A stretch of DNA of 60,370 bases from Methanosarcina sp. (GTDB taxonomy: Archaea; Halobacteriota; Methanosarcinia; Methanosarcinales; Methanosarcinaceae): contig JAMXLQ010000111.1 in the NCBI GenBank assembly GCA_024280975.1, forward strand, positions 1 to 60,370, given 5' to 3'. Numbering within the stretch: position 1 is the first letter of the stretch; every line of letters starts with the position of its first letter. Made by a program: the position numbers and the translations under genes. The notes under the pieces are model-generated. The model was not told the origin of the DNA and ran no database searches. It saw nothing but the letters and a program-made list of their open reading frames with translations. Below are positions 1 through 60,370 of the stretch, piece after piece.

Positions 1-15
1 ACCCCTACCCCAGAA
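1..15 (+). repeat. Direct terminal repeat, left copy (ACCCCTACCCCAGAA)
   Basis: Identical to 60356-60370. Confidence 0.95.
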
Positions 16-172
16 CACTAACCTGGAAAATAGTGTTCTGGGCCAAAATAAAGATACCCTTCTCGGAATTCCTTCTTAACAGGTTTCACCCGGATTTTTG
101 TCTGATCTTTCCTGTTTTGAAGTGCCGATAAGAAGCAGTGTCTTATTAATTGCTTCTTAAAAAATTAAAAAG

Positions 173-481
173 GTGAATATATTGGAATCGGAAAATAAGA
201 CAATATCGGATTTTAGCGGTGCTTCAAACGTGATGAATTTGGCACTTGCTGAAGAAGGAACCGCCATTCAAAATTTCAAAGCAAATCAAGTAGAACAGAA
301 CACTGAACAAAAACCATTTGAGCAGATTATCAAGAACACGAGCCAGGAAAAAATTACTCTTACGAGGAATTCAAAGGGGTACACTTGGGAGATAGCCGCT
401 CATGCTGATACTCTGGCAGAATGTATTGATATGGTAATTGCTGCCGATCAGAGGCTAAAAGATAGGTTCGGGGGGAACTAA
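173..481 (+). CDS. Hypothetical protein (probable TTG start at 182)
   Basis: ORF; AGGTGA SD just upstream of TTG 182; stop abuts next ATG. Confidence 0.7.
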   Translation: MNILESENKTISDFSGASNVMNLALAEEGTAIQNFKANQVEQNTEQKPFEQIIKNTSQEKITLTRNSKGYTWEIAAHADTLAECIDMVIAADQRLKDRFGGN

Positions 482-1036
482 ATGAGCGGAATGCAACTCG
501 AAAAGAAGGCCACTGTAGATAAGGCAGGCAAGGAACCTAAGTTCACCGCTACTTTTACAGGTACAATAGAAGGCTTTTCCGCCACTTTAACCCTTGAATC
601 CGAAACTGAAAGGGATATGAGAGGCAGAATCCCACTAATTTTTGACAAAATCCTCGAAGTCAAGATAATTGACCCTCAGAAGAAGCTTGACGACTTTGTA
701 GAGCAGAAAGACCCGGCTATAGTTGAGGATACATGTTTTGGATTCCCGGTAGATAAGCCTGTAAAGGAGGGATTCTGTCTTGACTGTGGTCTTGAGATGT
801 GGGTTTATCCCGAAGACGATTCCCCCCGGTGTACAGAATGTCAGGAGATCATAGAGGAAGCTGTCAAAGACGAAGAGAAAAAAGAGAGCTTGCAAAAGAT
901 AGCGAAGAAAACAGAGGAAAAAAAGCTTACTGTCGGTGTTTCCAGTAGTAACAAACCTCTAATCATCGAAGATGAAAACGAAGCTTTCCGAGAAGAGAGG
1001 AGAAAGAGAGCAGCTGCTAAGGAGGTCAGTGCATGA
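482..1036 (+). CDS. Hypothetical protein with a Zn-finger motif
   Basis: CLDCG...CTEC; ATGA overlap with next gene. Confidence 0.7.
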   Translation: MSGMQLEKKATVDKAGKEPKFTATFTGTIEGFSATLTLESETERDMRGRIPLIFDKILEVKIIDPQKKLDDFVEQKDPAIVEDTCFGFPVDKPVKEGFCLDCGLEMWVYPEDDSPRCTECQEIIEEAVKDEEKKESLQKIAKKTEEKKLTVGVSSSNKPLIIEDENEAFREERRKRAAAKEVSA

Positions 1037-2337
1037 CCTCCCGAGAGAAGCTCGAAGAGCTAAAAACCCAATTCGGACAACTTGTAATCTACGACAATAC
1101 TCACGCAATGCTTCCTGTAGGTATCGATGCCGAACTCCATATCAATACTGATAAACCTGTCAAGGAATGGAATTTTAGAAGTAAAAAAGAAAAGCAAGAT
1201 ATTCCTGTGCTTGCTCTGACAGAATTAATGAAGACTACCCGGCTTGATGTTGTGGGAGTCTGGAAGGACATTGAAGACCGAGAAAGTGAGAAAAAAGAGC
1301 CACCTAAAAACACTTCTCTTGATAATCTTTCTCAGTCTGGTTTTGATCTGTCAAACGTTCCCAATTGTACTGATTCAACCCCGGAAGAGAAGCCCCAGAA
1401 AAGAGAGCTTACAGACGAAGAGAAGTATATGGAAGCTCTTGTAATCGAGAATCAGAAGAAAGAGCAGGAAGAGAAGGCCAGACTTGCCAGAGAGGAAAAT
1501 AAGAAACTCCTTGATGATTTCGAAGCCTCTCAAGCTCGGAACGAACAAGAAAAGCCTCCTCAAAAAAACAATTTTCAAAAACCTGCACAAACAGAGCAAA
1601 GCTATTACTCACAGCCCGAAGACAAGCTTGAGACTGCGCCAACTCCGAAGAAAGGAGAGGTCAAACTACTCGATATCATCTATGACCTGGTAGAAGACGA
1701 CCTTGTTCAATTCTTCGGGAAAACCGGAACCTGCAAAACAAGCATAGCTATCCAAGCAGCTCTCGAAGCTAGGAAAGAAGGCAAGTCAGTTTATTACCTG
1801 GATACAGAGAAGAACATTTCTAGGAAAAAGAAAACCGCAATGAAAAGCGCAGGTGTAATCTATACCCCTTACACTCCTTCCAACCAGACAGGGGAGTTCA
1901 GGACCATAAATGACCTGATAGCCCTTCACGATTTTATCAAGAAAATTCAAAGAGTAGACCTTCTAGTAATTGATTCTCTTGGTCTTCCTATGTTAAGTGT
2001 TTTCTGTGAAGGTAACCAAAAAGACCAGGGTCTTACCCTTCAGAGAATGATTTTAGTTTCTAAATATCTGAAAAGTTACGCTAATAAAAATAAGTCTCTG
2101 GTTATTGTAATCAATCAGCCTGAATCTGACATGAACAAAGATCCTAAAACCGTTAGGCGGTCTTTTGGGGACAAGTCCGAATTTTTCTATAAGGAACTTT
2201 TGAACACCTTTTTTGTTAGCAAGGACGAGAAAGAAACAAAGGTCGTAGTTAAGACTTTCAGGTCAAGGGATTATGGGCAAGGATATCCACTTTTCACTAT
2301 ATCGGTTACTGCTGATGGAATGAAGGTGATTCAATAA
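1033..2337 (+). CDS. RecA/RadB-like ATPase with long N-terminal extension (possible Sak4-type recombinase)
   Basis: Walker A variant GKTGTCKT, YLDTE, Walker B LLVIDS, VINQ. Confidence 0.8.
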   Translation: MTSREKLEELKTQFGQLVIYDNTHAMLPVGIDAELHINTDKPVKEWNFRSKKEKQDIPVLALTELMKTTRLDVVGVWKDIEDRESEKKEPPKNTSLDNLSQSGFDLSNVPNCTDSTPEEKPQKRELTDEEKYMEALVIENQKKEQEEKARLAREENKKLLDDFEASQARNEQEKPPQKNNFQKPAQTEQSYYSQPEDKLETAPTPKKGEVKLLDIIYDLVEDDLVQFFGKTGTCKTSIAIQAALEARKEGKSVYYLDTEKNISRKKKTAMKSAGVIYTPYTPSNQTGEFRTINDLIALHDFIKKIQRVDLLVIDSLGLPMLSVFCEGNQKDQGLTLQRMILVSKYLKSYANKNKSLVIVINQPESDMNKDPKTVRRSFGDKSEFFYKELLNTFFVSKDEKETKVVVKTFRSRDYGQGYPLFTISVTADGMKVIQ

Positions 2338-2483
2338 TGCCTTCTATCCTTTCATCTGCTGAATCAGAACCGATAATAGGCTTCTCCTGCGTCGATTGCG
2401 GAAGAGATTGCAAAGACGCTGGTAAAATTCTGGAAGCGTGTAACCTTTATTTTTCAAAAGAAGAGGGGATGTCAAATGAATAA
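2337..2483 (+). CDS. Small Cys-rich protein
   Basis: Read by hand: MPSILSSAESEPIIGFSCVDCGRDC...; TAATG coupling. Confidence 0.5.
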   Translation: MPSILSSAESEPIIGFSCVDCGRDCKDAGKILEACNLYFSKEEGMSNE

Positions 2484-2718
2484 AGCCCTGCTGTCCTCGC
2501 CTGCAAGCTCTGGAAGCCAGAACTTTATTCGAGGAGTAATAACTCCTTATCCTTCATTTAATTTTTCCTCCAGAAAGCTCATAAACTACCTTCTTTTGAT
2601 GAGTCCAGAAGTCCAGTTTCATGAAGCTGTAGAGCTTGATAGTCAGCTTGGAATGTGGCAATTGTTCGCGGAGGCATGTCCTGAGAATTTGGACGGAATT
2701 TTCAAGGGGGTAATCTAA
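2476..2718 (+). CDS. Hypothetical protein
   Basis: ORF coupled to neighbours. Confidence 0.6.
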   Translation: MNKALLSSPASSGSQNFIRGVITPYPSFNFSSRKLINYLLLMSPEVQFHEAVELDSQLGMWQLFAEACPENLDGIFKGVI

Positions 2719-3245
2719 TGCAGGAATTCCGAGAAGTAAAGCCTGGTCTCCTAAGAAACTTTGACGAAACTGTAGAAATTTATGACTCTATCGACCTTCT
2801 GAGAGAGAAAACACAGACAATTCTAAAATATAAATCTCCTGTAACTTCTAAAAAACGGTGCTTTGTTTCCTCAAATGATGGAGTAGAGCTTGACTGGCTC
2901 CTCGAAAGTGAAGCCGGTAAGAAATCCTACTTCAGACCTGAGTATTTTGAGCTCGTTGAAAATCTTCCTGGCTGCAATCTCTACTTAGCGAGTTCTGCAA
3001 CTCAAGACACCGAACACGACGACGGGGGTATATTAGTTGCAGAATTTGGAAGCAAGATCTTTTTAATGGCTCCTCTGACTTTCTGCGTAGTGAGGTTCCG
3101 GACTGATCTATCAGTTATGGGGAAGGCTCCGTCAACTTGTAAGATAAAACAGTTTTGGAAAATTATTCAGGAGATTCAGAATTATCAGGACTGTGAAGGT
3201 GTTTCCAGTGAGGAAGTTTTAGAGCATCTGGGGGCGGTTCTCTAA
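2718..3245 (+). CDS. Hypothetical protein, possible DNA-clamp-like domain
   Basis: YFRPEY...GILVAEFGSKIFLMAP resembles PCNA C-terminus. Confidence 0.55.
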   Translation: MQEFREVKPGLLRNFDETVEIYDSIDLLREKTQTILKYKSPVTSKKRCFVSSNDGVELDWLLESEAGKKSYFRPEYFELVENLPGCNLYLASSATQDTEHDDGGILVAEFGSKIFLMAPLTFCVVRFRTDLSVMGKAPSTCKIKQFWKIIQEIQNYQDCEGVSSEEVLEHLGAVL

Positions 3246-3697
3246 TGGTTCTCCTTTCTTTTTCAGATCCTAAGCACGTTCCTTTGATTATTTCAGGAGA
3301 AAAGGCACAGACTACCAGGAAGCCTCGAAAGAACCCCATAAAAGTCGGGGATACTTTACATGTCTATTTCAAGTTAAGAATGGCTAAGACCTGTGAAAAT
3401 TGTATTTTCGAAAAGTGTATTTGTTCTGTCCAAAACCGAAAAGGCGTTTTCCTTGGGGAAGATTGTGCTCAACAAACTAACTTTTTTGGAACTGCTAAAG
3501 TAATAAGGGTAGCAAAACTAAGAGAAACCACGTCCTTGATTGAAAATTGGAGAGATGACATAAAAGAGTGGTGGGCGAATCTTGATGGATTCTCTTCTTT
3601 TGCAGAGGCTAACGAATGGTTTACTCGAGTTCACGGTCCGGATTGGCAGGCTCAAGATTGGGATGTAATTTATTTTGAGGGGGATTGGTTGAAGTGA
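3245..3697 (+). CDS. ASCH-domain protein
   Basis: IISGEKAQTTR (GxKxxTxR), KVGD, DGF motifs. Confidence 0.85.
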   Translation: MVLLSFSDPKHVPLIISGEKAQTTRKPRKNPIKVGDTLHVYFKLRMAKTCENCIFEKCICSVQNRKGVFLGEDCAQQTNFFGTAKVIRVAKLRETTSLIENWRDDIKEWWANLDGFSSFAEANEWFTRVHGPDWQAQDWDVIYFEGDWLK

Positions 3698-3973
3698 ACT
3701 TCCTCAAATCTCTCCTTTCCCCCGTCTGTAAATTCAAAGACAAATGCGCTAAGTACCGTGAGAATTCAAAAACATGTAATAAGTTCACACATAAGAGGCA
3801 CTGTGGGATTTATCGGAGGGTCTCAAATGAACTCCAATCAATTTAATTTACTCCTTGTTCTCGGAATCCTCACGCTCTTTGTCCTTCTTGTTTCTGGGGT
3901 GATGCAAAGATGAGGCAGAGAATTAGACTTTCTGTAGATTCTTCTTGTTTTTCACTGAGGAGGTGGGTACTAA

Positions 3974-4357
3974 TTGCAAAATAAAAAACTATCTCCTCAG
4001 GCACGATCAGACAGAAACGGGAAAATGTGCGAGAGGATTTTCGTTAAGCTTTTGCCAGGGCTTAAATTAACTCATGAAGAAGTGGACGGGGTTTACCAGG
4101 GTCTTCCTATCGAAATCAAAGGATGTTTAGAAAGTATTCCCAGATCAGATACTGGAAAAAGAAGAGCTGGACAACTGCATTTTAAAGGCTGGCAGCATGA
4201 TTTTTTACTTGAGAACGGGGGGAATTATGCAATAGGAGTGTATCACGGTAGAAGATTTATCAAACATGCTGTAATTCCTGCAGTTCGCATCTGTCCTGAA
4301 CATTTTGAGGGAGAAAAAACGTTTAGTTGGCCTGCTGTTTTGAAGGGGGTGGCCTAA
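3974..4357 (+). CDS. PD-(D/E)XK-fold nuclease
   Basis: G..CE...VDG...IEIKG. Confidence 0.6.
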   Translation: MQNKKLSPQARSDRNGKMCERIFVKLLPGLKLTHEEVDGVYQGLPIEIKGCLESIPRSDTGKRRAGQLHFKGWQHDFLLENGGNYAIGVYHGRRFIKHAVIPAVRICPEHFEGEKTFSWPAVLKGVA

Positions 4358-4358
4358 A

Positions 4359-4490
4359 ATGTCCGGTTTTTACGTCAATGCATGCCAGAACCCGGCTTGT
4401 AAAAAGAAGTTTAGAACTCCTTTTCCTGAGAAAGAATATTGTTCTGGAGCTTGTGAAAGGGAAGCTAAGAAGGTCCAGGTGGTGACCTGA
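4359..4490 (+). CDS. Zn-finger microprotein
   Basis: Read by hand: CQNPACKKKF...YCSGAC. Confidence 0.6.
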   Translation: MSGFYVNACQNPACKKKFRTPFPEKEYCSGACEREAKKVQVVT

Positions 4491-4639
4491 TGCAATCTAA
4501 TAGCACATCACCTGAAAGAGAGCTTGAGCTCGTAGAGTGCCTTAAAACTATGTCTGTAAGCCAGATTATCAGGGAAAAACAGACTTCTGGAAGATTGTTA
4601 AACAAACTTAGAAGAAAACATGGTCTTTGGGGGGCTTAA
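4490..4639 (+). CDS. Small protein, possible HTH
   Basis: Read by hand; GGTGA SD, TGATG coupling. Confidence 0.45.
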   Translation: MQSNSTSPERELELVECLKTMSVSQIIREKQTSGRLLNKLRRKHGLWGA

Positions 4640-4640
4640 G

Positions 4641-5504
4641 ATGAAATACGTTCCTATCTCTCCCCTTACTTGGCCGGGTGGAAAGTTCCGGTCCCTACCT
4701 GAGATAATTCCCAGGATCCCCGAGTTTCAGGAATACAGAGAACCGTTTGTGGGTGCAGGGCATGTTTTCTTTAAACTTCGGAATATGGATCTTTCCGGAA
4801 ACAAAAAATACTGGATTAATGACTTAAATCCTGATCTGACGAACTTCTATATCTGGTCTAAATCGTTTGGATCCAGAATAACTAAGGATATTCTAAAATT
4901 AAAATCGATGTATGGGGACGGAAAAGAGCTTCTTAATTATGTCATGAATCTTCCGGAAACTGGTTATAATAAAGCCCTGCGATTTTTTGTTTTGAATCGA
5001 ATAACCTTCTATGGAATAGGAGTTTCCAGGCAGCATACAGAAACTAAAAGTTATTCTGTCTATAAATATCAAAGAAAGTTCACCGAGGAACTGATTAACC
5101 GGGTTGCTGCTTGTGAGGATATCCTGCAGCACGTAAAAATCACAAACAATGATTATTCAACTCTGCTTAGGGATCCGGGAGAAAAAGTATTTCTTTTCTT
5201 GGATCCCCCTTGGCACTTGGATAGTGCTGACAATTTTTACGGCAAGAACGGATCCTTTCATAAGAATTTCGATCTCAATAGATTGTCAGAAGAACTGCAG
5301 TCTTGTTCTCATACATGGCTTATGACCATGGCTGATAGGCCGGAATACAGGGATATCTTTTCTTGGGCTTACCTCGAGCCTCTTACAGTCAAATATTCAA
5401 TGGGATCCGTAGGAACTCACGATGCTAATGAGCTTTACGTTTCTAATTTTAAGCCTCGGTTCAGGGCGCCAACATTAGAAGCTTTTCTGGGGGAGTCGGT
5501 TTGA
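4641..5504 (+). CDS. Dam-family (D12 class) DNA amino-methyltransferase
   Basis: WPGGK, EPFVGAG, WINDL, catalytic DPPW; start taken at MKY. Confidence 0.9.
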   Translation: MKYVPISPLTWPGGKFRSLPEIIPRIPEFQEYREPFVGAGHVFFKLRNMDLSGNKKYWINDLNPDLTNFYIWSKSFGSRITKDILKLKSMYGDGKELLNYVMNLPETGYNKALRFFVLNRITFYGIGVSRQHTETKSYSVYKYQRKFTEELINRVAACEDILQHVKITNNDYSTLLRDPGEKVFLFLDPPWHLDSADNFYGKNGSFHKNFDLNRLSEELQSCSHTWLMTMADRPEYRDIFSWAYLEPLTVKYSMGSVGTHDANELYVSNFKPRFRAPTLEAFLGESV

Positions 5505-5728
5505 CTCTCCTTCTCCTCCCTCTTGGAATAGCCATGAATTTCAAAAAAAATTCAAAGGACGAAGCATTAAAACAAGATCTTTATAAAATTATTTGTAAAA
5601 ATACAGTTACAACGGCCTATAATATTCCCCTTGAAGGTGCGGATAGAGAACGATTTTTAGAGTTTTTACAGGCTAATCCTTGTGAGTTTACGACTGAAAT
5701 TATCAATCTCTTAGAGGGTACTCAATGA
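5501..5728 (+). CDS. Hypothetical protein
   Basis: ORF with 4-bp overlaps on both sides. Confidence 0.55.
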   Translation: MTLLLLPLGIAMNFKKNSKDEALKQDLYKIICKNTVTTAYNIPLEGADRERFLEFLQANPCEFTTEIINLLEGTQ

Positions 5729-5943
5729 TTGCGAATGCTGGGCGCATGATGCAAGGCCGCTATAGAATCAAACGTCCTGGCAGACCCCCACGCTTCGATA
5801 AGAAGGAAATTCAGGGCCTTATCGGAGCTCAAGAAAAGAGTTACAGAGAGATAGCAGATGAGATAGGCTGTCACAAATCATATGTTTCTAAGGTAGGGGC
5901 AGAGATTGGGATATTTAAGAAGAGAGGGAGGCAAGCAGCTTGA
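5725..5943 (+). CDS. HTH DNA-binding protein
   Basis: GRPP..., SYREIADEIGCHKSYVSKV. Confidence 0.8.
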   Translation: MIANAGRMMQGRYRIKRPGRPPRFDKKEIQGLIGAQEKSYREIADEIGCHKSYVSKVGAEIGIFKKRGRQAA

Positions 5944-6206
5944 TTAATCATCCTCTTTTCTACCCCGATAATATCAAAAATATAAAAAAAGATGTAGAAG
6001 TCCTACAAATCATAGCTCAGAAGAAGACATACATCGAGGAGATTGTAAAAACCTCAAAAATCACAATAGGGTATGTTAAGAGTTCAATCCGTAGATTAGA
6101 GGCTTTTGGGCTTGTGAACAAAGAAAGAGAAGGTAAGATAGTTTTGATAGAATTGACTCCAGAAGGGCAGAGAATAGCTGATAGGTTACAGGAGGGAGGG
6201 GAGTGA
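5940..6206 (+). CDS. Winged-HTH regulator (MarR/ArsR-like)
   Basis: IRRLEAFGLV...ELTPEG. Confidence 0.8.
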   Translation: MINHPLFYPDNIKNIKKDVEVLQIIAQKKTYIEEIVKTSKITIGYVKSSIRRLEAFGLVNKEREGKIVLIELTPEGQRIADRLQEGGE

Positions 6207-6207
6207 A

Positions 6208-6426
6208 TTACTCAACCTTCTTAAATTTAAAACACCATGCATTCCCTATAAGTTCTCCCTCTATTGGTGAATCTGGTTCTGTCATAATTTTCTTAAGTCT
6301 GTTCTTGATGTATTCCTGTGTAGCTCCAAGCTCTTCGGCTACTAACGATGAGTGTATTTTAGGATCTTCTAGGCACTTTCTTAAAGCGTCTAAAATCTTC
6401 TCATCTGTATATTTTTGTTCAGGCAT
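6208..6426 (-). CDS. Small winged-HTH repressor-like protein
   Basis: YTDEKILDAL...VAEELGAT...RLKK...IGNAW; divergent from the 6545 gene. Confidence 0.75.
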   Translation of the reverse strand: MPEQKYTDEKILDALRKCLEDPKIHSSLVAEELGATQEYIKNRLKKIMTEPDSPIEGELIGNAWCFKFKKVE

Positions 6427-6544
6427 GATTTTACATTATTTTTTCTACTATTTATTAGTTTCCTTATATATCAGTACTGAGGAAAAAGTATTTAACTTAA
6501 TACTTAGTAGTAAGTACTGAGTAACAATGAATGTAAAGAGGTAG
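6427..6544. promoter_or_regulatory. Divergent promoter/operator region
   Basis: Palindromes TCAGTACTGA (6471-6480) and TACTTA-N4-TAAGTA (6501-6516) flank BRE/TATA-like GGAAAAAGTATTTAA. Confidence 0.55.
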
Positions 6545-7051
6545 ATGATTATAGACTCCGAAGCTAAAAGGCGTGGCCGTCCAAAAAAGAAAACTACTGG
6601 TCCTCAACACGTTTTATATATCGAAGATAATATATGGGACGAATTGGATAATTTACCAATTCCGCGTCAGGATGTTTTCAGGAATGCAGCTATAAACGCA
6701 ATAGCTTTTTTTAAATCAGACCTCCCAAAATTGAAATTTCAAAGAGAAGAAAAATTAGCTGAGAGAATGAAAATCGACGCTGAGCTTGCTGTAATAGATG
6801 CCAGAATTAAAGAACTGGAAGAAGCTGAAGAAATCGCTTCAATAGTTCAGCAGAAAACCGATAAATCAAAAGAGGCTGCGATTTCTGAAATGCTTAGACT
6901 ATGTGGTATCTTTAAAAAGAAAATGACCCATGAGCATTTTTCAATTATTTCAAAACTATCTGGCGTAGAACCGGCCCAAATCGAAGTATTTTTGCAAGAC
7001 AAACATTACCGGCCCACTGAAGAAGACGCAAGAGCTTTTCTAATGAGGTAA
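6545..7051 (+). CDS. RGRP/coiled-coil DNA-binding protein, paralogue of 55352-55882
   Basis: RRGRP, IKELE, C-terminal IEVFL...P...ARAF. Confidence 0.75.
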   Translation: MIIDSEAKRRGRPKKKTTGPQHVLYIEDNIWDELDNLPIPRQDVFRNAAINAIAFFKSDLPKLKFQREEKLAERMKIDAELAVIDARIKELEEAEEIASIVQQKTDKSKEAAISEMLRLCGIFKKKMTHEHFSIISKLSGVEPAQIEVFLQDKHYRPTEEDARAFLMR

Positions 7052-7055
7052 TTTT

Positions 7056-9134
7056 ATGCCACTAGAAGCCATTGAGGAAAAACTTAAACGATTTTTTGGG
7101 CCTCAATATTATGTTAATAAAGGTAAAAATCATAAAGAGTTGACTCCAAAACGATATTGGGATGATTTAAATTATCTTAGTGCCATATATCCCGATGAAA
7201 AATGTTTATGGGTTGAATTTAGACACATTGAAACTTTTGATAAAGAAGTATCTGATTTTTTATTGAATAATCCCGATGAATGGCTTCAAGCGGCTACTGA
7301 TGCGATATCAGAATTAGATTTCGCGGTCCATAAATTACCAGATATCAGAATAAGGGTTTTCGGGCTTCCGTCTGATTTAGAAGTGGGGATTTCGAAATTA
7401 AGGGATATTCATATGGATACTTTTCTTGCTATTCGGTGTATCGTTAGCAAAGCTTCTGAAGTCCGGCCAGCTTTTGAGAAGGCTGCTTTTCTTTGTCAGA
7501 GATGTGGATATATCACGATAGTTGATCAAGCAAAGGATTCTGACACACTTTTAGAACCTTTTGCTGGGTGTGAGAATGATTCGTGTGGGAAGAAGGGGCC
7601 ATTTAAACGAGTAAAAGAGGGGGCTGTAACTTATAACCATCAATATCTTAAGATTCAGGAGCCTTTAGAAACTCTTCGAGGAAAACAACCGGAATTCCTT
7701 AATGTTTCCTGCTCAGATGAAATCGCGGGTATAGTAAATGCAGGTGATAAGCTTGTTATTACTGGGGTTTTGAAGGGGAGGCCCAAGACTAACAAAGATG
7801 GAAAATTAAAGTTTCTTGAGTTTATTTTTGTTGCTAATTCTATTGAGAAATCGGATGCTGATTATGAAAATATGGAAATCCAGCAAGATGATATAGAATA
7901 TTATAAAGATCTTTCAAGAAGAGGGATTTTAAAAGATTATATTTTAGGTTCTATAGCTCCTTCAATTTTTGGACTCGAAGATGTAAAATTGGGTATAGCC
8001 TTACAGCTTTTTGGTGGAAGACCTGTAATAATGCCAGATGGGACCAGGAAAAGAGGAGATATACATATCCTCATGGTAGGAGATCCAGGGGTTGCGAAAA
8101 GTCAATTGTTAGAATTTGTTGCAAATTTTGCTCCAAGAGCAATCTCCTTTTCTGGAAAGTCAACAAGCGCGGCAGGTTTAACAGGCGCAGCAGTTAAAGA
8201 CGAGTTAGACGGTAAATGGTGGATTCAGCCGGGGGCCCTAACTCTTGCGGATGGTGGGATCTGTTGTGCTGACGAAGTTGAAAAGATGAAAGCTGAAACT
8301 CTGGGTTCTATCCATGAAGCTTTAGAACAACAGATGGTACATATTCAGAAAGCGGTTAAAGCTGATTTGTGGACCAGGACGGCTTTTTTAGGGGCTGCAA
8401 ACCCTAAATATGGAAGGTATGACAATTATGCTCCTATTTATGAGCAGGTAGCTCATGGAGATGCGTTTATCTCAAGAATGGATCTGCTTTTTGTTTTAAA
8501 AGATAAACCAAATCAAACATTTGATAGAAAACTTGCAAAGCATATTTTACAGACTCTTAGAGGAAATAATACTACAACTGAACCCAAAATGGATTTAGAA
8601 CATTTTAGGAAGTGCATTGCTTATGCGAGGACTAATGTTTTCCCTGAATTGACTGACGAATCTGAAGAAATGATTATTGATTTTTTTGTAAAAACTAGAT
8701 TGTCAACCGAGGGAAAAAGCGATACTGTGCCTATTACTGCTAGAACTCTGGAAGCTGCTTTCAGGCTTGCTACAGCTCATGCGAGGATGAGATTATCAGA
8801 AACAATTACAGAGGAGGATGCAAAGAACGCTGTTGAATTGTTATTGAGAAATTTAAAAGAAGTGGGGGTAGATCCTGAAACCGGTCTAATGGATGCGGAT
8901 ATTATCGCGGCTGGTAAATCGAATAGCCAATCTAAAAAGATTAGAGATATTTGTAAAATAATTCGAGATTTATCTGAAAGCGAATTTTCTAAAAATAGGA
9001 GTGCAAGATATGAAGATATTTTAGAAAGATGCAGTGAAAAGAAAATAAACGGAGCTGAAGAAATAATTAGAAAGATGGCGGAAGCTGGCGATTTACTAAG
9101 GCCAGAAAGAGGGTATTATAAGTTAATAACCTAG
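7056..9134 (+). CDS. mcm: MCM replicative helicase
   Basis: Zn finger CQRC...CENDSC, Walker A GDPGVAKS, DEVEKM, AANP, SRMD, ITARTLE. Confidence 0.97.
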   Translation: MPLEAIEEKLKRFFGPQYYVNKGKNHKELTPKRYWDDLNYLSAIYPDEKCLWVEFRHIETFDKEVSDFLLNNPDEWLQAATDAISELDFAVHKLPDIRIRVFGLPSDLEVGISKLRDIHMDTFLAIRCIVSKASEVRPAFEKAAFLCQRCGYITIVDQAKDSDTLLEPFAGCENDSCGKKGPFKRVKEGAVTYNHQYLKIQEPLETLRGKQPEFLNVSCSDEIAGIVNAGDKLVITGVLKGRPKTNKDGKLKFLEFIFVANSIEKSDADYENMEIQQDDIEYYKDLSRRGILKDYILGSIAPSIFGLEDVKLGIALQLFGGRPVIMPDGTRKRGDIHILMVGDPGVAKSQLLEFVANFAPRAISFSGKSTSAAGLTGAAVKDELDGKWWIQPGALTLADGGICCADEVEKMKAETLGSIHEALEQQMVHIQKAVKADLWTRTAFLGAANPKYGRYDNYAPIYEQVAHGDAFISRMDLLFVLKDKPNQTFDRKLAKHILQTLRGNNTTTEPKMDLEHFRKCIAYARTNVFPELTDESEEMIIDFFVKTRLSTEGKSDTVPITARTLEAAFRLATAHARMRLSETITEEDAKNAVELLLRNLKEVGVDPETGLMDADIIAAGKSNSQSKKIRDICKIIRDLSESEFSKNRSARYEDILERCSEKKINGAEEIIRKMAEAGDLLRPERGYYKLIT

Positions 9135-9175
9135 GTTTCGAGTGGAAAAATAGATATTATCTAATTATTGAGGAA

Positions 9176-9287
9176 TTTTTACTAGTACTAGCTAGTAATA
9201 TTAAAAAATACTTTAATTAGATAGATATCGATTTTTCGCTATTTTAACTGTCTAAAACAATATTTCATAGTATAATACTAGTAAAAA
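9176..9287. other. Candidate replication origin 1
   Basis: 12-bp inverted repeat TTTTTACTAGTA/TACTAGTAAAAA around an AT-rich core just downstream of mcm. Confidence 0.4.
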
Positions 9288-9319
9288 ATACCAAATAAAT
9301 AACAGGAGACTGAAAATAA

Positions 9320-9490
9320 ATGGAAAATGGATGTAAATTATCAAATAATTCATTGAAAAAATGCCTTAAATTTGATATTATTTGTGATGGGAAAATCCCA
9401 GATAAAAAACAATGCCCTATATGGGGAGAAATTCTTGTTTTAGAAGACTACTATGATGCAAAATACAGAATGGAAAGAGCACTCGCTTGA
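9320..9490 (+). CDS. Small Cys-containing protein
   Basis: Read by hand; GGAG SD. Confidence 0.5.
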   Translation: MENGCKLSNNSLKKCLKFDIICDGKIPDKKQCPIWGEILVLEDYYDAKYRMERALA

Positions 9491-9520
9491 TATAAGAATC
9501 CAAACAACAAGAGGAATAAT

Positions 9521-9757
9521 ATGAAAAAAATATTTGGTACATGTCCAATAACAGGAATAGAAGGTTATTACATCCCTGGTAATTGGTATGACATGGGAGT
9601 CAGTAGATATGTTGAAGAACGTATAGCTTGTGATTGCTGCACTCATAGGTGTTCTGAATCTCATCTACCATCTGGTTTTGAAAATGAATCCGGTAGATAT
9701 CATGGTGGGTACTGCTATCCAAAAGGAGATTTTGTTATTTTTAAAGTTAATAAATAA
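9521..9757 (+). CDS. Hypothetical Cys-containing protein
   Basis: GAGG SD, ORF. Confidence 0.6.
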   Translation: MKKIFGTCPITGIEGYYIPGNWYDMGVSRYVEERIACDCCTHRCSESHLPSGFENESGRYHGGYCYPKGDFVIFKVNK

Positions 9758-9805
9758 GGATATACACTACAGCAGGCCCAGTAAACCTCAAGGAAATGTG
9801 AAATC

Positions 9806-10021
9806 ATGGCTAAAAATGGCGGATTAACCTATCCAGGAGTAAAAAACGAACATATTTTAGTCTGTCCTTTATGTGGCTCAGGTAGATACTGGAAACGAGT
9901 ACGAAATTATAAAATAAATAGATATTTTTGTAGACATTGTAAAAAAGGATTTAATCAGCCTGAAAATCTTCAAAATTGGTTAATGAAGAGGTTTGAGGAA
10001 GCGAGGAAGAGGGAGGAATAG
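9806..10021 (+). CDS. Zn-ribbon protein
   Basis: CPLCGS...YFCRHCKKGF. Confidence 0.7.
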   Translation: MAKNGGLTYPGVKNEHILVCPLCGSGRYWKRVRNYKINRYFCRHCKKGFNQPENLQNWLMKRFEEARKREE

Positions 10022-10024
10022 ACA

Positions 10025-10231
10025 ATGTGTGAAGAAGAATGCCCAATGTGCCATCAAAGGTTTAAAAAGAAAATAATGCATCATTTACTTTATAAACATG
10101 ATTTATCTTGGGAAATTGCTGATAAAATCAGAGATTATACAATAAAATTAAGCTGGAGACATACACCAGAACAAGAAATTGAATGGAAAAGAGAGATTGC
10201 AAAAATCCTGGATTTGCCTAGAACGAGGTAA
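10025..10231 (+). CDS. C2H2-like Zn-finger protein
   Basis: CPMC...HLLYKH. Confidence 0.65.
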   Translation: MCEEECPMCHQRFKKKIMHHLLYKHDLSWEIADKIRDYTIKLSWRHTPEQEIEWKREIAKILDLPRTR

Positions 10232-10235
10232 TCAA

Positions 10236-10457
10236 ATGTCAATAACATCAGCTCCCAAAATCCCGGTAAAAATCCAAATCACAAACAAACAAGGACAAGT
10301 CCTTAAAACAGTCTTAAGGAACCTTCGCCCAGGAGGACTTAACAGAGCTTGGTATATCCTCTATGAAAAACAAAGGCTGAAAGTTTATGGCGATAGTATG
10401 GACGATGCTTTCATTCCTGGGAAGAGGAGATATGTAATTCTAGGCGAGGATAATTGA
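10236..10457 (+). CDS. Hypothetical protein
   Basis: GAGGT SD before ATG 10236. Confidence 0.6.
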   Translation: MSITSAPKIPVKIQITNKQGQVLKTVLRNLRPGGLNRAWYILYEKQRLKVYGDSMDDAFIPGKRRYVILGEDN

Positions 10458-10468
10458 TTTTCATTTAT
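10457..10468 (+). promoter_or_regulatory. Putative late promoter ATTTTC-NY-TTAT (terS)
   Basis: TTAT 30 nt upstream of ATG 10495; same motif before three other structural operons. Confidence 0.65.
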
Positions 10469-10494
10469 TTAAATAGTTAATATAAGTGGTTATT

Positions 10495-11004
10495 ATGGCA
10501 GTCCAGAAAAAAAAGAAAAAACAAAATAAAGAGAAAAGGGCTATAAATCCCAATGTTTTTAAATGGACTGGACAGAGAAAAAGAGCAGCATTATTGATAG
10601 CAGAAGGCAGAAAAAAATATGAAGAAATAGCTTTGGACATTGGGGTACATTATGTTACCTTCTGGGAATGGCGGCAGCATCCTATTTTTCAAGCAGAAGT
10701 CAGCAGGCTAATCCTGGCTAATGAAAAAGCTACAAGGGAAGGACTTTTAAGAATTGCTTATAAAGCAATTGAAGAAAAGATAGACGGAGTCGCAGGCGAT
10801 AGGAGTACTGTTTTGGAGTGGTCTAAGTTTATTGCTGATCTTCAAGGCTTCATAAAACAAAAGGTAGAGATGGATGCCAATTTAAAACATTCTAAAGAAA
10901 AAGATCCTTCGGAAATGACAGATGAAGAGCTAGACCAGGCCATAGAAGATGACCGTAAAAAACTCATCGAAGCTGGACTTATATCAAACACTTCAGAGAT
11001 ATAA
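10495..11004 (+). CDS. terS: Terminase small subunit
   Basis: HTH (EEIALDIGVHYVTFWEWR), MTDEEL tail, position before TerL. Confidence 0.8.
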   Translation: MAVQKKKKKQNKEKRAINPNVFKWTGQRKRAALLIAEGRKKYEEIALDIGVHYVTFWEWRQHPIFQAEVSRLILANEKATREGLLRIAYKAIEEKIDGVAGDRSTVLEWSKFIADLQGFIKQKVEMDANLKHSKEKDPSEMTDEELDQAIEDDRKKLIEAGLISNTSEI

Positions 11005-12517
11005 GAAAAACGAAAGGGAGAAGGAAATAAGGAAGGCCCGGACTAACCTTCTTGATTTCACTCGTTTTACAATGCCAGAATATAGGGAAAACTGGCATCA
11101 TAAACTAATTTGTCAAAAATTAGATGAGTTTTTAGAAGGTAAGAACAGGCGTTTGATTATCGCTGCTCCTCCGAGACACGGAAAGACTGAGATAGTATCA
11201 AAGCGTTTCCCTGCTTATCTTTTAGGTAGAAATCCGGATGCTAAAATAATAGCTTGCTCTTATGCGTCTGATCTGGCTTCTCTTATCAATCGTGATATCC
11301 AGCGGATCATCAGTAGTCCAGAATATTCAGAGCTTTTTCCAGACACTACGTTAAATATTACCAATGTTAGAACTACATCACAAGAGAGCTATCTACGGAA
11401 TTCAGATATTTTTGAAGTCGTTAATCATAAAGGGGTTTATCGTTCGGCAGGAGTAGGGGGGAGCATAACCGGAATGGGTGGAAATTTTTTAATTGTCGAC
11501 GATCCTTTTCGTAGTCGAGCGGACTCAGAGAGCCCAACAATTAGACAAAAAGTTTACGAATGGTACACTTCTACTTTCAGAACCCGTAGACAAAAAGACG
11601 CTTCTATACTATTGATAGCCACTCGTTGGCACGAAGAAGACCTGACAGGTAAATTACTTGAATTAGCTAAGAACGATCCAACAGCCGACCAATGGGAAGT
11701 AATAAGCCTTCCTGCTCTATCAGAAGACGAAAGGCCAGAATACGACCAAAGAGACGGGCCAGATCAGGCCCTTTGGGAAACAGAATTCTCAAAAGAAGAT
11801 CTACTTAGTACAAAAGCCTCTCTAACGGTCTATGAATGGCTCTCGCTCTACCAACAAAGGCCCTCTGCAGCAGAAGGTAATCTAGTTAAAAAAGAAGACT
11901 TCAAATACTGTACTTTAGAAAATGGAGTCTTAACCCTAATAACTGACAGAGCATCAGGATCTAAAAAACAATTCATGCTTTCACAATGTAAAGTATTTCA
12001 AACATGCGACCCTGCAGCCAGTGAGAAAAAAACAGCAAATGATTTTGTCCTAGGAACCTGGGCCCAAACTCCAGATAATGACCTTGCTTTAATTGACCTT
12101 CTAAAAACGAATCTCGAAACCCCGAAACACGTTCCTCTTTTTCAGCAACAGTATATAAAGCATCGTCCTGTCCAGCAATGGATTGAAACCGATGGAGTAG
12201 GAAGGCCAACATTTCAACTTTTAAAAACCGAAGGGTTGCCGATTGCGGAATTAAAAACCTCAGGCCATGATAAGCTTATGAGGTTCATCCCTGCAGCTAC
12301 AAGGATTACTGCAGGTACAGTATTCTTTTTGGCAGGGGCTCCATGGCTCAATGGCTACGAAACAGAGCTCTTAGGCTTTCCGAACACTAAACAAAATGGA
12401 CAGGTTGATATTACATCTTATGCCTGCCAGGTAGTCATAGAAAATCCATTCATACAACAAGTTTATGAGACTTCATATGTAGGCACAGGCTCAGAGTCAA
12501 GCGGATATTGGATATGA
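10949..12517 (+). CDS. terL: Terminase large subunit
   Basis: PPRHGKT, LIVDDP, TRWH..DL, YQQRP, CDPA, GFPN...QVD. Confidence 0.95.
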   Translation: MTVKNSSKLDLYQTLQRYKKNEREKEIRKARTNLLDFTRFTMPEYRENWHHKLICQKLDEFLEGKNRRLIIAAPPRHGKTEIVSKRFPAYLLGRNPDAKIIACSYASDLASLINRDIQRIISSPEYSELFPDTTLNITNVRTTSQESYLRNSDIFEVVNHKGVYRSAGVGGSITGMGGNFLIVDDPFRSRADSESPTIRQKVYEWYTSTFRTRRQKDASILLIATRWHEEDLTGKLLELAKNDPTADQWEVISLPALSEDERPEYDQRDGPDQALWETEFSKEDLLSTKASLTVYEWLSLYQQRPSAAEGNLVKKEDFKYCTLENGVLTLITDRASGSKKQFMLSQCKVFQTCDPAASEKKTANDFVLGTWAQTPDNDLALIDLLKTNLETPKHVPLFQQQYIKHRPVQQWIETDGVGRPTFQLLKTEGLPIAELKTSGHDKLMRFIPAATRITAGTVFFLAGAPWLNGYETELLGFPNTKQNGQVDITSYACQVVIENPFIQQVYETSYVGTGSESSGYWI

Positions 12518-12520
12518 TCA

Positions 12521-12532
12521 ATTTTCCTTTAT
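12521..12532 (+). promoter_or_regulatory. Putative late promoter (portal)
   Basis: ATTTTCCTTTAT; TTAT 29 nt before ATG. Confidence 0.65.
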
Positions 12533-12557
12533 TACTATTTTTCGAAGTTCTTTATAT

Positions 12558-14315
12558 ATGCCTTTCCCATCTTCATTTTTTCCACAATTAACTTCAGAAA
12601 CTCCTTCAAAAGATACACAATCCTCTCCCGTAGGTGCAGGCGTAGCAAGCGCAACAGGAGACGAATATTTTTACTTTGAAAAGTTTATAAAGTGGATTCA
12701 AGAAACTAAAAATAAAATCCCCTATGCTACACCCGATTTAAGGCGAGAAGCCTTTGAAGCCGATCCATTGTTAAAAGGAACGGTTTTTCCATATCTTAAA
12801 AACGTTCTTCTACAAGGCTTCAAAATCCAGACAGCAGATAATAAACTCTATGCAGAAGCTATCAAGGAAATCACTGGCTACATCGAGTCAATCAACCTTA
12901 TGCAAGTATTCAGGGATGACTTTTTAGACTTTTTCATTCTTTCAGGTCACTCATACAGGCGCATGGATACAGACATCGACCAGAACGTCTGGTGGCTTGA
13001 AAAACTAGAGCCCTCTTCAATGTCTGTTTTTACTGATCCTTGGGATAGTAGCATAGTAGCATATCGACAGAAAGCACTTGTAAGCGAATCATGGTCAGAT
13101 TCGGGAGCAAGAACAGAACACACTTCATGGTTCATCCCCTATCAAAACAATCGGATGCCTATCCAAATAAAGGATATCTACGTAACTTATATTAATAATA
13201 GGGGAACTGGAAACGATTTAACGGTATTCGATCTTTTTCAGAGTTATCTAGCTAAATATAACATCATTGACACCACAAACCTGAGAATAGCATCATCAGA
13301 ACGCATTATAGCAATGCACAAGGATCAGAAGACACAGGCCTCTTATTATGATAATATCGACTCTCGAATAAATTACAAGCCTGCTCCAATTGACTCTATT
13401 TTACTTGCGATTTGGCTAAAAAGGCTCATGCTTTCGAATGCTCCTCACTTGGTATATATAGTCATTAATCCTTTTTTACACGCCAAATCCGGGATCCTAA
13501 AGGAAGGTAAAGACTCACTAGGTAATTCTATCATAACCTCTTCAGTTCCCCCTAAGCCATCTTCTGCTTTACAGGCCTCTAATCCTACAATGTATAATTC
13601 TATGTTGGAGAACTATAACTCCTGGACAAAGAGCATAGAAGAAGCGAAGAAACATATCATGAAAACTGTCAAAAACGGCGGTGTGTTCGCATCTGGCCCA
13701 GATTTGGAAATTAAACCAGTTGAATCTTCGAGAAACGCCGACTCCGTTTTTATCAAAAATATTATAGATTTCCTCAACGAGGAAATAGGGCAGGCCCTAG
13801 GCTTTCCGATGTCTCTCGTCCTGGCGACAGGCACAGAACTTGCCAGCTCAAGAAACATTCTTCAGAATTTTAATAACGTACACGCTGGTACACGGACAGA
13901 ATATGAATCAGTTGCAGACAAGCTTATTAGAATAAGGTTTGAAAAGAGTAGCTGGATAGGGATAACAACTGAAGAAGATAAGGATGGAAACGAGAAAGAA
14001 GTACAGAAGCCCTACACTCTAAAAGATATTCAAGCTCATTTTATCCTTGACACGCCCGACACAGCCGATCTACTGAACGAAGCTCAGGCATACAAGACCA
14101 AAGCCGAGACCTTGACCCAGCTTAAGGGAATTGGAGCCAGCACCGAAGACCTACAGGCATTAGGTGAGGAATGGGGCTTCGGTCTACTCGAATTAGGCAG
14201 CATGGATATACCTGTCAGAGATCTCCTCGAAATGCGAAACACTGACGCAATAGATGATACAGAATTCAGGAACCGGCTTAAACTCACAGAAAAAGCTCCC
14301 CAGGTCGCTGATTAA
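12558..14315 (+). CDS. Portal protein
   Basis: Position after TerL, size, IGQALGFPMSL motif. Confidence 0.85.
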   Translation: MPFPSSFFPQLTSETPSKDTQSSPVGAGVASATGDEYFYFEKFIKWIQETKNKIPYATPDLRREAFEADPLLKGTVFPYLKNVLLQGFKIQTADNKLYAEAIKEITGYIESINLMQVFRDDFLDFFILSGHSYRRMDTDIDQNVWWLEKLEPSSMSVFTDPWDSSIVAYRQKALVSESWSDSGARTEHTSWFIPYQNNRMPIQIKDIYVTYINNRGTGNDLTVFDLFQSYLAKYNIIDTTNLRIASSERIIAMHKDQKTQASYYDNIDSRINYKPAPIDSILLAIWLKRLMLSNAPHLVYIVINPFLHAKSGILKEGKDSLGNSIITSSVPPKPSSALQASNPTMYNSMLENYNSWTKSIEEAKKHIMKTVKNGGVFASGPDLEIKPVESSRNADSVFIKNIIDFLNEEIGQALGFPMSLVLATGTELASSRNILQNFNNVHAGTRTEYESVADKLIRIRFEKSSWIGITTEEDKDGNEKEVQKPYTLKDIQAHFILDTPDTADLLNEAQAYKTKAETLTQLKGIGASTEDLQALGEEWGFGLLELGSMDIPVRDLLEMRNTDAIDDTEFRNRLKLTEKAPQVAD

Positions 14316-15814
14316 TGCCTGAAACTCTTCTCAAAACTACAAAAATCAAGAAGCTCGAATCTAAATTCGATGCTCTCTTTGAGACCACATTACTTAAAGG
14401 AATCATCGGAGAGAAGCCAGAGAATTATAAGAAACAGGTCAAGTACTGGTTTAGTTCTAAAACTTTTGAAAAACAGATAGATAAGATAATTGATGACATA
14501 TATCTTACCTCGATTAGCTTCACAGATAAGCAAGTCAAAAAAGCTGTAAAATCGAGCTTGTTTATAGGCTCTACATTAAATCTTTACAGCGAGGCAGATG
14601 ATACTCCCTTAGTCCTGACAGAAGAGGCTGTCAGACAGGCAGACGATCTGGCCTCCGAGGTCGTGGACTCGATTGTTACAATGCTTAAGGACGAAGGAAT
14701 CTATAAGGAAAGTCCTCAAACCCTTGAGAAGCGAATAAGGGAACTATGGGGAGGCGAGAAGTACAGGTCTACGCGGTTTGTTCGGACATTTACGGCTGAT
14801 GTAGCGACAGCTACTACTTTGCACCGATACAAGCAACAGGAAATACAAGAATGTCAATTCTACGCTAAGATTGACGATAGAACGAGTCCTCAATGCAGAA
14901 TGCTTCACGGAACTGTTTTTAAAGTAGGTTCTCCCGAAGCTGATAAATACCACTGCCCCGCGCATCATCACTGCCGCAGTGCGATTTTACCTATTACAAT
15001 ATTTACAGAAGTTAACCCAGATTGGAGATATGAAAACCGTGATTTCACAAAACAAATGGATCAAAATTTCAAATTTACTGAAACCGAAGTCGATAAAAAA
15101 ATAATTGATAAAACATTCAAAAATATAGACAAGTTTAATGAAAAATACCGGATTGATAAGTTTATTCTCGATGAGGATCTACAAAAAAGATTTGTCAGAC
15201 TCGGAGTAGGGGTTAATGTCGAAGCACCAACTACAAAAGTAAAAACTCCAAAAGTTAAGAAAGAGACTAAAGTAGTTAAGGAGAAGCCTAAGAAAGAGGT
15301 TACGAAGACTCATAATGAAGTTGAAAATACCATTAGAAAACATGAAAATAAAATAAAGAACAGGAAGACCGAAAAGGTATATGTATTCGATAAAGACGGT
15401 AACATAGTATTTGAAAAGTCCGGTAATAAAAACAGTGTTAAATTTACACCAGATGAAGCAGAGTTATTAAAAGGAAACACTCTCACACACAACCATCCAA
15501 AAAGTTCATCTTTCTCAAAAGCAGATCTACAAACAGCATGTGTTAGGGAACTTAAAGAAGTCAGGGCAGCTACAAAAGACGGAACGTTTATAATAAGAAT
15601 GAAGGATGGGAGTGAGTTTAATAAAACTTTCTGGGACGAAACCCTTTCTACAGAATTTGATAAACAATTGAAAGCGGCTCGTATTAAACATGATATCCGT
15701 ATGATAAATAAAGAAATGACAAAAGATGAAAGCGTTGTTTTAACAAGTAAAGTGGTATGGGCTAAAGTATCTCAGAACATTCCTGAATTAGAATATAAAT
15801 TCGTTAAGTGGTGA
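14315..15814 (+). CDS. MuF/SPP1 gp7 head morphogenesis protein with C-terminal JAB/MPN-like domain
   Basis: [13 protein letters not shown]...CPAHHHCRS; Lys-rich linker; E...THNHP...FSKAD. Confidence 0.88.
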
Positions 15815-16038
15815 ATATGGAGGGGATGGATGATAGTGAGTTTGATTTTTGGTTTAGCGATGTCTGTACTTATTGTAAACATTTTGACATCGAAAAATCA
15901 AAACCAGAATCAAAGGGGAACGTCTGTGAAGCTTTCCCTGAAGGAATTCCTGACGAAATATGGTTAGGTAAAAATAATCATAAAAAGCCTTATCCTGGGG
16001 ATCACGGTATACAGTTCGAGCCTATTGAAAAAAGTTAA
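15808..16038 (+). CDS. Small metal-binding protein coupled to MuF (possible partner or immunity protein)
   Basis: CTYCKH...CEAFPEGIP...[13 protein letters not shown]. Confidence 0.75.
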
Positions 16039-16202
16039 TCTTTAAGAGGAGTTAATTGACATCTTTCTCTATGATGCTCGGGTATCTTAAGCTCTCCTCG
16101 ATTACATCTTTGATTTTTAGTACACCTTTCCCCATAAAAAATTGATCCGAAATTAGTACATTTACCTTGCCGCCAGAACTTGCAAAATTCACAGTTTACT
16201 AT
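16035..16202 (-). CDS. Cys-rich microprotein (ATA start)
   Basis: Read by hand: [24 protein letters not shown]...; GGAG SD. Confidence 0.5.
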
Positions 16203-16308
16203 TTTCTCAACTCCTAAAAAATCTTACTATAACACAAGCTCCACTGAGTACAATTATAGCTATAATTCCAGCATATATAAAACCGTCAATAACCATTCGC
16301 TCAACTCA

Positions 16309-16701
16309 TTAAAGCACATAATCACAAAAAATATGCGCTTCGATACTTAATCCTAATCCTATTATAGTCTCTATTGGAAAATCGATTCCGTATATTTTAA
16401 GAGGAACCCATAAAAAAGCTATTAAAATAAACGGGCCCCAAACAGGATTATGTAAAATTTCCCGATGTCCTGCGCTTTTAAAAGGGTGCCAGATATATTT
16501 AAAAATCATCCACCTGTTTGAAACACTGCTATCAGTATCAAGATCAGGACTGAGGAACAGAGATAAAATAAGAGCTCCAAAAAGAAACTTACCCAATGAT
16601 ATAAGCTCATCATAACCATGATCGTTAACACGTCCAAAAAAGTATATGATCGCTAGAACCCCAAGAAAGTAATTACTTTTATAATGTTCATTCCCATTCA
16701 T
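16309..16701 (-). CDS. DUF2227/YdjM-like membrane metal-binding protein
   Basis: G.EH, FLSPDLD, HR..LH, H..CD. Confidence 0.75.
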   Translation of the reverse strand: MNGNEHYKSNYFLGVLAIIYFFGRVNDHGYDELISLGKFLFGALILSLFLSPDLDTDSSVSNRWMIFKYIWHPFKSAGHREILHNPVWGPFILIAFLWVPLKIYGIDFPIETIIGLGLSIEAHIFCDYVL

Positions 16702-16835
16702 TCTGCCTCTTTCTTCAATTCTTGTATATTCAATGGCTCACATGCCGCCAAATAAGCTAATCGATGTTCAACCCATCCTTTCACTTCTGGCAGGCAGATA
16801 TTTTTTATAAGACATATATCACAAAACCCGGTCAA
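16698..16835 (-). CDS. Small Cys-containing protein
   Basis: Read by hand; GGAGG SD, TTG start, ATGA coupling. Confidence 0.5.
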   Translation of the reverse strand: MTGFCDICLIKNICLPEVKGWVEHRLAYLAACEPLNIQELKKEAE

Positions 16836-16845
16836 AACTGCCTCC

Positions 16846-17022
16846 TTATAAATTAATTTTTATTCCTAGCTCATTTATCGAAATATACGAACAAATAATA
16901 CTTATAATAAAACCCAACATAAGATCTCTATATCTCGATTTTAGAACATTTATACAAATGCCTCCGAGTAAAAAAGATATCACTAGAACCAAAACAAACC
17001 AAGGTACTATAATTAACGTCAT
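16846..17022 (-). CDS. Two-TM membrane microprotein
   Basis: Read by hand: MTLIIVPWFVLVLVISFLLGG...; GAGG SD. Confidence 0.6.
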   Translation of the reverse strand: MTLIIVPWFVLVLVISFLLGGICINVLKSRYRDLMLGFIISIICSYISINELGIKINL

Positions 17023-17031
17023 TTACATTCC

Positions 17032-17205
17032 TCAGATAACATGTTTATAGCCGATGAAATAGGCTACAAGAGAAATGATTATCATAAGTATTGAAAACTT
17101 TAAGTTTCTGAAGAATTTTCTTATAGAATATACAAGCTTGCTAAAAATAGACCTTTTCTTATAAGATCCTCTTGTGTAATTTCTTCGAGAATTATTGTGA
17201 AACAT
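17032..17205 (-). CDS. Basic membrane microprotein
   Basis: Read by hand; GAGGA SD; C-terminal TM. Confidence 0.6.
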   Translation of the reverse strand: MFHNNSRRNYTRGSYKKRSIFSKLVYSIRKFFRNLKFSILMIIISLVAYFIGYKHVI

Positions 17206-17219
17206 TTTATTCCTCTTTA

Positions 17220-17248
17220 TGTTAAGTAAATTAGGTATATACTTAACA
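17220..17248. promoter_or_regulatory. Palindromic operator 1
   Basis: TGTTAAGTA-N11-TACTTAACA, perfect, next to TATAAATA. Confidence 0.75.
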
Positions 17249-17281
17249 AAGTATAAATAACTTATTAACCTTCTAAACTAC

Positions 17282-19165
17282 ATGCAAAAAAACATTAAAT
17301 TATTCTCTTTACTGATACTTTTTTTATTACTTTCTGGAACTGCGGGAGCGGAAACCATTACTCTAAATCCTTGCAGCCAGGATGATATCAATACTGCCTT
17401 AAAAAACGCAGGCGAGAACGGAACGGTTATTCTTACTGCAGGAGAATACCCGCTTAAAGGTCCGGTATACGTTCCTCGAAATATCAATCTTATAGGAGAA
17501 CCCGGCGCGAAATTCTTAGTTTCAAGTGATATTTCAAGTCCTTGGTTTTCGCCTACGGTTGGAGCAGTAAATTTATTTGATCCTTTTAATAATACTGTAA
17601 AAGGATTCGAGATCGATGGCAACTGTTTAAAGTTAAATAATGATTGGGCTAATTCGCCCGGGCACGCTCACGACCAAGAGCAATTAATCAAGGCCATTGG
17701 GTCCAGAAACAACTTTGGAAAGAATATAATAATTTCAAATATGACCCTTCGTAATGCATTTGGAGACGGGATACAAGCACGTTGCATTGATGGAATTATA
17801 TGTGAAAGTAATACAATAATCAATTGCCAGCATGAGTCAATTTATTTCAGTGCTAGTAAACACTGTTTTGCTTTTTTTAATGAAATGGCTGTCATAACTT
17901 CCGATGGGGTAAGATATGATAACTGTTTAGAGGGGGAATCAAAAGGAAATAAAATATGGAAGTATTCAGGGGATTCTAACGGAGCTTATAAAGGAGGCGC
18001 GAACGGTTTTCAAGTGGGGGATGCTCAAGTTTCGAAAGGTTATGATGGTCGAAAAGATTGGATAACTACTAAAAATATTACGATTCATGATAATATAATA
18101 TCTGATCCAGGCAGGCAGGGGGTACTTCTTGATGATGTCAGTAGGAATCCTGCTTCAAATGTCTATGTTCATGATAACATCTTTGTAAACACGACAGAGC
18201 TTAGGACTATGGGCGTTCATGTTGATGACTACTCGATAAACAATCCACCATCAATGGAAGAGAGTGAGAAGATTTTCGAGAAGATTTACGACATTCAAAA
18301 TCTTCTTTCTCTTGAATATCCCGAGAATGCAGTCACACAACAGACTGCAGACCAATTTAGTTACAAGGTTATTGAAACCGAAAACGGAAAAATAGCAGGC
18401 GGAATCAAGATTTTAGGGTTCAATAACCTGAGTATAATTGATAATCAATCCTATATCTCAGATCCAAAGGACGCAATTATCAAAACAAGTGTAATAAGAA
18501 ATCCTTCTCTCGATCTCTGGTTTGGTGGCATTGAAGATATCCAAAGGGATGTCAATATCTCAATCGAAAACGATACCTTAACAGCTACAATGACTGTAAA
18601 AATGACCTGGTATAATTATCAAAGGAATAAGCTGGGAAAGTTAACTGCGGGAAAACTGCAGACTTCTATAGCTACTTTCAATGACTCTTACTATCCAGCT
18701 CCTCGGGTCATTGAGCAGCCTGCAGAGATCAAGGGTATAATCTATCAATACTCTGATCATTTTGATATCAAAGCTCTTAAGCAAGGTATCTGCAAGGACA
18801 TTACTTATCAGTCCGGAGATAATACTTCAAAACAGGTTTTTCTGGTCGGTACAAGGAACCAGACAGCCGAAGGTGTGAAATACACAGAATATTCCAGGCT
18901 TGAGCATTGGGAAGAGGAAGGAAATCTAACCCGGTTCGGTGATTGGATACAGGTAAATAGAACTTATGACCCTTCTATAATTCAGGTAACTGCTTCTACT
19001 CCTTATAAGAAATATCAGGTAACAGAATTTGAGATAATTGAAAAGGAAGCACCAAAAGAGCCTATTAATCCTTGGTTCTATGCTAAAATAGTGTTCTGGG
19101 TTTTCTTATCAATAACAATACGGTTCTACTGGAACGAGATAAAATCAATGTTTGGCATTGAGTGA
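17282..19165 (+). CDS. Secreted, C-terminally anchored right-handed beta-helix protein (disaggregatase-like)
   Basis: Signal peptide, FEIDGN, FGDG, IHDN repeats, C-terminal TM. Confidence 0.8.
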   Translation: MQKNIKLFSLLILFLLLSGTAGAETITLNPCSQDDINTALKNAGENGTVILTAGEYPLKGPVYVPRNINLIGEPGAKFLVSSDISSPWFSPTVGAVNLFDPFNNTVKGFEIDGNCLKLNNDWANSPGHAHDQEQLIKAIGSRNNFGKNIIISNMTLRNAFGDGIQARCIDGIICESNTIINCQHESIYFSASKHCFAFFNEMAVITSDGVRYDNCLEGESKGNKIWKYSGDSNGAYKGGANGFQVGDAQVSKGYDGRKDWITTKNITIHDNIISDPGRQGVLLDDVSRNPASNVYVHDNIFVNTTELRTMGVHVDDYSINNPPSMEESEKIFEKIYDIQNLLSLEYPENAVTQQTADQFSYKVIETENGKIAGGIKILGFNNLSIIDNQSYISDPKDAIIKTSVIRNPSLDLWFGGIEDIQRDVNISIENDTLTATMTVKMTWYNYQRNKLGKLTAGKLQTSIATFNDSYYPAPRVIEQPAEIKGIIYQYSDHFDIKALKQGICKDITYQSGDNTSKQVFLVGTRNQTAEGVKYTEYSRLEHWEEEGNLTRFGDWIQVNRTYDPSIIQVTASTPYKKYQVTEFEIIEKEAPKEPINPWFYAKIVFWVFLSITIRFYWNEIKSMFGIE

Positions 19166-19192
19166 ACTATTTTAATTATTTTTTCCTTTTTC

Positions 19193-19273
19193 TGTTAAGT
19201 AACTATGTAATATACTACACAAATTATAAATACTTTCAATGAGTTGTTAAGTAAAAGAGCAATTTGCTTAACA
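19193..19273. promoter_or_regulatory. Palindromic operators 2 and 3 flanking a TATA box
   Basis: TGTTAAGTA-N11-TACTACACA (19193-19221) and TGTTAAGTA-N11-TGCTTAACA (19245-19273). Confidence 0.75.
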
Positions 19274-19298
19274 AGGAGATGAAAAAATACAAACAAAA

Positions 19299-19661
19299 AT
19301 GATAAAAATGTTTCTTTCCATGATGTGCCTCTTTATGCTGTTTGTTCCCATGATCGCTGCAGCAGAAGAAGACAACTCGGGAGCTTTAAGATTAAACGAT
19401 TTTATAAAACCCAATGCAGCAAAGGAAGAATTAAACAATTCGGCTTTCAGCAAACCAACCGAAAAAGCCAGTAATTGGGGAACCATCGCTTTAATAGTGA
19501 TAGTAGTTCTTTATTTTGCAGGATGTGTATATAAATACTATACAGGAGATGACGAAGAAAGATCAAATGCATTTAAGGGGCTTTTTGTGGGGGTAATCGT
19601 CCTAGTTCTTTTCATGGCATGTACTTCAACCGCTTTGGATGCTCTTACGTGGCAATACTGA
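19299..19661 (+). CDS. VirB2/TrbC pilin-like protein
   Basis: Signal peptide plus two TM helices joined by a GDDEERSNAFKGL loop; gene context. Confidence 0.6.
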   Translation: MIKMFLSMMCLFMLFVPMIAAAEEDNSGALRLNDFIKPNAAKEELNNSAFSKPTEKASNWGTIALIVIVVLYFAGCVYKYYTGDDEERSNAFKGLFVGVIVLVLFMACTSTALDALTWQY

Positions 19662-19678
19662 CTCTATGGAGGGCGTAA

Positions 19679-20719
19679 ATGAAAAGGTATCGAATATTCT
19701 CTTTTTTTATTTTACTTATATTTTTCATTTCTTTGGTATCTCCTGCTTGTGCTAGTCCTATAGATACGAGTATAGAAGTAGTGTCAAGAGGGATAGAACA
19801 GTTTATAGAATACCGCGCTGAAAGAAATTTACAGGAAAATTATGGAGTGACTTTTGGAAACACTAGCGATTCTGAAAGCCTCACCCCGGCTCAAAAAGTA
19901 GTTTATATGATTGCGGTAGCAAACCAGAGCCCATATGAAACAAAATGGGTTCGAGATCAGTTAGCCTCTGATTTTGTTTGGTTTTCTGTAGCTGTATTTT
20001 TTATTTCGCTTTTTACTTTCGGGCTGTCAATGCTTCAAAAAAACATGCCTGAAACAGTAGAGAAGATAAATAAAAAATTCATCGGGCATAATGAGGTTTA
20101 TGATTATACCGTCTGGCTGGAAACACTTTTTAAACTCGTAGGGCTTGCTATCCTGGCATTACCTATAATAGCTGAAATTTTAGAATTTGAACAAAATTTA
20201 AGCTCCGGTTTGACACTCAATGCTTTTGAGTTCTTGAAAGTTACTCCTGCAGCTCCAAACGTTTACTTTTGGGAATCGTGGGCTTATGGGTTTTGTGCTA
20301 GGTTCTTCTTGTTTAGGATTGAATATATTGACTTATTCGCGGCTCATGTTTTCAAAATTATACTAATGTTCTGTGTAGCATTGTTTTATTCCGAGTACAT
20401 AGCAAAAATATTAACAGCTTGGTTTTTATCGGCTGTTTTCATGCGTCCTCTTGTTTTGTGGTACTCGAATGTAGCGATAAAAGATATTGCAAATACTTAC
20501 CCACAAACTAATTCGAGTATAGGTGACATAGTTGCGATATTCGACTTAAAAAGTGTAGCTTATCATGATATGGGTATGGTACTTTTTGCCAGTGTGATAA
20601 CTGTTATCATTGCTTTACTCTGGCCTGTTATCATGGCGATAATCGAGATAGTATGTGGGTTCCTGCTTAACGTAATTCTAAAAGCTGCTAGAATTTTAAG
20701 ATATACAAGGGGGTTATGA
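19679..20719 (+). CDS. VirB6/CedA-like polytopic membrane protein
   Basis: Signal peptide, several TM segments, position before VirB4. Confidence 0.55.
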   Translation: MKRYRIFSFFILLIFFISLVSPACASPIDTSIEVVSRGIEQFIEYRAERNLQENYGVTFGNTSDSESLTPAQKVVYMIAVANQSPYETKWVRDQLASDFVWFSVAVFFISLFTFGLSMLQKNMPETVEKINKKFIGHNEVYDYTVWLETLFKLVGLAILALPIIAEILEFEQNLSSGLTLNAFEFLKVTPAAPNVYFWESWAYGFCARFFLFRIEYIDLFAAHVFKIILMFCVALFYSEYIAKILTAWFLSAVFMRPLVLWYSNVAIKDIANTYPQTNSSIGDIVAIFDLKSVAYHDMGMVLFASVITVIIALLWPVIMAIIEIVCGFLLNVILKAARILRYTRGL

Positions 20720-20720
20720 T

Positions 20721-21602
20721 ATGACTGAAAATGAATCAACGCCTTTGACGATTACCAGAAAAATAGATATTACATTTTACAGCTTAAGGAAAAATCAGCA
20801 ATACCTTTTGATGTTTTTACTTTTTTTACTAAGTCTTACTCTATTAATCGGTATCCGTTTGGTAGGATATAGTCTGACGAATAAAATAGCTCTGGTTCAA
20901 GCTGTAATAGAGGTTCTTGTATTCCTCTATATTGGTCGGAGTCCTGCAAGACTTTACCGATTTGAGAAATATTTCAGGTTCCTTGTATCAATGCAGACAG
21001 GCGAGGACACGGTAGAGAAGTATGCTGAAAAGGGACTTAAGAAAGTGCGAGACGTAAGCAACATTAAAAAAATACATTTTGGTGGATTCGTTGAATACTT
21101 CTATAGTAAAAAGAAACCTAACAATTGGGCGGTATTCTTCGAGTTACAGGCATTCAAACCAGATAAAATAGTTTCATTCCTTCAACAGACTGAAAAGATG
21201 TTCATGGGATTAGAGGACGGAGCGGTCTTAAAAACCACAATGACGGTACGAGACGACCTTAAAGACTACGCCGAGCCTATAAAATCAGCTTTGAATAAAG
21301 ATCAAATGCCTCTGATAGTCAGACAGTCTATGTATGAACATCAGGAGTATATCAAAAATGCCAAAATAAAGACTTATGGTAATTACATGGTCTATTACCT
21401 ACCTTATACTGCTTCTAAAAAAGAAGCTACGAAAAAACTGAAAATAGCTTCTAAAAATATCTCAAGGGCATTGAGAGACAATAAAATAAAGCACAAAAGG
21501 CTTAAATGGGCTTGGCAGATTCATAAAGTTTTTCACGGTGTCGTAACTTACAATTATCATGATTCAACAGGGGGCCACTTTGAAGATGAAGATATTATCT
21601 AA
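20721..21602 (+). CDS. VirB3/PrgI-like membrane protein
   Basis: Two N-terminal TMs plus soluble domain, immediately before VirB4. Confidence 0.5.
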   Translation: MTENESTPLTITRKIDITFYSLRKNQQYLLMFLLFLLSLTLLIGIRLVGYSLTNKIALVQAVIEVLVFLYIGRSPARLYRFEKYFRFLVSMQTGEDTVEKYAEKGLKKVRDVSNIKKIHFGGFVEYFYSKKKPNNWAVFFELQAFKPDKIVSFLQQTEKMFMGLEDGAVLKTTMTVRDDLKDYAEPIKSALNKDQMPLIVRQSMYEHQEYIKNAKIKTYGNYMVYYLPYTASKKEATKKLKIASKNISRALRDNKIKHKRLKWAWQIHKVFHGVVTYNYHDSTGGHFEDEDII

Positions 21603-24342
21603 ACGACTTAAAAAGTATCTTTTCGAGGCTTGTCATGGGTCATTCTTAGAATTGTATGACAATATAATGCTTAAGTGGGAACTATTCAACAAAGGAGAAG
21701 CTGAAAGGCTCATGTTATCCATGTCGTCACTGCAATGCTGCCCAGCTAAACTACAGGCTACTACAGATGGACTCGGAGTCAAGATTAATGAATATCAAGA
21801 CATGGATCTTTTTACAATAGCAGTATCAGACGAAGTAGACCCCACACAGACAGCAATTAAGTATAGTGCTGATCTGCAAACAATTGATAGAGTATACGAG
21901 ATTGCGAAAGAAAAGCATGTAGATTTTACAGTCACTCAGATTATTTATAAGCCAAGTAACGCTGAGATCAATAAGGAGAACAAGAACGAAAAGAAGAAGA
22001 TACAGACAGCAAGGAAAACAGAGTTAAAACAAGGGGGGCAAGCTTCCGATGTCTACGATTGGCAAGAGGATGACATAAGATCGTTTTTCGCTCAGTCTTA
22101 CAAAGGCGAACATTCCATTTTAAAACAGCTAGTAATAGCAGGTATAAGCACCCCAAACGAAGACGAAACGGCTTATACAATCTCTGAAACACAAACAGAG
22201 TTTAAAAGCTCTGGAATTAATACAGACTCTTGTTTCGGCGGACAGATCAGGGCTTTAAAGGCTCTCATCCCTTCAAATGAGATAATGAAAGAGCATATGA
22301 TTACAGTACTTTCTAATACTGCAGCAGCTTTCTGGCCTGGGAGAACCCCGATAAAAACAATAGATGATTTTGGCGTTCATATTGGTTATCTTGACGAGGG
22401 CAAAGATGCCGGAATACCTCTGTTTTGGAACCCTGATAATCCTCTAATTGAAAATGCAAATATGGCGTGTTTGGGAAGTTCTGGGCAGGGCAAGACTACT
22501 TTGGTTCTGAACTTGTTAAAAAACGCTGTGGCTTCTAATATTGGGTTTTGGTACTTAACTCCCAAACAAGACTTCGGGACCGATGCAGTAAATTTTATTA
22601 AAGCTTTGAAAGGTAATTTTATCAGTGTTGGACCCAAAGGAAAGGGATTGAGACCGCTTAAGATAATCTGGGACCCTCTAATTCATGGAGACAGTTCAGA
22701 ATCCATGTATTCAGCTTATGTTAAGAAAAAGGAAGAAGCTTTATACTTTTTCTATATGTTGATAGGCTCTGCTTTTAGTTCTCCGATGCAGAAAGCTTGT
22801 AAAAAGTCTTTAACCGGGTTTTACATCAAGGAAGGTTATCTGGACAATGATAAAAATCCCGTTAACCCTGATAAATGGAAAGATCCAAAGTCTATTCCGA
22901 GAGTACGAGATTATGCTCAGTTAGTAAAAGAATGGTCAACAGATGAAGATCCCGAGCATAAACAAATGAGACCTTCGCTTAAAGCATTACTTGGGTATCT
23001 GGTAGACTTTGAAAAGGGGGAGTCTCTTTACTGGATGGATGAAGATTTAGAAGAAAACGAAAATGAGTTCGATATAACTAACCGTTATACCGTTGTCGAT
23101 CTATCGGATATTCCAGAAAAATATCAAGATGCTATTACGGTACTTTTAGTTAGCTCGATTAATTCTAAGATAAAAGTACACTCTAAAGAGGCATTAGAAA
23201 GGAAAGGAAGGTACATAATAGCCTTTGATGAAGCTCCTAAGATTTTGAAAAATCAGGGTATGCAGGAATTTTTACCGGCTTTAACCAGGGAAATACGGTC
23301 TTCTGGAAATAGCCTTCTATTAATCGGTCAGGATATGAAAGGAATGAAACCCATCCTGCCAGTGATAAAGTCCAATTGTGCCTCTATTATCTTTATGTGT
23401 GGAATGGAGGGAGCAGATATAAATGAGCTTGCTGGAGAGTTCCCCATAGATGATGATGATAGGAAGTATTTATCACGGGCTGGGAAAGGCAGGTTCTATT
23501 TTTACGGTAAGAGGAGAGTACCAGGGAGAGTTATTCCATTACAGACCGAAAAGAAAGTATTCTTCGGTGAAGATGTTCAAGAAGGTTCCGAGGACTCAGA
23601 AGAAAATAGTGAAATACCACTATCAAGAGAGGACTATTTCGAACCAGAATACGAGCTAATTCATCCCGGCCTAAAGTATGTTGTCGATACTTTTGGAGTA
23701 CTCAATAAGAACTGGATAAAGAAACAGAAGAACATTGAGATCAAGGGATTTACCATGAATTCAGATATCTATCCAGCAGTTGATTATTTCTCAAAAGTAA
23801 ACTACATTTCAAATGACATTGCTTCCCTCGAAAAAATCAACGGAGAAACACCGGACCACTGGGTAACAAAATGTTTAGATGGTGGAGCTGCGATTCTTGC
23901 AGAAAATGACGATGTTATAATTAATTCATGGGGAGATCAAGGAGGGGAAGAGGACCCAGATGTAACTTACCGGCGAAAAGACGGCACAAGAGTAGGGCAT
24001 GAATACGCTCACCCAGGCAGCCGGAGTATAGGGAAATTGAGAAAACAGAAAAATGACCAGATTAAATATTGTGATATCTGGCGGTGTATCTGCCAGCAGA
24101 AAAACGAATCAGAAGTTAAAGCTGCAGTAAACGAAGAACGAGTTAAAGGCGCAGTCGGTGAGGATTTCTGCATAACAAGAGGAAAAGCGTTAGGTAATTA
24201 TTTCAAAGCAGAAAAAGAATTAAATTTGAGGTATAAGGAGTCCTCTTCTCCTAAACAAAAGGACGAGAATAGCACAAGAATTAATTTAGAGGTCGGAGAA
24301 GTCGCCGCCGCAAAGGATACTCTATTAGAGGTTGAGGCTTAG
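21559..24342 (+). CDS. virB4: VirB4-family ATPase with C-terminal nuclease-like domain
   Basis: ENANMACLGSSGQGKT, YLTPKQDF, VVDLS, IIAFDEA, REIRS...IGQ; 927 aa. Confidence 0.85.
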   Translation: MIQQGATLKMKILSKRLKKYLFEACHGSFLELYDNIMLKWELFNKGEAERLMLSMSSLQCCPAKLQATTDGLGVKINEYQDMDLFTIAVSDEVDPTQTAIKYSADLQTIDRVYEIAKEKHVDFTVTQIIYKPSNAEINKENKNEKKKIQTARKTELKQGGQASDVYDWQEDDIRSFFAQSYKGEHSILKQLVIAGISTPNEDETAYTISETQTEFKSSGINTDSCFGGQIRALKALIPSNEIMKEHMITVLSNTAAAFWPGRTPIKTIDDFGVHIGYLDEGKDAGIPLFWNPDNPLIENANMACLGSSGQGKTTLVLNLLKNAVASNIGFWYLTPKQDFGTDAVNFIKALKGNFISVGPKGKGLRPLKIIWDPLIHGDSSESMYSAYVKKKEEALYFFYMLIGSAFSSPMQKACKKSLTGFYIKEGYLDNDKNPVNPDKWKDPKSIPRVRDYAQLVKEWSTDEDPEHKQMRPSLKALLGYLVDFEKGESLYWMDEDLEENENEFDITNRYTVVDLSDIPEKYQDAITVLLVSSINSKIKVHSKEALERKGRYIIAFDEAPKILKNQGMQEFLPALTREIRSSGNSLLLIGQDMKGMKPILPVIKSNCASIIFMCGMEGADINELAGEFPIDDDDRKYLSRAGKGRFYFYGKRRVPGRVIPLQTEKKVFFGEDVQEGSEDSEENSEIPLSREDYFEPEYELIHPGLKYVVDTFGVLNKNWIKKQKNIEIKGFTMNSDIYPAVDYFSKVNYISNDIASLEKINGETPDHWVTKCLDGGAAILAENDDVIINSWGDQGGEEDPDVTYRRKDGTRVGHEYAHPGSRSIGKLRKQKNDQIKYCDIWRCICQQKNESEVKAAVNEERVKGAVGEDFCITRGKALGNYFKAEKELNLRYKESSSPKQKDENSTRINLEVGEVAAAKDTLLEVEA

Positions 24343-24388
24343 AGCCTTTTCTTTTCTCTTTCTTTTCTCTTTCTTGGGAGTAGATGAG

Positions 24389-24823
24389 ATGGGTGTTAAG
24401 GTTATTTATAAAGGAACTGAACATAATTTAGTTCAGATGACAAGAGTTGTAAAGTCTGACGATTCAGACGCAAAAGGCGAATATCATTCTATTAATTTAG
24501 ATGAATGGAAAGAAATTGAATGTCATATAATCGATGGAAAAACTATCAATGTTGGGCGTGAGTATGGAAGGCAAGAAGCTATAATCTTTATTCAAGTTAG
24601 GCAGGAAGGCAGAACAGAAATATGCAATAATTTTAAATTGTTTCATAAACAAGATTGGATAGAATACAGAAAAGAGAGAGGCAGAAACAAGTATAAAAAG
24701 ACACTAATTCAAAAAACTGGTATAATCTGGGTTGGGGCTACAAGCAAAGAAAAAGGTATATACGGTTTTAAAGTTTTTATAGAGAATGGAGGAAATCATG
24801 ACCACATTAAACAAGAAAATTGA
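24389..24823 (+). CDS. Protein with two DUF2080/AbrB-like repeats
   Basis: GGAG SD before ATG 24389; internal repeats resemble ORF 56601. Confidence 0.6.
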   Translation: MGVKVIYKGTEHNLVQMTRVVKSDDSDAKGEYHSINLDEWKEIECHIIDGKTINVGREYGRQEAIIFIQVRQEGRTEICNNFKLFHKQDWIEYRKERGRNKYKKTLIQKTGIIWVGATSKEKGIYGFKVFIENGGNHDHIKQEN

Positions 24824-25250
24824 AAAAACTTTGAACATTAAAATAGATCATAGAATATTATATGCTCTAGGGATTCTAATAATAAGCTGTTTGGCGGTTA
24901 GTGCTCAAAATGTTACTAAAAACAGTCAAGATATTGGGCCAATTTCAGCGGTTACAGAACAGCCCAATCAAAATACTGAGCTTTTTGATACTGATTCTGT
25001 AGAGAATCTTATCCAGAACATGCAAGCGGGGTATATTACTGCAGGAGAAGCCAAGAACGAAATTTTGGATATTAGATTTTATGCTAAGCAAAGAACTTCA
25101 CTTACTCCAGTAGAAATGGGGGTAAATAAGCGATATGTGGCTTATCTCAATGCTGCAATCGACGCGACAAATGCTTTCTCTTTTGGGAAAAATTCAAAAG
25201 AATTTCAAAATTCTTTAACCGAGATGGAAAATAAGAAAAATTTAATTTAA
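24786..25250 (+). CDS. Membrane-anchored or secreted protein
   Basis: Hydrophobic segment ILYALGILIISCLAVSA. Confidence 0.65.
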   Translation: MEEIMTTLNKKIEKTLNIKIDHRILYALGILIISCLAVSAQNVTKNSQDIGPISAVTEQPNQNTELFDTDSVENLIQNMQAGYITAGEAKNEILDIRFYAKQRTSLTPVEMGVNKRYVAYLNAAIDATNAFSFGKNSKEFQNSLTEMENKKNLI

Positions 25251-25279
25251 CCTTTCTCTTTTCTTTTAAAAAAGTAAAA

Positions 25280-25840
25280 TTAAGAAAGAACAGCCGTAAT
25301 CGTCTTCCCAGCATTCTCTTTCCCTAAACAAGCATTTCCATTTTCATCTAACTTGATACCGGAAGCATAGTAAACAGGCTTCTCGGAAGTTGCAGCCCAA
25401 TTAAGAGCCCCAAAAGTCTTTTTTGTGAAAATCGACTTCTCAACTTTTGGAGTGCTTGCAATCTTCTCAGGAGTTAACGGAGCTTCCGGTGTGACCTGCT
25501 CAGGAGTGCTCACAACTTCTTGTGAAGAGCTACCAGGGCCAGAGTCTGCAATAGATATATCTTCTGTCTTCTCAGCATCTTTTATGGCCTGTCGGTCTTG
25601 TGCATCTTGATAGGCTTTATTGTCCTGAGTGGGAGTTTCAACAGGAGTTTCAATTTGAATATCAGTCGGGGTCTCCTTTGGCTTTTCTTCATTTGTTGGA
25701 GTTTCCTTCGGTGTCTCCACTGGAGCAACCGGAGTTGAATTACTCGAATTATACGAACCATGAACAGCTAAAGAGCCAAAAAGAAAACAGAGACCAATTA
25801 CAGCCAGGATGAATGCAGGATCTTTTATGTCTATCGTTAT
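25280..25840 (-). CDS. Membrane-anchored protein with P/E/T-rich stalk (ATA start)
   Basis: Frame open to ATA 25840 after GAGGTGA, adding an N-terminal TM; ETP repeats. Confidence 0.65.
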   Translation of the reverse strand: MTIDIKDPAFILAVIGLCFLFGSLAVHGSYNSSNSTPVAPVETPKETPTNEEKPKETPTDIQIETPVETPTQDNKAYQDAQDRQAIKDAEKTEDISIADSGPGSSSQEVVSTPEQVTPEAPLTPEKIASTPKVEKSIFTKKTFGALNWAATSEKPVYYASGIKLDENGNACLGKENAGKTITAVLS

Positions 25841-25872
25841 GAAATCACCTCAAAAATTTAAAAAATAGAAGA

Positions 25873-26346
25873 TTAAACTGTTATCCTAGCCTCTGCCGGA
25901 CCAACCCAACAAGAACAACTCTTACACTTCACCGACAAAACAATAAGGTAGTTACCCTTTGACAAAGCCGAATTAAATCCACCACAAGATTTTGTATAAC
26001 CTACTAACTTCCAAGAACATTTCCCACTGGTGCAGACCTGCTTATAAATTGACCAATAACAGCCTACTGTTTGACCTTTTGAAGTGTTCCTAAATTGATA
26101 TTTTCCATTCTGTAGACAGTACTTAAACGAGGCAGTGCATCCATTCTTTGTTACTGTTTTATCGCATGCTTTCCAAGTACATGTTGCAGCCGTAGCTTTT
26201 GCAGTCGTGGAACAAGTTGATCCAGAAGGACAAACCGCCTTCGAACTTCCTGAGCAAGAAGAGCCTGAGGCATTAGGACAGGCAGCCAGGGCAGGCACGG
26301 TCAAAAACAATACACAAAATATTGTCAATATAGCTATATTTCTCAT
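25873..26346 (-). CDS. Secreted Cys-rich protein with PKD-like C-terminus
   Basis: Signal peptide, 16 Cys, ASF...QFRNTS...YWS...GNY.IVL.V. Confidence 0.75.
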   Translation of the reverse strand: MRNIAILTIFCVLFLTVPALAACPNASGSSCSGSSKAVCPSGSTCSTTAKATAATCTWKACDKTVTKNGCTASFKYCLQNGKYQFRNTSKGQTVGCYWSIYKQVCTSGKCSWKLVGYTKSCGGFNSALSKGNYLIVLSVKCKSCSCWVGPAEARITV

Positions 26347-26493
26347 GTTAATCAGTTAATACTTTGAGAAAGTTACATTAAAGTATATCCGTAGATATAT
26401 AAAAATCTCCAAGTGTTGAAAAGTTATACTGTTTAGAAATCTCTTCTGGAGCTTGTTTTTCTAGGGCAGATTGCTGTTTCAAGCTAAAATTTG

Positions 26494-26505
26494 ATTTTCT
26501 TTTAT
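26494..26505 (+). promoter_or_regulatory. Putative late promoter (head operon)
   Basis: ATTTTCTTTTAT; TTAT 30 nt before ATG. Confidence 0.65.
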
Positions 26506-26531
26506 ATCTTTTTTAAGTCCAGTTTCTCATC

Positions 26532-27542
26532 ATGAATGGGGAATCTCCACCTAAAATTTACATCACCGAGCCGTTAGGCTCTTTACAGTCTTTTCTTCCT
26601 GAAAAACTCAAAAACGGCGATCTGCGGATGGCAATAGCTTGTGCTGGTCAACATGCTTATAATATGTGGGGAGAACAGGCAACCCTCACAGAAGAATTCC
26701 TTTCTAGGGACTATAAAACATGGGAAGGCGGCCTTGTTTCCATCAATCATGAACAGAATCAGCCCTGGGTCAAAGCCAGGATGTATAATCTTGAGTATGA
26801 TGCTGAGAAAAAACTTGTAATAAGCTCATTTTCAGGCATCCCGGAATGGCTTATGAGCCTGATTTATTCTGAAGATTACCGGGGCTTGTCTCAGGAATGT
26901 ATACCTATTGAGATGAGAAAAAATTCTACTGATGTAATCAAAGGCTACGGCACAGGCTGTACTATTGTTACTTCTCCTTATGAACCGGCAGCAAATCAGG
27001 GTATGGGAGTAGGGATACCCCCGGCTCTTGCTGCTATTCTTGCTTCAAAATATCCACAAAAAGAGGATTCTATGCCAAACAACAACGGAGACGGTAAAGC
27101 CGTCATATCGATAGAGACGTACGAAAAGGATGAGCTCAAGAGTCAGGTCAAGGCTCTTGAAACAGACAACAAAAAGAAGGATGAGGAAATTGCTTCCTGG
27201 AAACAGAAGTACACAGAACTCGAATCCGGAGAAGTTGACAGGACTAAAATTGCCATCTCAGAAGCCAGAAAGTCTTGGGAAGCTGAACTCAGGGCAACCG
27301 CAGAAAAAGAAACCGCAATAACTGACCTAAAATCAGTCATGAGCGAGGATGCAGCAAAAGAATACCTCTCTACCAATCCGACAGTTGATCAGATCAAGAG
27401 TATAACCAAGGTTCTTAAGGTCAGTTTCTCGAAGGGCGTAGGCAGCAATCAGAACAACGAACCAAAAGCAGAAAACAAGAACATGTCCTGCCAGTTTGAG
27501 CCTGACCCATGGACCGGAAAACTTAACGCTGAGGTGAAATAA
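26532..27542 (+). CDS. Prohead protease/scaffold
   Basis: SINH...GLSQE (His/Ser) followed by coiled coil; position. Confidence 0.75.
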   Translation: MNGESPPKIYITEPLGSLQSFLPEKLKNGDLRMAIACAGQHAYNMWGEQATLTEEFLSRDYKTWEGGLVSINHEQNQPWVKARMYNLEYDAEKKLVISSFSGIPEWLMSLIYSEDYRGLSQECIPIEMRKNSTDVIKGYGTGCTIVTSPYEPAANQGMGVGIPPALAAILASKYPQKEDSMPNNNGDGKAVISIETYEKDELKSQVKALETDNKKKDEEIASWKQKYTELESGEVDRTKIAISEARKSWEAELRATAEKETAITDLKSVMSEDAAKEYLSTNPTVDQIKSITKVLKVSFSKGVGSNQNNEPKAENKNMSCQFEPDPWTGKLNAEVK

Positions 27543-28423
27543 TGGTCGAAACTGGATATTCTGACCCTAAAAATGTAATTTTCCCTCTCGGAATCACTGA
27601 CAGGGTAGAAAAGAATGTCGAAGTTGCGATCTATCCAGGCAGGCTCGTAATGGTAGGGACTACAGGCTTTGATGCGAAGCCCACGAACTGCCTGAAAGAG
27701 CCCATCGGATATGCAGATTACGAACGGGTTAACATGATTGACAAGCCTGCAACAATGACCACAGCATATGCAACAAGCGTAACCGCTCCTATATGCTCCG
27801 CAGTAGGCAAACCTGTTTTCATGCCTACCGGGCTTCCTATCGGATTCAAGGCAGAAGAGGGGGATTATGCTATTCCCTGGGGAACAGCCGGACAGGTAGC
27901 TCCAGCCGTTGAAATTGGTGGAAAAATCGCTCTGAAAGTTCCTTTTGTCAAGAAAACTTCTGTTTTCGATACTGGAATAGACTTTCCAGGAGGAATTCTG
28001 ATTCCAGACGCTCTCATAGACGTTTCTACCGCCGCGAGTGGTGCTACTATCGATGTCGGATTCATCAACGCGGTTGAATCAGGAGACGAAGATGGACTTC
28101 TCGATGGGGAAGCTGCTGCAACAACGGGCCTTCAGACTCATATCACTGTAGATGCTACAGCCGGAAATATCACACTCGGTGCTTACCTGAAGAGTGTTTT
28201 AGCTGAAGCAAATGGCGGAAGTGCTACAAATCTTGCAGTCCAGAAAAAATACCTGACAGATGGCACTATCAAAAGCCTGTGTTACACGACTTCAAACCAC
28301 ACGATAACCGGTTGGATCTACATCTTCGTCGAAAGTCCTGGCCTTGTGAAAGTGGGGAAGTTCAAGTATGCCGTCGATGCCACAAGCGCAGCACAGAACT
28401 GCATGTTAATGAGTGAGATCTGA
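27542..28423 (+). CDS. Head decoration/cement protein
   Basis: IYPGRLV..GT motif; between scaffold and capsid genes. Confidence 0.6.
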   Translation: MVETGYSDPKNVIFPLGITDRVEKNVEVAIYPGRLVMVGTTGFDAKPTNCLKEPIGYADYERVNMIDKPATMTTAYATSVTAPICSAVGKPVFMPTGLPIGFKAEEGDYAIPWGTAGQVAPAVEIGGKIALKVPFVKKTSVFDTGIDFPGGILIPDALIDVSTAASGATIDVGFINAVESGDEDGLLDGEAAATTGLQTHITVDATAGNITLGAYLKSVLAEANGGSATNLAVQKKYLTDGTIKSLCYTTSNHTITGWIYIFVESPGLVKVGKFKYAVDATSAAQNCMLMSEI

Positions 28424-28435
28424 GGAGGAAAAGAC

Positions 28436-29335
28436 ATGATACTTAACCCATACGAAAGAGCAGGCACAGCTTACACCAAAATGATGAAACCTTTCTTGAC
28501 TCCCCGGATGATTGCCAGGAACCTGTTCGCCCACACAATCAGACTTCCGAAGGGGAAAGTAAAACTGGACTTCAATAAAGTTTCGCAAATGAAGGATGCA
28601 ACTATTCAATTGACATTACCCGACGATACTCTGAAAAGAGACCTTATCGGCCTGTCCTCCGACTCCATCAGATGTCCTTTCGTTGTGAACGGCTTTGAGA
28701 TTACTCAGGACCAGCTTCAGGCTTTTGCATCTGAAGGAACTGACCTCCCAAATGAAGGCATCAAGGCGATGAGCCAAACCCTTTCTGCAAAAGACCAGAC
28801 TCTTCTGCTCGATTCCTACAAACCAAATGGAACCGATGCAATGTTTAAGGGCCTCTATGCGAGTGCAACCACTATTGACAACACCGCCTATGATTTCGGA
28901 ACTGCTGGGAAAGCTTCAGAGGGAACTGCTGCAATCGTGGGACTCCTACAAGAAGCTATAGTCGAGGACTGCAACTTCAATATGTTGATTTCATACGCAC
29001 AGCTCACGACTCTGAAGAACTCTTGGATTGTTGGCTCGGGAACTGGAATATGGGAAATCGAAAAGGTAATCAAAAACCTGAATCCGGTTGAAGGAGCTGC
29101 GCCAGGTCGCATATATGCCTCAAAATATGCTCCCTCTGCAACAAAGGCAATTATAAGCCCGAACGATCCAGCAGGTATGTATATGGACCTTGTAATCGGG
29201 CAAGACCCGAGAGTCATTACAGGTTTTGACTCAAAACTCGGTCCTGATGATTCCCCGGTCTATGTAACGGGCTTTGAAGCTGTCGTACCTCTGATCTACT
29301 ATCCAGAGGCAATCGGTATTCTGGGGTCGATCTGA
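28436..29335 (+). CDS. Major capsid protein (HK97 fold, encapsulin/linocin-like)
   Basis: IARNLF, MDLVIGQD, PLIYYPEAI; position and size. Confidence 0.85.
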   Translation: MILNPYERAGTAYTKMMKPFLTPRMIARNLFAHTIRLPKGKVKLDFNKVSQMKDATIQLTLPDDTLKRDLIGLSSDSIRCPFVVNGFEITQDQLQAFASEGTDLPNEGIKAMSQTLSAKDQTLLLDSYKPNGTDAMFKGLYASATTIDNTAYDFGTAGKASEGTAAIVGLLQEAIVEDCNFNMLISYAQLTTLKNSWIVGSGTGIWEIEKVIKNLNPVEGAAPGRIYASKYAPSATKAIISPNDPAGMYMDLVIGQDPRVITGFDSKLGPDDSPVYVTGFEAVVPLIYYPEAIGILGSI

Positions 29336-29655
29336 TGTCTTTGTACCGAGCACTCGTAAATATCAGACTGGCTGACGGGAGAACGGTTTCTCCCAAAACT
29401 GGCACTTTTGAGCTGTCCGACGCAGAAGCTTCGAAACTTGAGAAATGGTGGATTGCTCCTGCTATTCAACCTCTCGGTCCCGGACTTGCTGATGAGATTG
29501 TCGAGCAGCAGGCAAAGGACATAGAGGGACTTAAGAAAACAATCGAAGAGAAAGACAAGCAGATTCTCACCCTGCAGAACATTATCAACTCAAAAGAGGC
29601 TGATATCGACAGGCTGAAAAAAGTTCAAACGGCTACACAAGCCGTTAAAAAGTAA
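29335..29655 (+). CDS. Capsid-adjacent small protein with coiled coil
   Basis: Coupled to capsid stop; ELSDAEA motif. Confidence 0.65.
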   Translation: MSLYRALVNIRLADGRTVSPKTGTFELSDAEASKLEKWWIAPAIQPLGPGLADEIVEQQAKDIEGLKKTIEEKDKQILTLQNIINSKEADIDRLKKVQTATQAVKK

Positions 29656-29682
29656 TTTTTTTTGGGAAGGAGGGTGGGAATT

Positions 29683-31809
29683 ATGAATAGGAAACTCATT
29701 TTTATCATTTTATTATTATTTTTCTCATTGATTGGCACAGCAACCGCATCAACTCTCGAAGTTGGGTCAGGGAAAACTTATACCACAATTACAGCAGCAA
29801 TAAACGCGGCTAGTTCAGGAGACACTATCAGAATTTACAACGGGACATATAACGAGCAACTTTACATTTATAATATTCACGATTTGACTTTACAGGGTGT
29901 AGGGAATCCAGTAATTACTGCTACACCCACAGGTTCAGTAAGCGGGACAATAATGATAGGATGCACCGCGACTTTTCCTCCCACATTGAATGAAGTTACT
30001 TACAATATCACAATAAAAGATTTGACAGTTTATAATAACGCGGCATCGAATGGATTTACTGCGAGTGGTATTTGTACGTATTACACTAAGGTGAATGTGA
30101 TAGATATCGAAAATTGTACTATCAATTCTTTTCAAGGTTGGTGTATCTGGCTGGTTGGTACTGGATCAAATTTTAGAACTGATTCAAATTGCTGCAACAA
30201 TACTATAATCAGGAATAATACATGTTTGAGTAGAGCGTCGGGGGGAATTCGTTATCAAGCAGAGGGCAATAATGTTCTAATTGAGAAAAATAGTGTTTAT
30301 GCTGCGTATGATACTGTTTTTTGGGCTGGAGATACAAATACCAATGTCACAAGCAATGGTTGGGGAATCAATGTAGCTCCAAGTATCAGTTCTGGTCTTG
30401 GAGCGCAGAATGTAACAATTCAAAATAATACTGTATATTGCTGTCTATATTCTTTAATAAAGTGTTTTGCATGGAATGGAACAGTACAGGATAATTATTG
30501 TTATGGGAAAGCTCGGCATAATTGTTATGAATATGGTTTCATGAATGGTGGAATTTTCAGAAACAACACTCTAAAAGATCCTAATTGGGATTGGAACAAA
30601 AATAATATTTATAGATACGATGCTCTTAATAATTGGTGGAACCCTGGAGTGATCCCTGGTAGTCACATGATTTTAGAAAATAATCCAATAGTAAATGAAA
30701 CAGTTAATCAAAAAATGTTAGAAATTGGCGGACATAATAATTTTTCATTAGTGAGAAATCAGACATATGATTGTACTAATGACGCAGGGCAACCAATTAC
30801 AATATTTGGATATTCTGGAGACAGTACGCTAGTTTTTAGGTCATCTGATAATTTATTGTTTGACAATAATACAATACTCAACCATTCAAAAAGTATCAAC
30901 GGACTCTGGCTTGTACCTTCGCCTAACAGTCGATGGACTACATTAACTGTAATTACAAACGCTGTATTTTTTGATGGGGTTGGTACACATGCGAATCCAA
31001 AATCAAACCCTACGTCTTTATCACAGGTTATAAGGGATAATGTAACGCTTCTAGACTGTCGGGATATAAATGACACAGCAGGCGTGGAAAATATAGGCAT
31101 ATTCAATTCTGGTACATTCCAAAATTTCTCACTTGTTCTAGCTAACACCAATTTTACAATTGCTAGATCACACACGGCAGCCGGAAGTCTAGTTTATTCG
31201 TATGACAGATATTACTATACAGATATAGATGTGACAGAAGGAGGAAATCCAACATCTGCGAAATGTAGATTGTATTTCCAACCAAATACATCTAGGCCGT
31301 TTTATAATGAACCACTTAAAGCCATAACCGCAAATTACAGAGATTATTCACAGCCTAATTATACATATCAAGAGACTGCAACATGCAGACTTAACACTCC
31401 TGAATATATCGAAACTCTTTCTAATGGTCAGACAGGAACAAAGGACAATCCTGATAATTGTGTCTTACTGGCATCTACTACAGGCGGAGATAAAAGAGAT
31501 CTGACAGTTTCACCTAACATTGTTTCATATCCAAATGATGCCGATGTATCATATAATATTACGGCATGTGGGGGAGCCTACAATACAACTGGATTTTATG
31601 AGCCTCCAGCCGGATTAAAAGATTCAATAACAGTAGATGCAAACAATAATTATTCACATACTATAGGCACAAAAGCAGGAACCGTAACGAACTTCCATCC
31701 TACAGCTTCTCAATATAAAGATAATCCATATGCACGCGGTACAGTAGACTTAACAATTCCCATCACCGAATATGAAAAAACAATCATCCCAATGGGGGTA
31801 AGACAATGA
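29683..31809 (+). CDS. Secreted right-handed beta-helix surface protein
   Basis: Signal peptide; VGSGKTYTTITAAINAASSGDTIRIYNGTYNE; many NxS/T sequons. Confidence 0.85.
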   Translation: MNRKLIFIILLLFFSLIGTATASTLEVGSGKTYTTITAAINAASSGDTIRIYNGTYNEQLYIYNIHDLTLQGVGNPVITATPTGSVSGTIMIGCTATFPPTLNEVTYNITIKDLTVYNNAASNGFTASGICTYYTKVNVIDIENCTINSFQGWCIWLVGTGSNFRTDSNCCNNTIIRNNTCLSRASGGIRYQAEGNNVLIEKNSVYAAYDTVFWAGDTNTNVTSNGWGINVAPSISSGLGAQNVTIQNNTVYCCLYSLIKCFAWNGTVQDNYCYGKARHNCYEYGFMNGGIFRNNTLKDPNWDWNKNNIYRYDALNNWWNPGVIPGSHMILENNPIVNETVNQKMLEIGGHNNFSLVRNQTYDCTNDAGQPITIFGYSGDSTLVFRSSDNLLFDNNTILNHSKSINGLWLVPSPNSRWTTLTVITNAVFFDGVGTHANPKSNPTSLSQVIRDNVTLLDCRDINDTAGVENIGIFNSGTFQNFSLVLANTNFTIARSHTAAGSLVYSYDRYYYTDIDVTEGGNPTSAKCRLYFQPNTSRPFYNEPLKAITANYRDYSQPNYTYQETATCRLNTPEYIETLSNGQTGTKDNPDNCVLLASTTGGDKRDLTVSPNIVSYPNDADVSYNITACGGAYNTTGFYEPPAGLKDSITVDANNNYSHTIGTKAGTVTNFHPTASQYKDNPYARGTVDLTIPITEYEKTIIPMGVRQ

Positions 31810-34109
31810 GAAAATTAATTTTTATCCTCTTTGGATTAATTTTACTTTGTGGGTCCGCTTTAGCAGCTTTTGAACTGCAAGAAGATTTTCCAGGTACGAC
31901 ATTACCGTCTTATATTTCTAAACAAAACACAGGTACATCAGGTGGTACACTTCCCGTATCAGGGGGATTCATGACACTCACGCCCAGCGGGACAACATCA
32001 GGAGTTTTAGCTTGCAATAATTCATCTTATAAACATATGAGAGTCAATATTACTCCCCATGCTAATGGATACGCGCCAGGTTACGAATACGCTTGGATAG
32101 GGATTGCTAATAATAATTCAGTAAAACCTTCTAGTACATCGGGGGACGGTGCAAAGTTAAAATACGGTGTTTATTTAGTTATTTCTACTACAACTGGTCC
32201 AAAAACGACTTTTCAATTATACGAAGCATGGGATAATGCAGGAACAAGAACAACAAAAAATTCAGCAACTTATACAGCTACTAATTTAGACAACGTTCCA
32301 ACAGTTTTAGATCTCAGAGTAAATAATGATTCTGGAAATCCCGCACAAGCATTTTTAAACGGCGCAGAGGTCTGTAATCTATCATCTACGAATGTAAGTA
32401 CAGGCGGAGGATGGGGTATTTATCAGGGTACTTATACAGGCTCTATCCTGACTATGGGCGTAGATTATCTTTATCTGTCGTCCAGCCCACAAAATATAGG
32501 CACGAATAATATAACATGGTCAAGTCCTCAAGAAATTACATCAAATGAATATGAGTCCGCACCAACTTTTAGTTTCTCAGCAGAAAAATCAGTATCCTAT
32601 AATGTTTATCATTCTGATACAAGTTCTTGGACGAATGGTACGGGTACAAGTTTTTCATATTCACCGATTGCAGATGGATTTAAAGACTATTTTGTAAATA
32701 TCACCTTGTCAGGAAGCAATTTAGATGCCCCAGTCACTCATAATTATACATGGCATTATCGGGCATCATCTGCCGAAGCTCCGATTTTAGAAAGTTTCAC
32801 CCCTATATCAGATAAAACAGTGTATCAATATGAGTCAGTTAATTTTGCAACTGGAATAGTCGGAACTTCAGGTCACCCCAACCCGTCTAATATCACATGG
32901 TATAATAATTCAGTTTCCCAAAGATCACAATCAAGTGTTACTGCTGACAGTTTTGTATTTGTTGCTAATTCGACAGGCACTTTTAACGTTTCTGCCATTG
33001 CCTCAAATGGGCTTGGCTCGAACATGATAACTAGAAATATAACTGTCCTTCCAAACTCTCTAACCATTTCAAATCTAGTCTATAACCCAGCAGCAGATCA
33101 AAATAGTTCAATCATCACGTTTACAGCATCTAATTTTACTCCAGGTATATCTATTCACGGATGGTCGCCTTCAGTTTGGCAAACCGCCGCGAATAATACA
33201 TATGCGTGGACTTATGAAAACGGGACAATCATAGATTATAAAAATGCTACAAGCAATAATCAAACTCTGGTATTTAATTTAACAACTGTACCAGAAGGGA
33301 ATTATAGAATAGTTCTAGTTTCTGCGCCTCTGAATGTTAATTTTACTCAAGAATTCTGGATGAACGGGAGTTCCCCACAGGTTCAATTTACTGACAAAAC
33401 AACAAGCGGTATATTATCTTCCCATTGGGATTTCGGAGATGGCACTGCATCAACAGAAAGAAACCCGAATCACAAGTATGCAGCAGAAGGAACTTATACA
33501 GTTAATTATACAGTCACAAATTCAATAGCATCAACATCGATCATAAAATCAGTCACATTAAACAAAGTATGGTTGCCAGTTGTTTCATTTTCTGCAAATA
33601 CTACGAGTGGTAATTCTCCCCTCATAGTTCAGTTAAATGATACATCCGTTAACGCTACCGGCTATTATTGGACATTTGGTGACGGGGAAGTTTCAACAGA
33701 TCAAAATTTAACACATTCATATAATTTACCAGGTGATTATGTAGCAAAATTAAACGTGTCTAATGATGCTGGATATAATGAAACATCTATGAGCATTTCA
33801 GTTATAGAATCTACTAATTTTTCATGGTCTCCCAATTCAGGTCAATATCCTTTCACCTGTAGATTTACTGATCTTTCTCTAAATGCTACTTCATGGAGAT
33901 GGGACTTTGAAAACGATGGAATAATAGATTCTGTGAATAGAAATCCGGTTCATACATTCGGCACTTCTGGATTATACAGCGTGAAACTAACAACAACAAA
34001 TGCAAACGGGACGAGCTCAAAAACTCAAACAGTTGTAGTTAATCCGTTCTCTATTTCGACACTCAATCAGCTTTACTGGTGGATACATGGCTATTTCGGT
34101 CCTTTCTAA
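31806..34109 (+). CDS. Secreted PKD-domain surface protein
   Basis: Signal peptide; three PKD repeats (WDFGDG, WTFGDG, WDFENDG). Confidence 0.9.
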   Translation: MRKLIFILFGLILLCGSALAAFELQEDFPGTTLPSYISKQNTGTSGGTLPVSGGFMTLTPSGTTSGVLACNNSSYKHMRVNITPHANGYAPGYEYAWIGIANNNSVKPSSTSGDGAKLKYGVYLVISTTTGPKTTFQLYEAWDNAGTRTTKNSATYTATNLDNVPTVLDLRVNNDSGNPAQAFLNGAEVCNLSSTNVSTGGGWGIYQGTYTGSILTMGVDYLYLSSSPQNIGTNNITWSSPQEITSNEYESAPTFSFSAEKSVSYNVYHSDTSSWTNGTGTSFSYSPIADGFKDYFVNITLSGSNLDAPVTHNYTWHYRASSAEAPILESFTPISDKTVYQYESVNFATGIVGTSGHPNPSNITWYNNSVSQRSQSSVTADSFVFVANSTGTFNVSAIASNGLGSNMITRNITVLPNSLTISNLVYNPAADQNSSIITFTASNFTPGISIHGWSPSVWQTAANNTYAWTYENGTIIDYKNATSNNQTLVFNLTTVPEGNYRIVLVSAPLNVNFTQEFWMNGSSPQVQFTDKTTSGILSSHWDFGDGTASTERNPNHKYAAEGTYTVNYTVTNSIASTSIIKSVTLNKVWLPVVSFSANTTSGNSPLIVQLNDTSVNATGYYWTFGDGEVSTDQNLTHSYNLPGDYVAKLNVSNDAGYNETSMSISVIESTNFSWSPNSGQYPFTCRFTDLSLNATSWRWDFENDGIIDSVNRNPVHTFGTSGLYSVKLTTTNANGTSSKTQTVVVNPFSISTLNQLYWWIHGYFGPF

Positions 34110-34124
34110 TACGGAGGCTATAAA

Positions 34125-34703
34125 ATGATTCAAATCTTAAACAATGGATCAGATCAATATATACGGACGCGACTAGTAAAAAGTGATCATTCTGGACCTT
34201 TTACGGGTACTGTAGACGGGGAAGTTCTACCCGGAGCTATACTTATTTTCACAGAGTTTAAAACGACTCCAGAAGATACGGTTATCAACGGAGAAGATAC
34301 AGAAGCAGTTTGGAAATCAATTACCGGAGAATGGCAGGCGAAAATTCCAAGCTCCTATATCACAAGAGATGGATTAGCACGTCTTAATATTTCTGGAACT
34401 GGAGTAGATACGGCATCAATTGATTTGCAGGTAGGAAGTTCAGGAGGCGGAAGCACGCAAGCAATAGACTACTCCTCTTACGATGCATCGGCAAACCAAA
34501 TAACAATCCCCGGAACCTATTCACTCGAAGATTTCACACTCATTCAAAATTTATCAAAAGGAATCATGCTGTATAAATCAGATCCTCCTTACCCTTATTC
34601 AATAACGGTTGTAAACGACAGAGGAAATACAATAGTAACAACGAGGGACGTTGCCAGAATGTCAGCGGATACGGACGTTCTTCAAATTTATGTCAATTCG
34701 TGA
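34125..34703 (+). CDS. Hypothetical beta-rich protein
   Basis: GGAGG SD, ORF. Confidence 0.7.
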   Translation: MIQILNNGSDQYIRTRLVKSDHSGPFTGTVDGEVLPGAILIFTEFKTTPEDTVINGEDTEAVWKSITGEWQAKIPSSYITRDGLARLNISGTGVDTASIDLQVGSSGGGSTQAIDYSSYDASANQITIPGTYSLEDFTLIQNLSKGIMLYKSDPPYPYSITVVNDRGNTIVTTRDVARMSADTDVLQIYVNS

Positions 34704-34764
34704 GGTTTTTTTGCCTCCTCTCTTCTATTTCCCAAAAATCTTTATATCATTCGTATAACATTAT

Positions 34765-35007
34765 TTGATTATGTTGTGTTTCGAACATTCAAACAAACTT
34801 GGTGATATATGCACTAACCGTTGTCCTAAACGTTCAAAATGCAAAACATTAAAATCCTCTATTCTTATCGAAGCTACTGACATTCTAGCCTCTGAAATCC
34901 ATTCAGAAGAGGCGAATGGACTTTTTTTAACTTCTTTCTTACCTTACTGTTCTGCACCCGAAGCCTATATCAACGGAGCAGTTTATGACTACCTCACTGA
35001 AAACTAA
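34765..35007 (+). CDS. Cys-rich small protein
   Basis: C...C...CP....C pattern; own TATA box upstream. Confidence 0.6.
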   Translation: MIMLCFEHSNKLGDICTNRCPKRSKCKTLKSSILIEATDILASEIHSEEANGLFLTSFLPYCSAPEAYINGAVYDYLTEN

Positions 35008-35305
35008 TGTTTCTTGCTGCAATCCTGAATGTGGTCACATGATCACTATTTCTGTTGACCAAAAAAGAGAACTATTGACAGAAAATTATCTAAAATACGG
35101 CAAAGTGTCCCTGATTTACTGTTCTAAAGCTTGCCAGGAAGCTCACCAGATCAAACTTTCCGAGTCAAAATTCTTTGAGAAAGGCAATCTTAAGAATCAT
35201 TCTTCAGCTCTTGTGCGTAAGGGGATTGATTTTAAGAAAAGATGGAGAAGGCCGGCTGCTTTAAGGAAAAGGAGACAAGCTTCTTTGACCTCATTCGAAA
35301 GCTGA
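34985..35305 (+). CDS. Zn-finger protein
   Basis: CCNPECG...YCSKAC. Confidence 0.6.
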   Translation: MTTSLKTNVSCCNPECGHMITISVDQKRELLTENYLKYGKVSLIYCSKACQEAHQIKLSESKFFEKGNLKNHSSALVRKGIDFKKRWRRPAALRKRRQASLTSFES

Positions 35306-35312
35306 TTTTTCA

Positions 35313-35324
35313 ATTTTCCCTTAT
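35313..35324 (+). promoter_or_regulatory. Putative late promoter (neck/tail operon)
   Basis: ATTTTCCCTTAT; TTAT 30 nt before GTG. Confidence 0.65.
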
Positions 35325-35350
35325 ATTCTTTTTTAGACTCTTTTCTTATC

Positions 35351-35743
35351 GTGGCTCTCTGTACTATAGACTATGTCAAATCAAAAATCAAATATACCTC
35401 TCTTACTGACCTTGAGGTTTCTGACATAATCGACGAAGTAAGCGAAGAAATACTTCTAGAATGTGGAACTACAGACGAGACCAATCCTAAAGTTATCCTG
35501 GCGGGACGATATGCTATTCTGGCTGCTGTTCTCACAAAAATGAAAACAACGGGGGAGCTTGCAGCAAATATAACAACTGGAAATGGCCAGAGGCAGAATA
35601 CCACAGATCAAGACATTGAAAGATATGAAAAAAAATCAAAGGAAAAGATTGCAGAATATTTGAACATTGTAAATACTACTTTTTCAAGCCCTTCATTCTA
35701 TTCCGGCTTCGATTGCCACGGAGGCCACCGTGGGTTCCATTGA
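35351..35743 (+). CDS. Head-tail adaptor
   Basis: CTIDYVK N-terminus; position. Confidence 0.7.
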   Translation: MALCTIDYVKSKIKYTSLTDLEVSDIIDEVSEEILLECGTTDETNPKVILAGRYAILAAVLTKMKTTGELAANITTGNGQRQNTTDQDIERYEKKSKEKIAEYLNIVNTTFSSPSFYSGFDCHGGHRGFH

Positions 35744-36095
35744 CGCGGCCATGGTTCACGCCTGTCAGATACACAGAGATACCGGGACAACACAAAATGC
35801 TGCAGGTTCTCCTATCCCAAATTTAGTTCCTACTGATAGTAAATGCCTTTTTTCAAAAGTTAGTACAGCTGGCAATTATATTCCATCTAGTGAAGCAGGT
35901 AAGGTAATAGAATCTTCTATCGTGGCTTTTCTTCCTGCCGAAGCAGTTGTCGAGACAGGCGATTTCATTTCAACAACTGAACCAAACTGGGCGGGAACTT
36001 ATGAAGTTCAAGACGTTGACGCTCCCGAAATCCCCTTTTCTGGAATTGTTGACCACAAAGAAGCTTTTCTTAAGAAGGTGGCTAAACGTGGCTGA
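35730..36095 (+). CDS. Head closure/stopper protein
   Basis: NAAGSPI...FLP....GD...YEV...DHKE. Confidence 0.7.
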   Translation: MGSIDAAMVHACQIHRDTGTTQNAAGSPIPNLVPTDSKCLFSKVSTAGNYIPSSEAGKVIESSIVAFLPAEAVVETGDFISTTEPNWAGTYEVQDVDAPEIPFSGIVDHKEAFLKKVAKRG

Positions 36096-36456
36096 CGGAA
36101 TCACTATAAAAATAGAGGGAGTAAAAGAACTTCAAACAAAGTTCAAGCTTCTTGACAAGGATATTCAGAATATCCTTTCAAAAGCAGTCTCTCAAGGAGC
36201 TGCAATCGTTGAAAGGGACGCTAAGATAAGAGTGCATGTAATTACAGGCAATCTTAGACGGTCACTTACCGAACTACAACAGATTAAGAGCCCAACAAGA
36301 GTAGAAAGTCAAGTAGGTTCAACAGTTCCTTATGCCCCCGTTGAGGAATTCAGACCAGGGCATGAGTATCTACGGCCTGCCCTCGATGAAAACGAAGCTC
36401 AGATAAAAGCAGCAATAGAACAGGCGATAACTGCCAGGCTAGGAGCGTATAAATGA
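36088..36456 (+). CDS. HK97 gp10-family neck protein
   Basis: IEGVKEL, TGNLRRS, YAPVEE, YLRPALDEN. Confidence 0.85.
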   Translation: MADGITIKIEGVKELQTKFKLLDKDIQNILSKAVSQGAAIVERDAKIRVHVITGNLRRSLTELQQIKSPTRVESQVGSTVPYAPVEEFRPGHEYLRPALDENEAQIKAAIEQAITARLGAYK

Positions 36457-36830
36457 GCCTCGGAGAATCTATCAGATCTATTCTCCTTGCAGATCCCACA
36501 GTCTCAGGACTTGTAGGCACTCGTATCTATCCTTTAGAACTCCCCTTATCCTGTACTTTTCCAGCTTTAACTTACTCTTTTCCTTCTGATAATTTTAAAT
36601 TAGTTATGCGCTCGGCAAGATGTCAAATAAATTGCTGGGCAGATGGATACACAGAACGCGAAAACCTGAAACAAGCAGTTGAAAACGCACTAAAATTTTA
36701 CAATGGAATCAGCGAAGGAATCAATTTTGAAATAATCTATCCTCTCGGTCCTTATGATCATATCAAGGATTCCACTTCAGGATTTTATTATTTACCTTAC
36801 GACTTCAAAGTAAACTATTATACAAATTAA
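36453..36830 (+). CDS. Tail terminator (DUF3168-like)
   Basis: LVGTRIYP..LP....PALTY, QINCWA. Confidence 0.85.
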   Translation: MSLGESIRSILLADPTVSGLVGTRIYPLELPLSCTFPALTYSFPSDNFKLVMRSARCQINCWADGYTERENLKQAVENALKFYNGISEGINFEIIYPLGPYDHIKDSTSGFYYLPYDFKVNYYTN

Positions 36831-36842
36831 AAGAGGTAGAAC

Positions 36843-37667
36843 ATGGGTAGAGCACAAACAACACCACAAAATCAGAATTCTATCCTTATGGGTAGTGCAA
36901 AAATCGAAATCCGGACTTATGGATCAACCGGAGCTTATACGGATTACGGACTTGCAAAAGGAATCGAATTCAATGAGACTATCACGCCTTCAGAACTGAA
37001 AGCTGACAATGCTTCTCCAATCACGTTGGAGTTGAAGGAACATTCAGCAACGATTAAATTTGACATGATGGAGCTTGACCTTGCAAATATTTACGCTCTT
37101 CGCGGAGGCGCAAACGGGCTTGATACCTACGCTACACAGGCAGCCGCCCCAGTCACCGTCACCGATGAACGACATGTTTTGAATGGAACTTCGGGGGTTA
37201 GACTGAATTATAAAAACGGTGATGGAACCGTCGTTACAGCAATCACCGTTAAAAATGCTTCCGACGCTGCGGCTGCTCAGAATACAGACTATGTTCTGTA
37301 TATAGATCCAGAAGGCTGGACATGTATAGCCAGGGTTTCCGCTTCGGCTATAATCACAACAGGAAACAACATCAAGATAAGTTATACATATACCCCACTT
37401 GCCAATAAGAGCCTCAGTTCTGGTGGGAAATCCACAATCGGGTATCTAGATGTCAAGTTGACCAACCTGAAGAACATTGGCGGAGTTGACAAGGCTAAAA
37501 CCCTCGTAGTTTACAAGGCTCAGATTCAATCGGGTCTCGATATCAAATTCCCTGCAATGGATAGTGAGGACCCTGCGAGTTATCCTGTTGAGTTGAAGGC
37601 TTACGACGATGCAACCCGAACCGCAGGCGATCAACTGTATAAGTTCACTGATGAGCAGGGGGTGTAA
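36843..37667 (+). CDS. Major tail tube protein
   Basis: Position; ILMGSAKI...DYGL; no sheath gene seen. Confidence 0.8.
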   Translation: MGRAQTTPQNQNSILMGSAKIEIRTYGSTGAYTDYGLAKGIEFNETITPSELKADNASPITLELKEHSATIKFDMMELDLANIYALRGGANGLDTYATQAAAPVTVTDERHVLNGTSGVRLNYKNGDGTVVTAITVKNASDAAAAQNTDYVLYIDPEGWTCIARVSASAIITTGNNIKISYTYTPLANKSLSSGGKSTIGYLDVKLTNLKNIGGVDKAKTLVVYKAQIQSGLDIKFPAMDSEDPASYPVELKAYDDATRTAGDQLYKFTDEQGV

Positions 37668-37669
37668 TC

Positions 37670-38011
37670 CTGGCTGAAGATGTTTTGGAGGGAGTTGATA
37701 TTATCAACCCTCCTAAAAAAATATTTACCTTGGCAGGAGAGCCCATTGATTTTACTTTCGTTCCTACCAGGTTAACCCTCGAAGGTCTAAAGATCCTCGG
37801 GGATATGGAGAAAAAGGCAATTACCGAAGCTGAAGGCTTTGAAAAAATGCTCAATGTCATTGTAAAACAAGCATCGAAAACAAACCCGAAAATTACAGTT
37901 GATTGGCTTCTTGATAATACAAGCATTGACATGATCATGAATTTAGGGGCTCAGATGGCGGGAGCAGCAGAAGATAAAAAGGAGAATAAAGGCGATTCTG
38001 CAAAAAACTAA
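37670..38011 (+). CDS. Tail assembly chaperone (gpG-like, probable CTG start)
   Basis: Between tail tube and tape measure genes; ends at slippery A AAA AAC. Confidence 0.8.
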   Translation: MAEDVLEGVDIINPPKKIFTLAGEPIDFTFVPTRLTLEGLKILGDMEKKAITEAEGFEKMLNVIVKQASKTNPKITVDWLLDNTSIDMIMNLGAQMAGAAEDKKENKGDSAKN

Positions 38012-38295
38012 CCATTGGTCAAATCGTCGCAGAACTCAGCCTGTTGTATTCCTGGACAAAAGAGTACATCCTTGACCAAATGACCTGGAAACAGGTCATA
38101 TATTATTATAATATCGGCTGGAACGCGAAGGAGACCGAGGCGAAGATCCATTGGGGAACTTATGGAAAAATGACGGAAGATTCTTCCGAAACTCCAGAAA
38201 AGAAAGCTTCTAACCCAGATATCGAAGAAATCCGCGCATACCCTGGATATGAAAACTCTTACTATGACAAAAAAGGAAAACTAATCAAGGGATAA
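38002..38295 (+). CDS. Frameshifted chaperone extension (gpGT-like, -1 frame)
   Basis: -1 frame open from the slippery site through ORF 38044-38295. Confidence 0.75.
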   Translation, partial: KKLTIGQIVAELSLLYSWTKEYILDQMTWKQVIYYYNIGWNAKETEAKIHWGTYGKMTEDSSETPEKKASNPDIEEIRAYPGYENSYYDKKGKLIKG

Positions 38296-38296
38296 A

Positions 38297-41200
38297 ATGT
38301 CAGTCGGGGAACTTGTAGTAAGTATTATCGGAGATATGAGTAAGCTCTCCGGTGTTTTCTCTAAAGCTTCTGCTGAAGTTGGTAACTTCGGTTCTTCGAT
38401 TACTTCGAAAGTGGGGCCTGCTCTTTCTGATATTGGCAAATACGCTCTGGTAACGGGTACAGCTCTAGGTACTGGACTTGTAGCCGCTGGTGTAAAATCC
38501 ACCATGATGTTCAAAGATTTTGAAAGCGCGGTTGCCAATGCTGCCAGTGTTACGGGAAAGACGGGCGAGGCATTTACTCAAGCCAAAGCCAATATAAGCG
38601 CACTTTCTCAAGAATTGGGGCAAAAAACTGTTTTCACGACCAAACAAGCAGCCGACTCATTGTACTATTTGGCGAGTGCCGGTATAGACGTTTCTACTAT
38701 GACATCGTCCCAGCTTGTCCCGATGATGAATTTAGCAAGTGCAACTCAATATGATTTGGCAGAAACCACGGCTACTACATTAAGCACTCTATCTGAATTC
38801 GGGTTAGGATTTGAAAGTGCTGGAAGACTTGCAGATGTTTTTGCGGCTGCATGCGGGCAAAGTCAAGCCAAAATGGAAAAACTGTCTCTTTCGATGACTT
38901 ATGTCGGAACTACTGCAAAAACTGTAGGGATGAGTCTTGAAGAAACTACTGCAACCCTAGGTATGCTGTATAATGCCGGTATGGACGGGTCAACAGCCGG
39001 TACAAGTCTAAGAGGAGTGCTCGCTTCTTTGGTTTCCCCTACGAAAGCAGCAACAGAAACATTAGCTGGCATGGGTGTTTCAGTCGATAAAGTAAATCCA
39101 GTTACAAATAAATTTGCCGATATCGTTCAATTGTTAGCCGACAAAGGACTCAATGCAAATCAAGCGTTCCAGATTTTTGGGAGAGAATCTGCACCTGCTA
39201 TATTAGCCCTAACTTCAAAAACTGGCGATCTGAAAAAACTAACTGAACAATTACAAGCGGCAGGCGGAACTGCTCAAACTATGGCAGACGAACAGCTAGA
39301 TACACTGTCTGGGTCTTTGGATAATTTAGGCGGCTCTATAGAAAATATCATGATAAACGTTGGTGGGGCTCTTGCTCCAACTATTCGAAGTGTAGCAGGC
39401 TCACTAAATGAAATGACTCCTGCCATACAAGATTGGCTTATTGCAATTATAGGAGCTATCACTGGTTTTGTATCGAAGTTGAGTCCTGCATTCGACTCTA
39501 TAAAAACGATAGGCAGTGTAATTATTGATGTTTTCCAAAATATATTCCAAGCTTCTTTTAGTAATTCTAATATCGGTACAGGTCTAGCCGATACCATAAG
39601 TAATATAATGTCCACAATAGCCGGAATAGTTCAAAAAGTAACTCCGATTGTCCAAAATGGGATCATCACAACCATTGCACTATTTAGAAATATGGTTACG
39701 TGGCTTTCTCCGACCTTTGAAAATATAAAAGCAATTTTAGGAGATGCATTAAATGTATTCTCTTCTTTCTTTTCTGGAATTTCGGGTCCTGTAGTCTTCA
39801 ACGTTGCAAATTCCCTTGCACAAGGAATTAATTTTATTTCAGGACTTTTAAAAAGTTTTGCCGATGTCATTTCTAGTGCTCTCATTGCTGTAGCTCCTAC
39901 CGTCAAGGCAATTTTCGGTGAAATTGTCAATATAATGTCAGGTTTAGCAGACGCGGTTGGCCCAATCTGGAATCAAATAAGTAATCGTTTTCAGATGGGT
40001 ATCTATGTTTTTGAACAGTTTATTTCCAGTTTATCTCCACTTTGGCAACTCATTAAAAACGATTTTGCAATGTTGGTTAACACATTCCGTAAATTTATTC
40101 CTGATATTTCGCCTATCTGGGATGCTATAAGTAACAAAATGAAAGAATTGCCTAGCATCCTCTCCAATGTTGTCTCAGGGCTGGGTCCGGTTTGGACTCG
40201 AATAGGCAGCTTTTTAGATGCTGGGCTATACCAGTTTAAATTATTTATCTCAAATCTCGGTCCTACCTGGACCAGTATTCAATCAACGTTCTCCCAGCTT
40301 CCGACTATATTCAATAACGCTGTTTCGGCTCTTACTCCTGTTTGGAATGGGCTTAAATCGCTCTTTGAAACTGGTCTAACCATCATTCAATCTTTTGTCT
40401 CAAATTTGGGTCCAACATGGGATAATCTGAGATCTTCTTTTGACAGTTTAATCACGATCATTTCAAAGGTTGCGCCTGCTTTAGCTAAATTTTTTGAATC
40501 TTTTGGAGGCACTGGAGCAAGTCAGGCCGTCAACATAGGAAAAGCTCTGGCAGAAGTAGTCAATATTCTCTCAGGAGCGTTAGCCGGGTTAATGAGGTGG
40601 CTTGCCGACAACCCTAAAATTGTTGAGTTTGGTCTTGCAGTCACCGGAGTTGCTATAGCCATATCCACCTTAGCACCTATAGTAGCGTCTGCGGTTGCTG
40701 TATTTTGGGATGTCGTGGGAATAATCGGAATGATAACAGCAGCATTAGAAAGCGCTTCTATTTTAGCAATAATAGGCGGTATATCAGAGGCTATTGTCGG
40801 TTTTGCTGCTACATTCTTAGCTTCTATTACTACTATAGGTTCGATAGCGGCTACAATAGGAGCGGTGATTATCAGCCCAGTCGGATTGATCGCTATTGCT
40901 GTAGCTGCTTTAGCTATCGCATGGTATAGAGATTGGGGTGGAATTCAAGAGAAAGCTAGAGCGGTTTGGGATTTCCTGGCAACAACGGCAAATAATCTTA
41001 ATACTCGATTGGGAGACGCTTATAATGCAATAATAGCAAGTGGGAGCCTTCTCCAAACTCGTTTAGGAGCTGCCTGGAATGCAATAATTGCTTCGGGTCA
41101 AACTCTTATTTCTATGTGGGGGAGTCTTTGGTCAAATTTCCAATCGATAATAACAAGTGCTGCAAGCTCTGTAAGTGGAGCTATAGCCGGTCTTCTATCA

Positions 41201-42310
41201 GCAATTCAAAGCAGGTTTAATAGTATCATAGCCGCAGGGCAGAGTTTGTTAGCTTCTTGGCGCTCTCATTGGACCAATGTTACAAGCGCAACTAATAACG
41301 CAGCTTCAACGGTTTCTAGTGCCCTTAGTAACCTTCTATCAAGAGCACAGGGCATATTCAATAACATAGTTTCGGCAGCTCAGATTTTATTAAATAACTG
41401 GCGTACTCACTGGAATAACTTAGTTTCAGCCACTAACTCAGCCGCTTCAAATGTTGCAAGTGCTCTAAGTTCTCTGCTTTCGAGAGCTCAAAGTGCCTTC
41501 AATAATATTATTTCGGCTGCGAATTCTCTTTTGAATCAATGGCGCACTGTCTGGAATAATATTGTTTCAACTGTGAATAGTTATGCTGGAACAATAGCAA
41601 GTGCAGTTAGCGGTCTTGCTTCAAGAATAAGCGGGTTAGCCGGAAGTTTCTATTCCGCGGGAGCTTCTATAATGAATTCTCTTGCAAGCGGAATAACAAG
41701 CAAGATCGACAGCATAAAAAGCAGCATAAACGGGCTTCTTTCCTGGATTGACCAACACATGCCCCATAGCCCGGCTCAAGCAGGTCCACTTTCAAGACTT
41801 CCTAATTTCACAGATTATATTTCTACTCCCCTTTCAAAAGCTGTAGCCGCCGCGAAGAGCACAGCACAAGGAGCAGGAACTTCAATTATAAATACAATCG
41901 CTAGTGGTGTAAAATCAGCAGCTTCAGCGGTCTACAATGCTGCCTCTTCGGCACTCTCGAAAGTAGCCTCTCTTCTTCCTCATAGTCCAGCTAAAGAGGG
42001 ACCATTCAAGACCCTGCCAGATTGGGATTCTATATTCTTGACTCCTATGATGAAGTCAATTTCATCAGTAAGCAAACTTTCAAATCCTCTCTCTAATGCT
42101 CTCTCTAACATTAGGAGTCCTCTCAATACAAGCATGGCTGCAAGTCTTCAGAGAGTTTCAAACACCTCGAATATATCAAACAGCTACGGAGGCGATACTC
42201 TCAATCTCGGAGGCGTGACAATCTCAAATGAGATGGATCTACAAACTATTTTCTTACAGTTTGAAAAATGGACCGCAGAGAGAAGGAGAGCAAGGGGGGT
42301 ATACATGTGA
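38297..42310 (+). CDS. Tape measure protein (TP901 family)
   Basis: 1337 aa; GSTAGTSLR; Trp-spaced repeats; duplicated HSPA..GP motif. Confidence 0.95.
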   Translation: MSVGELVVSIIGDMSKLSGVFSKASAEVGNFGSSITSKVGPALSDIGKYALVTGTALGTGLVAAGVKSTMMFKDFESAVANAASVTGKTGEAFTQAKANISALSQELGQKTVFTTKQAADSLYYLASAGIDVSTMTSSQLVPMMNLASATQYDLAETTATTLSTLSEFGLGFESAGRLADVFAAACGQSQAKMEKLSLSMTYVGTTAKTVGMSLEETTATLGMLYNAGMDGSTAGTSLRGVLASLVSPTKAATETLAGMGVSVDKVNPVTNKFADIVQLLADKGLNANQAFQIFGRESAPAILALTSKTGDLKKLTEQLQAAGGTAQTMADEQLDTLSGSLDNLGGSIENIMINVGGALAPTIRSVAGSLNEMTPAIQDWLIAIIGAITGFVSKLSPAFDSIKTIGSVIIDVFQNIFQASFSNSNIGTGLADTISNIMSTIAGIVQKVTPIVQNGIITTIALFRNMVTWLSPTFENIKAILGDALNVFSSFFSGISGPVVFNVANSLAQGINFISGLLKSFADVISSALIAVAPTVKAIFGEIVNIMSGLADAVGPIWNQISNRFQMGIYVFEQFISSLSPLWQLIKNDFAMLVNTFRKFIPDISPIWDAISNKMKELPSILSNVVSGLGPVWTRIGSFLDAGLYQFKLFISNLGPTWTSIQSTFSQLPTIFNNAVSALTPVWNGLKSLFETGLTIIQSFVSNLGPTWDNLRSSFDSLITIISKVAPALAKFFESFGGTGASQAVNIGKALAEVVNILSGALAGLMRWLADNPKIVEFGLAVTGVAIAISTLAPIVASAVAVFWDVVGIIGMITAALESASILAIIGGISEAIVGFAATFLASITTIGSIAATIGAVIISPVGLIAIAVAALAIAWYRDWGGIQEKARAVWDFLATTANNLNTRLGDAYNAIIASGSLLQTRLGAAWNAIIASGQTLISMWGSLWSNFQSIITSAASSVSGAIAGLLSAIQSRFNSIIAAGQSLLASWRSHWTNVTSATNNAASTVSSALSNLLSRAQGIFNNIVSAAQILLNNWRTHWNNLVSATNSAASNVASALSSLLSRAQSAFNNIISAANSLLNQWRTVWNNIVSTVNSYAGTIASAVSGLASRISGLAGSFYSAGASIMNSLASGITSKIDSIKSSINGLLSWIDQHMPHSPAQAGPLSRLPNFTDYISTPLSKAVAAAKSTAQGAGTSIINTIASGVKSAASAVYNAASSALSKVASLLPHSPAKEGPFKTLPDWDSIFLTPMMKSISSVSKLSNPLSNALSNIRSPLNTSMAASLQRVSNTSNISNSYGGDTLNLGGVTISNEMDLQTIFLQFEKWTAERRRARGVYM

Positions 42311-42654
42311 TATTTATCTCCGTAACTTTCGCAGGGCTCCCGGTCACAGCTTATGACGATGGTAAAAAGAGTTTCACGATAACAGCGAAAGAAGTACAGC
42401 TCTGTAACGGTGATTATTTTGCCGCTCTTAGTCCTGTAAAACGAGATTTTCCACGCTCCTTTGACTGTTACGCGGCTAGTTATACAGAAATTTCCAACTT
42501 AATTAACACAATCGGCACGTTTGGCACACTGATAATAACAGGAGAAAGCTTCACAGACTGTTACATTTCTGGACTGAGTGATATTTTCGAACTCCGAAGA
42601 GGCTCAGGAAAATATACATATACTATAAAATTTTCGAAGGCTGATCAACATTGA
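42307..42654 (+). CDS. Distal tail (Dit-like) protein
   Basis: Position after tape measure; GTGA coupling. Confidence 0.6.
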   Translation: MIFISVTFAGLPVTAYDDGKKSFTITAKEVQLCNGDYFAALSPVKRDFPRSFDCYAASYTEISNLINTIGTFGTLIITGESFTDCYISGLSDIFELRRGSGKYTYTIKFSKADQH

Positions 42655-42791
42655 AAGAACAAGCAGCGGCAACTATCACAGCTCCCCTAACTGTTATTGA
42701 TATGGTTTCAAGGGACAAAGAAGGAAACATTACAGAACACTTAAGAGTTCATCCAGACGGGAGCGAGGAGGTGCTAGTATCTCGACACTAA
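42651..42791 (+). CDS. Small tail-region protein
   Basis: Read by hand: MKEQ...SRDKEGNITEH...; TTGA coupling. Confidence 0.5.
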   Translation: MKEQAAATITAPLTVIDMVSRDKEGNITEHLRVHPDGSEEVLVSRH

Positions 42792-43159
42792 CAGATAAAG
42801 CTTTAGAAGGCACGGCTAGACTGATAATAGGGGTATCCGCTCCAAAACCATATACTTCTATGGCTACAGGAACCGGAGCAGGGGCAGAAAGCTCAGGAAG
42901 TACAGCACTAGATACTGAGAACACACAATACGGAGCACAGAGAGCAGCAGCAACCGTAACTTATGTGAGTCTGGGAATCTCGCAGTGGTCTATACTTTAT
43001 GCATTCACCGGGCCAGTGACTATCCGAGAGCTGGGAATTTTCAACGATGACAATGAAATGTTTCTCCGGCACGTCCTCAGCGAAAATAAAACATATGCTG
43101 ATGGAGAAAGCGTAGAAATTACCATCACGAACACTAACGTTCGAGTAGCAGCAGTCTAA
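42779..43159 (+). CDS. Tail/baseplate protein (probable ATC start)
   Basis: LTDKALEGTARLIIG...MATGTG...TIRELGIFN; GAGGTG SD. Confidence 0.65.
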   Translation: MSTLTDKALEGTARLIIGVSAPKPYTSMATGTGAGAESSGSTALDTENTQYGAQRAAATVTYVSLGISQWSILYAFTGPVTIRELGIFNDDNEMFLRHVLSENKTYADGESVEITITNTNVRVAAV

Positions 43160-43174
43160 TTAGGGGCTCTTAAA

Positions 43175-43771
43175 ATGGTTACATTAAACATAATACCTGC
43201 AAATACTCCGGCTTATTCTGTTGATGATGCCGGAGCGGTCCATATAGTTCTCAAGGATACAGCTAACACTTACGCCGACGGAAGCAACCCAACTAAAGAC
43301 TTTATAGTCATTCCGAAGGCCCAGACAATGATAGCATTAAACCAGGCTTTACTTCTGGCAAAAGAAGACGCTATCGACTACTTTAGGAAGGAAGCGGAAA
43401 AGATCGCTTATAGGGCTCTTGTCCTCTCTGGAATGGCTCAGATTACTATACCGGGAATTATCTTTTCTGGAGACCCTGTCCCTTACGTTAAGACCGAGAA
43501 GATAGGGACCAATGCACAGGAAATGATTATCGCCGATTCTATCCACGTTCAGATAATAAACCCTGATATTTACGAGATTACTGCCTCGGTGATCGGGCCG
43601 GATGAGAACAGGGCTCAGGCCAAAACCGTAAAAATTCAGTGGAATAAAAACGCAGGGATCGACGAATGCAAGGACCGGCTCATATCTGCTTTCAGAAATA
43701 CTAAAGCAACTCCAGAAGACTCAGTAAAAGCACAGCTTAAACAGGGAATTGGAACAGTAATTCCTGAATAA
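43175..43771 (+). CDS. Tail-region hypothetical protein
   Basis: ORF in tail operon. Confidence 0.65.
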   Translation: MVTLNIIPANTPAYSVDDAGAVHIVLKDTANTYADGSNPTKDFIVIPKAQTMIALNQALLLAKEDAIDYFRKEAEKIAYRALVLSGMAQITIPGIIFSGDPVPYVKTEKIGTNAQEMIIADSIHVQIINPDIYEITASVIGPDENRAQAKTVKIQWNKNAGIDECKDRLISAFRNTKATPEDSVKAQLKQGIGTVIPE

Positions 43772-43775
43772 AGGA

Positions 43776-44168
43776 GTGAAATATTTGGCACTAGGAAAAG
43801 CACCAACTTTAATTTTGGATAATGTTACAATAGCTGCAAACACAGCAAGCAGCGCAAGCACCGGGGTAGACCTCGGGGCAGCGGTAGATTTCGGTATTGG
43901 GTATCAGATGACGTTTAACGCGAGTGCTACAAAAGGCGCGAGAATAGACCTTTTCGCGGATCAGGCAGGGGCCTCAGCCTCGTTCACTGTCGGTACGTAT
44001 GCGGACGCATGCGACTCTGGAGACGTACAGGTAGACTCGGGTCACCAGGTCCAGGGATTTATCCAGCTCCAGAGGGCAGCTCGGTATGTCAAGGCCAAGG
44101 TCGTTAACCTGGACACTGGGCAAAGTATAACAGCATGTTCTCTATGGGCTCAGGTGCAGACACCATAA
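43776..44168 (+). CDS. Tail-region beta-sandwich protein
   Basis: ORF; ARYVKAKVVN motif. Confidence 0.65.
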   Translation: MKYLALGKAPTLILDNVTIAANTASSASTGVDLGAAVDFGIGYQMTFNASATKGARIDLFADQAGASASFTVGTYADACDSGDVQVDSGHQVQGFIQLQRAARYVKAKVVNLDTGQSITACSLWAQVQTP

Positions 44169-44183
44169 AAACACGGTGGAAGC

Positions 44184-47100
44184 GTGCAAAATCCTTACCT
44201 CGCCTGGAAACATACGCTAGAAGTCTACGTCGCTGATTATTCGACGACTGACGACTTTTTGACTAATGTAATCCTATTATTCCGTCCAGGAATGCGGGCA
44301 GATTTCCGGGATATCCGGGCATCGACTAAAAACGGGACTAAAATATCTTACTTCACGGAAACAATAACGGAGTTTAACCAGGTCTTTATATGGTTTAAGC
44401 TGCCTAAAAACACCGACTTTTTTTATATCCACTATGGAAACGGCGGAGTAGCCTCGGAAAGCGACGGTAAAAAGGTTTTTACATTCTTCGACCATTTCGA
44501 CAAGCTTGATTCTACGGTCTGGAAAACTATAGCAGGTTCCGCCAGTGTCTCCGGCTCAATACTCACGCTTCAAAACGCATCACAGAGCAGCGTATTAGAA
44601 AGTTATTCGACTTTTTCCCCAAATACAATTGCAGAATGTAGAGTTCAATATCTTGCAGGAAACCGGACAATATATGGATATAGGAATTACAGCACTCAAA
44701 AAGCCGCAGCATGGCAGGCGGCGGCCTCCGGTGATGTCAATAATATAAGATTTGCACATAACGGCACTACCGGAAACTGGGATTCTGACGGAGTTAACAG
44801 GGCTGGCAGCTCTTACAACGTTTTCGGAGTTGCTCACCTGATAACAGGGCCGCTTTATTATGCTAATTATGCTTATCGTGGGACTATTACGGATTATATA
44901 CCGGGTAATGTCTCACTACCAATAGAATTTTATTGTTATTCTAATACAGGAGCTTTTAAGGTTGATTGGGTCAGGGTTCGTCCTTATGCTGCAACTATGC
45001 CTACCCTAACAATAGGGCGGAAATTTACCACTCAACCAAAGGGCTTCCCCTGGGACAATGCCATAAGCGCAGTTCATACAAAAATGGGGATGTATCCGAC
45101 AGTTTCCTTAAAATCTTTTTTAGGAAACATCAACACTCAAATTGGAATGAAATCAAGTGTAATGTTTAGAAAGCCTCTTTTTTATAATCCGCAGCTAATA
45201 AGTCCTTATCCTGCCTGGAAATATTCCGGCGAAATAAACATAGGAACACAGACAAGCCCAGCAAGGGTTAAGCTGTCTATCCTGCCAGGTATGGGCCTCG
45301 ATGGTCGAGACCTTAGATTTACAGATCTCGACGATAACGAGCTTAAGTTTAACATCTTTGATACTGGAAATGATTATTTTGATTGCTGGGTCGAGATTCC
45401 TGCTGGAACAACCAGGGTAAAATTTTACTATGGGAACGGAATAGCGAAAACAAAGAGCGACCCGGCAATAATTGGCACAATGCAATACGATACAGAAACA
45501 ACAGTAACCCCTACAATTGGTGGCGGTGGCGGTGTCTGGCCGCTACCTGGTTGGAAGTATCAGGGAGAAATCAACCTTTCCGCTACCTCCTCGGCTACCG
45601 GAGGCGAGCAGATCCTCGTGCCTATTCCACTGCTACCAGGCATGACAGTAGATGGCAGAGACTTAAGGTTCCTGGATACTGCAGGTAATGAGCTCTCTTA
45701 CTTCCTGGAAAGCTCCGCGGCTTCGACCTTTTCAGTGTGGGTAAAGCTTCCTGCACTGCATGATAAAATTTTCTTCTTTTATGGTAACGGGCTTGCAGTT
45801 TCCGAAAGTTCAGCCTCTGACGTTTTTGATTTATTCGACGATTTTGAGGGCTCGAGCCTCGGGGCAGAGTGGACACCAGGAGGCGGGACCGCTACAGTAA
45901 GCGGGTCCACACTGGCATTGGGGAACACAACAGCAAACAGTCTTATAAGAGGATCTACAGCCTTTGGACCGGGTTACCGGGTAGATATGCGAATGTATCA
46001 CCCAGACCAAAACGCTACTATATGCGGGTTCTGGTCTGCAGCTAATCAACGGGCCTGCTGGCTGGGTGCAAATGGGGCGGTTTACAATGATTTTACACAT
46101 ACCCACAACGGCACGACAAGCACATCAACGGACGATGGAGTAAACAGAAGCGGGACGACGTATTATACCTATGGGATCACTTACGAGGCTGGAAACATCG
46201 GGTTCTATGTTGATGGAGTATTCCGGCGAAGTATGACAGCTACTACCCCCTCAGGAAGTATCCCGATTGCATTTTATAGCACAGTAAATAAGGGTAATCT
46301 TATAGTAGACTGGGTCAGGGTCCGCAAGATAACAAGCATAACCGGGACCGTAGGAAGGAGAAAACTGAGAACCGGACCTGTGTATTACGAGACTACTACG
46401 GAAACCACTACTGAACATATACCAGATATCCAGATCTCACATCGGCCACAGTGGAAGACTCCGCAAATATATTATGAATTTATAAGGATTCCATCTTCAT
46501 ACCTGGGAATGGTCACAGGAGAGCCGACCTTTAAGGAACGTAGGGAGCTTAAAGACTATGCTATCATATCGGCTGAGGTCTCTAGGTCAATAAACGACGC
46601 TTATATCCAGCTCTCGACAGAGTTTCAAAATCTCACGGTCCCGCCAGAAGGCAGCACGATAAAACATAATGCGTATGATTCAGCTGGAAACCCTCATTTA
46701 ATCTTTCATGGTAAAATTTTAACCAACTCCCCTACACTCGGGAAATATAGTCAAACCGTAAAGATGCAGGCAGCCGACCAAACCATTAACCTATCTGTTC
46801 AGCCGGTACCATGGAATTATCAGGTTATCGATACCGGGGTCGATTCTGTCCCAATATGGATAAGTAGGCTCTTGGAACCTGAACAATCCGGGGTTTATCC
46901 TAACACGGTTATAGATACTAATAAAGAGCCTAAGCAGTTCGTTTTCGATCCAAAAACTAAACGCTTGGAAGCTATCAAAAAAATAGCCAGTTACGCCGGA
47001 TGTCTATATCAAACCAGGCTGGTAACCAGGGAAATAGACGGGAATACAGTCACTAGACCTGAGTTCTATTTCGTGCCCCCTGAGCGAATAGATCAGGCCG

Positions 47101-47897
47101 TTAATGGCTTTGATCTGCCTGCCCCTCTGGTCCTGGACGCTGCAGACTGTAAGCTCACCAGTGATCCACAAGTCACAAACGAGAGTGAGGAGAAATATAA
47201 CTCTGTCCTGGTTTACGGTGTCCTCAGCGAAAATGGGGAAACAGTGGTAGCTCAGGCGTTTTCTTATGAAGTATATACAGGGGACCAAAAGCCGAAGGTC
47301 TACACGATAAATGATAATACGATCACTGAGAAAGGCAGTACAGCAGAGAGAGAGGCTATTAAATGGCTCTTATATTTCCTCTCAAAAAGGGTAAAAGTTA
47401 CAATGTCTTTCGTGGACCGTTTTGACCTTGAGCTATACCAGCGCATCCGCTTCGGTCCCAGTTTCTCTCTCAAGCTGCAGGAGCTCACAAACTCGACCCA
47501 GGTTCATTACGTAGCAGCATGTGATCCCAGGGATACAGCCAATTCCACCCACTTAATCGACGTTTCTGGAGTACCTCGTCCTGCTTGGCTGAGGATATCC
47601 GATATCAGGCAGACAAGCGAGCACGCGCTCGAAACGATGAACATAACAGCTATAACAGATAATATTTATTCAGTTGTTGACCCAATAATACCAGCTCCGT
47701 ATAGCGATTACATAAGCCCAGGCTATTATAAGCCAATTATTAACGACATTGTCGATACTACGCAGTCGATAGTAGAGGACAATATAGCGAAGCAATTAAG
47801 CCCGGAAACATGCACGGTCCTGTCTATCAATACAGAAGATAAAACAGCAGTAGTGCAGACCGCTTCTGGAAAAATAGTAACGGTGTCCTTAGCATGA
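44184..47897 (+). CDS. Tail tip/hub protein with three DUF2341-like repeats
   Basis: Repeated PGM..D.RD(L/I)R...W(F/V)(K/E)(L/I)P...YGNG; two DWVRVR lectin-like domains. Confidence 0.85.
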   Translation: MQNPYLAWKHTLEVYVADYSTTDDFLTNVILLFRPGMRADFRDIRASTKNGTKISYFTETITEFNQVFIWFKLPKNTDFFYIHYGNGGVASESDGKKVFTFFDHFDKLDSTVWKTIAGSASVSGSILTLQNASQSSVLESYSTFSPNTIAECRVQYLAGNRTIYGYRNYSTQKAAAWQAAASGDVNNIRFAHNGTTGNWDSDGVNRAGSSYNVFGVAHLITGPLYYANYAYRGTITDYIPGNVSLPIEFYCYSNTGAFKVDWVRVRPYAATMPTLTIGRKFTTQPKGFPWDNAISAVHTKMGMYPTVSLKSFLGNINTQIGMKSSVMFRKPLFYNPQLISPYPAWKYSGEINIGTQTSPARVKLSILPGMGLDGRDLRFTDLDDNELKFNIFDTGNDYFDCWVEIPAGTTRVKFYYGNGIAKTKSDPAIIGTMQYDTETTVTPTIGGGGGVWPLPGWKYQGEINLSATSSATGGEQILVPIPLLPGMTVDGRDLRFLDTAGNELSYFLESSAASTFSVWVKLPALHDKIFFFYGNGLAVSESSASDVFDLFDDFEGSSLGAEWTPGGGTATVSGSTLALGNTTANSLIRGSTAFGPGYRVDMRMYHPDQNATICGFWSAANQRACWLGANGAVYNDFTHTHNGTTSTSTDDGVNRSGTTYYTYGITYEAGNIGFYVDGVFRRSMTATTPSGSIPIAFYSTVNKGNLIVDWVRVRKITSITGTVGRRKLRTGPVYYETTTETTTEHIPDIQISHRPQWKTPQIYYEFIRIPSSYLGMVTGEPTFKERRELKDYAIISAEVSRSINDAYIQLSTEFQNLTVPPEGSTIKHNAYDSAGNPHLIFHGKILTNSPTLGKYSQTVKMQAADQTINLSVQPVPWNYQVIDTGVDSVPIWISRLLEPEQSGVYPNTVIDTNKEPKQFVFDPKTKRLEAIKKIASYAGCLYQTRLVTREIDGNTVTRPEFYFVPPERIDQAVNGFDLPAPLVLDAADCKLTSDPQVTNESEEKYNSVLVYGVLSENGETVVAQAFSYEVYTGDQKPKVYTINDNTITEKGSTAEREAIKWLLYFLSKRVKVTMSFVDRFDLELYQRIRFGPSFSLKLQELTNSTQVHYVAACDPRDTANSTHLIDVSGVPRPAWLRISDIRQTSEHALETMNITAITDNIYSVVDPIIPAPYSDYISPGYYKPIINDIVDTTQSIVEDNIAKQLSPETCTVLSINTEDKTAVVQTASGKIVTVSLA

Positions 47898-49381
47898 CGA
47901 CTGTATATGTATCCAATAGAGGAACAGATGCTTATACAGTAGATGGCGCAGCAGACGACGTGCAAATTAACCAGGCTCTTTTATACGCTCATAACAATGG
48001 AACTGACTCATTACCCGTAACAGTTTATCTAAGAGGGCCTTATACTTATGATCTGGCTTCCTGGTTGCTAGTCGGAAATAATACCATTTTTACAGGGGAT
48101 AAAACAGCAAAACTCAGACTTAAAAATAGTGCAGGCTGGGCCGATATAGGAGATGGCACGACCCCACAGACAGAGCCTCTTTTAAAGCAGAGAGTTAACC
48201 CCATTCGAAACGTAGAGGTCCATAACTTCGAGATTGACGGAAATAAGGACAATCAAGCGGGCTATACATGGGGGAAGCTAAATTATATTATAATGTCTTT
48301 CTCAAATGCGACAAATATTTCCATGCACGATATGTATATCCATGACTCCCAAAGCGACGGGATGAGAATCAATCTAGGCGACACGCTTTATTTTTTTAAT
48401 AATGTAGTTGAGAGGATGGGCCATGATGGGTGTTTTTTTATCCGGTCTGACAATTTTATGATTTTTGGAAACAATACGAAAATTAGGACCAATAGCGCAC
48501 ACAGACTATGGAATACGGGCCATGGAAAAATTTTTAACAACTACATGGAGCCTTATGCTCTCAATTCTCAGAGCGGAAACCCTGGCATACAAATAGAGCA
48601 CAGTGACGATACTTACGACATGTCAGGAATAGAAGTTTATGGTAATGAAATCGTTAACGCTTGGGGGGAAGGCTTTTGGATAATAGAGTATGGTACGGGA
48701 CCGAACCAGAGCAACAAGGGCCTTTATATTCACGATAACATTATCAGGGGAGCTGGGCGGATCACTACAATTGCCTATAATGCCGGGATCTCCATAGGAG
48801 GCTGGAATGGTACAGTATTTGAAAGAAATACTATAGAAAATTGTTATAATGCTGGGTTCCAGGTTTATACTGCAGCAGGGGCAGCGACGACCCTATACTT
48901 ACGGGATAATATTATTAATGGCACATTGGAGAGCCTGAACGCTTCGAAACCTGCCTTTACGGGGTATGGTGTAGTATGTCCTGCCGGGTATAATACGACT
49001 ATCCAGGCTACTGGAAACAGCCTCGACGGGAACGTTAACGGGAATTACTACGGGACAGTGTCATATACCGATTCAATCCGTGTATCCTGTAGGATGGGAA
49101 TGTATGCAGCGGCTCCCAGCGTGATAGATCAACAGGAACCAACCGCGCCAGGAGGGATACAGTCCGGAGAATGGGGTATAGTCCTGCCGTCAGATGGTGA
49201 AAAGTACAAATATATTTTATATCCTTTCAGAATGCCCGAGGCAGGCGAGAGATGTTTGATTTATCCTGCACATTCTGATAAATATTATCTTCTGAAATTA
49301 GCTCAGGATGCACGACCGGGAGATAAAATTATCTCAGTCACTGATAGGAAGGGCCAGTCATGGGGCGTAGTCGGAAATTGA
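47894..49381 (+). CDS. Tail-associated disaggregatase-like beta-helix depolymerase
   Basis: DDVQINQAL, FEIDGN, MHDMYIHD, GHDG, RTNS, PGIQIE, IEVYGN. Confidence 0.8.
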   Translation: MTTVYVSNRGTDAYTVDGAADDVQINQALLYAHNNGTDSLPVTVYLRGPYTYDLASWLLVGNNTIFTGDKTAKLRLKNSAGWADIGDGTTPQTEPLLKQRVNPIRNVEVHNFEIDGNKDNQAGYTWGKLNYIIMSFSNATNISMHDMYIHDSQSDGMRINLGDTLYFFNNVVERMGHDGCFFIRSDNFMIFGNNTKIRTNSAHRLWNTGHGKIFNNYMEPYALNSQSGNPGIQIEHSDDTYDMSGIEVYGNEIVNAWGEGFWIIEYGTGPNQSNKGLYIHDNIIRGAGRITTIAYNAGISIGGWNGTVFERNTIENCYNAGFQVYTAAGAATTLYLRDNIINGTLESLNASKPAFTGYGVVCPAGYNTTIQATGNSLDGNVNGNYYGTVSYTDSIRVSCRMGMYAAAPSVIDQQEPTAPGGIQSGEWGIVLPSDGEKYKYILYPFRMPEAGERCLIYPAHSDKYYLLKLAQDARPGDKIISVTDRKGQSWGVVGN

Positions 49382-49417
49382 AAAAAAATAATATTGCTAT
49401 TACTAGCAATTATTTAC

Positions 49418-49957
49418 TCATTGGATTGTTCCCAGTGATATCTCCGTTGGCTTCGTGCTCCATCCTCCGTCTGATACTTGCAGTGTGGCATTGATTCCTT
49501 TTGGAACATCAAAGATTGTCTCGCCTTTTACCGGCAATCCGGGCTGAATCTGTTTCAAAAGAATGTTATCCTTTAGAGCAATCCATGCGCTTGAATCACT
49601 TTCAAAGGTTCTTCCTTGATCGTCTATAATTTTAACATCGTTAGAAGTCATAGTTGCAGACTCTTTTCCAGTATTTTCGATGGTCATAGACACAAGAACG
49701 TAGACTCCGGTTGCTTCTTTTTTAGTGTACTCGTCTCCGACGAAAGCAGTGTTCTTCACATTGGTTACAGTGTATGCGCGATCTCCCACTGCGACGCGAT
49801 CGCCTACTTTGTATGTTGTCGATGTTGCAACAGGGGTTGCAGTTGGAGCCGGTTGAGATGAGTTCTCTTGTGGCTGAGTATTGGTTTGATTGCCAGTACA
49901 ACCGAGGGTTATAAATACAAGTATAAAAATAGCTAATATATATCCTACCTTTTTCAT
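49418..49957 (-). CDS. DUF4352-like lipoprotein
   Basis: Lipobox LGC; VSMTIENTGKES, D.QGRTFE, QPG...GETIFDVP. Confidence 0.8.
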   Translation of the reverse strand: MKKVGYILAIFILVFITLGCTGNQTNTQPQENSSQPAPTATPVATSTTYKVGDRVAVGDRAYTVTNVKNTAFVGDEYTKKEATGVYVLVSMTIENTGKESATMTSNDVKIIDDQGRTFESDSSAWIALKDNILLKQIQPGLPVKGETIFDVPKGINATLQVSDGGWSTKPTEISLGTIQ

Positions 49958-50017
49958 AAAATCACCGAAGGTAGGTTATAAAAAAGAGTATTTAAACGTT
50001 TTTAATTTTTTCAATTT

Positions 50018-50146
50018 TTATCTATCATACCACTTCTTAAACTCATCCAAACTCGTCGATTTATTATAATTCCTTTCTTCCTCTCGAATTTGCTCTATAA
50101 GAGCTTTGTCTAAGTTAAAAGATGATGCTGCTATTGATAAAAACAT
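50018..50146 (-). CDS. Microprotein
   Basis: GGAGG SD before ATG 50146. Confidence 0.5.
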   Translation of the reverse strand: MFLSIAASSFNLDKALIEQIREEERNYNKSTSLDEFKKWYDR

Positions 50147-50359
50147 TATCAGTCCTCCTGTATAGGGGGGTTTTAGGAGATGATTATTAAGAATTATTCC
50201 CTTTTTGACTTTGGATTTAGAACGTGAAACCCGCATCCTGGCAAACACATATTTGAGTTATGCTTTTTATTGTTACAGTCATAAAAAGGAGTTTCAAAGC
50301 CCGGGGTTGTATATTTTTGCGAGTGTTCGCAGACTTCTCGGGCTTCTTTCCAGGACGTT

Positions 50360-50677
50360 TCAAACCCCATTCATTTCGTTAATTCTTGGCATAATAGAAA
50401 GATGAGAAATAACATGATCTTTCCAGAGAGTTAATGAAAAACAGTCATGTTCTATTGTTATACAGGTATCATCATCCCTCAATCTCAAATTTTTATTAGG
50501 AAATGCAATAAATTCAGGTTTATGAACCCTAATTCCAATATACATTTTTCCTGAAGGTCGTACGAATTCGCATGAGTCGATTTCATAATCCTTTACAAGT
50601 TCTGGATAATTTGTTTCCAGATAGGCTAATACGTCCGATTCTTCTATACATTTTGGTATCATCGTTGTTTCCTCCAT
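50360..50677 (-). CDS. Hypothetical protein
   Basis: ORF; GGAGG SD suggests the second Met is the start. Confidence 0.65.
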   Translation of the reverse strand: MEETTMIPKCIEESDVLAYLETNYPELVKDYEIDSCEFVRPSGKMYIGIRVHKPEFIAFPNKNLRLRDDDTCITIEHDCFSLTLWKDHVISHLSIMPRINEMNGV

Positions 50678-50696
50678 ATTCAGCGCAACAAAAAAT

Positions 50697-51065
50697 TTAA
50701 TGTCTAAGGGCTGGATTATTAAAGTCCTGCCTCAGCTCCTCAAAAGAAACTTCCTTCCTCTCAGTGTGTCCGCAGTTCTCGCACTTCCAGATTGCTACAA
50801 CCTTACAGGAATTGAAATCATACAGTGACAAGGATATTTCACCATGGATTGCTTCTGAGCCTTCTCTGTTAAGTCCTGCTGCAACAGCTTTTACCGTTTT
50901 TGTTCTGCATTCAGGACAGGTCCTTGTAACTTCATAGGCGTGCTGCCCGAAGCCTACAACGTAGTCTTTGAAAGCTCTCTCTTTGGCCTGCCTTCTGATA
51001 GATTCTATCCTGTCAGGCCAGGTGTATTGTATTAATCCTCTTACTCCTTTGATTCCTTTTGACAT
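50697..51065 (-). CDS. Zn-ribbon protein
   Basis: CPEC...WKCENCG. Confidence 0.7.
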   Translation of the reverse strand: MSKGIKGVRGLIQYTWPDRIESIRRQAKERAFKDYVVGFGQHAYEVTRTCPECRTKTVKAVAAGLNREGSEAIHGEISLSLYDFNSCKVVAIWKCENCGHTERKEVSFEELRQDFNNPALRH

Positions 51066-51151
51066 CTTTGTTGCGCTTCCTTTTACATTTCAGTATATAT
51101 TAATTGCCTTAAAACTATTTATAGTTTTCCTTAAAACAGAAACGAAAAAAA

Positions 51152-51331
51152 TTAGTCACGTAGAACAAGGATTATAACTTTCTTTCCAGAGTAGGCACTA
51201 GAAGTATAACACATCCCGGTACTACCTATTTCAGTTGGTATTTCTGCTTCAATGTCCTTTCTATGAAAGGTTATAGTCCCTGGGTCGTTTTCATCATAAG
51301 TGATTATTTTTTCGTTTCTTGGGCGGGGCAT
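51152..51331 (-). CDS. DUF2080/AbrB-like microprotein
   Basis: Read by hand: ...IGSTGMCYTSSAYSGKKVIILVL; GGAGTGA SD. Confidence 0.65.
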   Translation of the reverse strand: MPRPRNEKIITYDENDPGTITFHRKDIEAEIPTEIGSTGMCYTSSAYSGKKVIILVLRD

Positions 51332-51335
51332 TATC

Positions 51336-51791
51336 TCACTCCTTCAGATTTACCAACATTTCTAAAACGTCTTTGTATGCTTGATATTTACCAGCATAGA
51401 ACGTCTGCGCTTTTTTAGATCTATAATTATTCTGCCAAACAAAAGCATCGTTTAATAAATATTCAATGTCTGAAATAATTTCTTTTATGTCCTTTTTTGA
51501 TCTTTTTTCGTTTAATTCTTTAAAATATATTACCATTTCTTCATTTAATCTTTGTATACCATCAAATGTTCCCTTGTGTGCTTTTATATGGCAACTTTGA
51601 CAAAGAGCCACGAGATTGCTTAAGCTTTGCTCACCGCCTGCAGATAATGGGATGACGTGGTGAATATGTTCATATTCGTTTCCGCAATAATCACATTTTT
51701 TATTCGCTCGTTTTGCCGCCTCGTATAGAAAATAATATGATCTCCGCTTCGATTCTATCCAGTTCGTTTCTGATTTTTTATTGTTTATCAT
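51336..51791 (-). CDS. HNH endonuclease
   Basis: CDYCG...HIHHVIPLSAGG...NLVALCQSCH. Confidence 0.9.
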   Translation of the reverse strand: MINNKKSETNWIESKRRSYYFLYEAAKRANKKCDYCGNEYEHIHHVIPLSAGGEQSLSNLVALCQSCHIKAHKGTFDGIQRLNEEMVIYFKELNEKRSKKDIKEIISDIEYLLNDAFVWQNNYRSKKAQTFYAGKYQAYKDVLEMLVNLKE

Positions 51792-51820
51792 ATATCCTCA
51801 GAAAAGAGGAATTAGTCTTC

Positions 51821-52066
51821 CTATCTGACTACTTTATAAAGAGCTTCGCCGTTCTTTATGTATCCGTTCTCGTCATACCCTCTTATCGAGTCTTCAGTAA
51901 CTCTCAGGTCGAATTCTTCATCTAGATCTTCAGCGTTTCTCTGGATGTCTTCTATAGCGTATTCGATTAACTGCGGTTCAGTTGCATTAGTCTTAACTAG
52001 GATATCTTCGTAGTTGTTAAGCTCCGCGAGTTTTTCAAGAGCTTTAATCATTGTCATGTATGTCAT
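51821..52066 (-). CDS. Acidic hypothetical protein
   Basis: GGAGG SD, own promoter. Confidence 0.7.
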   Translation of the reverse strand: MTYMTMIKALEKLAELNNYEDILVKTNATEPQLIEYAIEDIQRNAEDLDEEFDLRVTEDSIRGYDENGYIKNGEALYKVVR

Positions 52067-52299
52067 CTTCTTTTTCCTCCTCGTCTCAGGGCTATTTTAC
52101 CCTGCTACAAATAATAATTATCATTAAAACTATAAATAGTTTTCCTAATAATAAAGTAAAACTTTCGTCAATTGACTTACTCACATCACAAAATCGTGTT
52201 AAAATATTTTTAAAGCTTTATATCAATCATCTGGTTTTTGATTTTCCTTGATAAACATCTCGATTGAGTTTTGTATATACCCTCAAAAGATGATCAAAT

Positions 52300-53709
52300 A
52301 TGCCAGTAATCCCCATCCTCCCCTCTGTAGATAGTTCAAATGCCCTGCAAAAAATAATAGACAATCAAGGCAATAATTCCGCGACTTTCCAGTTTGATCC
52401 AGATTGCCATATTACAATTACTTCCAGAATCAGATTATATAATAATCAAGAGTTTGATGGACATGGCGCAGCTTTTGAACTTATGGAGCATGCCAGAACT
52501 ACTATTTTTGGTGAACAAATCCCCCTAATTGGCTCTAAATTTTCAAATAATATAACTTGTCTCAAGATTCACGATCTCAAATTTAAAGGGAACCGAGACA
52601 CTCAGAAATACATTCCGGATCAAAAAAGCCCTTGGGGAAAGGGGTATCATACTTTTATCAATCTCGGAGTCTTGAAAAATCCTATTCCCTCGAACGTTAC
52701 TGATTGTGAATTTTATAATCTTGACTTTTCAGATAACCTCGGAGATGGCCTGACAATCTACGGAGGCTCAAATATTGTTACTCGTGATATTACAGGTCAT
52801 AGAGGAGGCCATGACATTGTATGTTATGTCTGTGTTTCTGGAGGAGAAATTGCCCGGATAAAGGCAGATCTCGCAGTTAACGCGGGAGCGCGTACCCGCT
52901 CATGTTTTGATATAAAAATTCACGATTGCGAGCTTAACGGGAATACAGGGATTGCCTATTGCCCTGGAATTCAGATTGAATCAATTACTCCTAATAAGAC
53001 ATCCGATCTGATCGAGGTCTACAGTAACAAAATCTCAGGCACTTACGGACCTGGAATCTGGATCATAGGAGATGTGCCTAATAACGGCATTGCGCAGGTC
53101 CATCATAATCTTTTGGCCAATTGCGGCCAGATGCCTGCAGGCAATAAGATCGCGGGAGTTGGTGCTGTTGTCTATGATGGCTTTAACGTGGATCTGAAGA
53201 ATAACACGGTAGTAAATTCAAAGGGGTATGGTTTTCTGGCAGGAACTTATGCCGGAGGTACTAAATACCCGTATAAGGCCACTATCCGGAAAAATATTAT
53301 TGTTGGTACCAAGGTCTCAAACTACCCCGGCCTGATGTCCGGTGCTGCCCTGGCGGACCTTACGGGCAGATACTCGATAAGCGCTTCTGAAAACTGTCTA
53401 AACGGGAATGTAACGAATTACCATAAAGTAACTTCTTCTTCTGACGTACTGGCTGACCCTTGTTTTATGGGCCCAGACAATTATCATCTTAAGTCAATGC
53501 CGAAGGCTCCTTGTGTTTTCAAAGAAGGGTATGAGCTCGGCTGCTATGATGGAACCATAGGAGCGGCTGAATATATTCCTCCATATCCTCCTGCTGTAAC
53601 AATTTCACAGGGAACTCCTGAACTCTTAAAGGCGCTTGTGGCCTTCTGGATTGAAAGGGGAGATATCGAACCTTCTGACATTGTAGGATACAAAAATATG
53701 GAAGGGTAG
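52300..53709 (+). CDS. Disaggregatase-like beta-helix enzyme without signal peptide (candidate lysin)
   Basis: WGKGYH, LGDG, GGHD, PGIQIE, IEVYSNKISGTYGPGIW, YHLKS. Confidence 0.8.
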   Translation: MPVIPILPSVDSSNALQKIIDNQGNNSATFQFDPDCHITITSRIRLYNNQEFDGHGAAFELMEHARTTIFGEQIPLIGSKFSNNITCLKIHDLKFKGNRDTQKYIPDQKSPWGKGYHTFINLGVLKNPIPSNVTDCEFYNLDFSDNLGDGLTIYGGSNIVTRDITGHRGGHDIVCYVCVSGGEIARIKADLAVNAGARTRSCFDIKIHDCELNGNTGIAYCPGIQIESITPNKTSDLIEVYSNKISGTYGPGIWIIGDVPNNGIAQVHHNLLANCGQMPAGNKIAGVGAVVYDGFNVDLKNNTVVNSKGYGFLAGTYAGGTKYPYKATIRKNIIVGTKVSNYPGLMSGAALADLTGRYSISASENCLNGNVTNYHKVTSSSDVLADPCFMGPDNYHLKSMPKAPCVFKEGYELGCYDGTIGAAEYIPPYPPAVTISQGTPELLKALVAFWIERGDIEPSDIVGYKNMEG

Positions 53710-53710
53710 A

Positions 53711-54133
53711 ATGTCATGCGGATACTGTCACAAATACGTAGCAGATGAGGACTACCCTAAACTTTTCGGAACATGTAATAAACTCTTAAAAATTGTTGCT
53801 TTTCATAGCATCTGCTTGATCAGATCCCGACAAATCCCTTCAGCCCCTAGCACTGGCACTATAACCGGAACAGTAATTGACAATTCAACAGGCAGCCCTT
53901 TACAGGGCGCTGAAGTTCTCGTTACTGACTTCGCAGGAAATACAGTAACGGGAATCACTGACGGAAACGGAAATTTTCAGATTGAAGCTGCGGCTGGTGA
54001 GAACAGGATAAATAATATTGTATTTAATGGCGCCACAATCAACATTTCAGAAATTGTGATCAATGTAGCTGCCGGACAGATCAATAATATAGGGATGATG
54101 GGAGTCGATAGGATTTGGACAAGTACTTTCTAA
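53711..54133 (+). CDS. Carboxypeptidase-regulatory-like domain protein with Cys N-terminus
   Basis: GTITGTVID..TG.PL.GA.V...TD.NGNF. Confidence 0.75.
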   Translation: MSCGYCHKYVADEDYPKLFGTCNKLLKIVAFHSICLIRSRQIPSAPSTGTITGTVIDNSTGSPLQGAEVLVTDFAGNTVTGITDGNGNFQIEAAAGENRINNIVFNGATINISEIVINVAAGQINNIGMMGVDRIWTSTF

Positions 54134-54304
54134 ATTTGCCAACTATTGAAAAAATCATGTTTATAACAGTGGTAATTTTATCAACCTTATTATTTTTCAT
54201 CGAAATTTCAAAATAAAAAGGAGGTGGCAGATTATAACAACGATAAGGCAACTGATTTCAAATTTTGTAATGTTTGTTAAACAGTCCTTGACTTAGGGGA
54301 TAAA

Positions 54305-54697
54305 ATGATAATAACAATTGATACGGAAAGTGCAGCAGGATTTATAGCAGGTCTGATAACCATTGTCGGTGGCACTTATGGATATTTGAAAGGGAAGGGT
54401 TATTGGGATATCTGGAAAACGAAGTTGACTGCAGTTTCTTTCGAAGAAGCGCAGGCAATCAAAAAACAGAATGGCAATGCCCTGAATAAACTCGAGTTGC
54501 CTGATGAGTTCATAGACCTGCTTCAGAAATATTCATCTGATGCAGAAGGTAAGGTCGATGCTGACAAGTTTATCAATATTCTTAAGGACTATCGAAAAAT
54601 TATGATACTTATAACTTTGAATAAAAGCTTAACCGATCCTGAAAAAAAGGAATGTAGTGACATTCTTTTGAAAATTATAGCTAATTATAAGAAATGA
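54305..54697 (+). CDS. Single-TM membrane protein (lysis cassette)
   Basis: N-terminal TM segment. Confidence 0.65.
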   Translation: MIITIDTESAAGFIAGLITIVGGTYGYLKGKGYWDIWKTKLTAVSFEEAQAIKKQNGNALNKLELPDEFIDLLQKYSSDAEGKVDADKFINILKDYRKIMILITLNKSLTDPEKKECSDILLKIIANYKK

Positions 54698-54957
54698 AGG
54701 AGGCGAAAAGAACGGATCTCAACATAACAATAAATGGACAGGGATTGTCGGCTTTCGATTGGAAACCCGCAGCCGTTTTAGTTATAGCTCTAATTTATTT
54801 AGGAATAAAAATTTATCTAGGGGAAGTCAAGAACCTTGATACAGAACTTGATCTGGCTATCTCGTTTGGTCTCGTTGTTGTTGCGACGCTGACTAATAAG
54901 CTAGGGACTCAGAAAGTTCAGCAGCCTGTAGTAGAGCAGCAGCCTCCGGCGCAGTAG
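54694..54957 (+). CDS. Two-TM holin-like protein
   Basis: Two hydrophobic helices; T-rich terminator follows. Confidence 0.55.
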   Translation: MKEAKRTDLNITINGQGLSAFDWKPAAVLVIALIYLGIKIYLGEVKNLDTELDLAISFGLVVVATLTNKLGTQKVQQPVVEQQPPAQ

Positions 54958-55028
54958 TTAATTTTTATTTTATTTTATTTTTTAATGTAGGTAAGTTTAT
55001 ATAAGATAGTTACTATAGATAAGTCTAT

Positions 55029-55184
55029 ATGAACGAAACTAGTGTAGAACCAGACGTTATAAATAAATTAAAATGCTCTAGGTGTGGTTATTCTTGGTTC
55101 CCAAGAGGACAAAACCTTCCTAAAAACTGCCCTGGGTGTAATAGTCCGTATTGGAATAAAGCAAGAGTGAGAAAAAGAAAATAA
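55029..55184 (+). CDS. Zn-finger microprotein (leaderless)
   Basis: Read by hand: CSRCGYSWFPR...PKNCPGCNSPYWNK; TTTATATA upstream. Confidence 0.8.
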   Translation: MNETSVEPDVINKLKCSRCGYSWFPRGQNLPKNCPGCNSPYWNKARVRKRK

Positions 55185-55351
55185 GAATAGAATGAGATTG
55201 ATTGAGGCCCCAGCCTGGACCGCCAAAGCCCCAGAAGATCCCCTGTGTAAGAGGTATTAGCAATGAGACTATACGCTATTTCTACTTATAGATTTTTCCA
55301 TCAAACGTGTGATAGATTTTTAACCCTCCCTCCTTTATCGAAGGTCTTTTT

Positions 55352-55882
55352 ATGACGGTAAAGAGAGGAAGACCTAGAAACCCTGACCGCGTCATGATGG
55401 AAGCTACTCTGGTGAGGGATTCTATAGAGCAGATGCAGCTTTTAGAGGCTTCTGGACACACTCACTCAGAAGCTTACCGTCTGGGCTCCAGAATACTCAC
55501 GAAAACAAAGACTCCTATAGGCTTGAAGATTGAAGAAATACAAGCCATGTTAGATAACGAAGAACTTTTGATTCAAGAAGCTCTAGAGAGAAAGCAGGCT
55601 TTACTTAATGAAATCAAGGAACTTGAATTAAAGACATCTCAAGAGCAAGAAGCAAAGAAGAATCTCGAATCAATAATTGAAGTCATGGCTAACAGGCTCA
55701 ACACCATCAAAAAAGATGTCAGAAGGAACGACCCGTATAAGAAATATAAGCTAGAAGGAGCTTTAACATTAGTTCCGGAAGGGTCCATCACTTACTCAGA
55801 GCTTGAAAACTTCCTCAAGATGGAAGCAGGAGTTCCAGATATTGACGAAATAAGAGCTTTTATTAGAAGTAAATTAATTTAA
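55352..55882 (+). CDS. RGRP/coiled-coil DNA-binding protein, paralogue of 6545-7051
   Basis: KRGRP, IKELE, LENFL...P...IRAF. Confidence 0.75.
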   Translation: MTVKRGRPRNPDRVMMEATLVRDSIEQMQLLEASGHTHSEAYRLGSRILTKTKTPIGLKIEEIQAMLDNEELLIQEALERKQALLNEIKELELKTSQEQEAKKNLESIIEVMANRLNTIKKDVRRNDPYKKYKLEGALTLVPEGSITYSELENFLKMEAGVPDIDEIRAFIRSKLI

Positions 55883-55914
55883 TCCTTTTTTCATTTTTGT
55901 TAACCGTGCTACTC

Positions 55915-56082
55915 TGTTTCTGTTAACCCCCTGGCTTCTCAAGGAACTTTATTTTCTATTTCTATATATCGTTTTTTGAATTACATTATATTATATTATA
56001 TTATATCATTTAATTCAGTATAGTAGTATAGTATAGATCCTTTTGAGTTAGAGAAGAAATAAGGGGGTTAGAGGTAGAAACA
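55915..56082. other. Candidate origin 2 or centromere-like region
   Basis: Inverted repeat TAACCCCCT/AGGGGGTTA with extra arms around (TTATA)4 and AGTAT repeats. Confidence 0.5.
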
Positions 56083-56600
56083 TATAAGCCTCTCTATAAA
56101 GTCCTCTCAGAAAGCCTCTAATACAATCCCACAAAGCTCTAAAATCACTAAAAATTGTTTCCCAAATAGAGAATTAAAACCGATATACGCTATTTTAAGC
56201 CTCTTGGTAACGGTTTTACCCGTAACTATGTGTTTCTAAATCTTTTTTTCTATTAAATAACTATCTCATCGAAGAGAAAGCCCGTATTCTTATAGTCTCT
56301 GTAACAATTTTGTTTTGTGAAACATAGCCCCCGAAATCAGCTATTTTCCAGAGAGAAAGTTTCAAAAACTGCCGTTTTCCATGAAACGTTATCTATTGAC
56401 ATTGTGCTGATTTTTCAGCTTATCCTTTTTGTGATAACACAATTTTGTACTTTTAGTTTTTATATGTACGAACTTATACATTTTGATAAGAAAGTGAAAT
56501 TTTTAAATGTTTTAAAGTGTACGAACTAATACATTTGCAACGACTAATTATAAAGAGAATAATCAACCTTTATATATAATAGAGTGTTAATTAATTTCTT

Positions 56601-56753
56601 ATGTCTGGAGTATTTACCTCACTGGATCAGGACGAATGGAAAGAGCTTCCCGATAGGCATGTTTCGAAATCCGGTAATGTTTATGCGGGATTGGATTATA
56701 GAAAAGATTTCGAGGTTAAGGTTTTTGTGAAGAGGATTCCAAAAACTTCATAA
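56601..56753 (+). CDS. DUF2080/AbrB-like microprotein
   Basis: Read by hand: MSGVFTSLDQDEWKEL...VSKSGNVYAG...VKVFVK; TATA upstream. Confidence 0.7.
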   Translation: MSGVFTSLDQDEWKELPDRHVSKSGNVYAGLDYRKDFEVKVFVKRIPKTS

Positions 56754-56766
56754 ATCATTATGGCTC

Positions 56767-57168
56767 TTGGTCACCATGCCCGAAAGAACATCAAAAAAGA
56801 TCGGGGCATGGATTCCCCCAGATCTGTACGACAAACTTCAGAGCCTGGGATATCTAGGGGGACGGGTCACCCAAACGGACACAATCATAAAAGCTTTAGA
56901 ACTTTTAATCAGGGAGACAGAGCGGGAGACAGTTGGGACACTTCTGGGAGACATCCGGGAGCCTATGGGAGACATGCCCCAAGCGGGGGAACTTCGGGCA
57001 CGACTTGAAGAGAAAGATAATCATATCGAGACACTAAAAGCAGAAGTAGAGCGCATCTCCCAAATGTACGACCTACACGTAAAACAGACACAAACACTCA
57101 TAAATCAATTAAACGATACGAGAAAATTAATCGAAGCTCCTAAAAAGCCAAGATGGAAGTTTTGGTAA
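56767..57168 (+). CDS. RHH/coiled-coil plasmid-type accessory protein
   Basis: RHH-like N-terminus, coiled coil, C-terminal KKPRWKFW; likely ATG 56776. Confidence 0.7.
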   Translation: MVTMPERTSKKIGAWIPPDLYDKLQSLGYLGGRVTQTDTIIKALELLIRETERETVGTLLGDIREPMGDMPQAGELRARLEEKDNHIETLKAEVERISQMYDLHVKQTQTLINQLNDTRKLIEAPKKPRWKFW

Positions 57169-57260
57169 TATCAAAGAATACGATTATTTATGAAAAAAGT
57201 ATATTAAAATACTAACATTATATAAAAACATATATATACAAAATGAGATTTTTTTATTTT

Positions 57261-57314
57261 TGCTCGCAGCGGAAGACATCCCTAGCCACCGGAAACGCCT
57301 TTCCGTTGTGAGTA
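57261..57314 (+). ncRNA. Candidate small RNA hairpin
   Basis: 15-bp stem with G-U pairs on the + strand, about 25 nt after a TATA box. Confidence 0.4.
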
Positions 57315-57351
57315 CATATACTCATTTGATTTTCTATTTATGTATTTCCTT

Positions 57352-57507
57352 TTATTCTTCCTGTATTAATCCATCTACTCTTATCTGTTTTACTTTGTGG
57401 TCTTTTATTTCCTCCTCTTTTTGAGTTTTTGTCGATTCCACACAATCGAGTTCTATTTCATGTTTCGATGGTTTCCCACAATGGGGGCAATTCACGTTTA
57501 CTAGCAC
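57352..57507 (-). CDS. CPxCG microprotein
   Basis: Read by hand: VLVNVNCPHCGKP... Confidence 0.5.
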   Translation of the reverse strand: MLVNVNCPHCGKPSKHEIELDCVESTKTQKEEEIKDHKVKQIRVDGLIQEE

Positions 57508-57652
57508 GTCGTCACTTCCAGAAAATTTACCATTCGAAAAATGTTAATTTGGTATAAAGATTTTTTGATATTTTATTATTGATTTTAAAAAGAGAACAGT
57601 GGAACTAATAACAGGAATTGTTATAAAAGAGAAGGTAAGCGGTATAAAAGTA

Positions 57653-57838
57653 TTATCTGAGAGTATAATGTTCTTCCTTTTCCCCATAATTTTTCATATA
57701 TTGTTTCAAAGCTTTAGAAACGAGGTCGGACATATCTTTAAATTCGTTATGCTGCTTCAAAAAATCAAGCGCTTCTTCTTTTAAACTCGGTTGCACGGTT
57801 GAGTTTATTTGTGCTTTTTTTCGTACAGTTTTAGGCAT
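57653..57838 (-). CDS. Ribbon-helix-helix regulator
   Basis: INSTV...EFKDMSDLVSKAL..YM. Confidence 0.75.
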   Translation of the reverse strand: MPKTVRKKAQINSTVQPSLKEEALDFLKQHNEFKDMSDLVSKALKQYMKNYGEKEEHYTLR

Positions 57839-57973
57839 GGTTTTGTAACTGTGTTATCACTGTATATAATAGTTTGGTTAACAAACGTTACGATACGTTA
57901 ATTATAAATACTTCTACGTCTTATTATGTTGTACTACAACGCATTACGACGTAACATAAAAATAGTGGTAAAA

Positions 57974-58129
57974 ATGACTAAATTAATTGGAGTGAGATTT
58001 CCAAACCGTATGGCTGATGAGATTGCGGGGATGGTCGATGGAGAGAATTATATGAGCTCCCCGGATGTCGTGAGAGATCTCGTTCGTGAAGCTTTGAAAG
58101 CAAGAAAAATGAAAGTTATTGCAAAATGA
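57974..58129 (+). CDS. Ribbon-helix-helix (CopG-like) regulator
   Basis: IGVRFP...YMSSPDVVRDLVRE. Confidence 0.8.
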   Translation: MTKLIGVRFPNRMADEIAGMVDGENYMSSPDVVRDLVREALKARKMKVIAK

Positions 58130-58139
58130 GAGTGTGAAA

Positions 58140-58529
58140 ATGCCCAACATAAAAACCCCAGACGTGAATACTGCATTCCAGATGGATAAAACATTCTTTG
58201 GAGATGTAGTTCTCGATGCTGAAGAATGCATACCTGGAAACTCATATTCGTTTCTGATGCCAGGAGACGCGGTTTAATGCTTGATTTCGAAGAATATCTC
58301 AGCCTATGTCCTACCGACCTGAGAGACTACTTTGAAATTAATGATGCTGTGAAAGCCAGTTTTGGAAGATATCTAAAAGGAAAAGGAGTGGTTTCTGATG
58401 CTGGAAACTGAAGAACTTGAAGCTATCATAGTTTTTCGTGACATGCCAGCCGATGAGCTTGAACAACTCAGAAAAGCAAATCCTGCAATAGCCGCAACGG
58501 TAGAGCTTACCAAAAAAATATTTGGTTAA
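58140..58529 (+). CDS. Three coupled microproteins (58140-58277, 58277-58411, 58398-58529)
   Basis: Read by hand; overlapping start/stop codons and SD sites. Confidence 0.45.
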
Positions 58530-58542
58530 ATTTTTTCACAGT

Positions 58543-58634
58543 GAGTCGAAACAATGTTGTTTCTTTCCTAAGTTGACCGATTGTGGAAATGAACACTAAT
58601 CAAACATTGGCCGGTTCAAGTCCGGTTCGACTCT
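58543..58634 (+). ncRNA. tRNA-like RNA lacking D arm and anticodon arm
   Basis: Acceptor GAGTCGA/TCGACTC, T arm GCCGG-TTCAAGT-CCGGT, long internal hairpin. Confidence 0.65.
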
Positions 58635-58708
58635 TCATAATAAACTTCAGCAACTGGGTTTCGTCGGCCTGGTTGCTTTTCCTCCGTTCAAAATTAAAAG
58701 GTGATTGT

Positions 58709-59269
58709 ATGACAAGCTCCGAATCAAACAACCAAAAAATAGAAGAGGTCTTTAAGATGTTAAATGACTTCCCCGCTTATAGGATATCTAATTTTGGGAG
58801 AATTCAGAGTAGGTGGGTAACTAGAGCTTGTTATGATGGATTCAAGGTCGAAGATGTTTGGAATGATCTGACCCCTGGCAATGATGGGAATGGATACCCC
58901 CAAGTCGTATTATGTGACGGGTATGGTAAGAAAAGGACTACCAGAGTACATAATTTAGTTGCTAAATATTTTTTAGGTCCAAAGCCTCACAAATCAATGA
59001 TAGTTCGACATGTAGACAGTAATCCATCGAATAACCATGTATCAAATCTTGCATACGGGACTTACACCGATAACGAAAACGATAAGATATCAAACGGTAC
59101 CTGGAATACCAGAAACGGTGGAGCGAAAATAACTCCCAAACAAGTTAAAGAGATCCGAGAGAAATTGAAATCGGGTTCCTCGCAGGAAGATTTAGCTTCA
59201 GAATACTGTGTTTCAAGACCTACCATTAACAGAATTTCCAATAATAAAATTTGGAGGGAAGTTGTATGA
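58709..59269 (+). CDS. NUMOD4-HNH homing endonuclease with C-terminal HTH
   Basis: YRISNFGRIQS, VHNLVA, RHVDSNPSNNHVSNL; GGTGA SD before ATG 58709. Confidence 0.88.
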   Translation: MTSSESNNQKIEEVFKMLNDFPAYRISNFGRIQSRWVTRACYDGFKVEDVWNDLTPGNDGNGYPQVVLCDGYGKKRTTRVHNLVAKYFLGPKPHKSMIVRHVDSNPSNNHVSNLAYGTYTDNENDKISNGTWNTRNGGAKITPKQVKEIREKLKSGSSQEDLASEYCVSRPTINRISNNKIWREVV

Positions 59270-59928
59270 AGGTCCTTGTAGCTTGTGAATTCTCAGGTCG
59301 TGTGCGAGACGCATTTCTCAAGAGAGGGCATGACGCTATAAGTTGCGATCTTCTGCCTTCTGAGAGCCCAGGACCTCATTACCAAGGAGATGTTAAGGAT
59401 ATTTTGTATTCTGAAAATTTTGACCTTTTGATAGGCCATCCTCCTTGTACTTACCTCACTTGCACAGGAAACAAATGGAACTTGCCAGAGTATGAAGAAA
59501 GATTTCCTCTCCGGAGAGAAAACAGAAAGGAAGCAATGGCGTTTTTCTTAGAACTCGTTAATGCCCCTATCCCAAGAATAGCCATTGAAAACCCAATCGG
59601 GATAATGTCAACTCATTACCGTGAACCTGACCAGATAATACAGCCATGTGAGTTTGGACACAATGTAAGAAAATCTACTTGTCTCTGGCTTAAAAATCTC
59701 CCACTATTGAAGCCTACTCAAATTGTCTCTCCGGAGCTTCACCAAATGAAAAATGGTTGGAAAATAGCTCAGTGGTATATTGACACTATGAACATCCGAG
59801 ATCTGAAAAAAAGATCGAAAGCGAGATCGAGAACTTTCTCAGGAATCGCTGAAGCCTTTGCCGATCAATGGGGAAGCTGTCAGACTTACCCGATTCAATC
59901 AACTTTGGAATATTTCCAAATTTCATGA
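59266..59928 (+). CDS. Phage-type DNA cytosine-C5 methyltransferase-like protein
   Basis: MKVLVACEFSG, HPPCT, IENP, RK.T.LWL. Confidence 0.85.
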   Translation: MKVLVACEFSGRVRDAFLKRGHDAISCDLLPSESPGPHYQGDVKDILYSENFDLLIGHPPCTYLTCTGNKWNLPEYEERFPLRRENRKEAMAFFLELVNAPIPRIAIENPIGIMSTHYREPDQIIQPCEFGHNVRKSTCLWLKNLPLLKPTQIVSPELHQMKNGWKIAQWYIDTMNIRDLKKRSKARSRTFSGIAEAFADQWGSCQTYPIQSTLEYFQIS

Positions 59929-60133
59929 TGAACTTCCTCAGGAGTCATCTGTCGCTCCTGGGGTATTCCTCCATTCAAGATAAACCCAGAAATCCTGGGA
60001 TAACCCAGTACTCCACACAAAGACCAACATCTAAGGCAACCGTCAAGCGTCTCTCTGACGGTTGCCACTAAAAACAGAGCGTTATACCTCCAAATAAGCA
60101 GGCAGTTACCTCCTTCTGCCTGCTACCTAAATT

Positions 60134-60209
60134 AGCCCTGTAGTTCAGTTGGAAGAACGCTGCCTTTACAAGGCAGATGTCCTGGGTTCGAGTCCCAGCG
60201 GGGCTGCCA
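60134..60209 (+). tRNA. trnV: tRNA-Val(TAC), intronless, CCA encoded
   Basis: Complete cloverleaf; anticodon arm CTGCC-TTTACAA-GGCAG; T arm CTGGG-TTCGAGT-CCCAG. Confidence 0.93.
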
Positions 60210-60232
60210 AAAAAATAAACGAATATCTGCAA

Positions 60233-60337
60233 CAACGACTCTAACCGAGGCCGAACGGTTTATTGTGCCCGTTTTGCGGGTGATTAAGGATAAAATCCGT
60301 ATAATTATTTCTATTTCAACGACTCGAAAGAGGCCGA
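60233..60337 (+). repeat. Duplicated motif CAACGACTC-N4/5-GAGGCCGA
   Basis: Copies at 60233-60254 and 60317-60337. Confidence 0.8.
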
Positions 60338-60355
60338 TAAAGAGCGAATGTGAAT

Positions 60356-60370
60356 ACCCCTACCCCAGAA
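60356..60370 (+). repeat. Direct terminal repeat, right copy
   Basis: Identical to 1-15. Confidence 0.95.

Follow-up and report, generated by a model that had tools for sequence, protein, structure and literature searches.

A tailed virus was found to carry a T4SS-type gene cassette within its packaging and head genes, and its gene content makes it likely that the virus can also spread by a second route, without particles. The DNA analysed (60,370 nucleotides, hereafter the window) is a contig that looks like a complete tailed-virus genome, and the host is likely the methane-producing archaeon Methanosarcina. Our best reading, to which we give an even chance, is that the virus does not integrate, persists like a plasmid and sends its own DNA into cells in contact with its host through a VirB2/VirB3/VirB4/VirB6-type cassette. 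More tentatively, the virus may belong to an archaeal phage-plasmid family that is also conjugative, combining tailed particles with a four-part T4SS in which a VirB4-nuclease fusion replaces the coupling protein and the relaxase.

The cassette and its place in the virus genome

The tailed-virus (Caudoviricetes) gene set, identified using Pfam and PHROGs, comprised TerS, TerL (E 2e-98), MuF, neck, tail terminator, tail tube and tape measure. The packaging genes to the left of the slot that holds the cassette (10486-16038, plus strand) are TerS, TerL, a putative portal (12558-14315), MuF (14315-15814; PF04233) and a 76-aa ORF, and those to its right (26532-49381, plus strand) are a putative protease (26532), a putative capsid (28436-29335), the neck, tail terminator, tail tube and tape measure genes, and beta-helix tail proteins. 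Neither Pfam nor PHROGs gave a name to the portal, protease or capsid gene; the portal was labelled by position only, and the protease and capsid by position plus homology to proviral genes, to which 28436-29335 and 12558-14315 showed a weak match. Scans of genome contigs with VirB4 and capsid queries found nothing, and viral-sequence scans returned one weak match for the protease query and none for the portal query.

The slot is bounded by MuF and the 76-aa ORF ending at 16038 on the left and by the 26532 gene on the right. The left border near 16035 is supported, since the 76-aa ORF also follows MuF in two related integrated proviruses (G029 and G027), both of which are without the cassette. 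Contig records from three runs (X1-X3; one study, possibly the source) bridged the borders at ~16035 and ~26400 at even depth and without joints, and a chimeric assembly was thus rejected. The GC content of the cassette resembles that of the rest of the virus.

The five genes named in an earlier note on this DNA were all present on the plus strand (starting at 17282, 19299, 19679, 20721 and 21559), and two further co-oriented members (24332-24823 and 24786-25250) complete a core of seven genes (17282-25250). The claim that the whole block is co-oriented held for this core but not for the five flanking ORFs, which lie on the minus strand. Three of them are small ORFs on the left (16309..17205; 16309-16701, 16846-17022 and 17032-17205) encoding a YdjM/DUF2227-like protein of 130 aa (PF09988, E 4.9e-12) and proteins of 58 and 57 aa. 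The two on the right are convergent and encode a Pro/Thr/Glu-rich membrane-anchored protein (25280-25720, frame open to 25849) and a Cys-rich secreted 157-aa protein (25873-26346). All five share the slot but are outside the conserved cassette; in the loci compared, a homologue was found only for the YdjM-like gene, and the 25280 and 25873 ORFs had none in those loci or in the genome compared.

The firmest member of the T4SS-type core is the VirB4-family ATPase (21559-24342, plus strand; 927 aa, Walker A at residue 306), which matched NF045975 over residues 130-648 (E 1.3e-24). The match was below the NCBIfam cut-offs, yet it was the best among all families tested. A VirB4 profile searched against the PDB gave VirB4 4AG5 as the best hit (E 4.3e-33), and Foldseek of the ATPase model gave 4AG6 (E 5.6e-13); the full-length model was poor (pLDDT 52) and was used solely for this match. 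HerA and FtsK were far behind (E 2e-7 or weaker vs 4e-33), and a terminase PHROG match was limited to the Walker A stretch. Among deposited phages, the matches were seven unannotated fragments of 4-13 kb, 20-22% identical and confined to the ATPase part. A HerA, FtsK or packaging ATPase, which the earlier note had named as a possible refutation, was therefore rejected, VirB4 being first by profile and by fold.

The other components were assigned by weaker evidence and by the gene order pilin-VirB6-VirB3-VirB4, their matches being all under curated cut-offs yet consistent. The VirB2-like pilin (19299-19661, plus strand; 120 aa, signal peptide and two TM) matched NF045849 (E 6.4e-5) and PF18895 (E 0.0018), both below cut-off, and PF18895 also matched four of eight pilin homologues (E 2e-4 to 0.1). 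The VirB6/TrbL-like polytopic membrane protein (19679-20719, plus strand; 346 aa, six hydrophobic segments) matched nothing when its sequence was compared with Pfam, NCBIfam and the PDB; as a lead only, ESM Atlas placed it with TrbL clusters (0.85-0.89), all ten best family matches being of one clan. The VirB3/PrgI-like protein (20721-21602, plus strand; 293 aa, two TM and a soluble domain) was linked to PrgI through one of six homologues (E 0.002), and in G407, G435 and G408 a protein like it forms the N-terminal part of a fusion with VirB4 (E 1e-14 to 1e-17). The idea that its soluble domain duplicates part of VirB4 was unsupported.

Two further plus-strand genes travel with the cassette. 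The first encodes a soluble 163-aa protein (24332-24823), a candidate DNA-binding regulator or auxiliary factor that we take to have an AbrB-like look; it is conserved in seven aligned loci and G455, and its profile also matched a small ORF at window positions 56601-56753 (E 6.5e-4). The second encodes a single-TM 154-aa protein (24786-25250), with homologues 3' of VirB4 in G061, L031, L033, G035 and G455. PDB sequence searches with the pilin, VirB6, VirB3, 163-aa and VirB4 C-terminal domain profiles returned nothing useful.

The cassette is intact, with all frames open, and is under purifying selection: against G061, dN/dS was about 0.04-0.27 for the seven genes, ratios that are rough because synonymous sites are near saturation. 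Decay into an ICE remnant, raised in the earlier note, was rejected on these grounds. Foreign genes also occupy the slot in G029 and broken copies of the cassette occur in G005, as a recent ICE insertion, a decayed remnant or a chimera might leave, but open frames, strong purifying selection, bridged borders, virus-like GC and carriage by four different viruses have already largely refuted such an origin, which is now scarcely credible.

The nuclease-fold domain fused to VirB4

The C-terminal part of VirB4 (residues 695-886; 23641-24216, plus strand) is predicted to have a restriction-endonuclease fold of the PD-(D/E)xK type, with H767, D801 and E815 (model pLDDT 92.5). In the VIA structure comparison the best match was the R.BspD6I small subunit (Z 9.0, rmsd 3.2, 117 aligned), and most of the top 20 rows were of this fold. 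Foldseek of the domain gave the same nuclease families, none at E 0.001. The H, D and E were kept in 79, 78 and 79 of 79 aligned rows, respectively, and the domain is conserved across homologues only 20% identical. At the third acidic position, Glu occurs in 53 of the 79 rows (EYE), whereas the window's clade has Ala (EYA; 16 rows), and the same 16 rows carry Q where 62 others have K. The active site of this clade may thus be dead, and cutting by it is uncertain.

The earlier note had found no HUH relaxase or VirD4, and this was borne out: no HUH motif was seen in the ORFs of the window or G061, no relaxase family in a Pfam scan of the 68 window ORFs, no VirD4/TcpA coupling protein (PF12696) in any of five genomes or records, and no second VirB4/VirD4-like ATPase among the window ORFs. 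VirD4 and HUH relaxase were likewise not found on four virus contigs. Its term "relaxase-less" may be only half true, because the domain on VirB4, which it had missed, is a candidate DNA-processing function. Likeness to MobC was weak (hhalign probability 2.8%, E 0.016; hmmsearch E 0.08). MOB_C relaxases carry D-x(n)-E-x-E with a functional Tyr behind it. The H, D and E-x-E positions can be aligned to those of MobC, and near the place of the Tyr, which is not kept, Leu stands in 56 of the 79 rows. An identity with Replic_Relax rested on an ESM lead (0.76, with 11% of members) and was rejected, as the domain did not match PF13814; this family was over cut-off in none of 151 genomes. A search of 72,556 plasmid records found no counterpart of the domain. 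No report of a VirB4-nuclease fusion was found in the literature searched, and subscription papers and supplements, outside that scope, may bear on it.

The domain bears on two further explanations. Anti-virus defence, in which a membrane-bound ATPase-nuclease destroys the DNA of competing viruses in the manner of HerA-partner systems, would suit a layout of ATPase plus PD-(D/E)xK that is common in defence; HerA complexes were among the lower matches, CRISPR ancillary nucleases were among the fold matches, and morons often carry defence genes. However, the ATPase is VirB4 and not HerA, and its pilin, VirB3-like and VirB6-like partners stand in a fixed order, so that defence seems very unlikely. 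The cassette might instead carry no DNA and serve as an adhesive pilus or in protein secretion, altering aggregation or blocking superinfection. Trw and Ptl, two T4SS that have no VirD4, act so (PMC12857230), and the large surface protein and the altered active site in the window's clade are in keeping with it. Against this, the motor retains its nuclease-fold domain throughout the family, the H, D and E being invariant, and here the domain is under purifying selection (dN/dS 0.085 vs G061; rough); we consider a cassette devoid of DNA cargo rather unlikely.

Occurrence, control and surface protein

The cassette recurs in three more tailed viruses (G061, G455 and G427:C1). It lies between the putative portal and protease in G455 and between TerL and portal in G427:C1, and thus inside the packaging/head region in three of the four viruses, the window included; in G061 (44-79% identity to the window) it is on the opposite strand. 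A quick, midpoint-rooted tree placed the G427 virus apart from the window's clade. The cassette is also found on elements without recognised virion genes and, in G407:C27, beside an integrase and Prim-Pol. Within the genus its distribution was patchy, with matches at E 1e-13 or better in 12 of 59 genomes, and the nuclease-fold domain was likewise patchy in the class (15 of 301). Such patchiness and the integrase and Prim-Pol neighbours are as expected of a mobility module. In the literature searched, no T4SS was reported in a methanogen virus; subscription papers and supplements, possibly virus compendia, were beyond its scope.

G026, G019 and G076 have intact copies whose neighbours are housekeeping genes and near which no gene for replication or integration was seen; these orphan chromosomal copies fit a host-useful, Ced-like role. 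The channel could accordingly import neighbours' DNA or serve chromosomal exchange as in Ced/Ted, a lysogenic-conversion trait for the host; the same minimal VirB2, VirB6 and VirB4 set without VirD4 or relaxase is described in PMC9905601, and the CedB model did match VirB4 (E 4e-5, 22 bits against a cut-off of 700). The conjugative VirB4 models scored far better, the cassette adds a VirB3-like subunit and the fused domain, it is patchy and mostly on mobile elements, and it occurred in none of the one- or two-contig genomes among the 59. Import is therefore unlikely, and export of the element is favoured, because conjugative VirB4 profiles fit best and the carriers are mobile.

No integrase was found in the window by Pfam or PHROGs, and the tyrosine integrase family PF00589 was absent from it and from all four virus contigs (controls 14/14); a small serine resolvase occurs in G061 and G455, and Cdc6 also in G061. 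A tRNA-Val was rejected as attachment site: BLASTn matched it nowhere else in the genome, and no loose ends were seen there. The contig ends are identical over 15 nt, pointing to a circular genome, and the virus encodes its own MCM. The lack of a tyrosine integrase, the identical ends and the MCM together suggest a plasmid-like replicon; no ParA-like Walker A protein or partition ATPase was seen among the window ORFs, so that the plasmid state may not be a stable one and the virus could be lytic.

Control of the cassette appears to be its own. The motif TGTTAAGTAA, chosen after a repeat search, occurs three times in the window (17220, 19193 and 19245; 0.13 expected, and 0 of 100 shuffles reached three), two copies forming a 29-bp palindrome. 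A palindromic operator-like site (17220-17248) lies just upstream of the TATA-like box TATAAATA (~17252) of the surface gene, and L031 has a palindrome of equal length at the matching place. Two sites, one imperfect (19193-19222) and one palindromic (19245-19273), flank the TATA-like box of the pilin operon; the site ahead of the pilin gene is kept in G061 and varied in L031 and L033. The earlier idea of one shared operator motif was correct for these two promoters, but the motif does not precede each gene. A dif-like reading failed, as the left arm does not fit the dif consensus. No RNA holder was listed.

These promoters and sites argue against a lytic-cycle device, in which the channel would move new virus genomes into adjacent aggregate cells with no plasmid state. 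The position in the packaging/head region and the want of an integrase or partition ATPase would suit such a device, but the opposite strand in G061 and the elements without recognised virion genes speak against it, and it retains very little probability.

The surface protein (17282-19165, plus strand; 627 aa) has an N-terminal signal, a right-handed beta-helix (~26-320; PF13229, E 1.2e-5), a conserved domain towards the C-terminus (346-626) and, at the C-terminus itself, a hydrophobic membrane anchor. The C-terminal domain was present in 18 of 19 proteins tested, the single miss being a VirB6 ORF. The beta-helix was present in nine of the 18 copies, all nine Methanosarcina-type, and absent from the nine of other genera. 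This split agrees with PMC12369344, which describes the matrix as one that only Methanosarcina has. A relation to disaggregatase is suggested by the beta-helix and by domain matches such as that of the L031 homologue to Disaggr_assoc (PF08480, E 5e-25).

Proposed transfer route and known systems

In the preferred reading of DNA export, the virus would be kept as a non-integrated, circular, plasmid-like replicon, and the palindromic sites would let the cassette be turned on and off independently of the virion genes. Once made in the infected cell, the cassette proteins would form a channel through the membrane and a pilus, and would export virus DNA to touching cells. The anchored surface protein would span the S-layer, and its beta-helix might bind or loosen methanochondroitin, bringing aggregated cells into contact. 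In place of VirD4 and an HUH relaxase, VirB4 is predicted to drive transfer and also to load the DNA, which its C-terminal domain would bind and might nick. The domain of the window's clade may be limited to binding, with another nuclease making the cut, or double-stranded DNA may be sent. Such a contact route would suit hosts in matrix-bound aggregates, moving genes among methanogens, and Methanosarcina genetics could gain a tool for conjugation.

The closest known systems compared were the monoderm conjugative T4SS cores (MPF_FA/FATA; Mollicutes NF045975 and NF045849; PrgI; TrbL; Thermoanaerobacter VirB4 4AG5), which likewise have VirB4 and pilin-, VirB6- and VirB3-like genes in one operon and an adhesin-like surface gene. 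The cassette differs from them in being without VirD4 or a stand-alone relaxase, in the nuclease-fold tail on VirB4 and in its tailed-virus carrier. Like Ced (Sulfolobales, Aeropyrum) and Ted (Thermoproteales), as described in PMC9905601, it has VirB2, VirB6 and VirB4 with no relaxase or coupling protein, and to this extent "Ced-like" was apt. Its VirB4 is nevertheless closer to monoderm conjugative profiles (NF045975, 1e-24 vs CedB, 4e-5), its membrane proteins matched no Ced model, and no orthology to CedA, CedA1 or CedB was found. Ced and Ted are chromosomal, domesticated importers, whereas the cassette is viral here and on other mobile elements elsewhere, though orphan chromosomal copies exist.

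Archaeal conjugative plasmids and ICEs (pNOB8 family, pT33-3, thaumarchaeal ICEs) share VirB4, VirB6, VirB3 and the lack of a recognisable relaxase but encode VirD4 and make no virions (PMC12857230, PMC6563490). According to PMC12857230, the self-transmissible archaeal plasmids known so far need VirD4 plus VirB4, and T4SS without VirD4 act in taking up DNA, exporting proteins or adhering. Three reviews know of no relaxase in archaeal conjugation (PMC9905601, PMC12857230, PMC6563490), and the VirB4-fused domain with its modelled fold is a concrete candidate for the missing function; if true, it would supply the missing DNA-processing step. MOB_C and Replic_Relax relaxases (MobC of CloDF13-like plasmids, TraX of pAD1) would share its predicted fold; unlike them, the domain is fused to VirB4, has EYA in the window's clade, leaves PF13814 unmatched and has no significant similarity. 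Finally, the window resembles phage-plasmids such as P1 and N15 (PMC12282955) in being a circular tailed-virus genome without integrase and with its own replication genes. A 2025 review knows of no conjugative phage-plasmid, and the virus described here, if the reading is true, would be the first self-conjugating one.

The virus and the interval occupied by the cassette

The window is the entire contig C111 of genome G000 (76% complete), with 15 identical bases at both ends. It encodes TerS, TerL, MuF, neck, tail terminator, tail tube, tape measure, MCM helicase and methyltransferases, and was therefore assigned to a tailed virus; its portal, protease and capsid are putative, named from position alone. 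Methanosarcina is the likely host, because the 73%-identical VirB4 homologue P0006 carries that source name and because disaggregatase-related domains occur in several proteins of the virus. Beta-helix, PKD and disaggregatase-related proteins lie amid and after the virion genes (29662-34109, 47894-49381 and 52300-53709), and similar sets were found in two other cassette-bearing viruses, G061 and G455. The viral tRNA-Val(TAC) gene (60134-60209) and the host tRNA-Val(TAC) on contig C13 gave no BLASTn match at E 1e-3. An imperfect long inverted repeat (9145-9237), directly 3' of the MCM gene and also present in contig C87, is a possible origin or terminator. A second head module (G000:C87:1668-6832; protease 53% and capsid 37% identical to the window) adjoins host-like genes and is probably what remains of a provirus in this same genome.

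The conserved unit comprises seven + strand genes (17282-25250), the last six tightly spaced with gaps of 17, 1, -44, -11 and -38 bases. All five genes named in the earlier note, which had proposed a relaxase-less DNA transfer island, were present; its description of the island as wholly co-oriented held for the seven-gene core, but not for five small edge ORFs, which are on the - strand. These ORFs do not accompany the cassette, except a YdjM-like gene that occurs elsewhere in G061 and G455. A secreted, very Cys-rich 157-aa protein (25873-26346) had no homologue in the compared loci; its neighbour is a Pro/Thr/Glu-rich anchored protein, with a frame open to 25849 and no common start codon.

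The 76-aa ORF ending at 16038 also lies 3' of MuF in the G029 (63% identity) and G027 (56%) proviruses. The protease-position gene follows ~400 bases beyond it in G027 and after ~3.5 kb of other genes in G029, and the VirB4 profile had no match in either genome. Since the same flanks thus occur without VirB4 and with different spacing, the interval was interpreted as a slot for added genes. Contiguity at the island borders was borne out by contigs from three soil runs, with even depth and no joints; contig records 15371-17612 and 15802-16221 bridged the left border, and 25330-26929 and 25789-27251 the right. These runs belong to one study, maybe the source sample, and serve as an assembly check, not as independent occurrence. 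The alternative of a decayed remnant free of purifying selection was contradicted by dN/dS values of ~0.04-0.27 for the seven genes against G061 (synonymous sites near saturation), the VirB4 C-terminal domain giving 0.085.

Cassette proteins and the VirB4 C-terminal domain

The VirB4-type ATPase was confirmed by NCBIfam, PDB profile search and Foldseek. NF045975 matched residues 130-648 at E 1.3e-24 (CedB, 4e-5), and an 11-sequence profile matched Thermoanaerobacter VirB4 in the PDB at 4.3e-33 and DotL at 4e-10. A HerA-type identity, at 2e-7 or weaker, was rejected. Pilin models matched the 120-aa protein weakly, as well as 4 of 8 homologues. The 346-aa protein, with six hydrophobic segments, fell among TrbL/VirB6 clusters of the ESM Atlas (0.85-0.89), which is no more than a lead; in its nearest cluster (0.90, 86 members) the commonest phylum was Uroviricota. 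The 293-aa protein has two TM segments, a PrgI match in one of six homologues, and a homologue fused to VirB4 in the genomes G407, G435 and G408. VirD4 was detected in 0 of 5 genomes or records, and neither an HUH motif nor a second VirB4-like ATPase was found, in agreement with the relaxase- and VirD4-less system described earlier.

Two copies of the palindrome GTTAAG-N15-CTTAAC are present in the window and none elsewhere in the genome; an additional, imperfect site precedes the TATA box of the pilin gene. Locus L031 has 29-bp palindromes of altered sequence at the same three places; no similar palindromic site was recognised in G455. Two tiny ORFs (51152-51331 and 56601-56753) presumably resemble AbrB/DUF2080-type DNA binders, and the profile for the 163-aa cassette protein matches the latter (E 6.5e-4). 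The C-terminal domain of the 627-aa surface protein was common to 18 of 19 proteins tested. The beta-helix is present in nine Methanosarcina-type copies (genus inferred for three metagenomic or viral ones) and missing from nine copies of other genera (298-383 aa). This protein may have a matrix role; methanochondroitin is unique to Methanosarcina according to excerpts of PMC12369344.

VirB4 extends beyond the ATPase, and its C-terminal domain (residues 695-886) is kept in homologues just 18-21% identical overall. A nuclease fold is predicted from its model (pLDDT 92.5, from a 76-row alignment). Over 48,161 chains, five reached Z 8 or above, led by the small subunit of R.BspD6I (Z 9.0, 117 aligned, rmsd 3.2), and PD-(D/E)xK nucleases made up most of the top matches; Foldseek returned the same families, none reaching E 0.001. 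Key residues were counted over the 79 rows out of 158 proteins that span all three columns concerned, excluding fragments and non-matching rows: His in 79, Asp in 78 and Glu in 79, with the third acidic position Glu in 53, Ala in 16, Gln in 7 and other in 3. The window VirB4 is one of the Ala group, in which Gln also replaces the downstream Lys. Among 2,339 proteins MobC came directly behind the query, though only at E 0.08 (hhalign probability 2.8%), with His, Asp and Glu-x-Glu aligning at the same positions. The domain is not a MOB_C relaxase member and is at most a candidate for MOB_C-like function. A stand-alone 132-aa homologue of the VirB4 domain (G061:C1:40842-41240, equal to L014:2842-3240, - strand; E 6e-9) lacks the Glu-x-Glu motif and is possibly a decoy or regulator. 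Among weak matches (P0098, P0153 and others, one named from a Diapherotrites archaeon) were distant ATPases whose C-terminal domain is similar, and ESM neighbours of the domain were commonest in Nanobdellota; therefore, the fusion may be widespread in archaea.

Distribution of the cassette

All seven genes occur in G061 (75,260 bases; 44-79% identity), whose terminase differs from that of the window and in which the window capsid had no match. G455 (73,512 bases, CheckV 100%, VirB6 gene split across contig ends) has TerL (57%), putative portal (53%) and putative protease (71%) in common with the window. The earlier note had asked for a check of whether related viruses keep the island at one site: in G455 the cassette has the same orientation within a ~29-kb stretch between putative portal and protease, and in G061 it lies beyond TerL on the opposite strand. 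In a further virus, G427:C1 (44,496 bases, end repeats of 55 bases), genes for pilin, VirB6, VirB3 and a 22-24% identical VirB4 lie between TerL and portal. No tyrosine integrase was found on the four virus contigs; G061 and G455 encode a small resolvase. RNA ligase, thymidylate kinase and thymidylate-synthase-like genes of G061 (L014:7552-12154) possibly serve DNA modification.

Parts of the cassette were present in six further metagenome loci. The VirB4 profile gave some match in 42 of 59 genus genomes, at E 1e-13 or better in 12 only, the other 30 matching through a short stretch of a different ATPase. The C-terminal domain occurred in 15 of 301 genomes of the class, and the full library held 83 representatives at E 1e-10 or better. 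In G407:C27 (first 20 kb annotated), integrase, ERCC4 and Prim-Pol genes precede the cassette, and Prim-Pol adjoins it also in G060, G435 and G407:C49. The cassette lies amid host genes in G026, G019 and G076, and is broken in G005. A small integrated element (L085:11380-18059, G060:C86) encodes an integrase, a resolvase, a short P-loop ATPase and possibly capsid-like proteins; it is unrelated to the cassette. Cdc6/Orc1 genes adjoin the cassette copies in L017 (G008:C49), L026 (G011:C112) and L117 (G400:C63), as in G061. These copies may connect to the orc-type Methanosarcina plasmids of a 2026 preprint (10.64898/2026.10.06.756670), where the word VirB4 is absent from the main text.

Proposed role and known systems

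Alongside the observed genes, order, conservation, selection and absence of known partners, the simplest reading of the cassette is as a mobility module common to viruses and ICE-like elements of Methanosarcinales. In a non-integrating virus, the cassette would export the viral genome into touching cells, with VirB4 acting as both motor and loader for DNA; we infer a plasmid-like state of the virus, DNA as cargo and export as the direction of transfer. Against this reading stand the requirement of pT33-3 for VirD4 and the tasks that systems lacking VirD4 often perform, namely DNA import, protein secretion or adhesion (PMC12857230). The altered active site of the C-terminal domain in the window's clade also argues against it, as do orphan chromosomal copies of the cassette.

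No report of a tailed virus with a T4SS cassette and the VirB4-domain fusion was found in the literature searched. Among 50,697 phage records there was nothing like the combination beyond weak ATPase matches, and the C-terminal domain had no match among 72,556 plasmid records. According to excerpts of PMC12282955, conjugation is not known for any phage-plasmid. The individual parts of the cassette are of a known kind, and excerpts of PMC9905601 and PMC6563490 state that relaxases are missing from archaeal systems.
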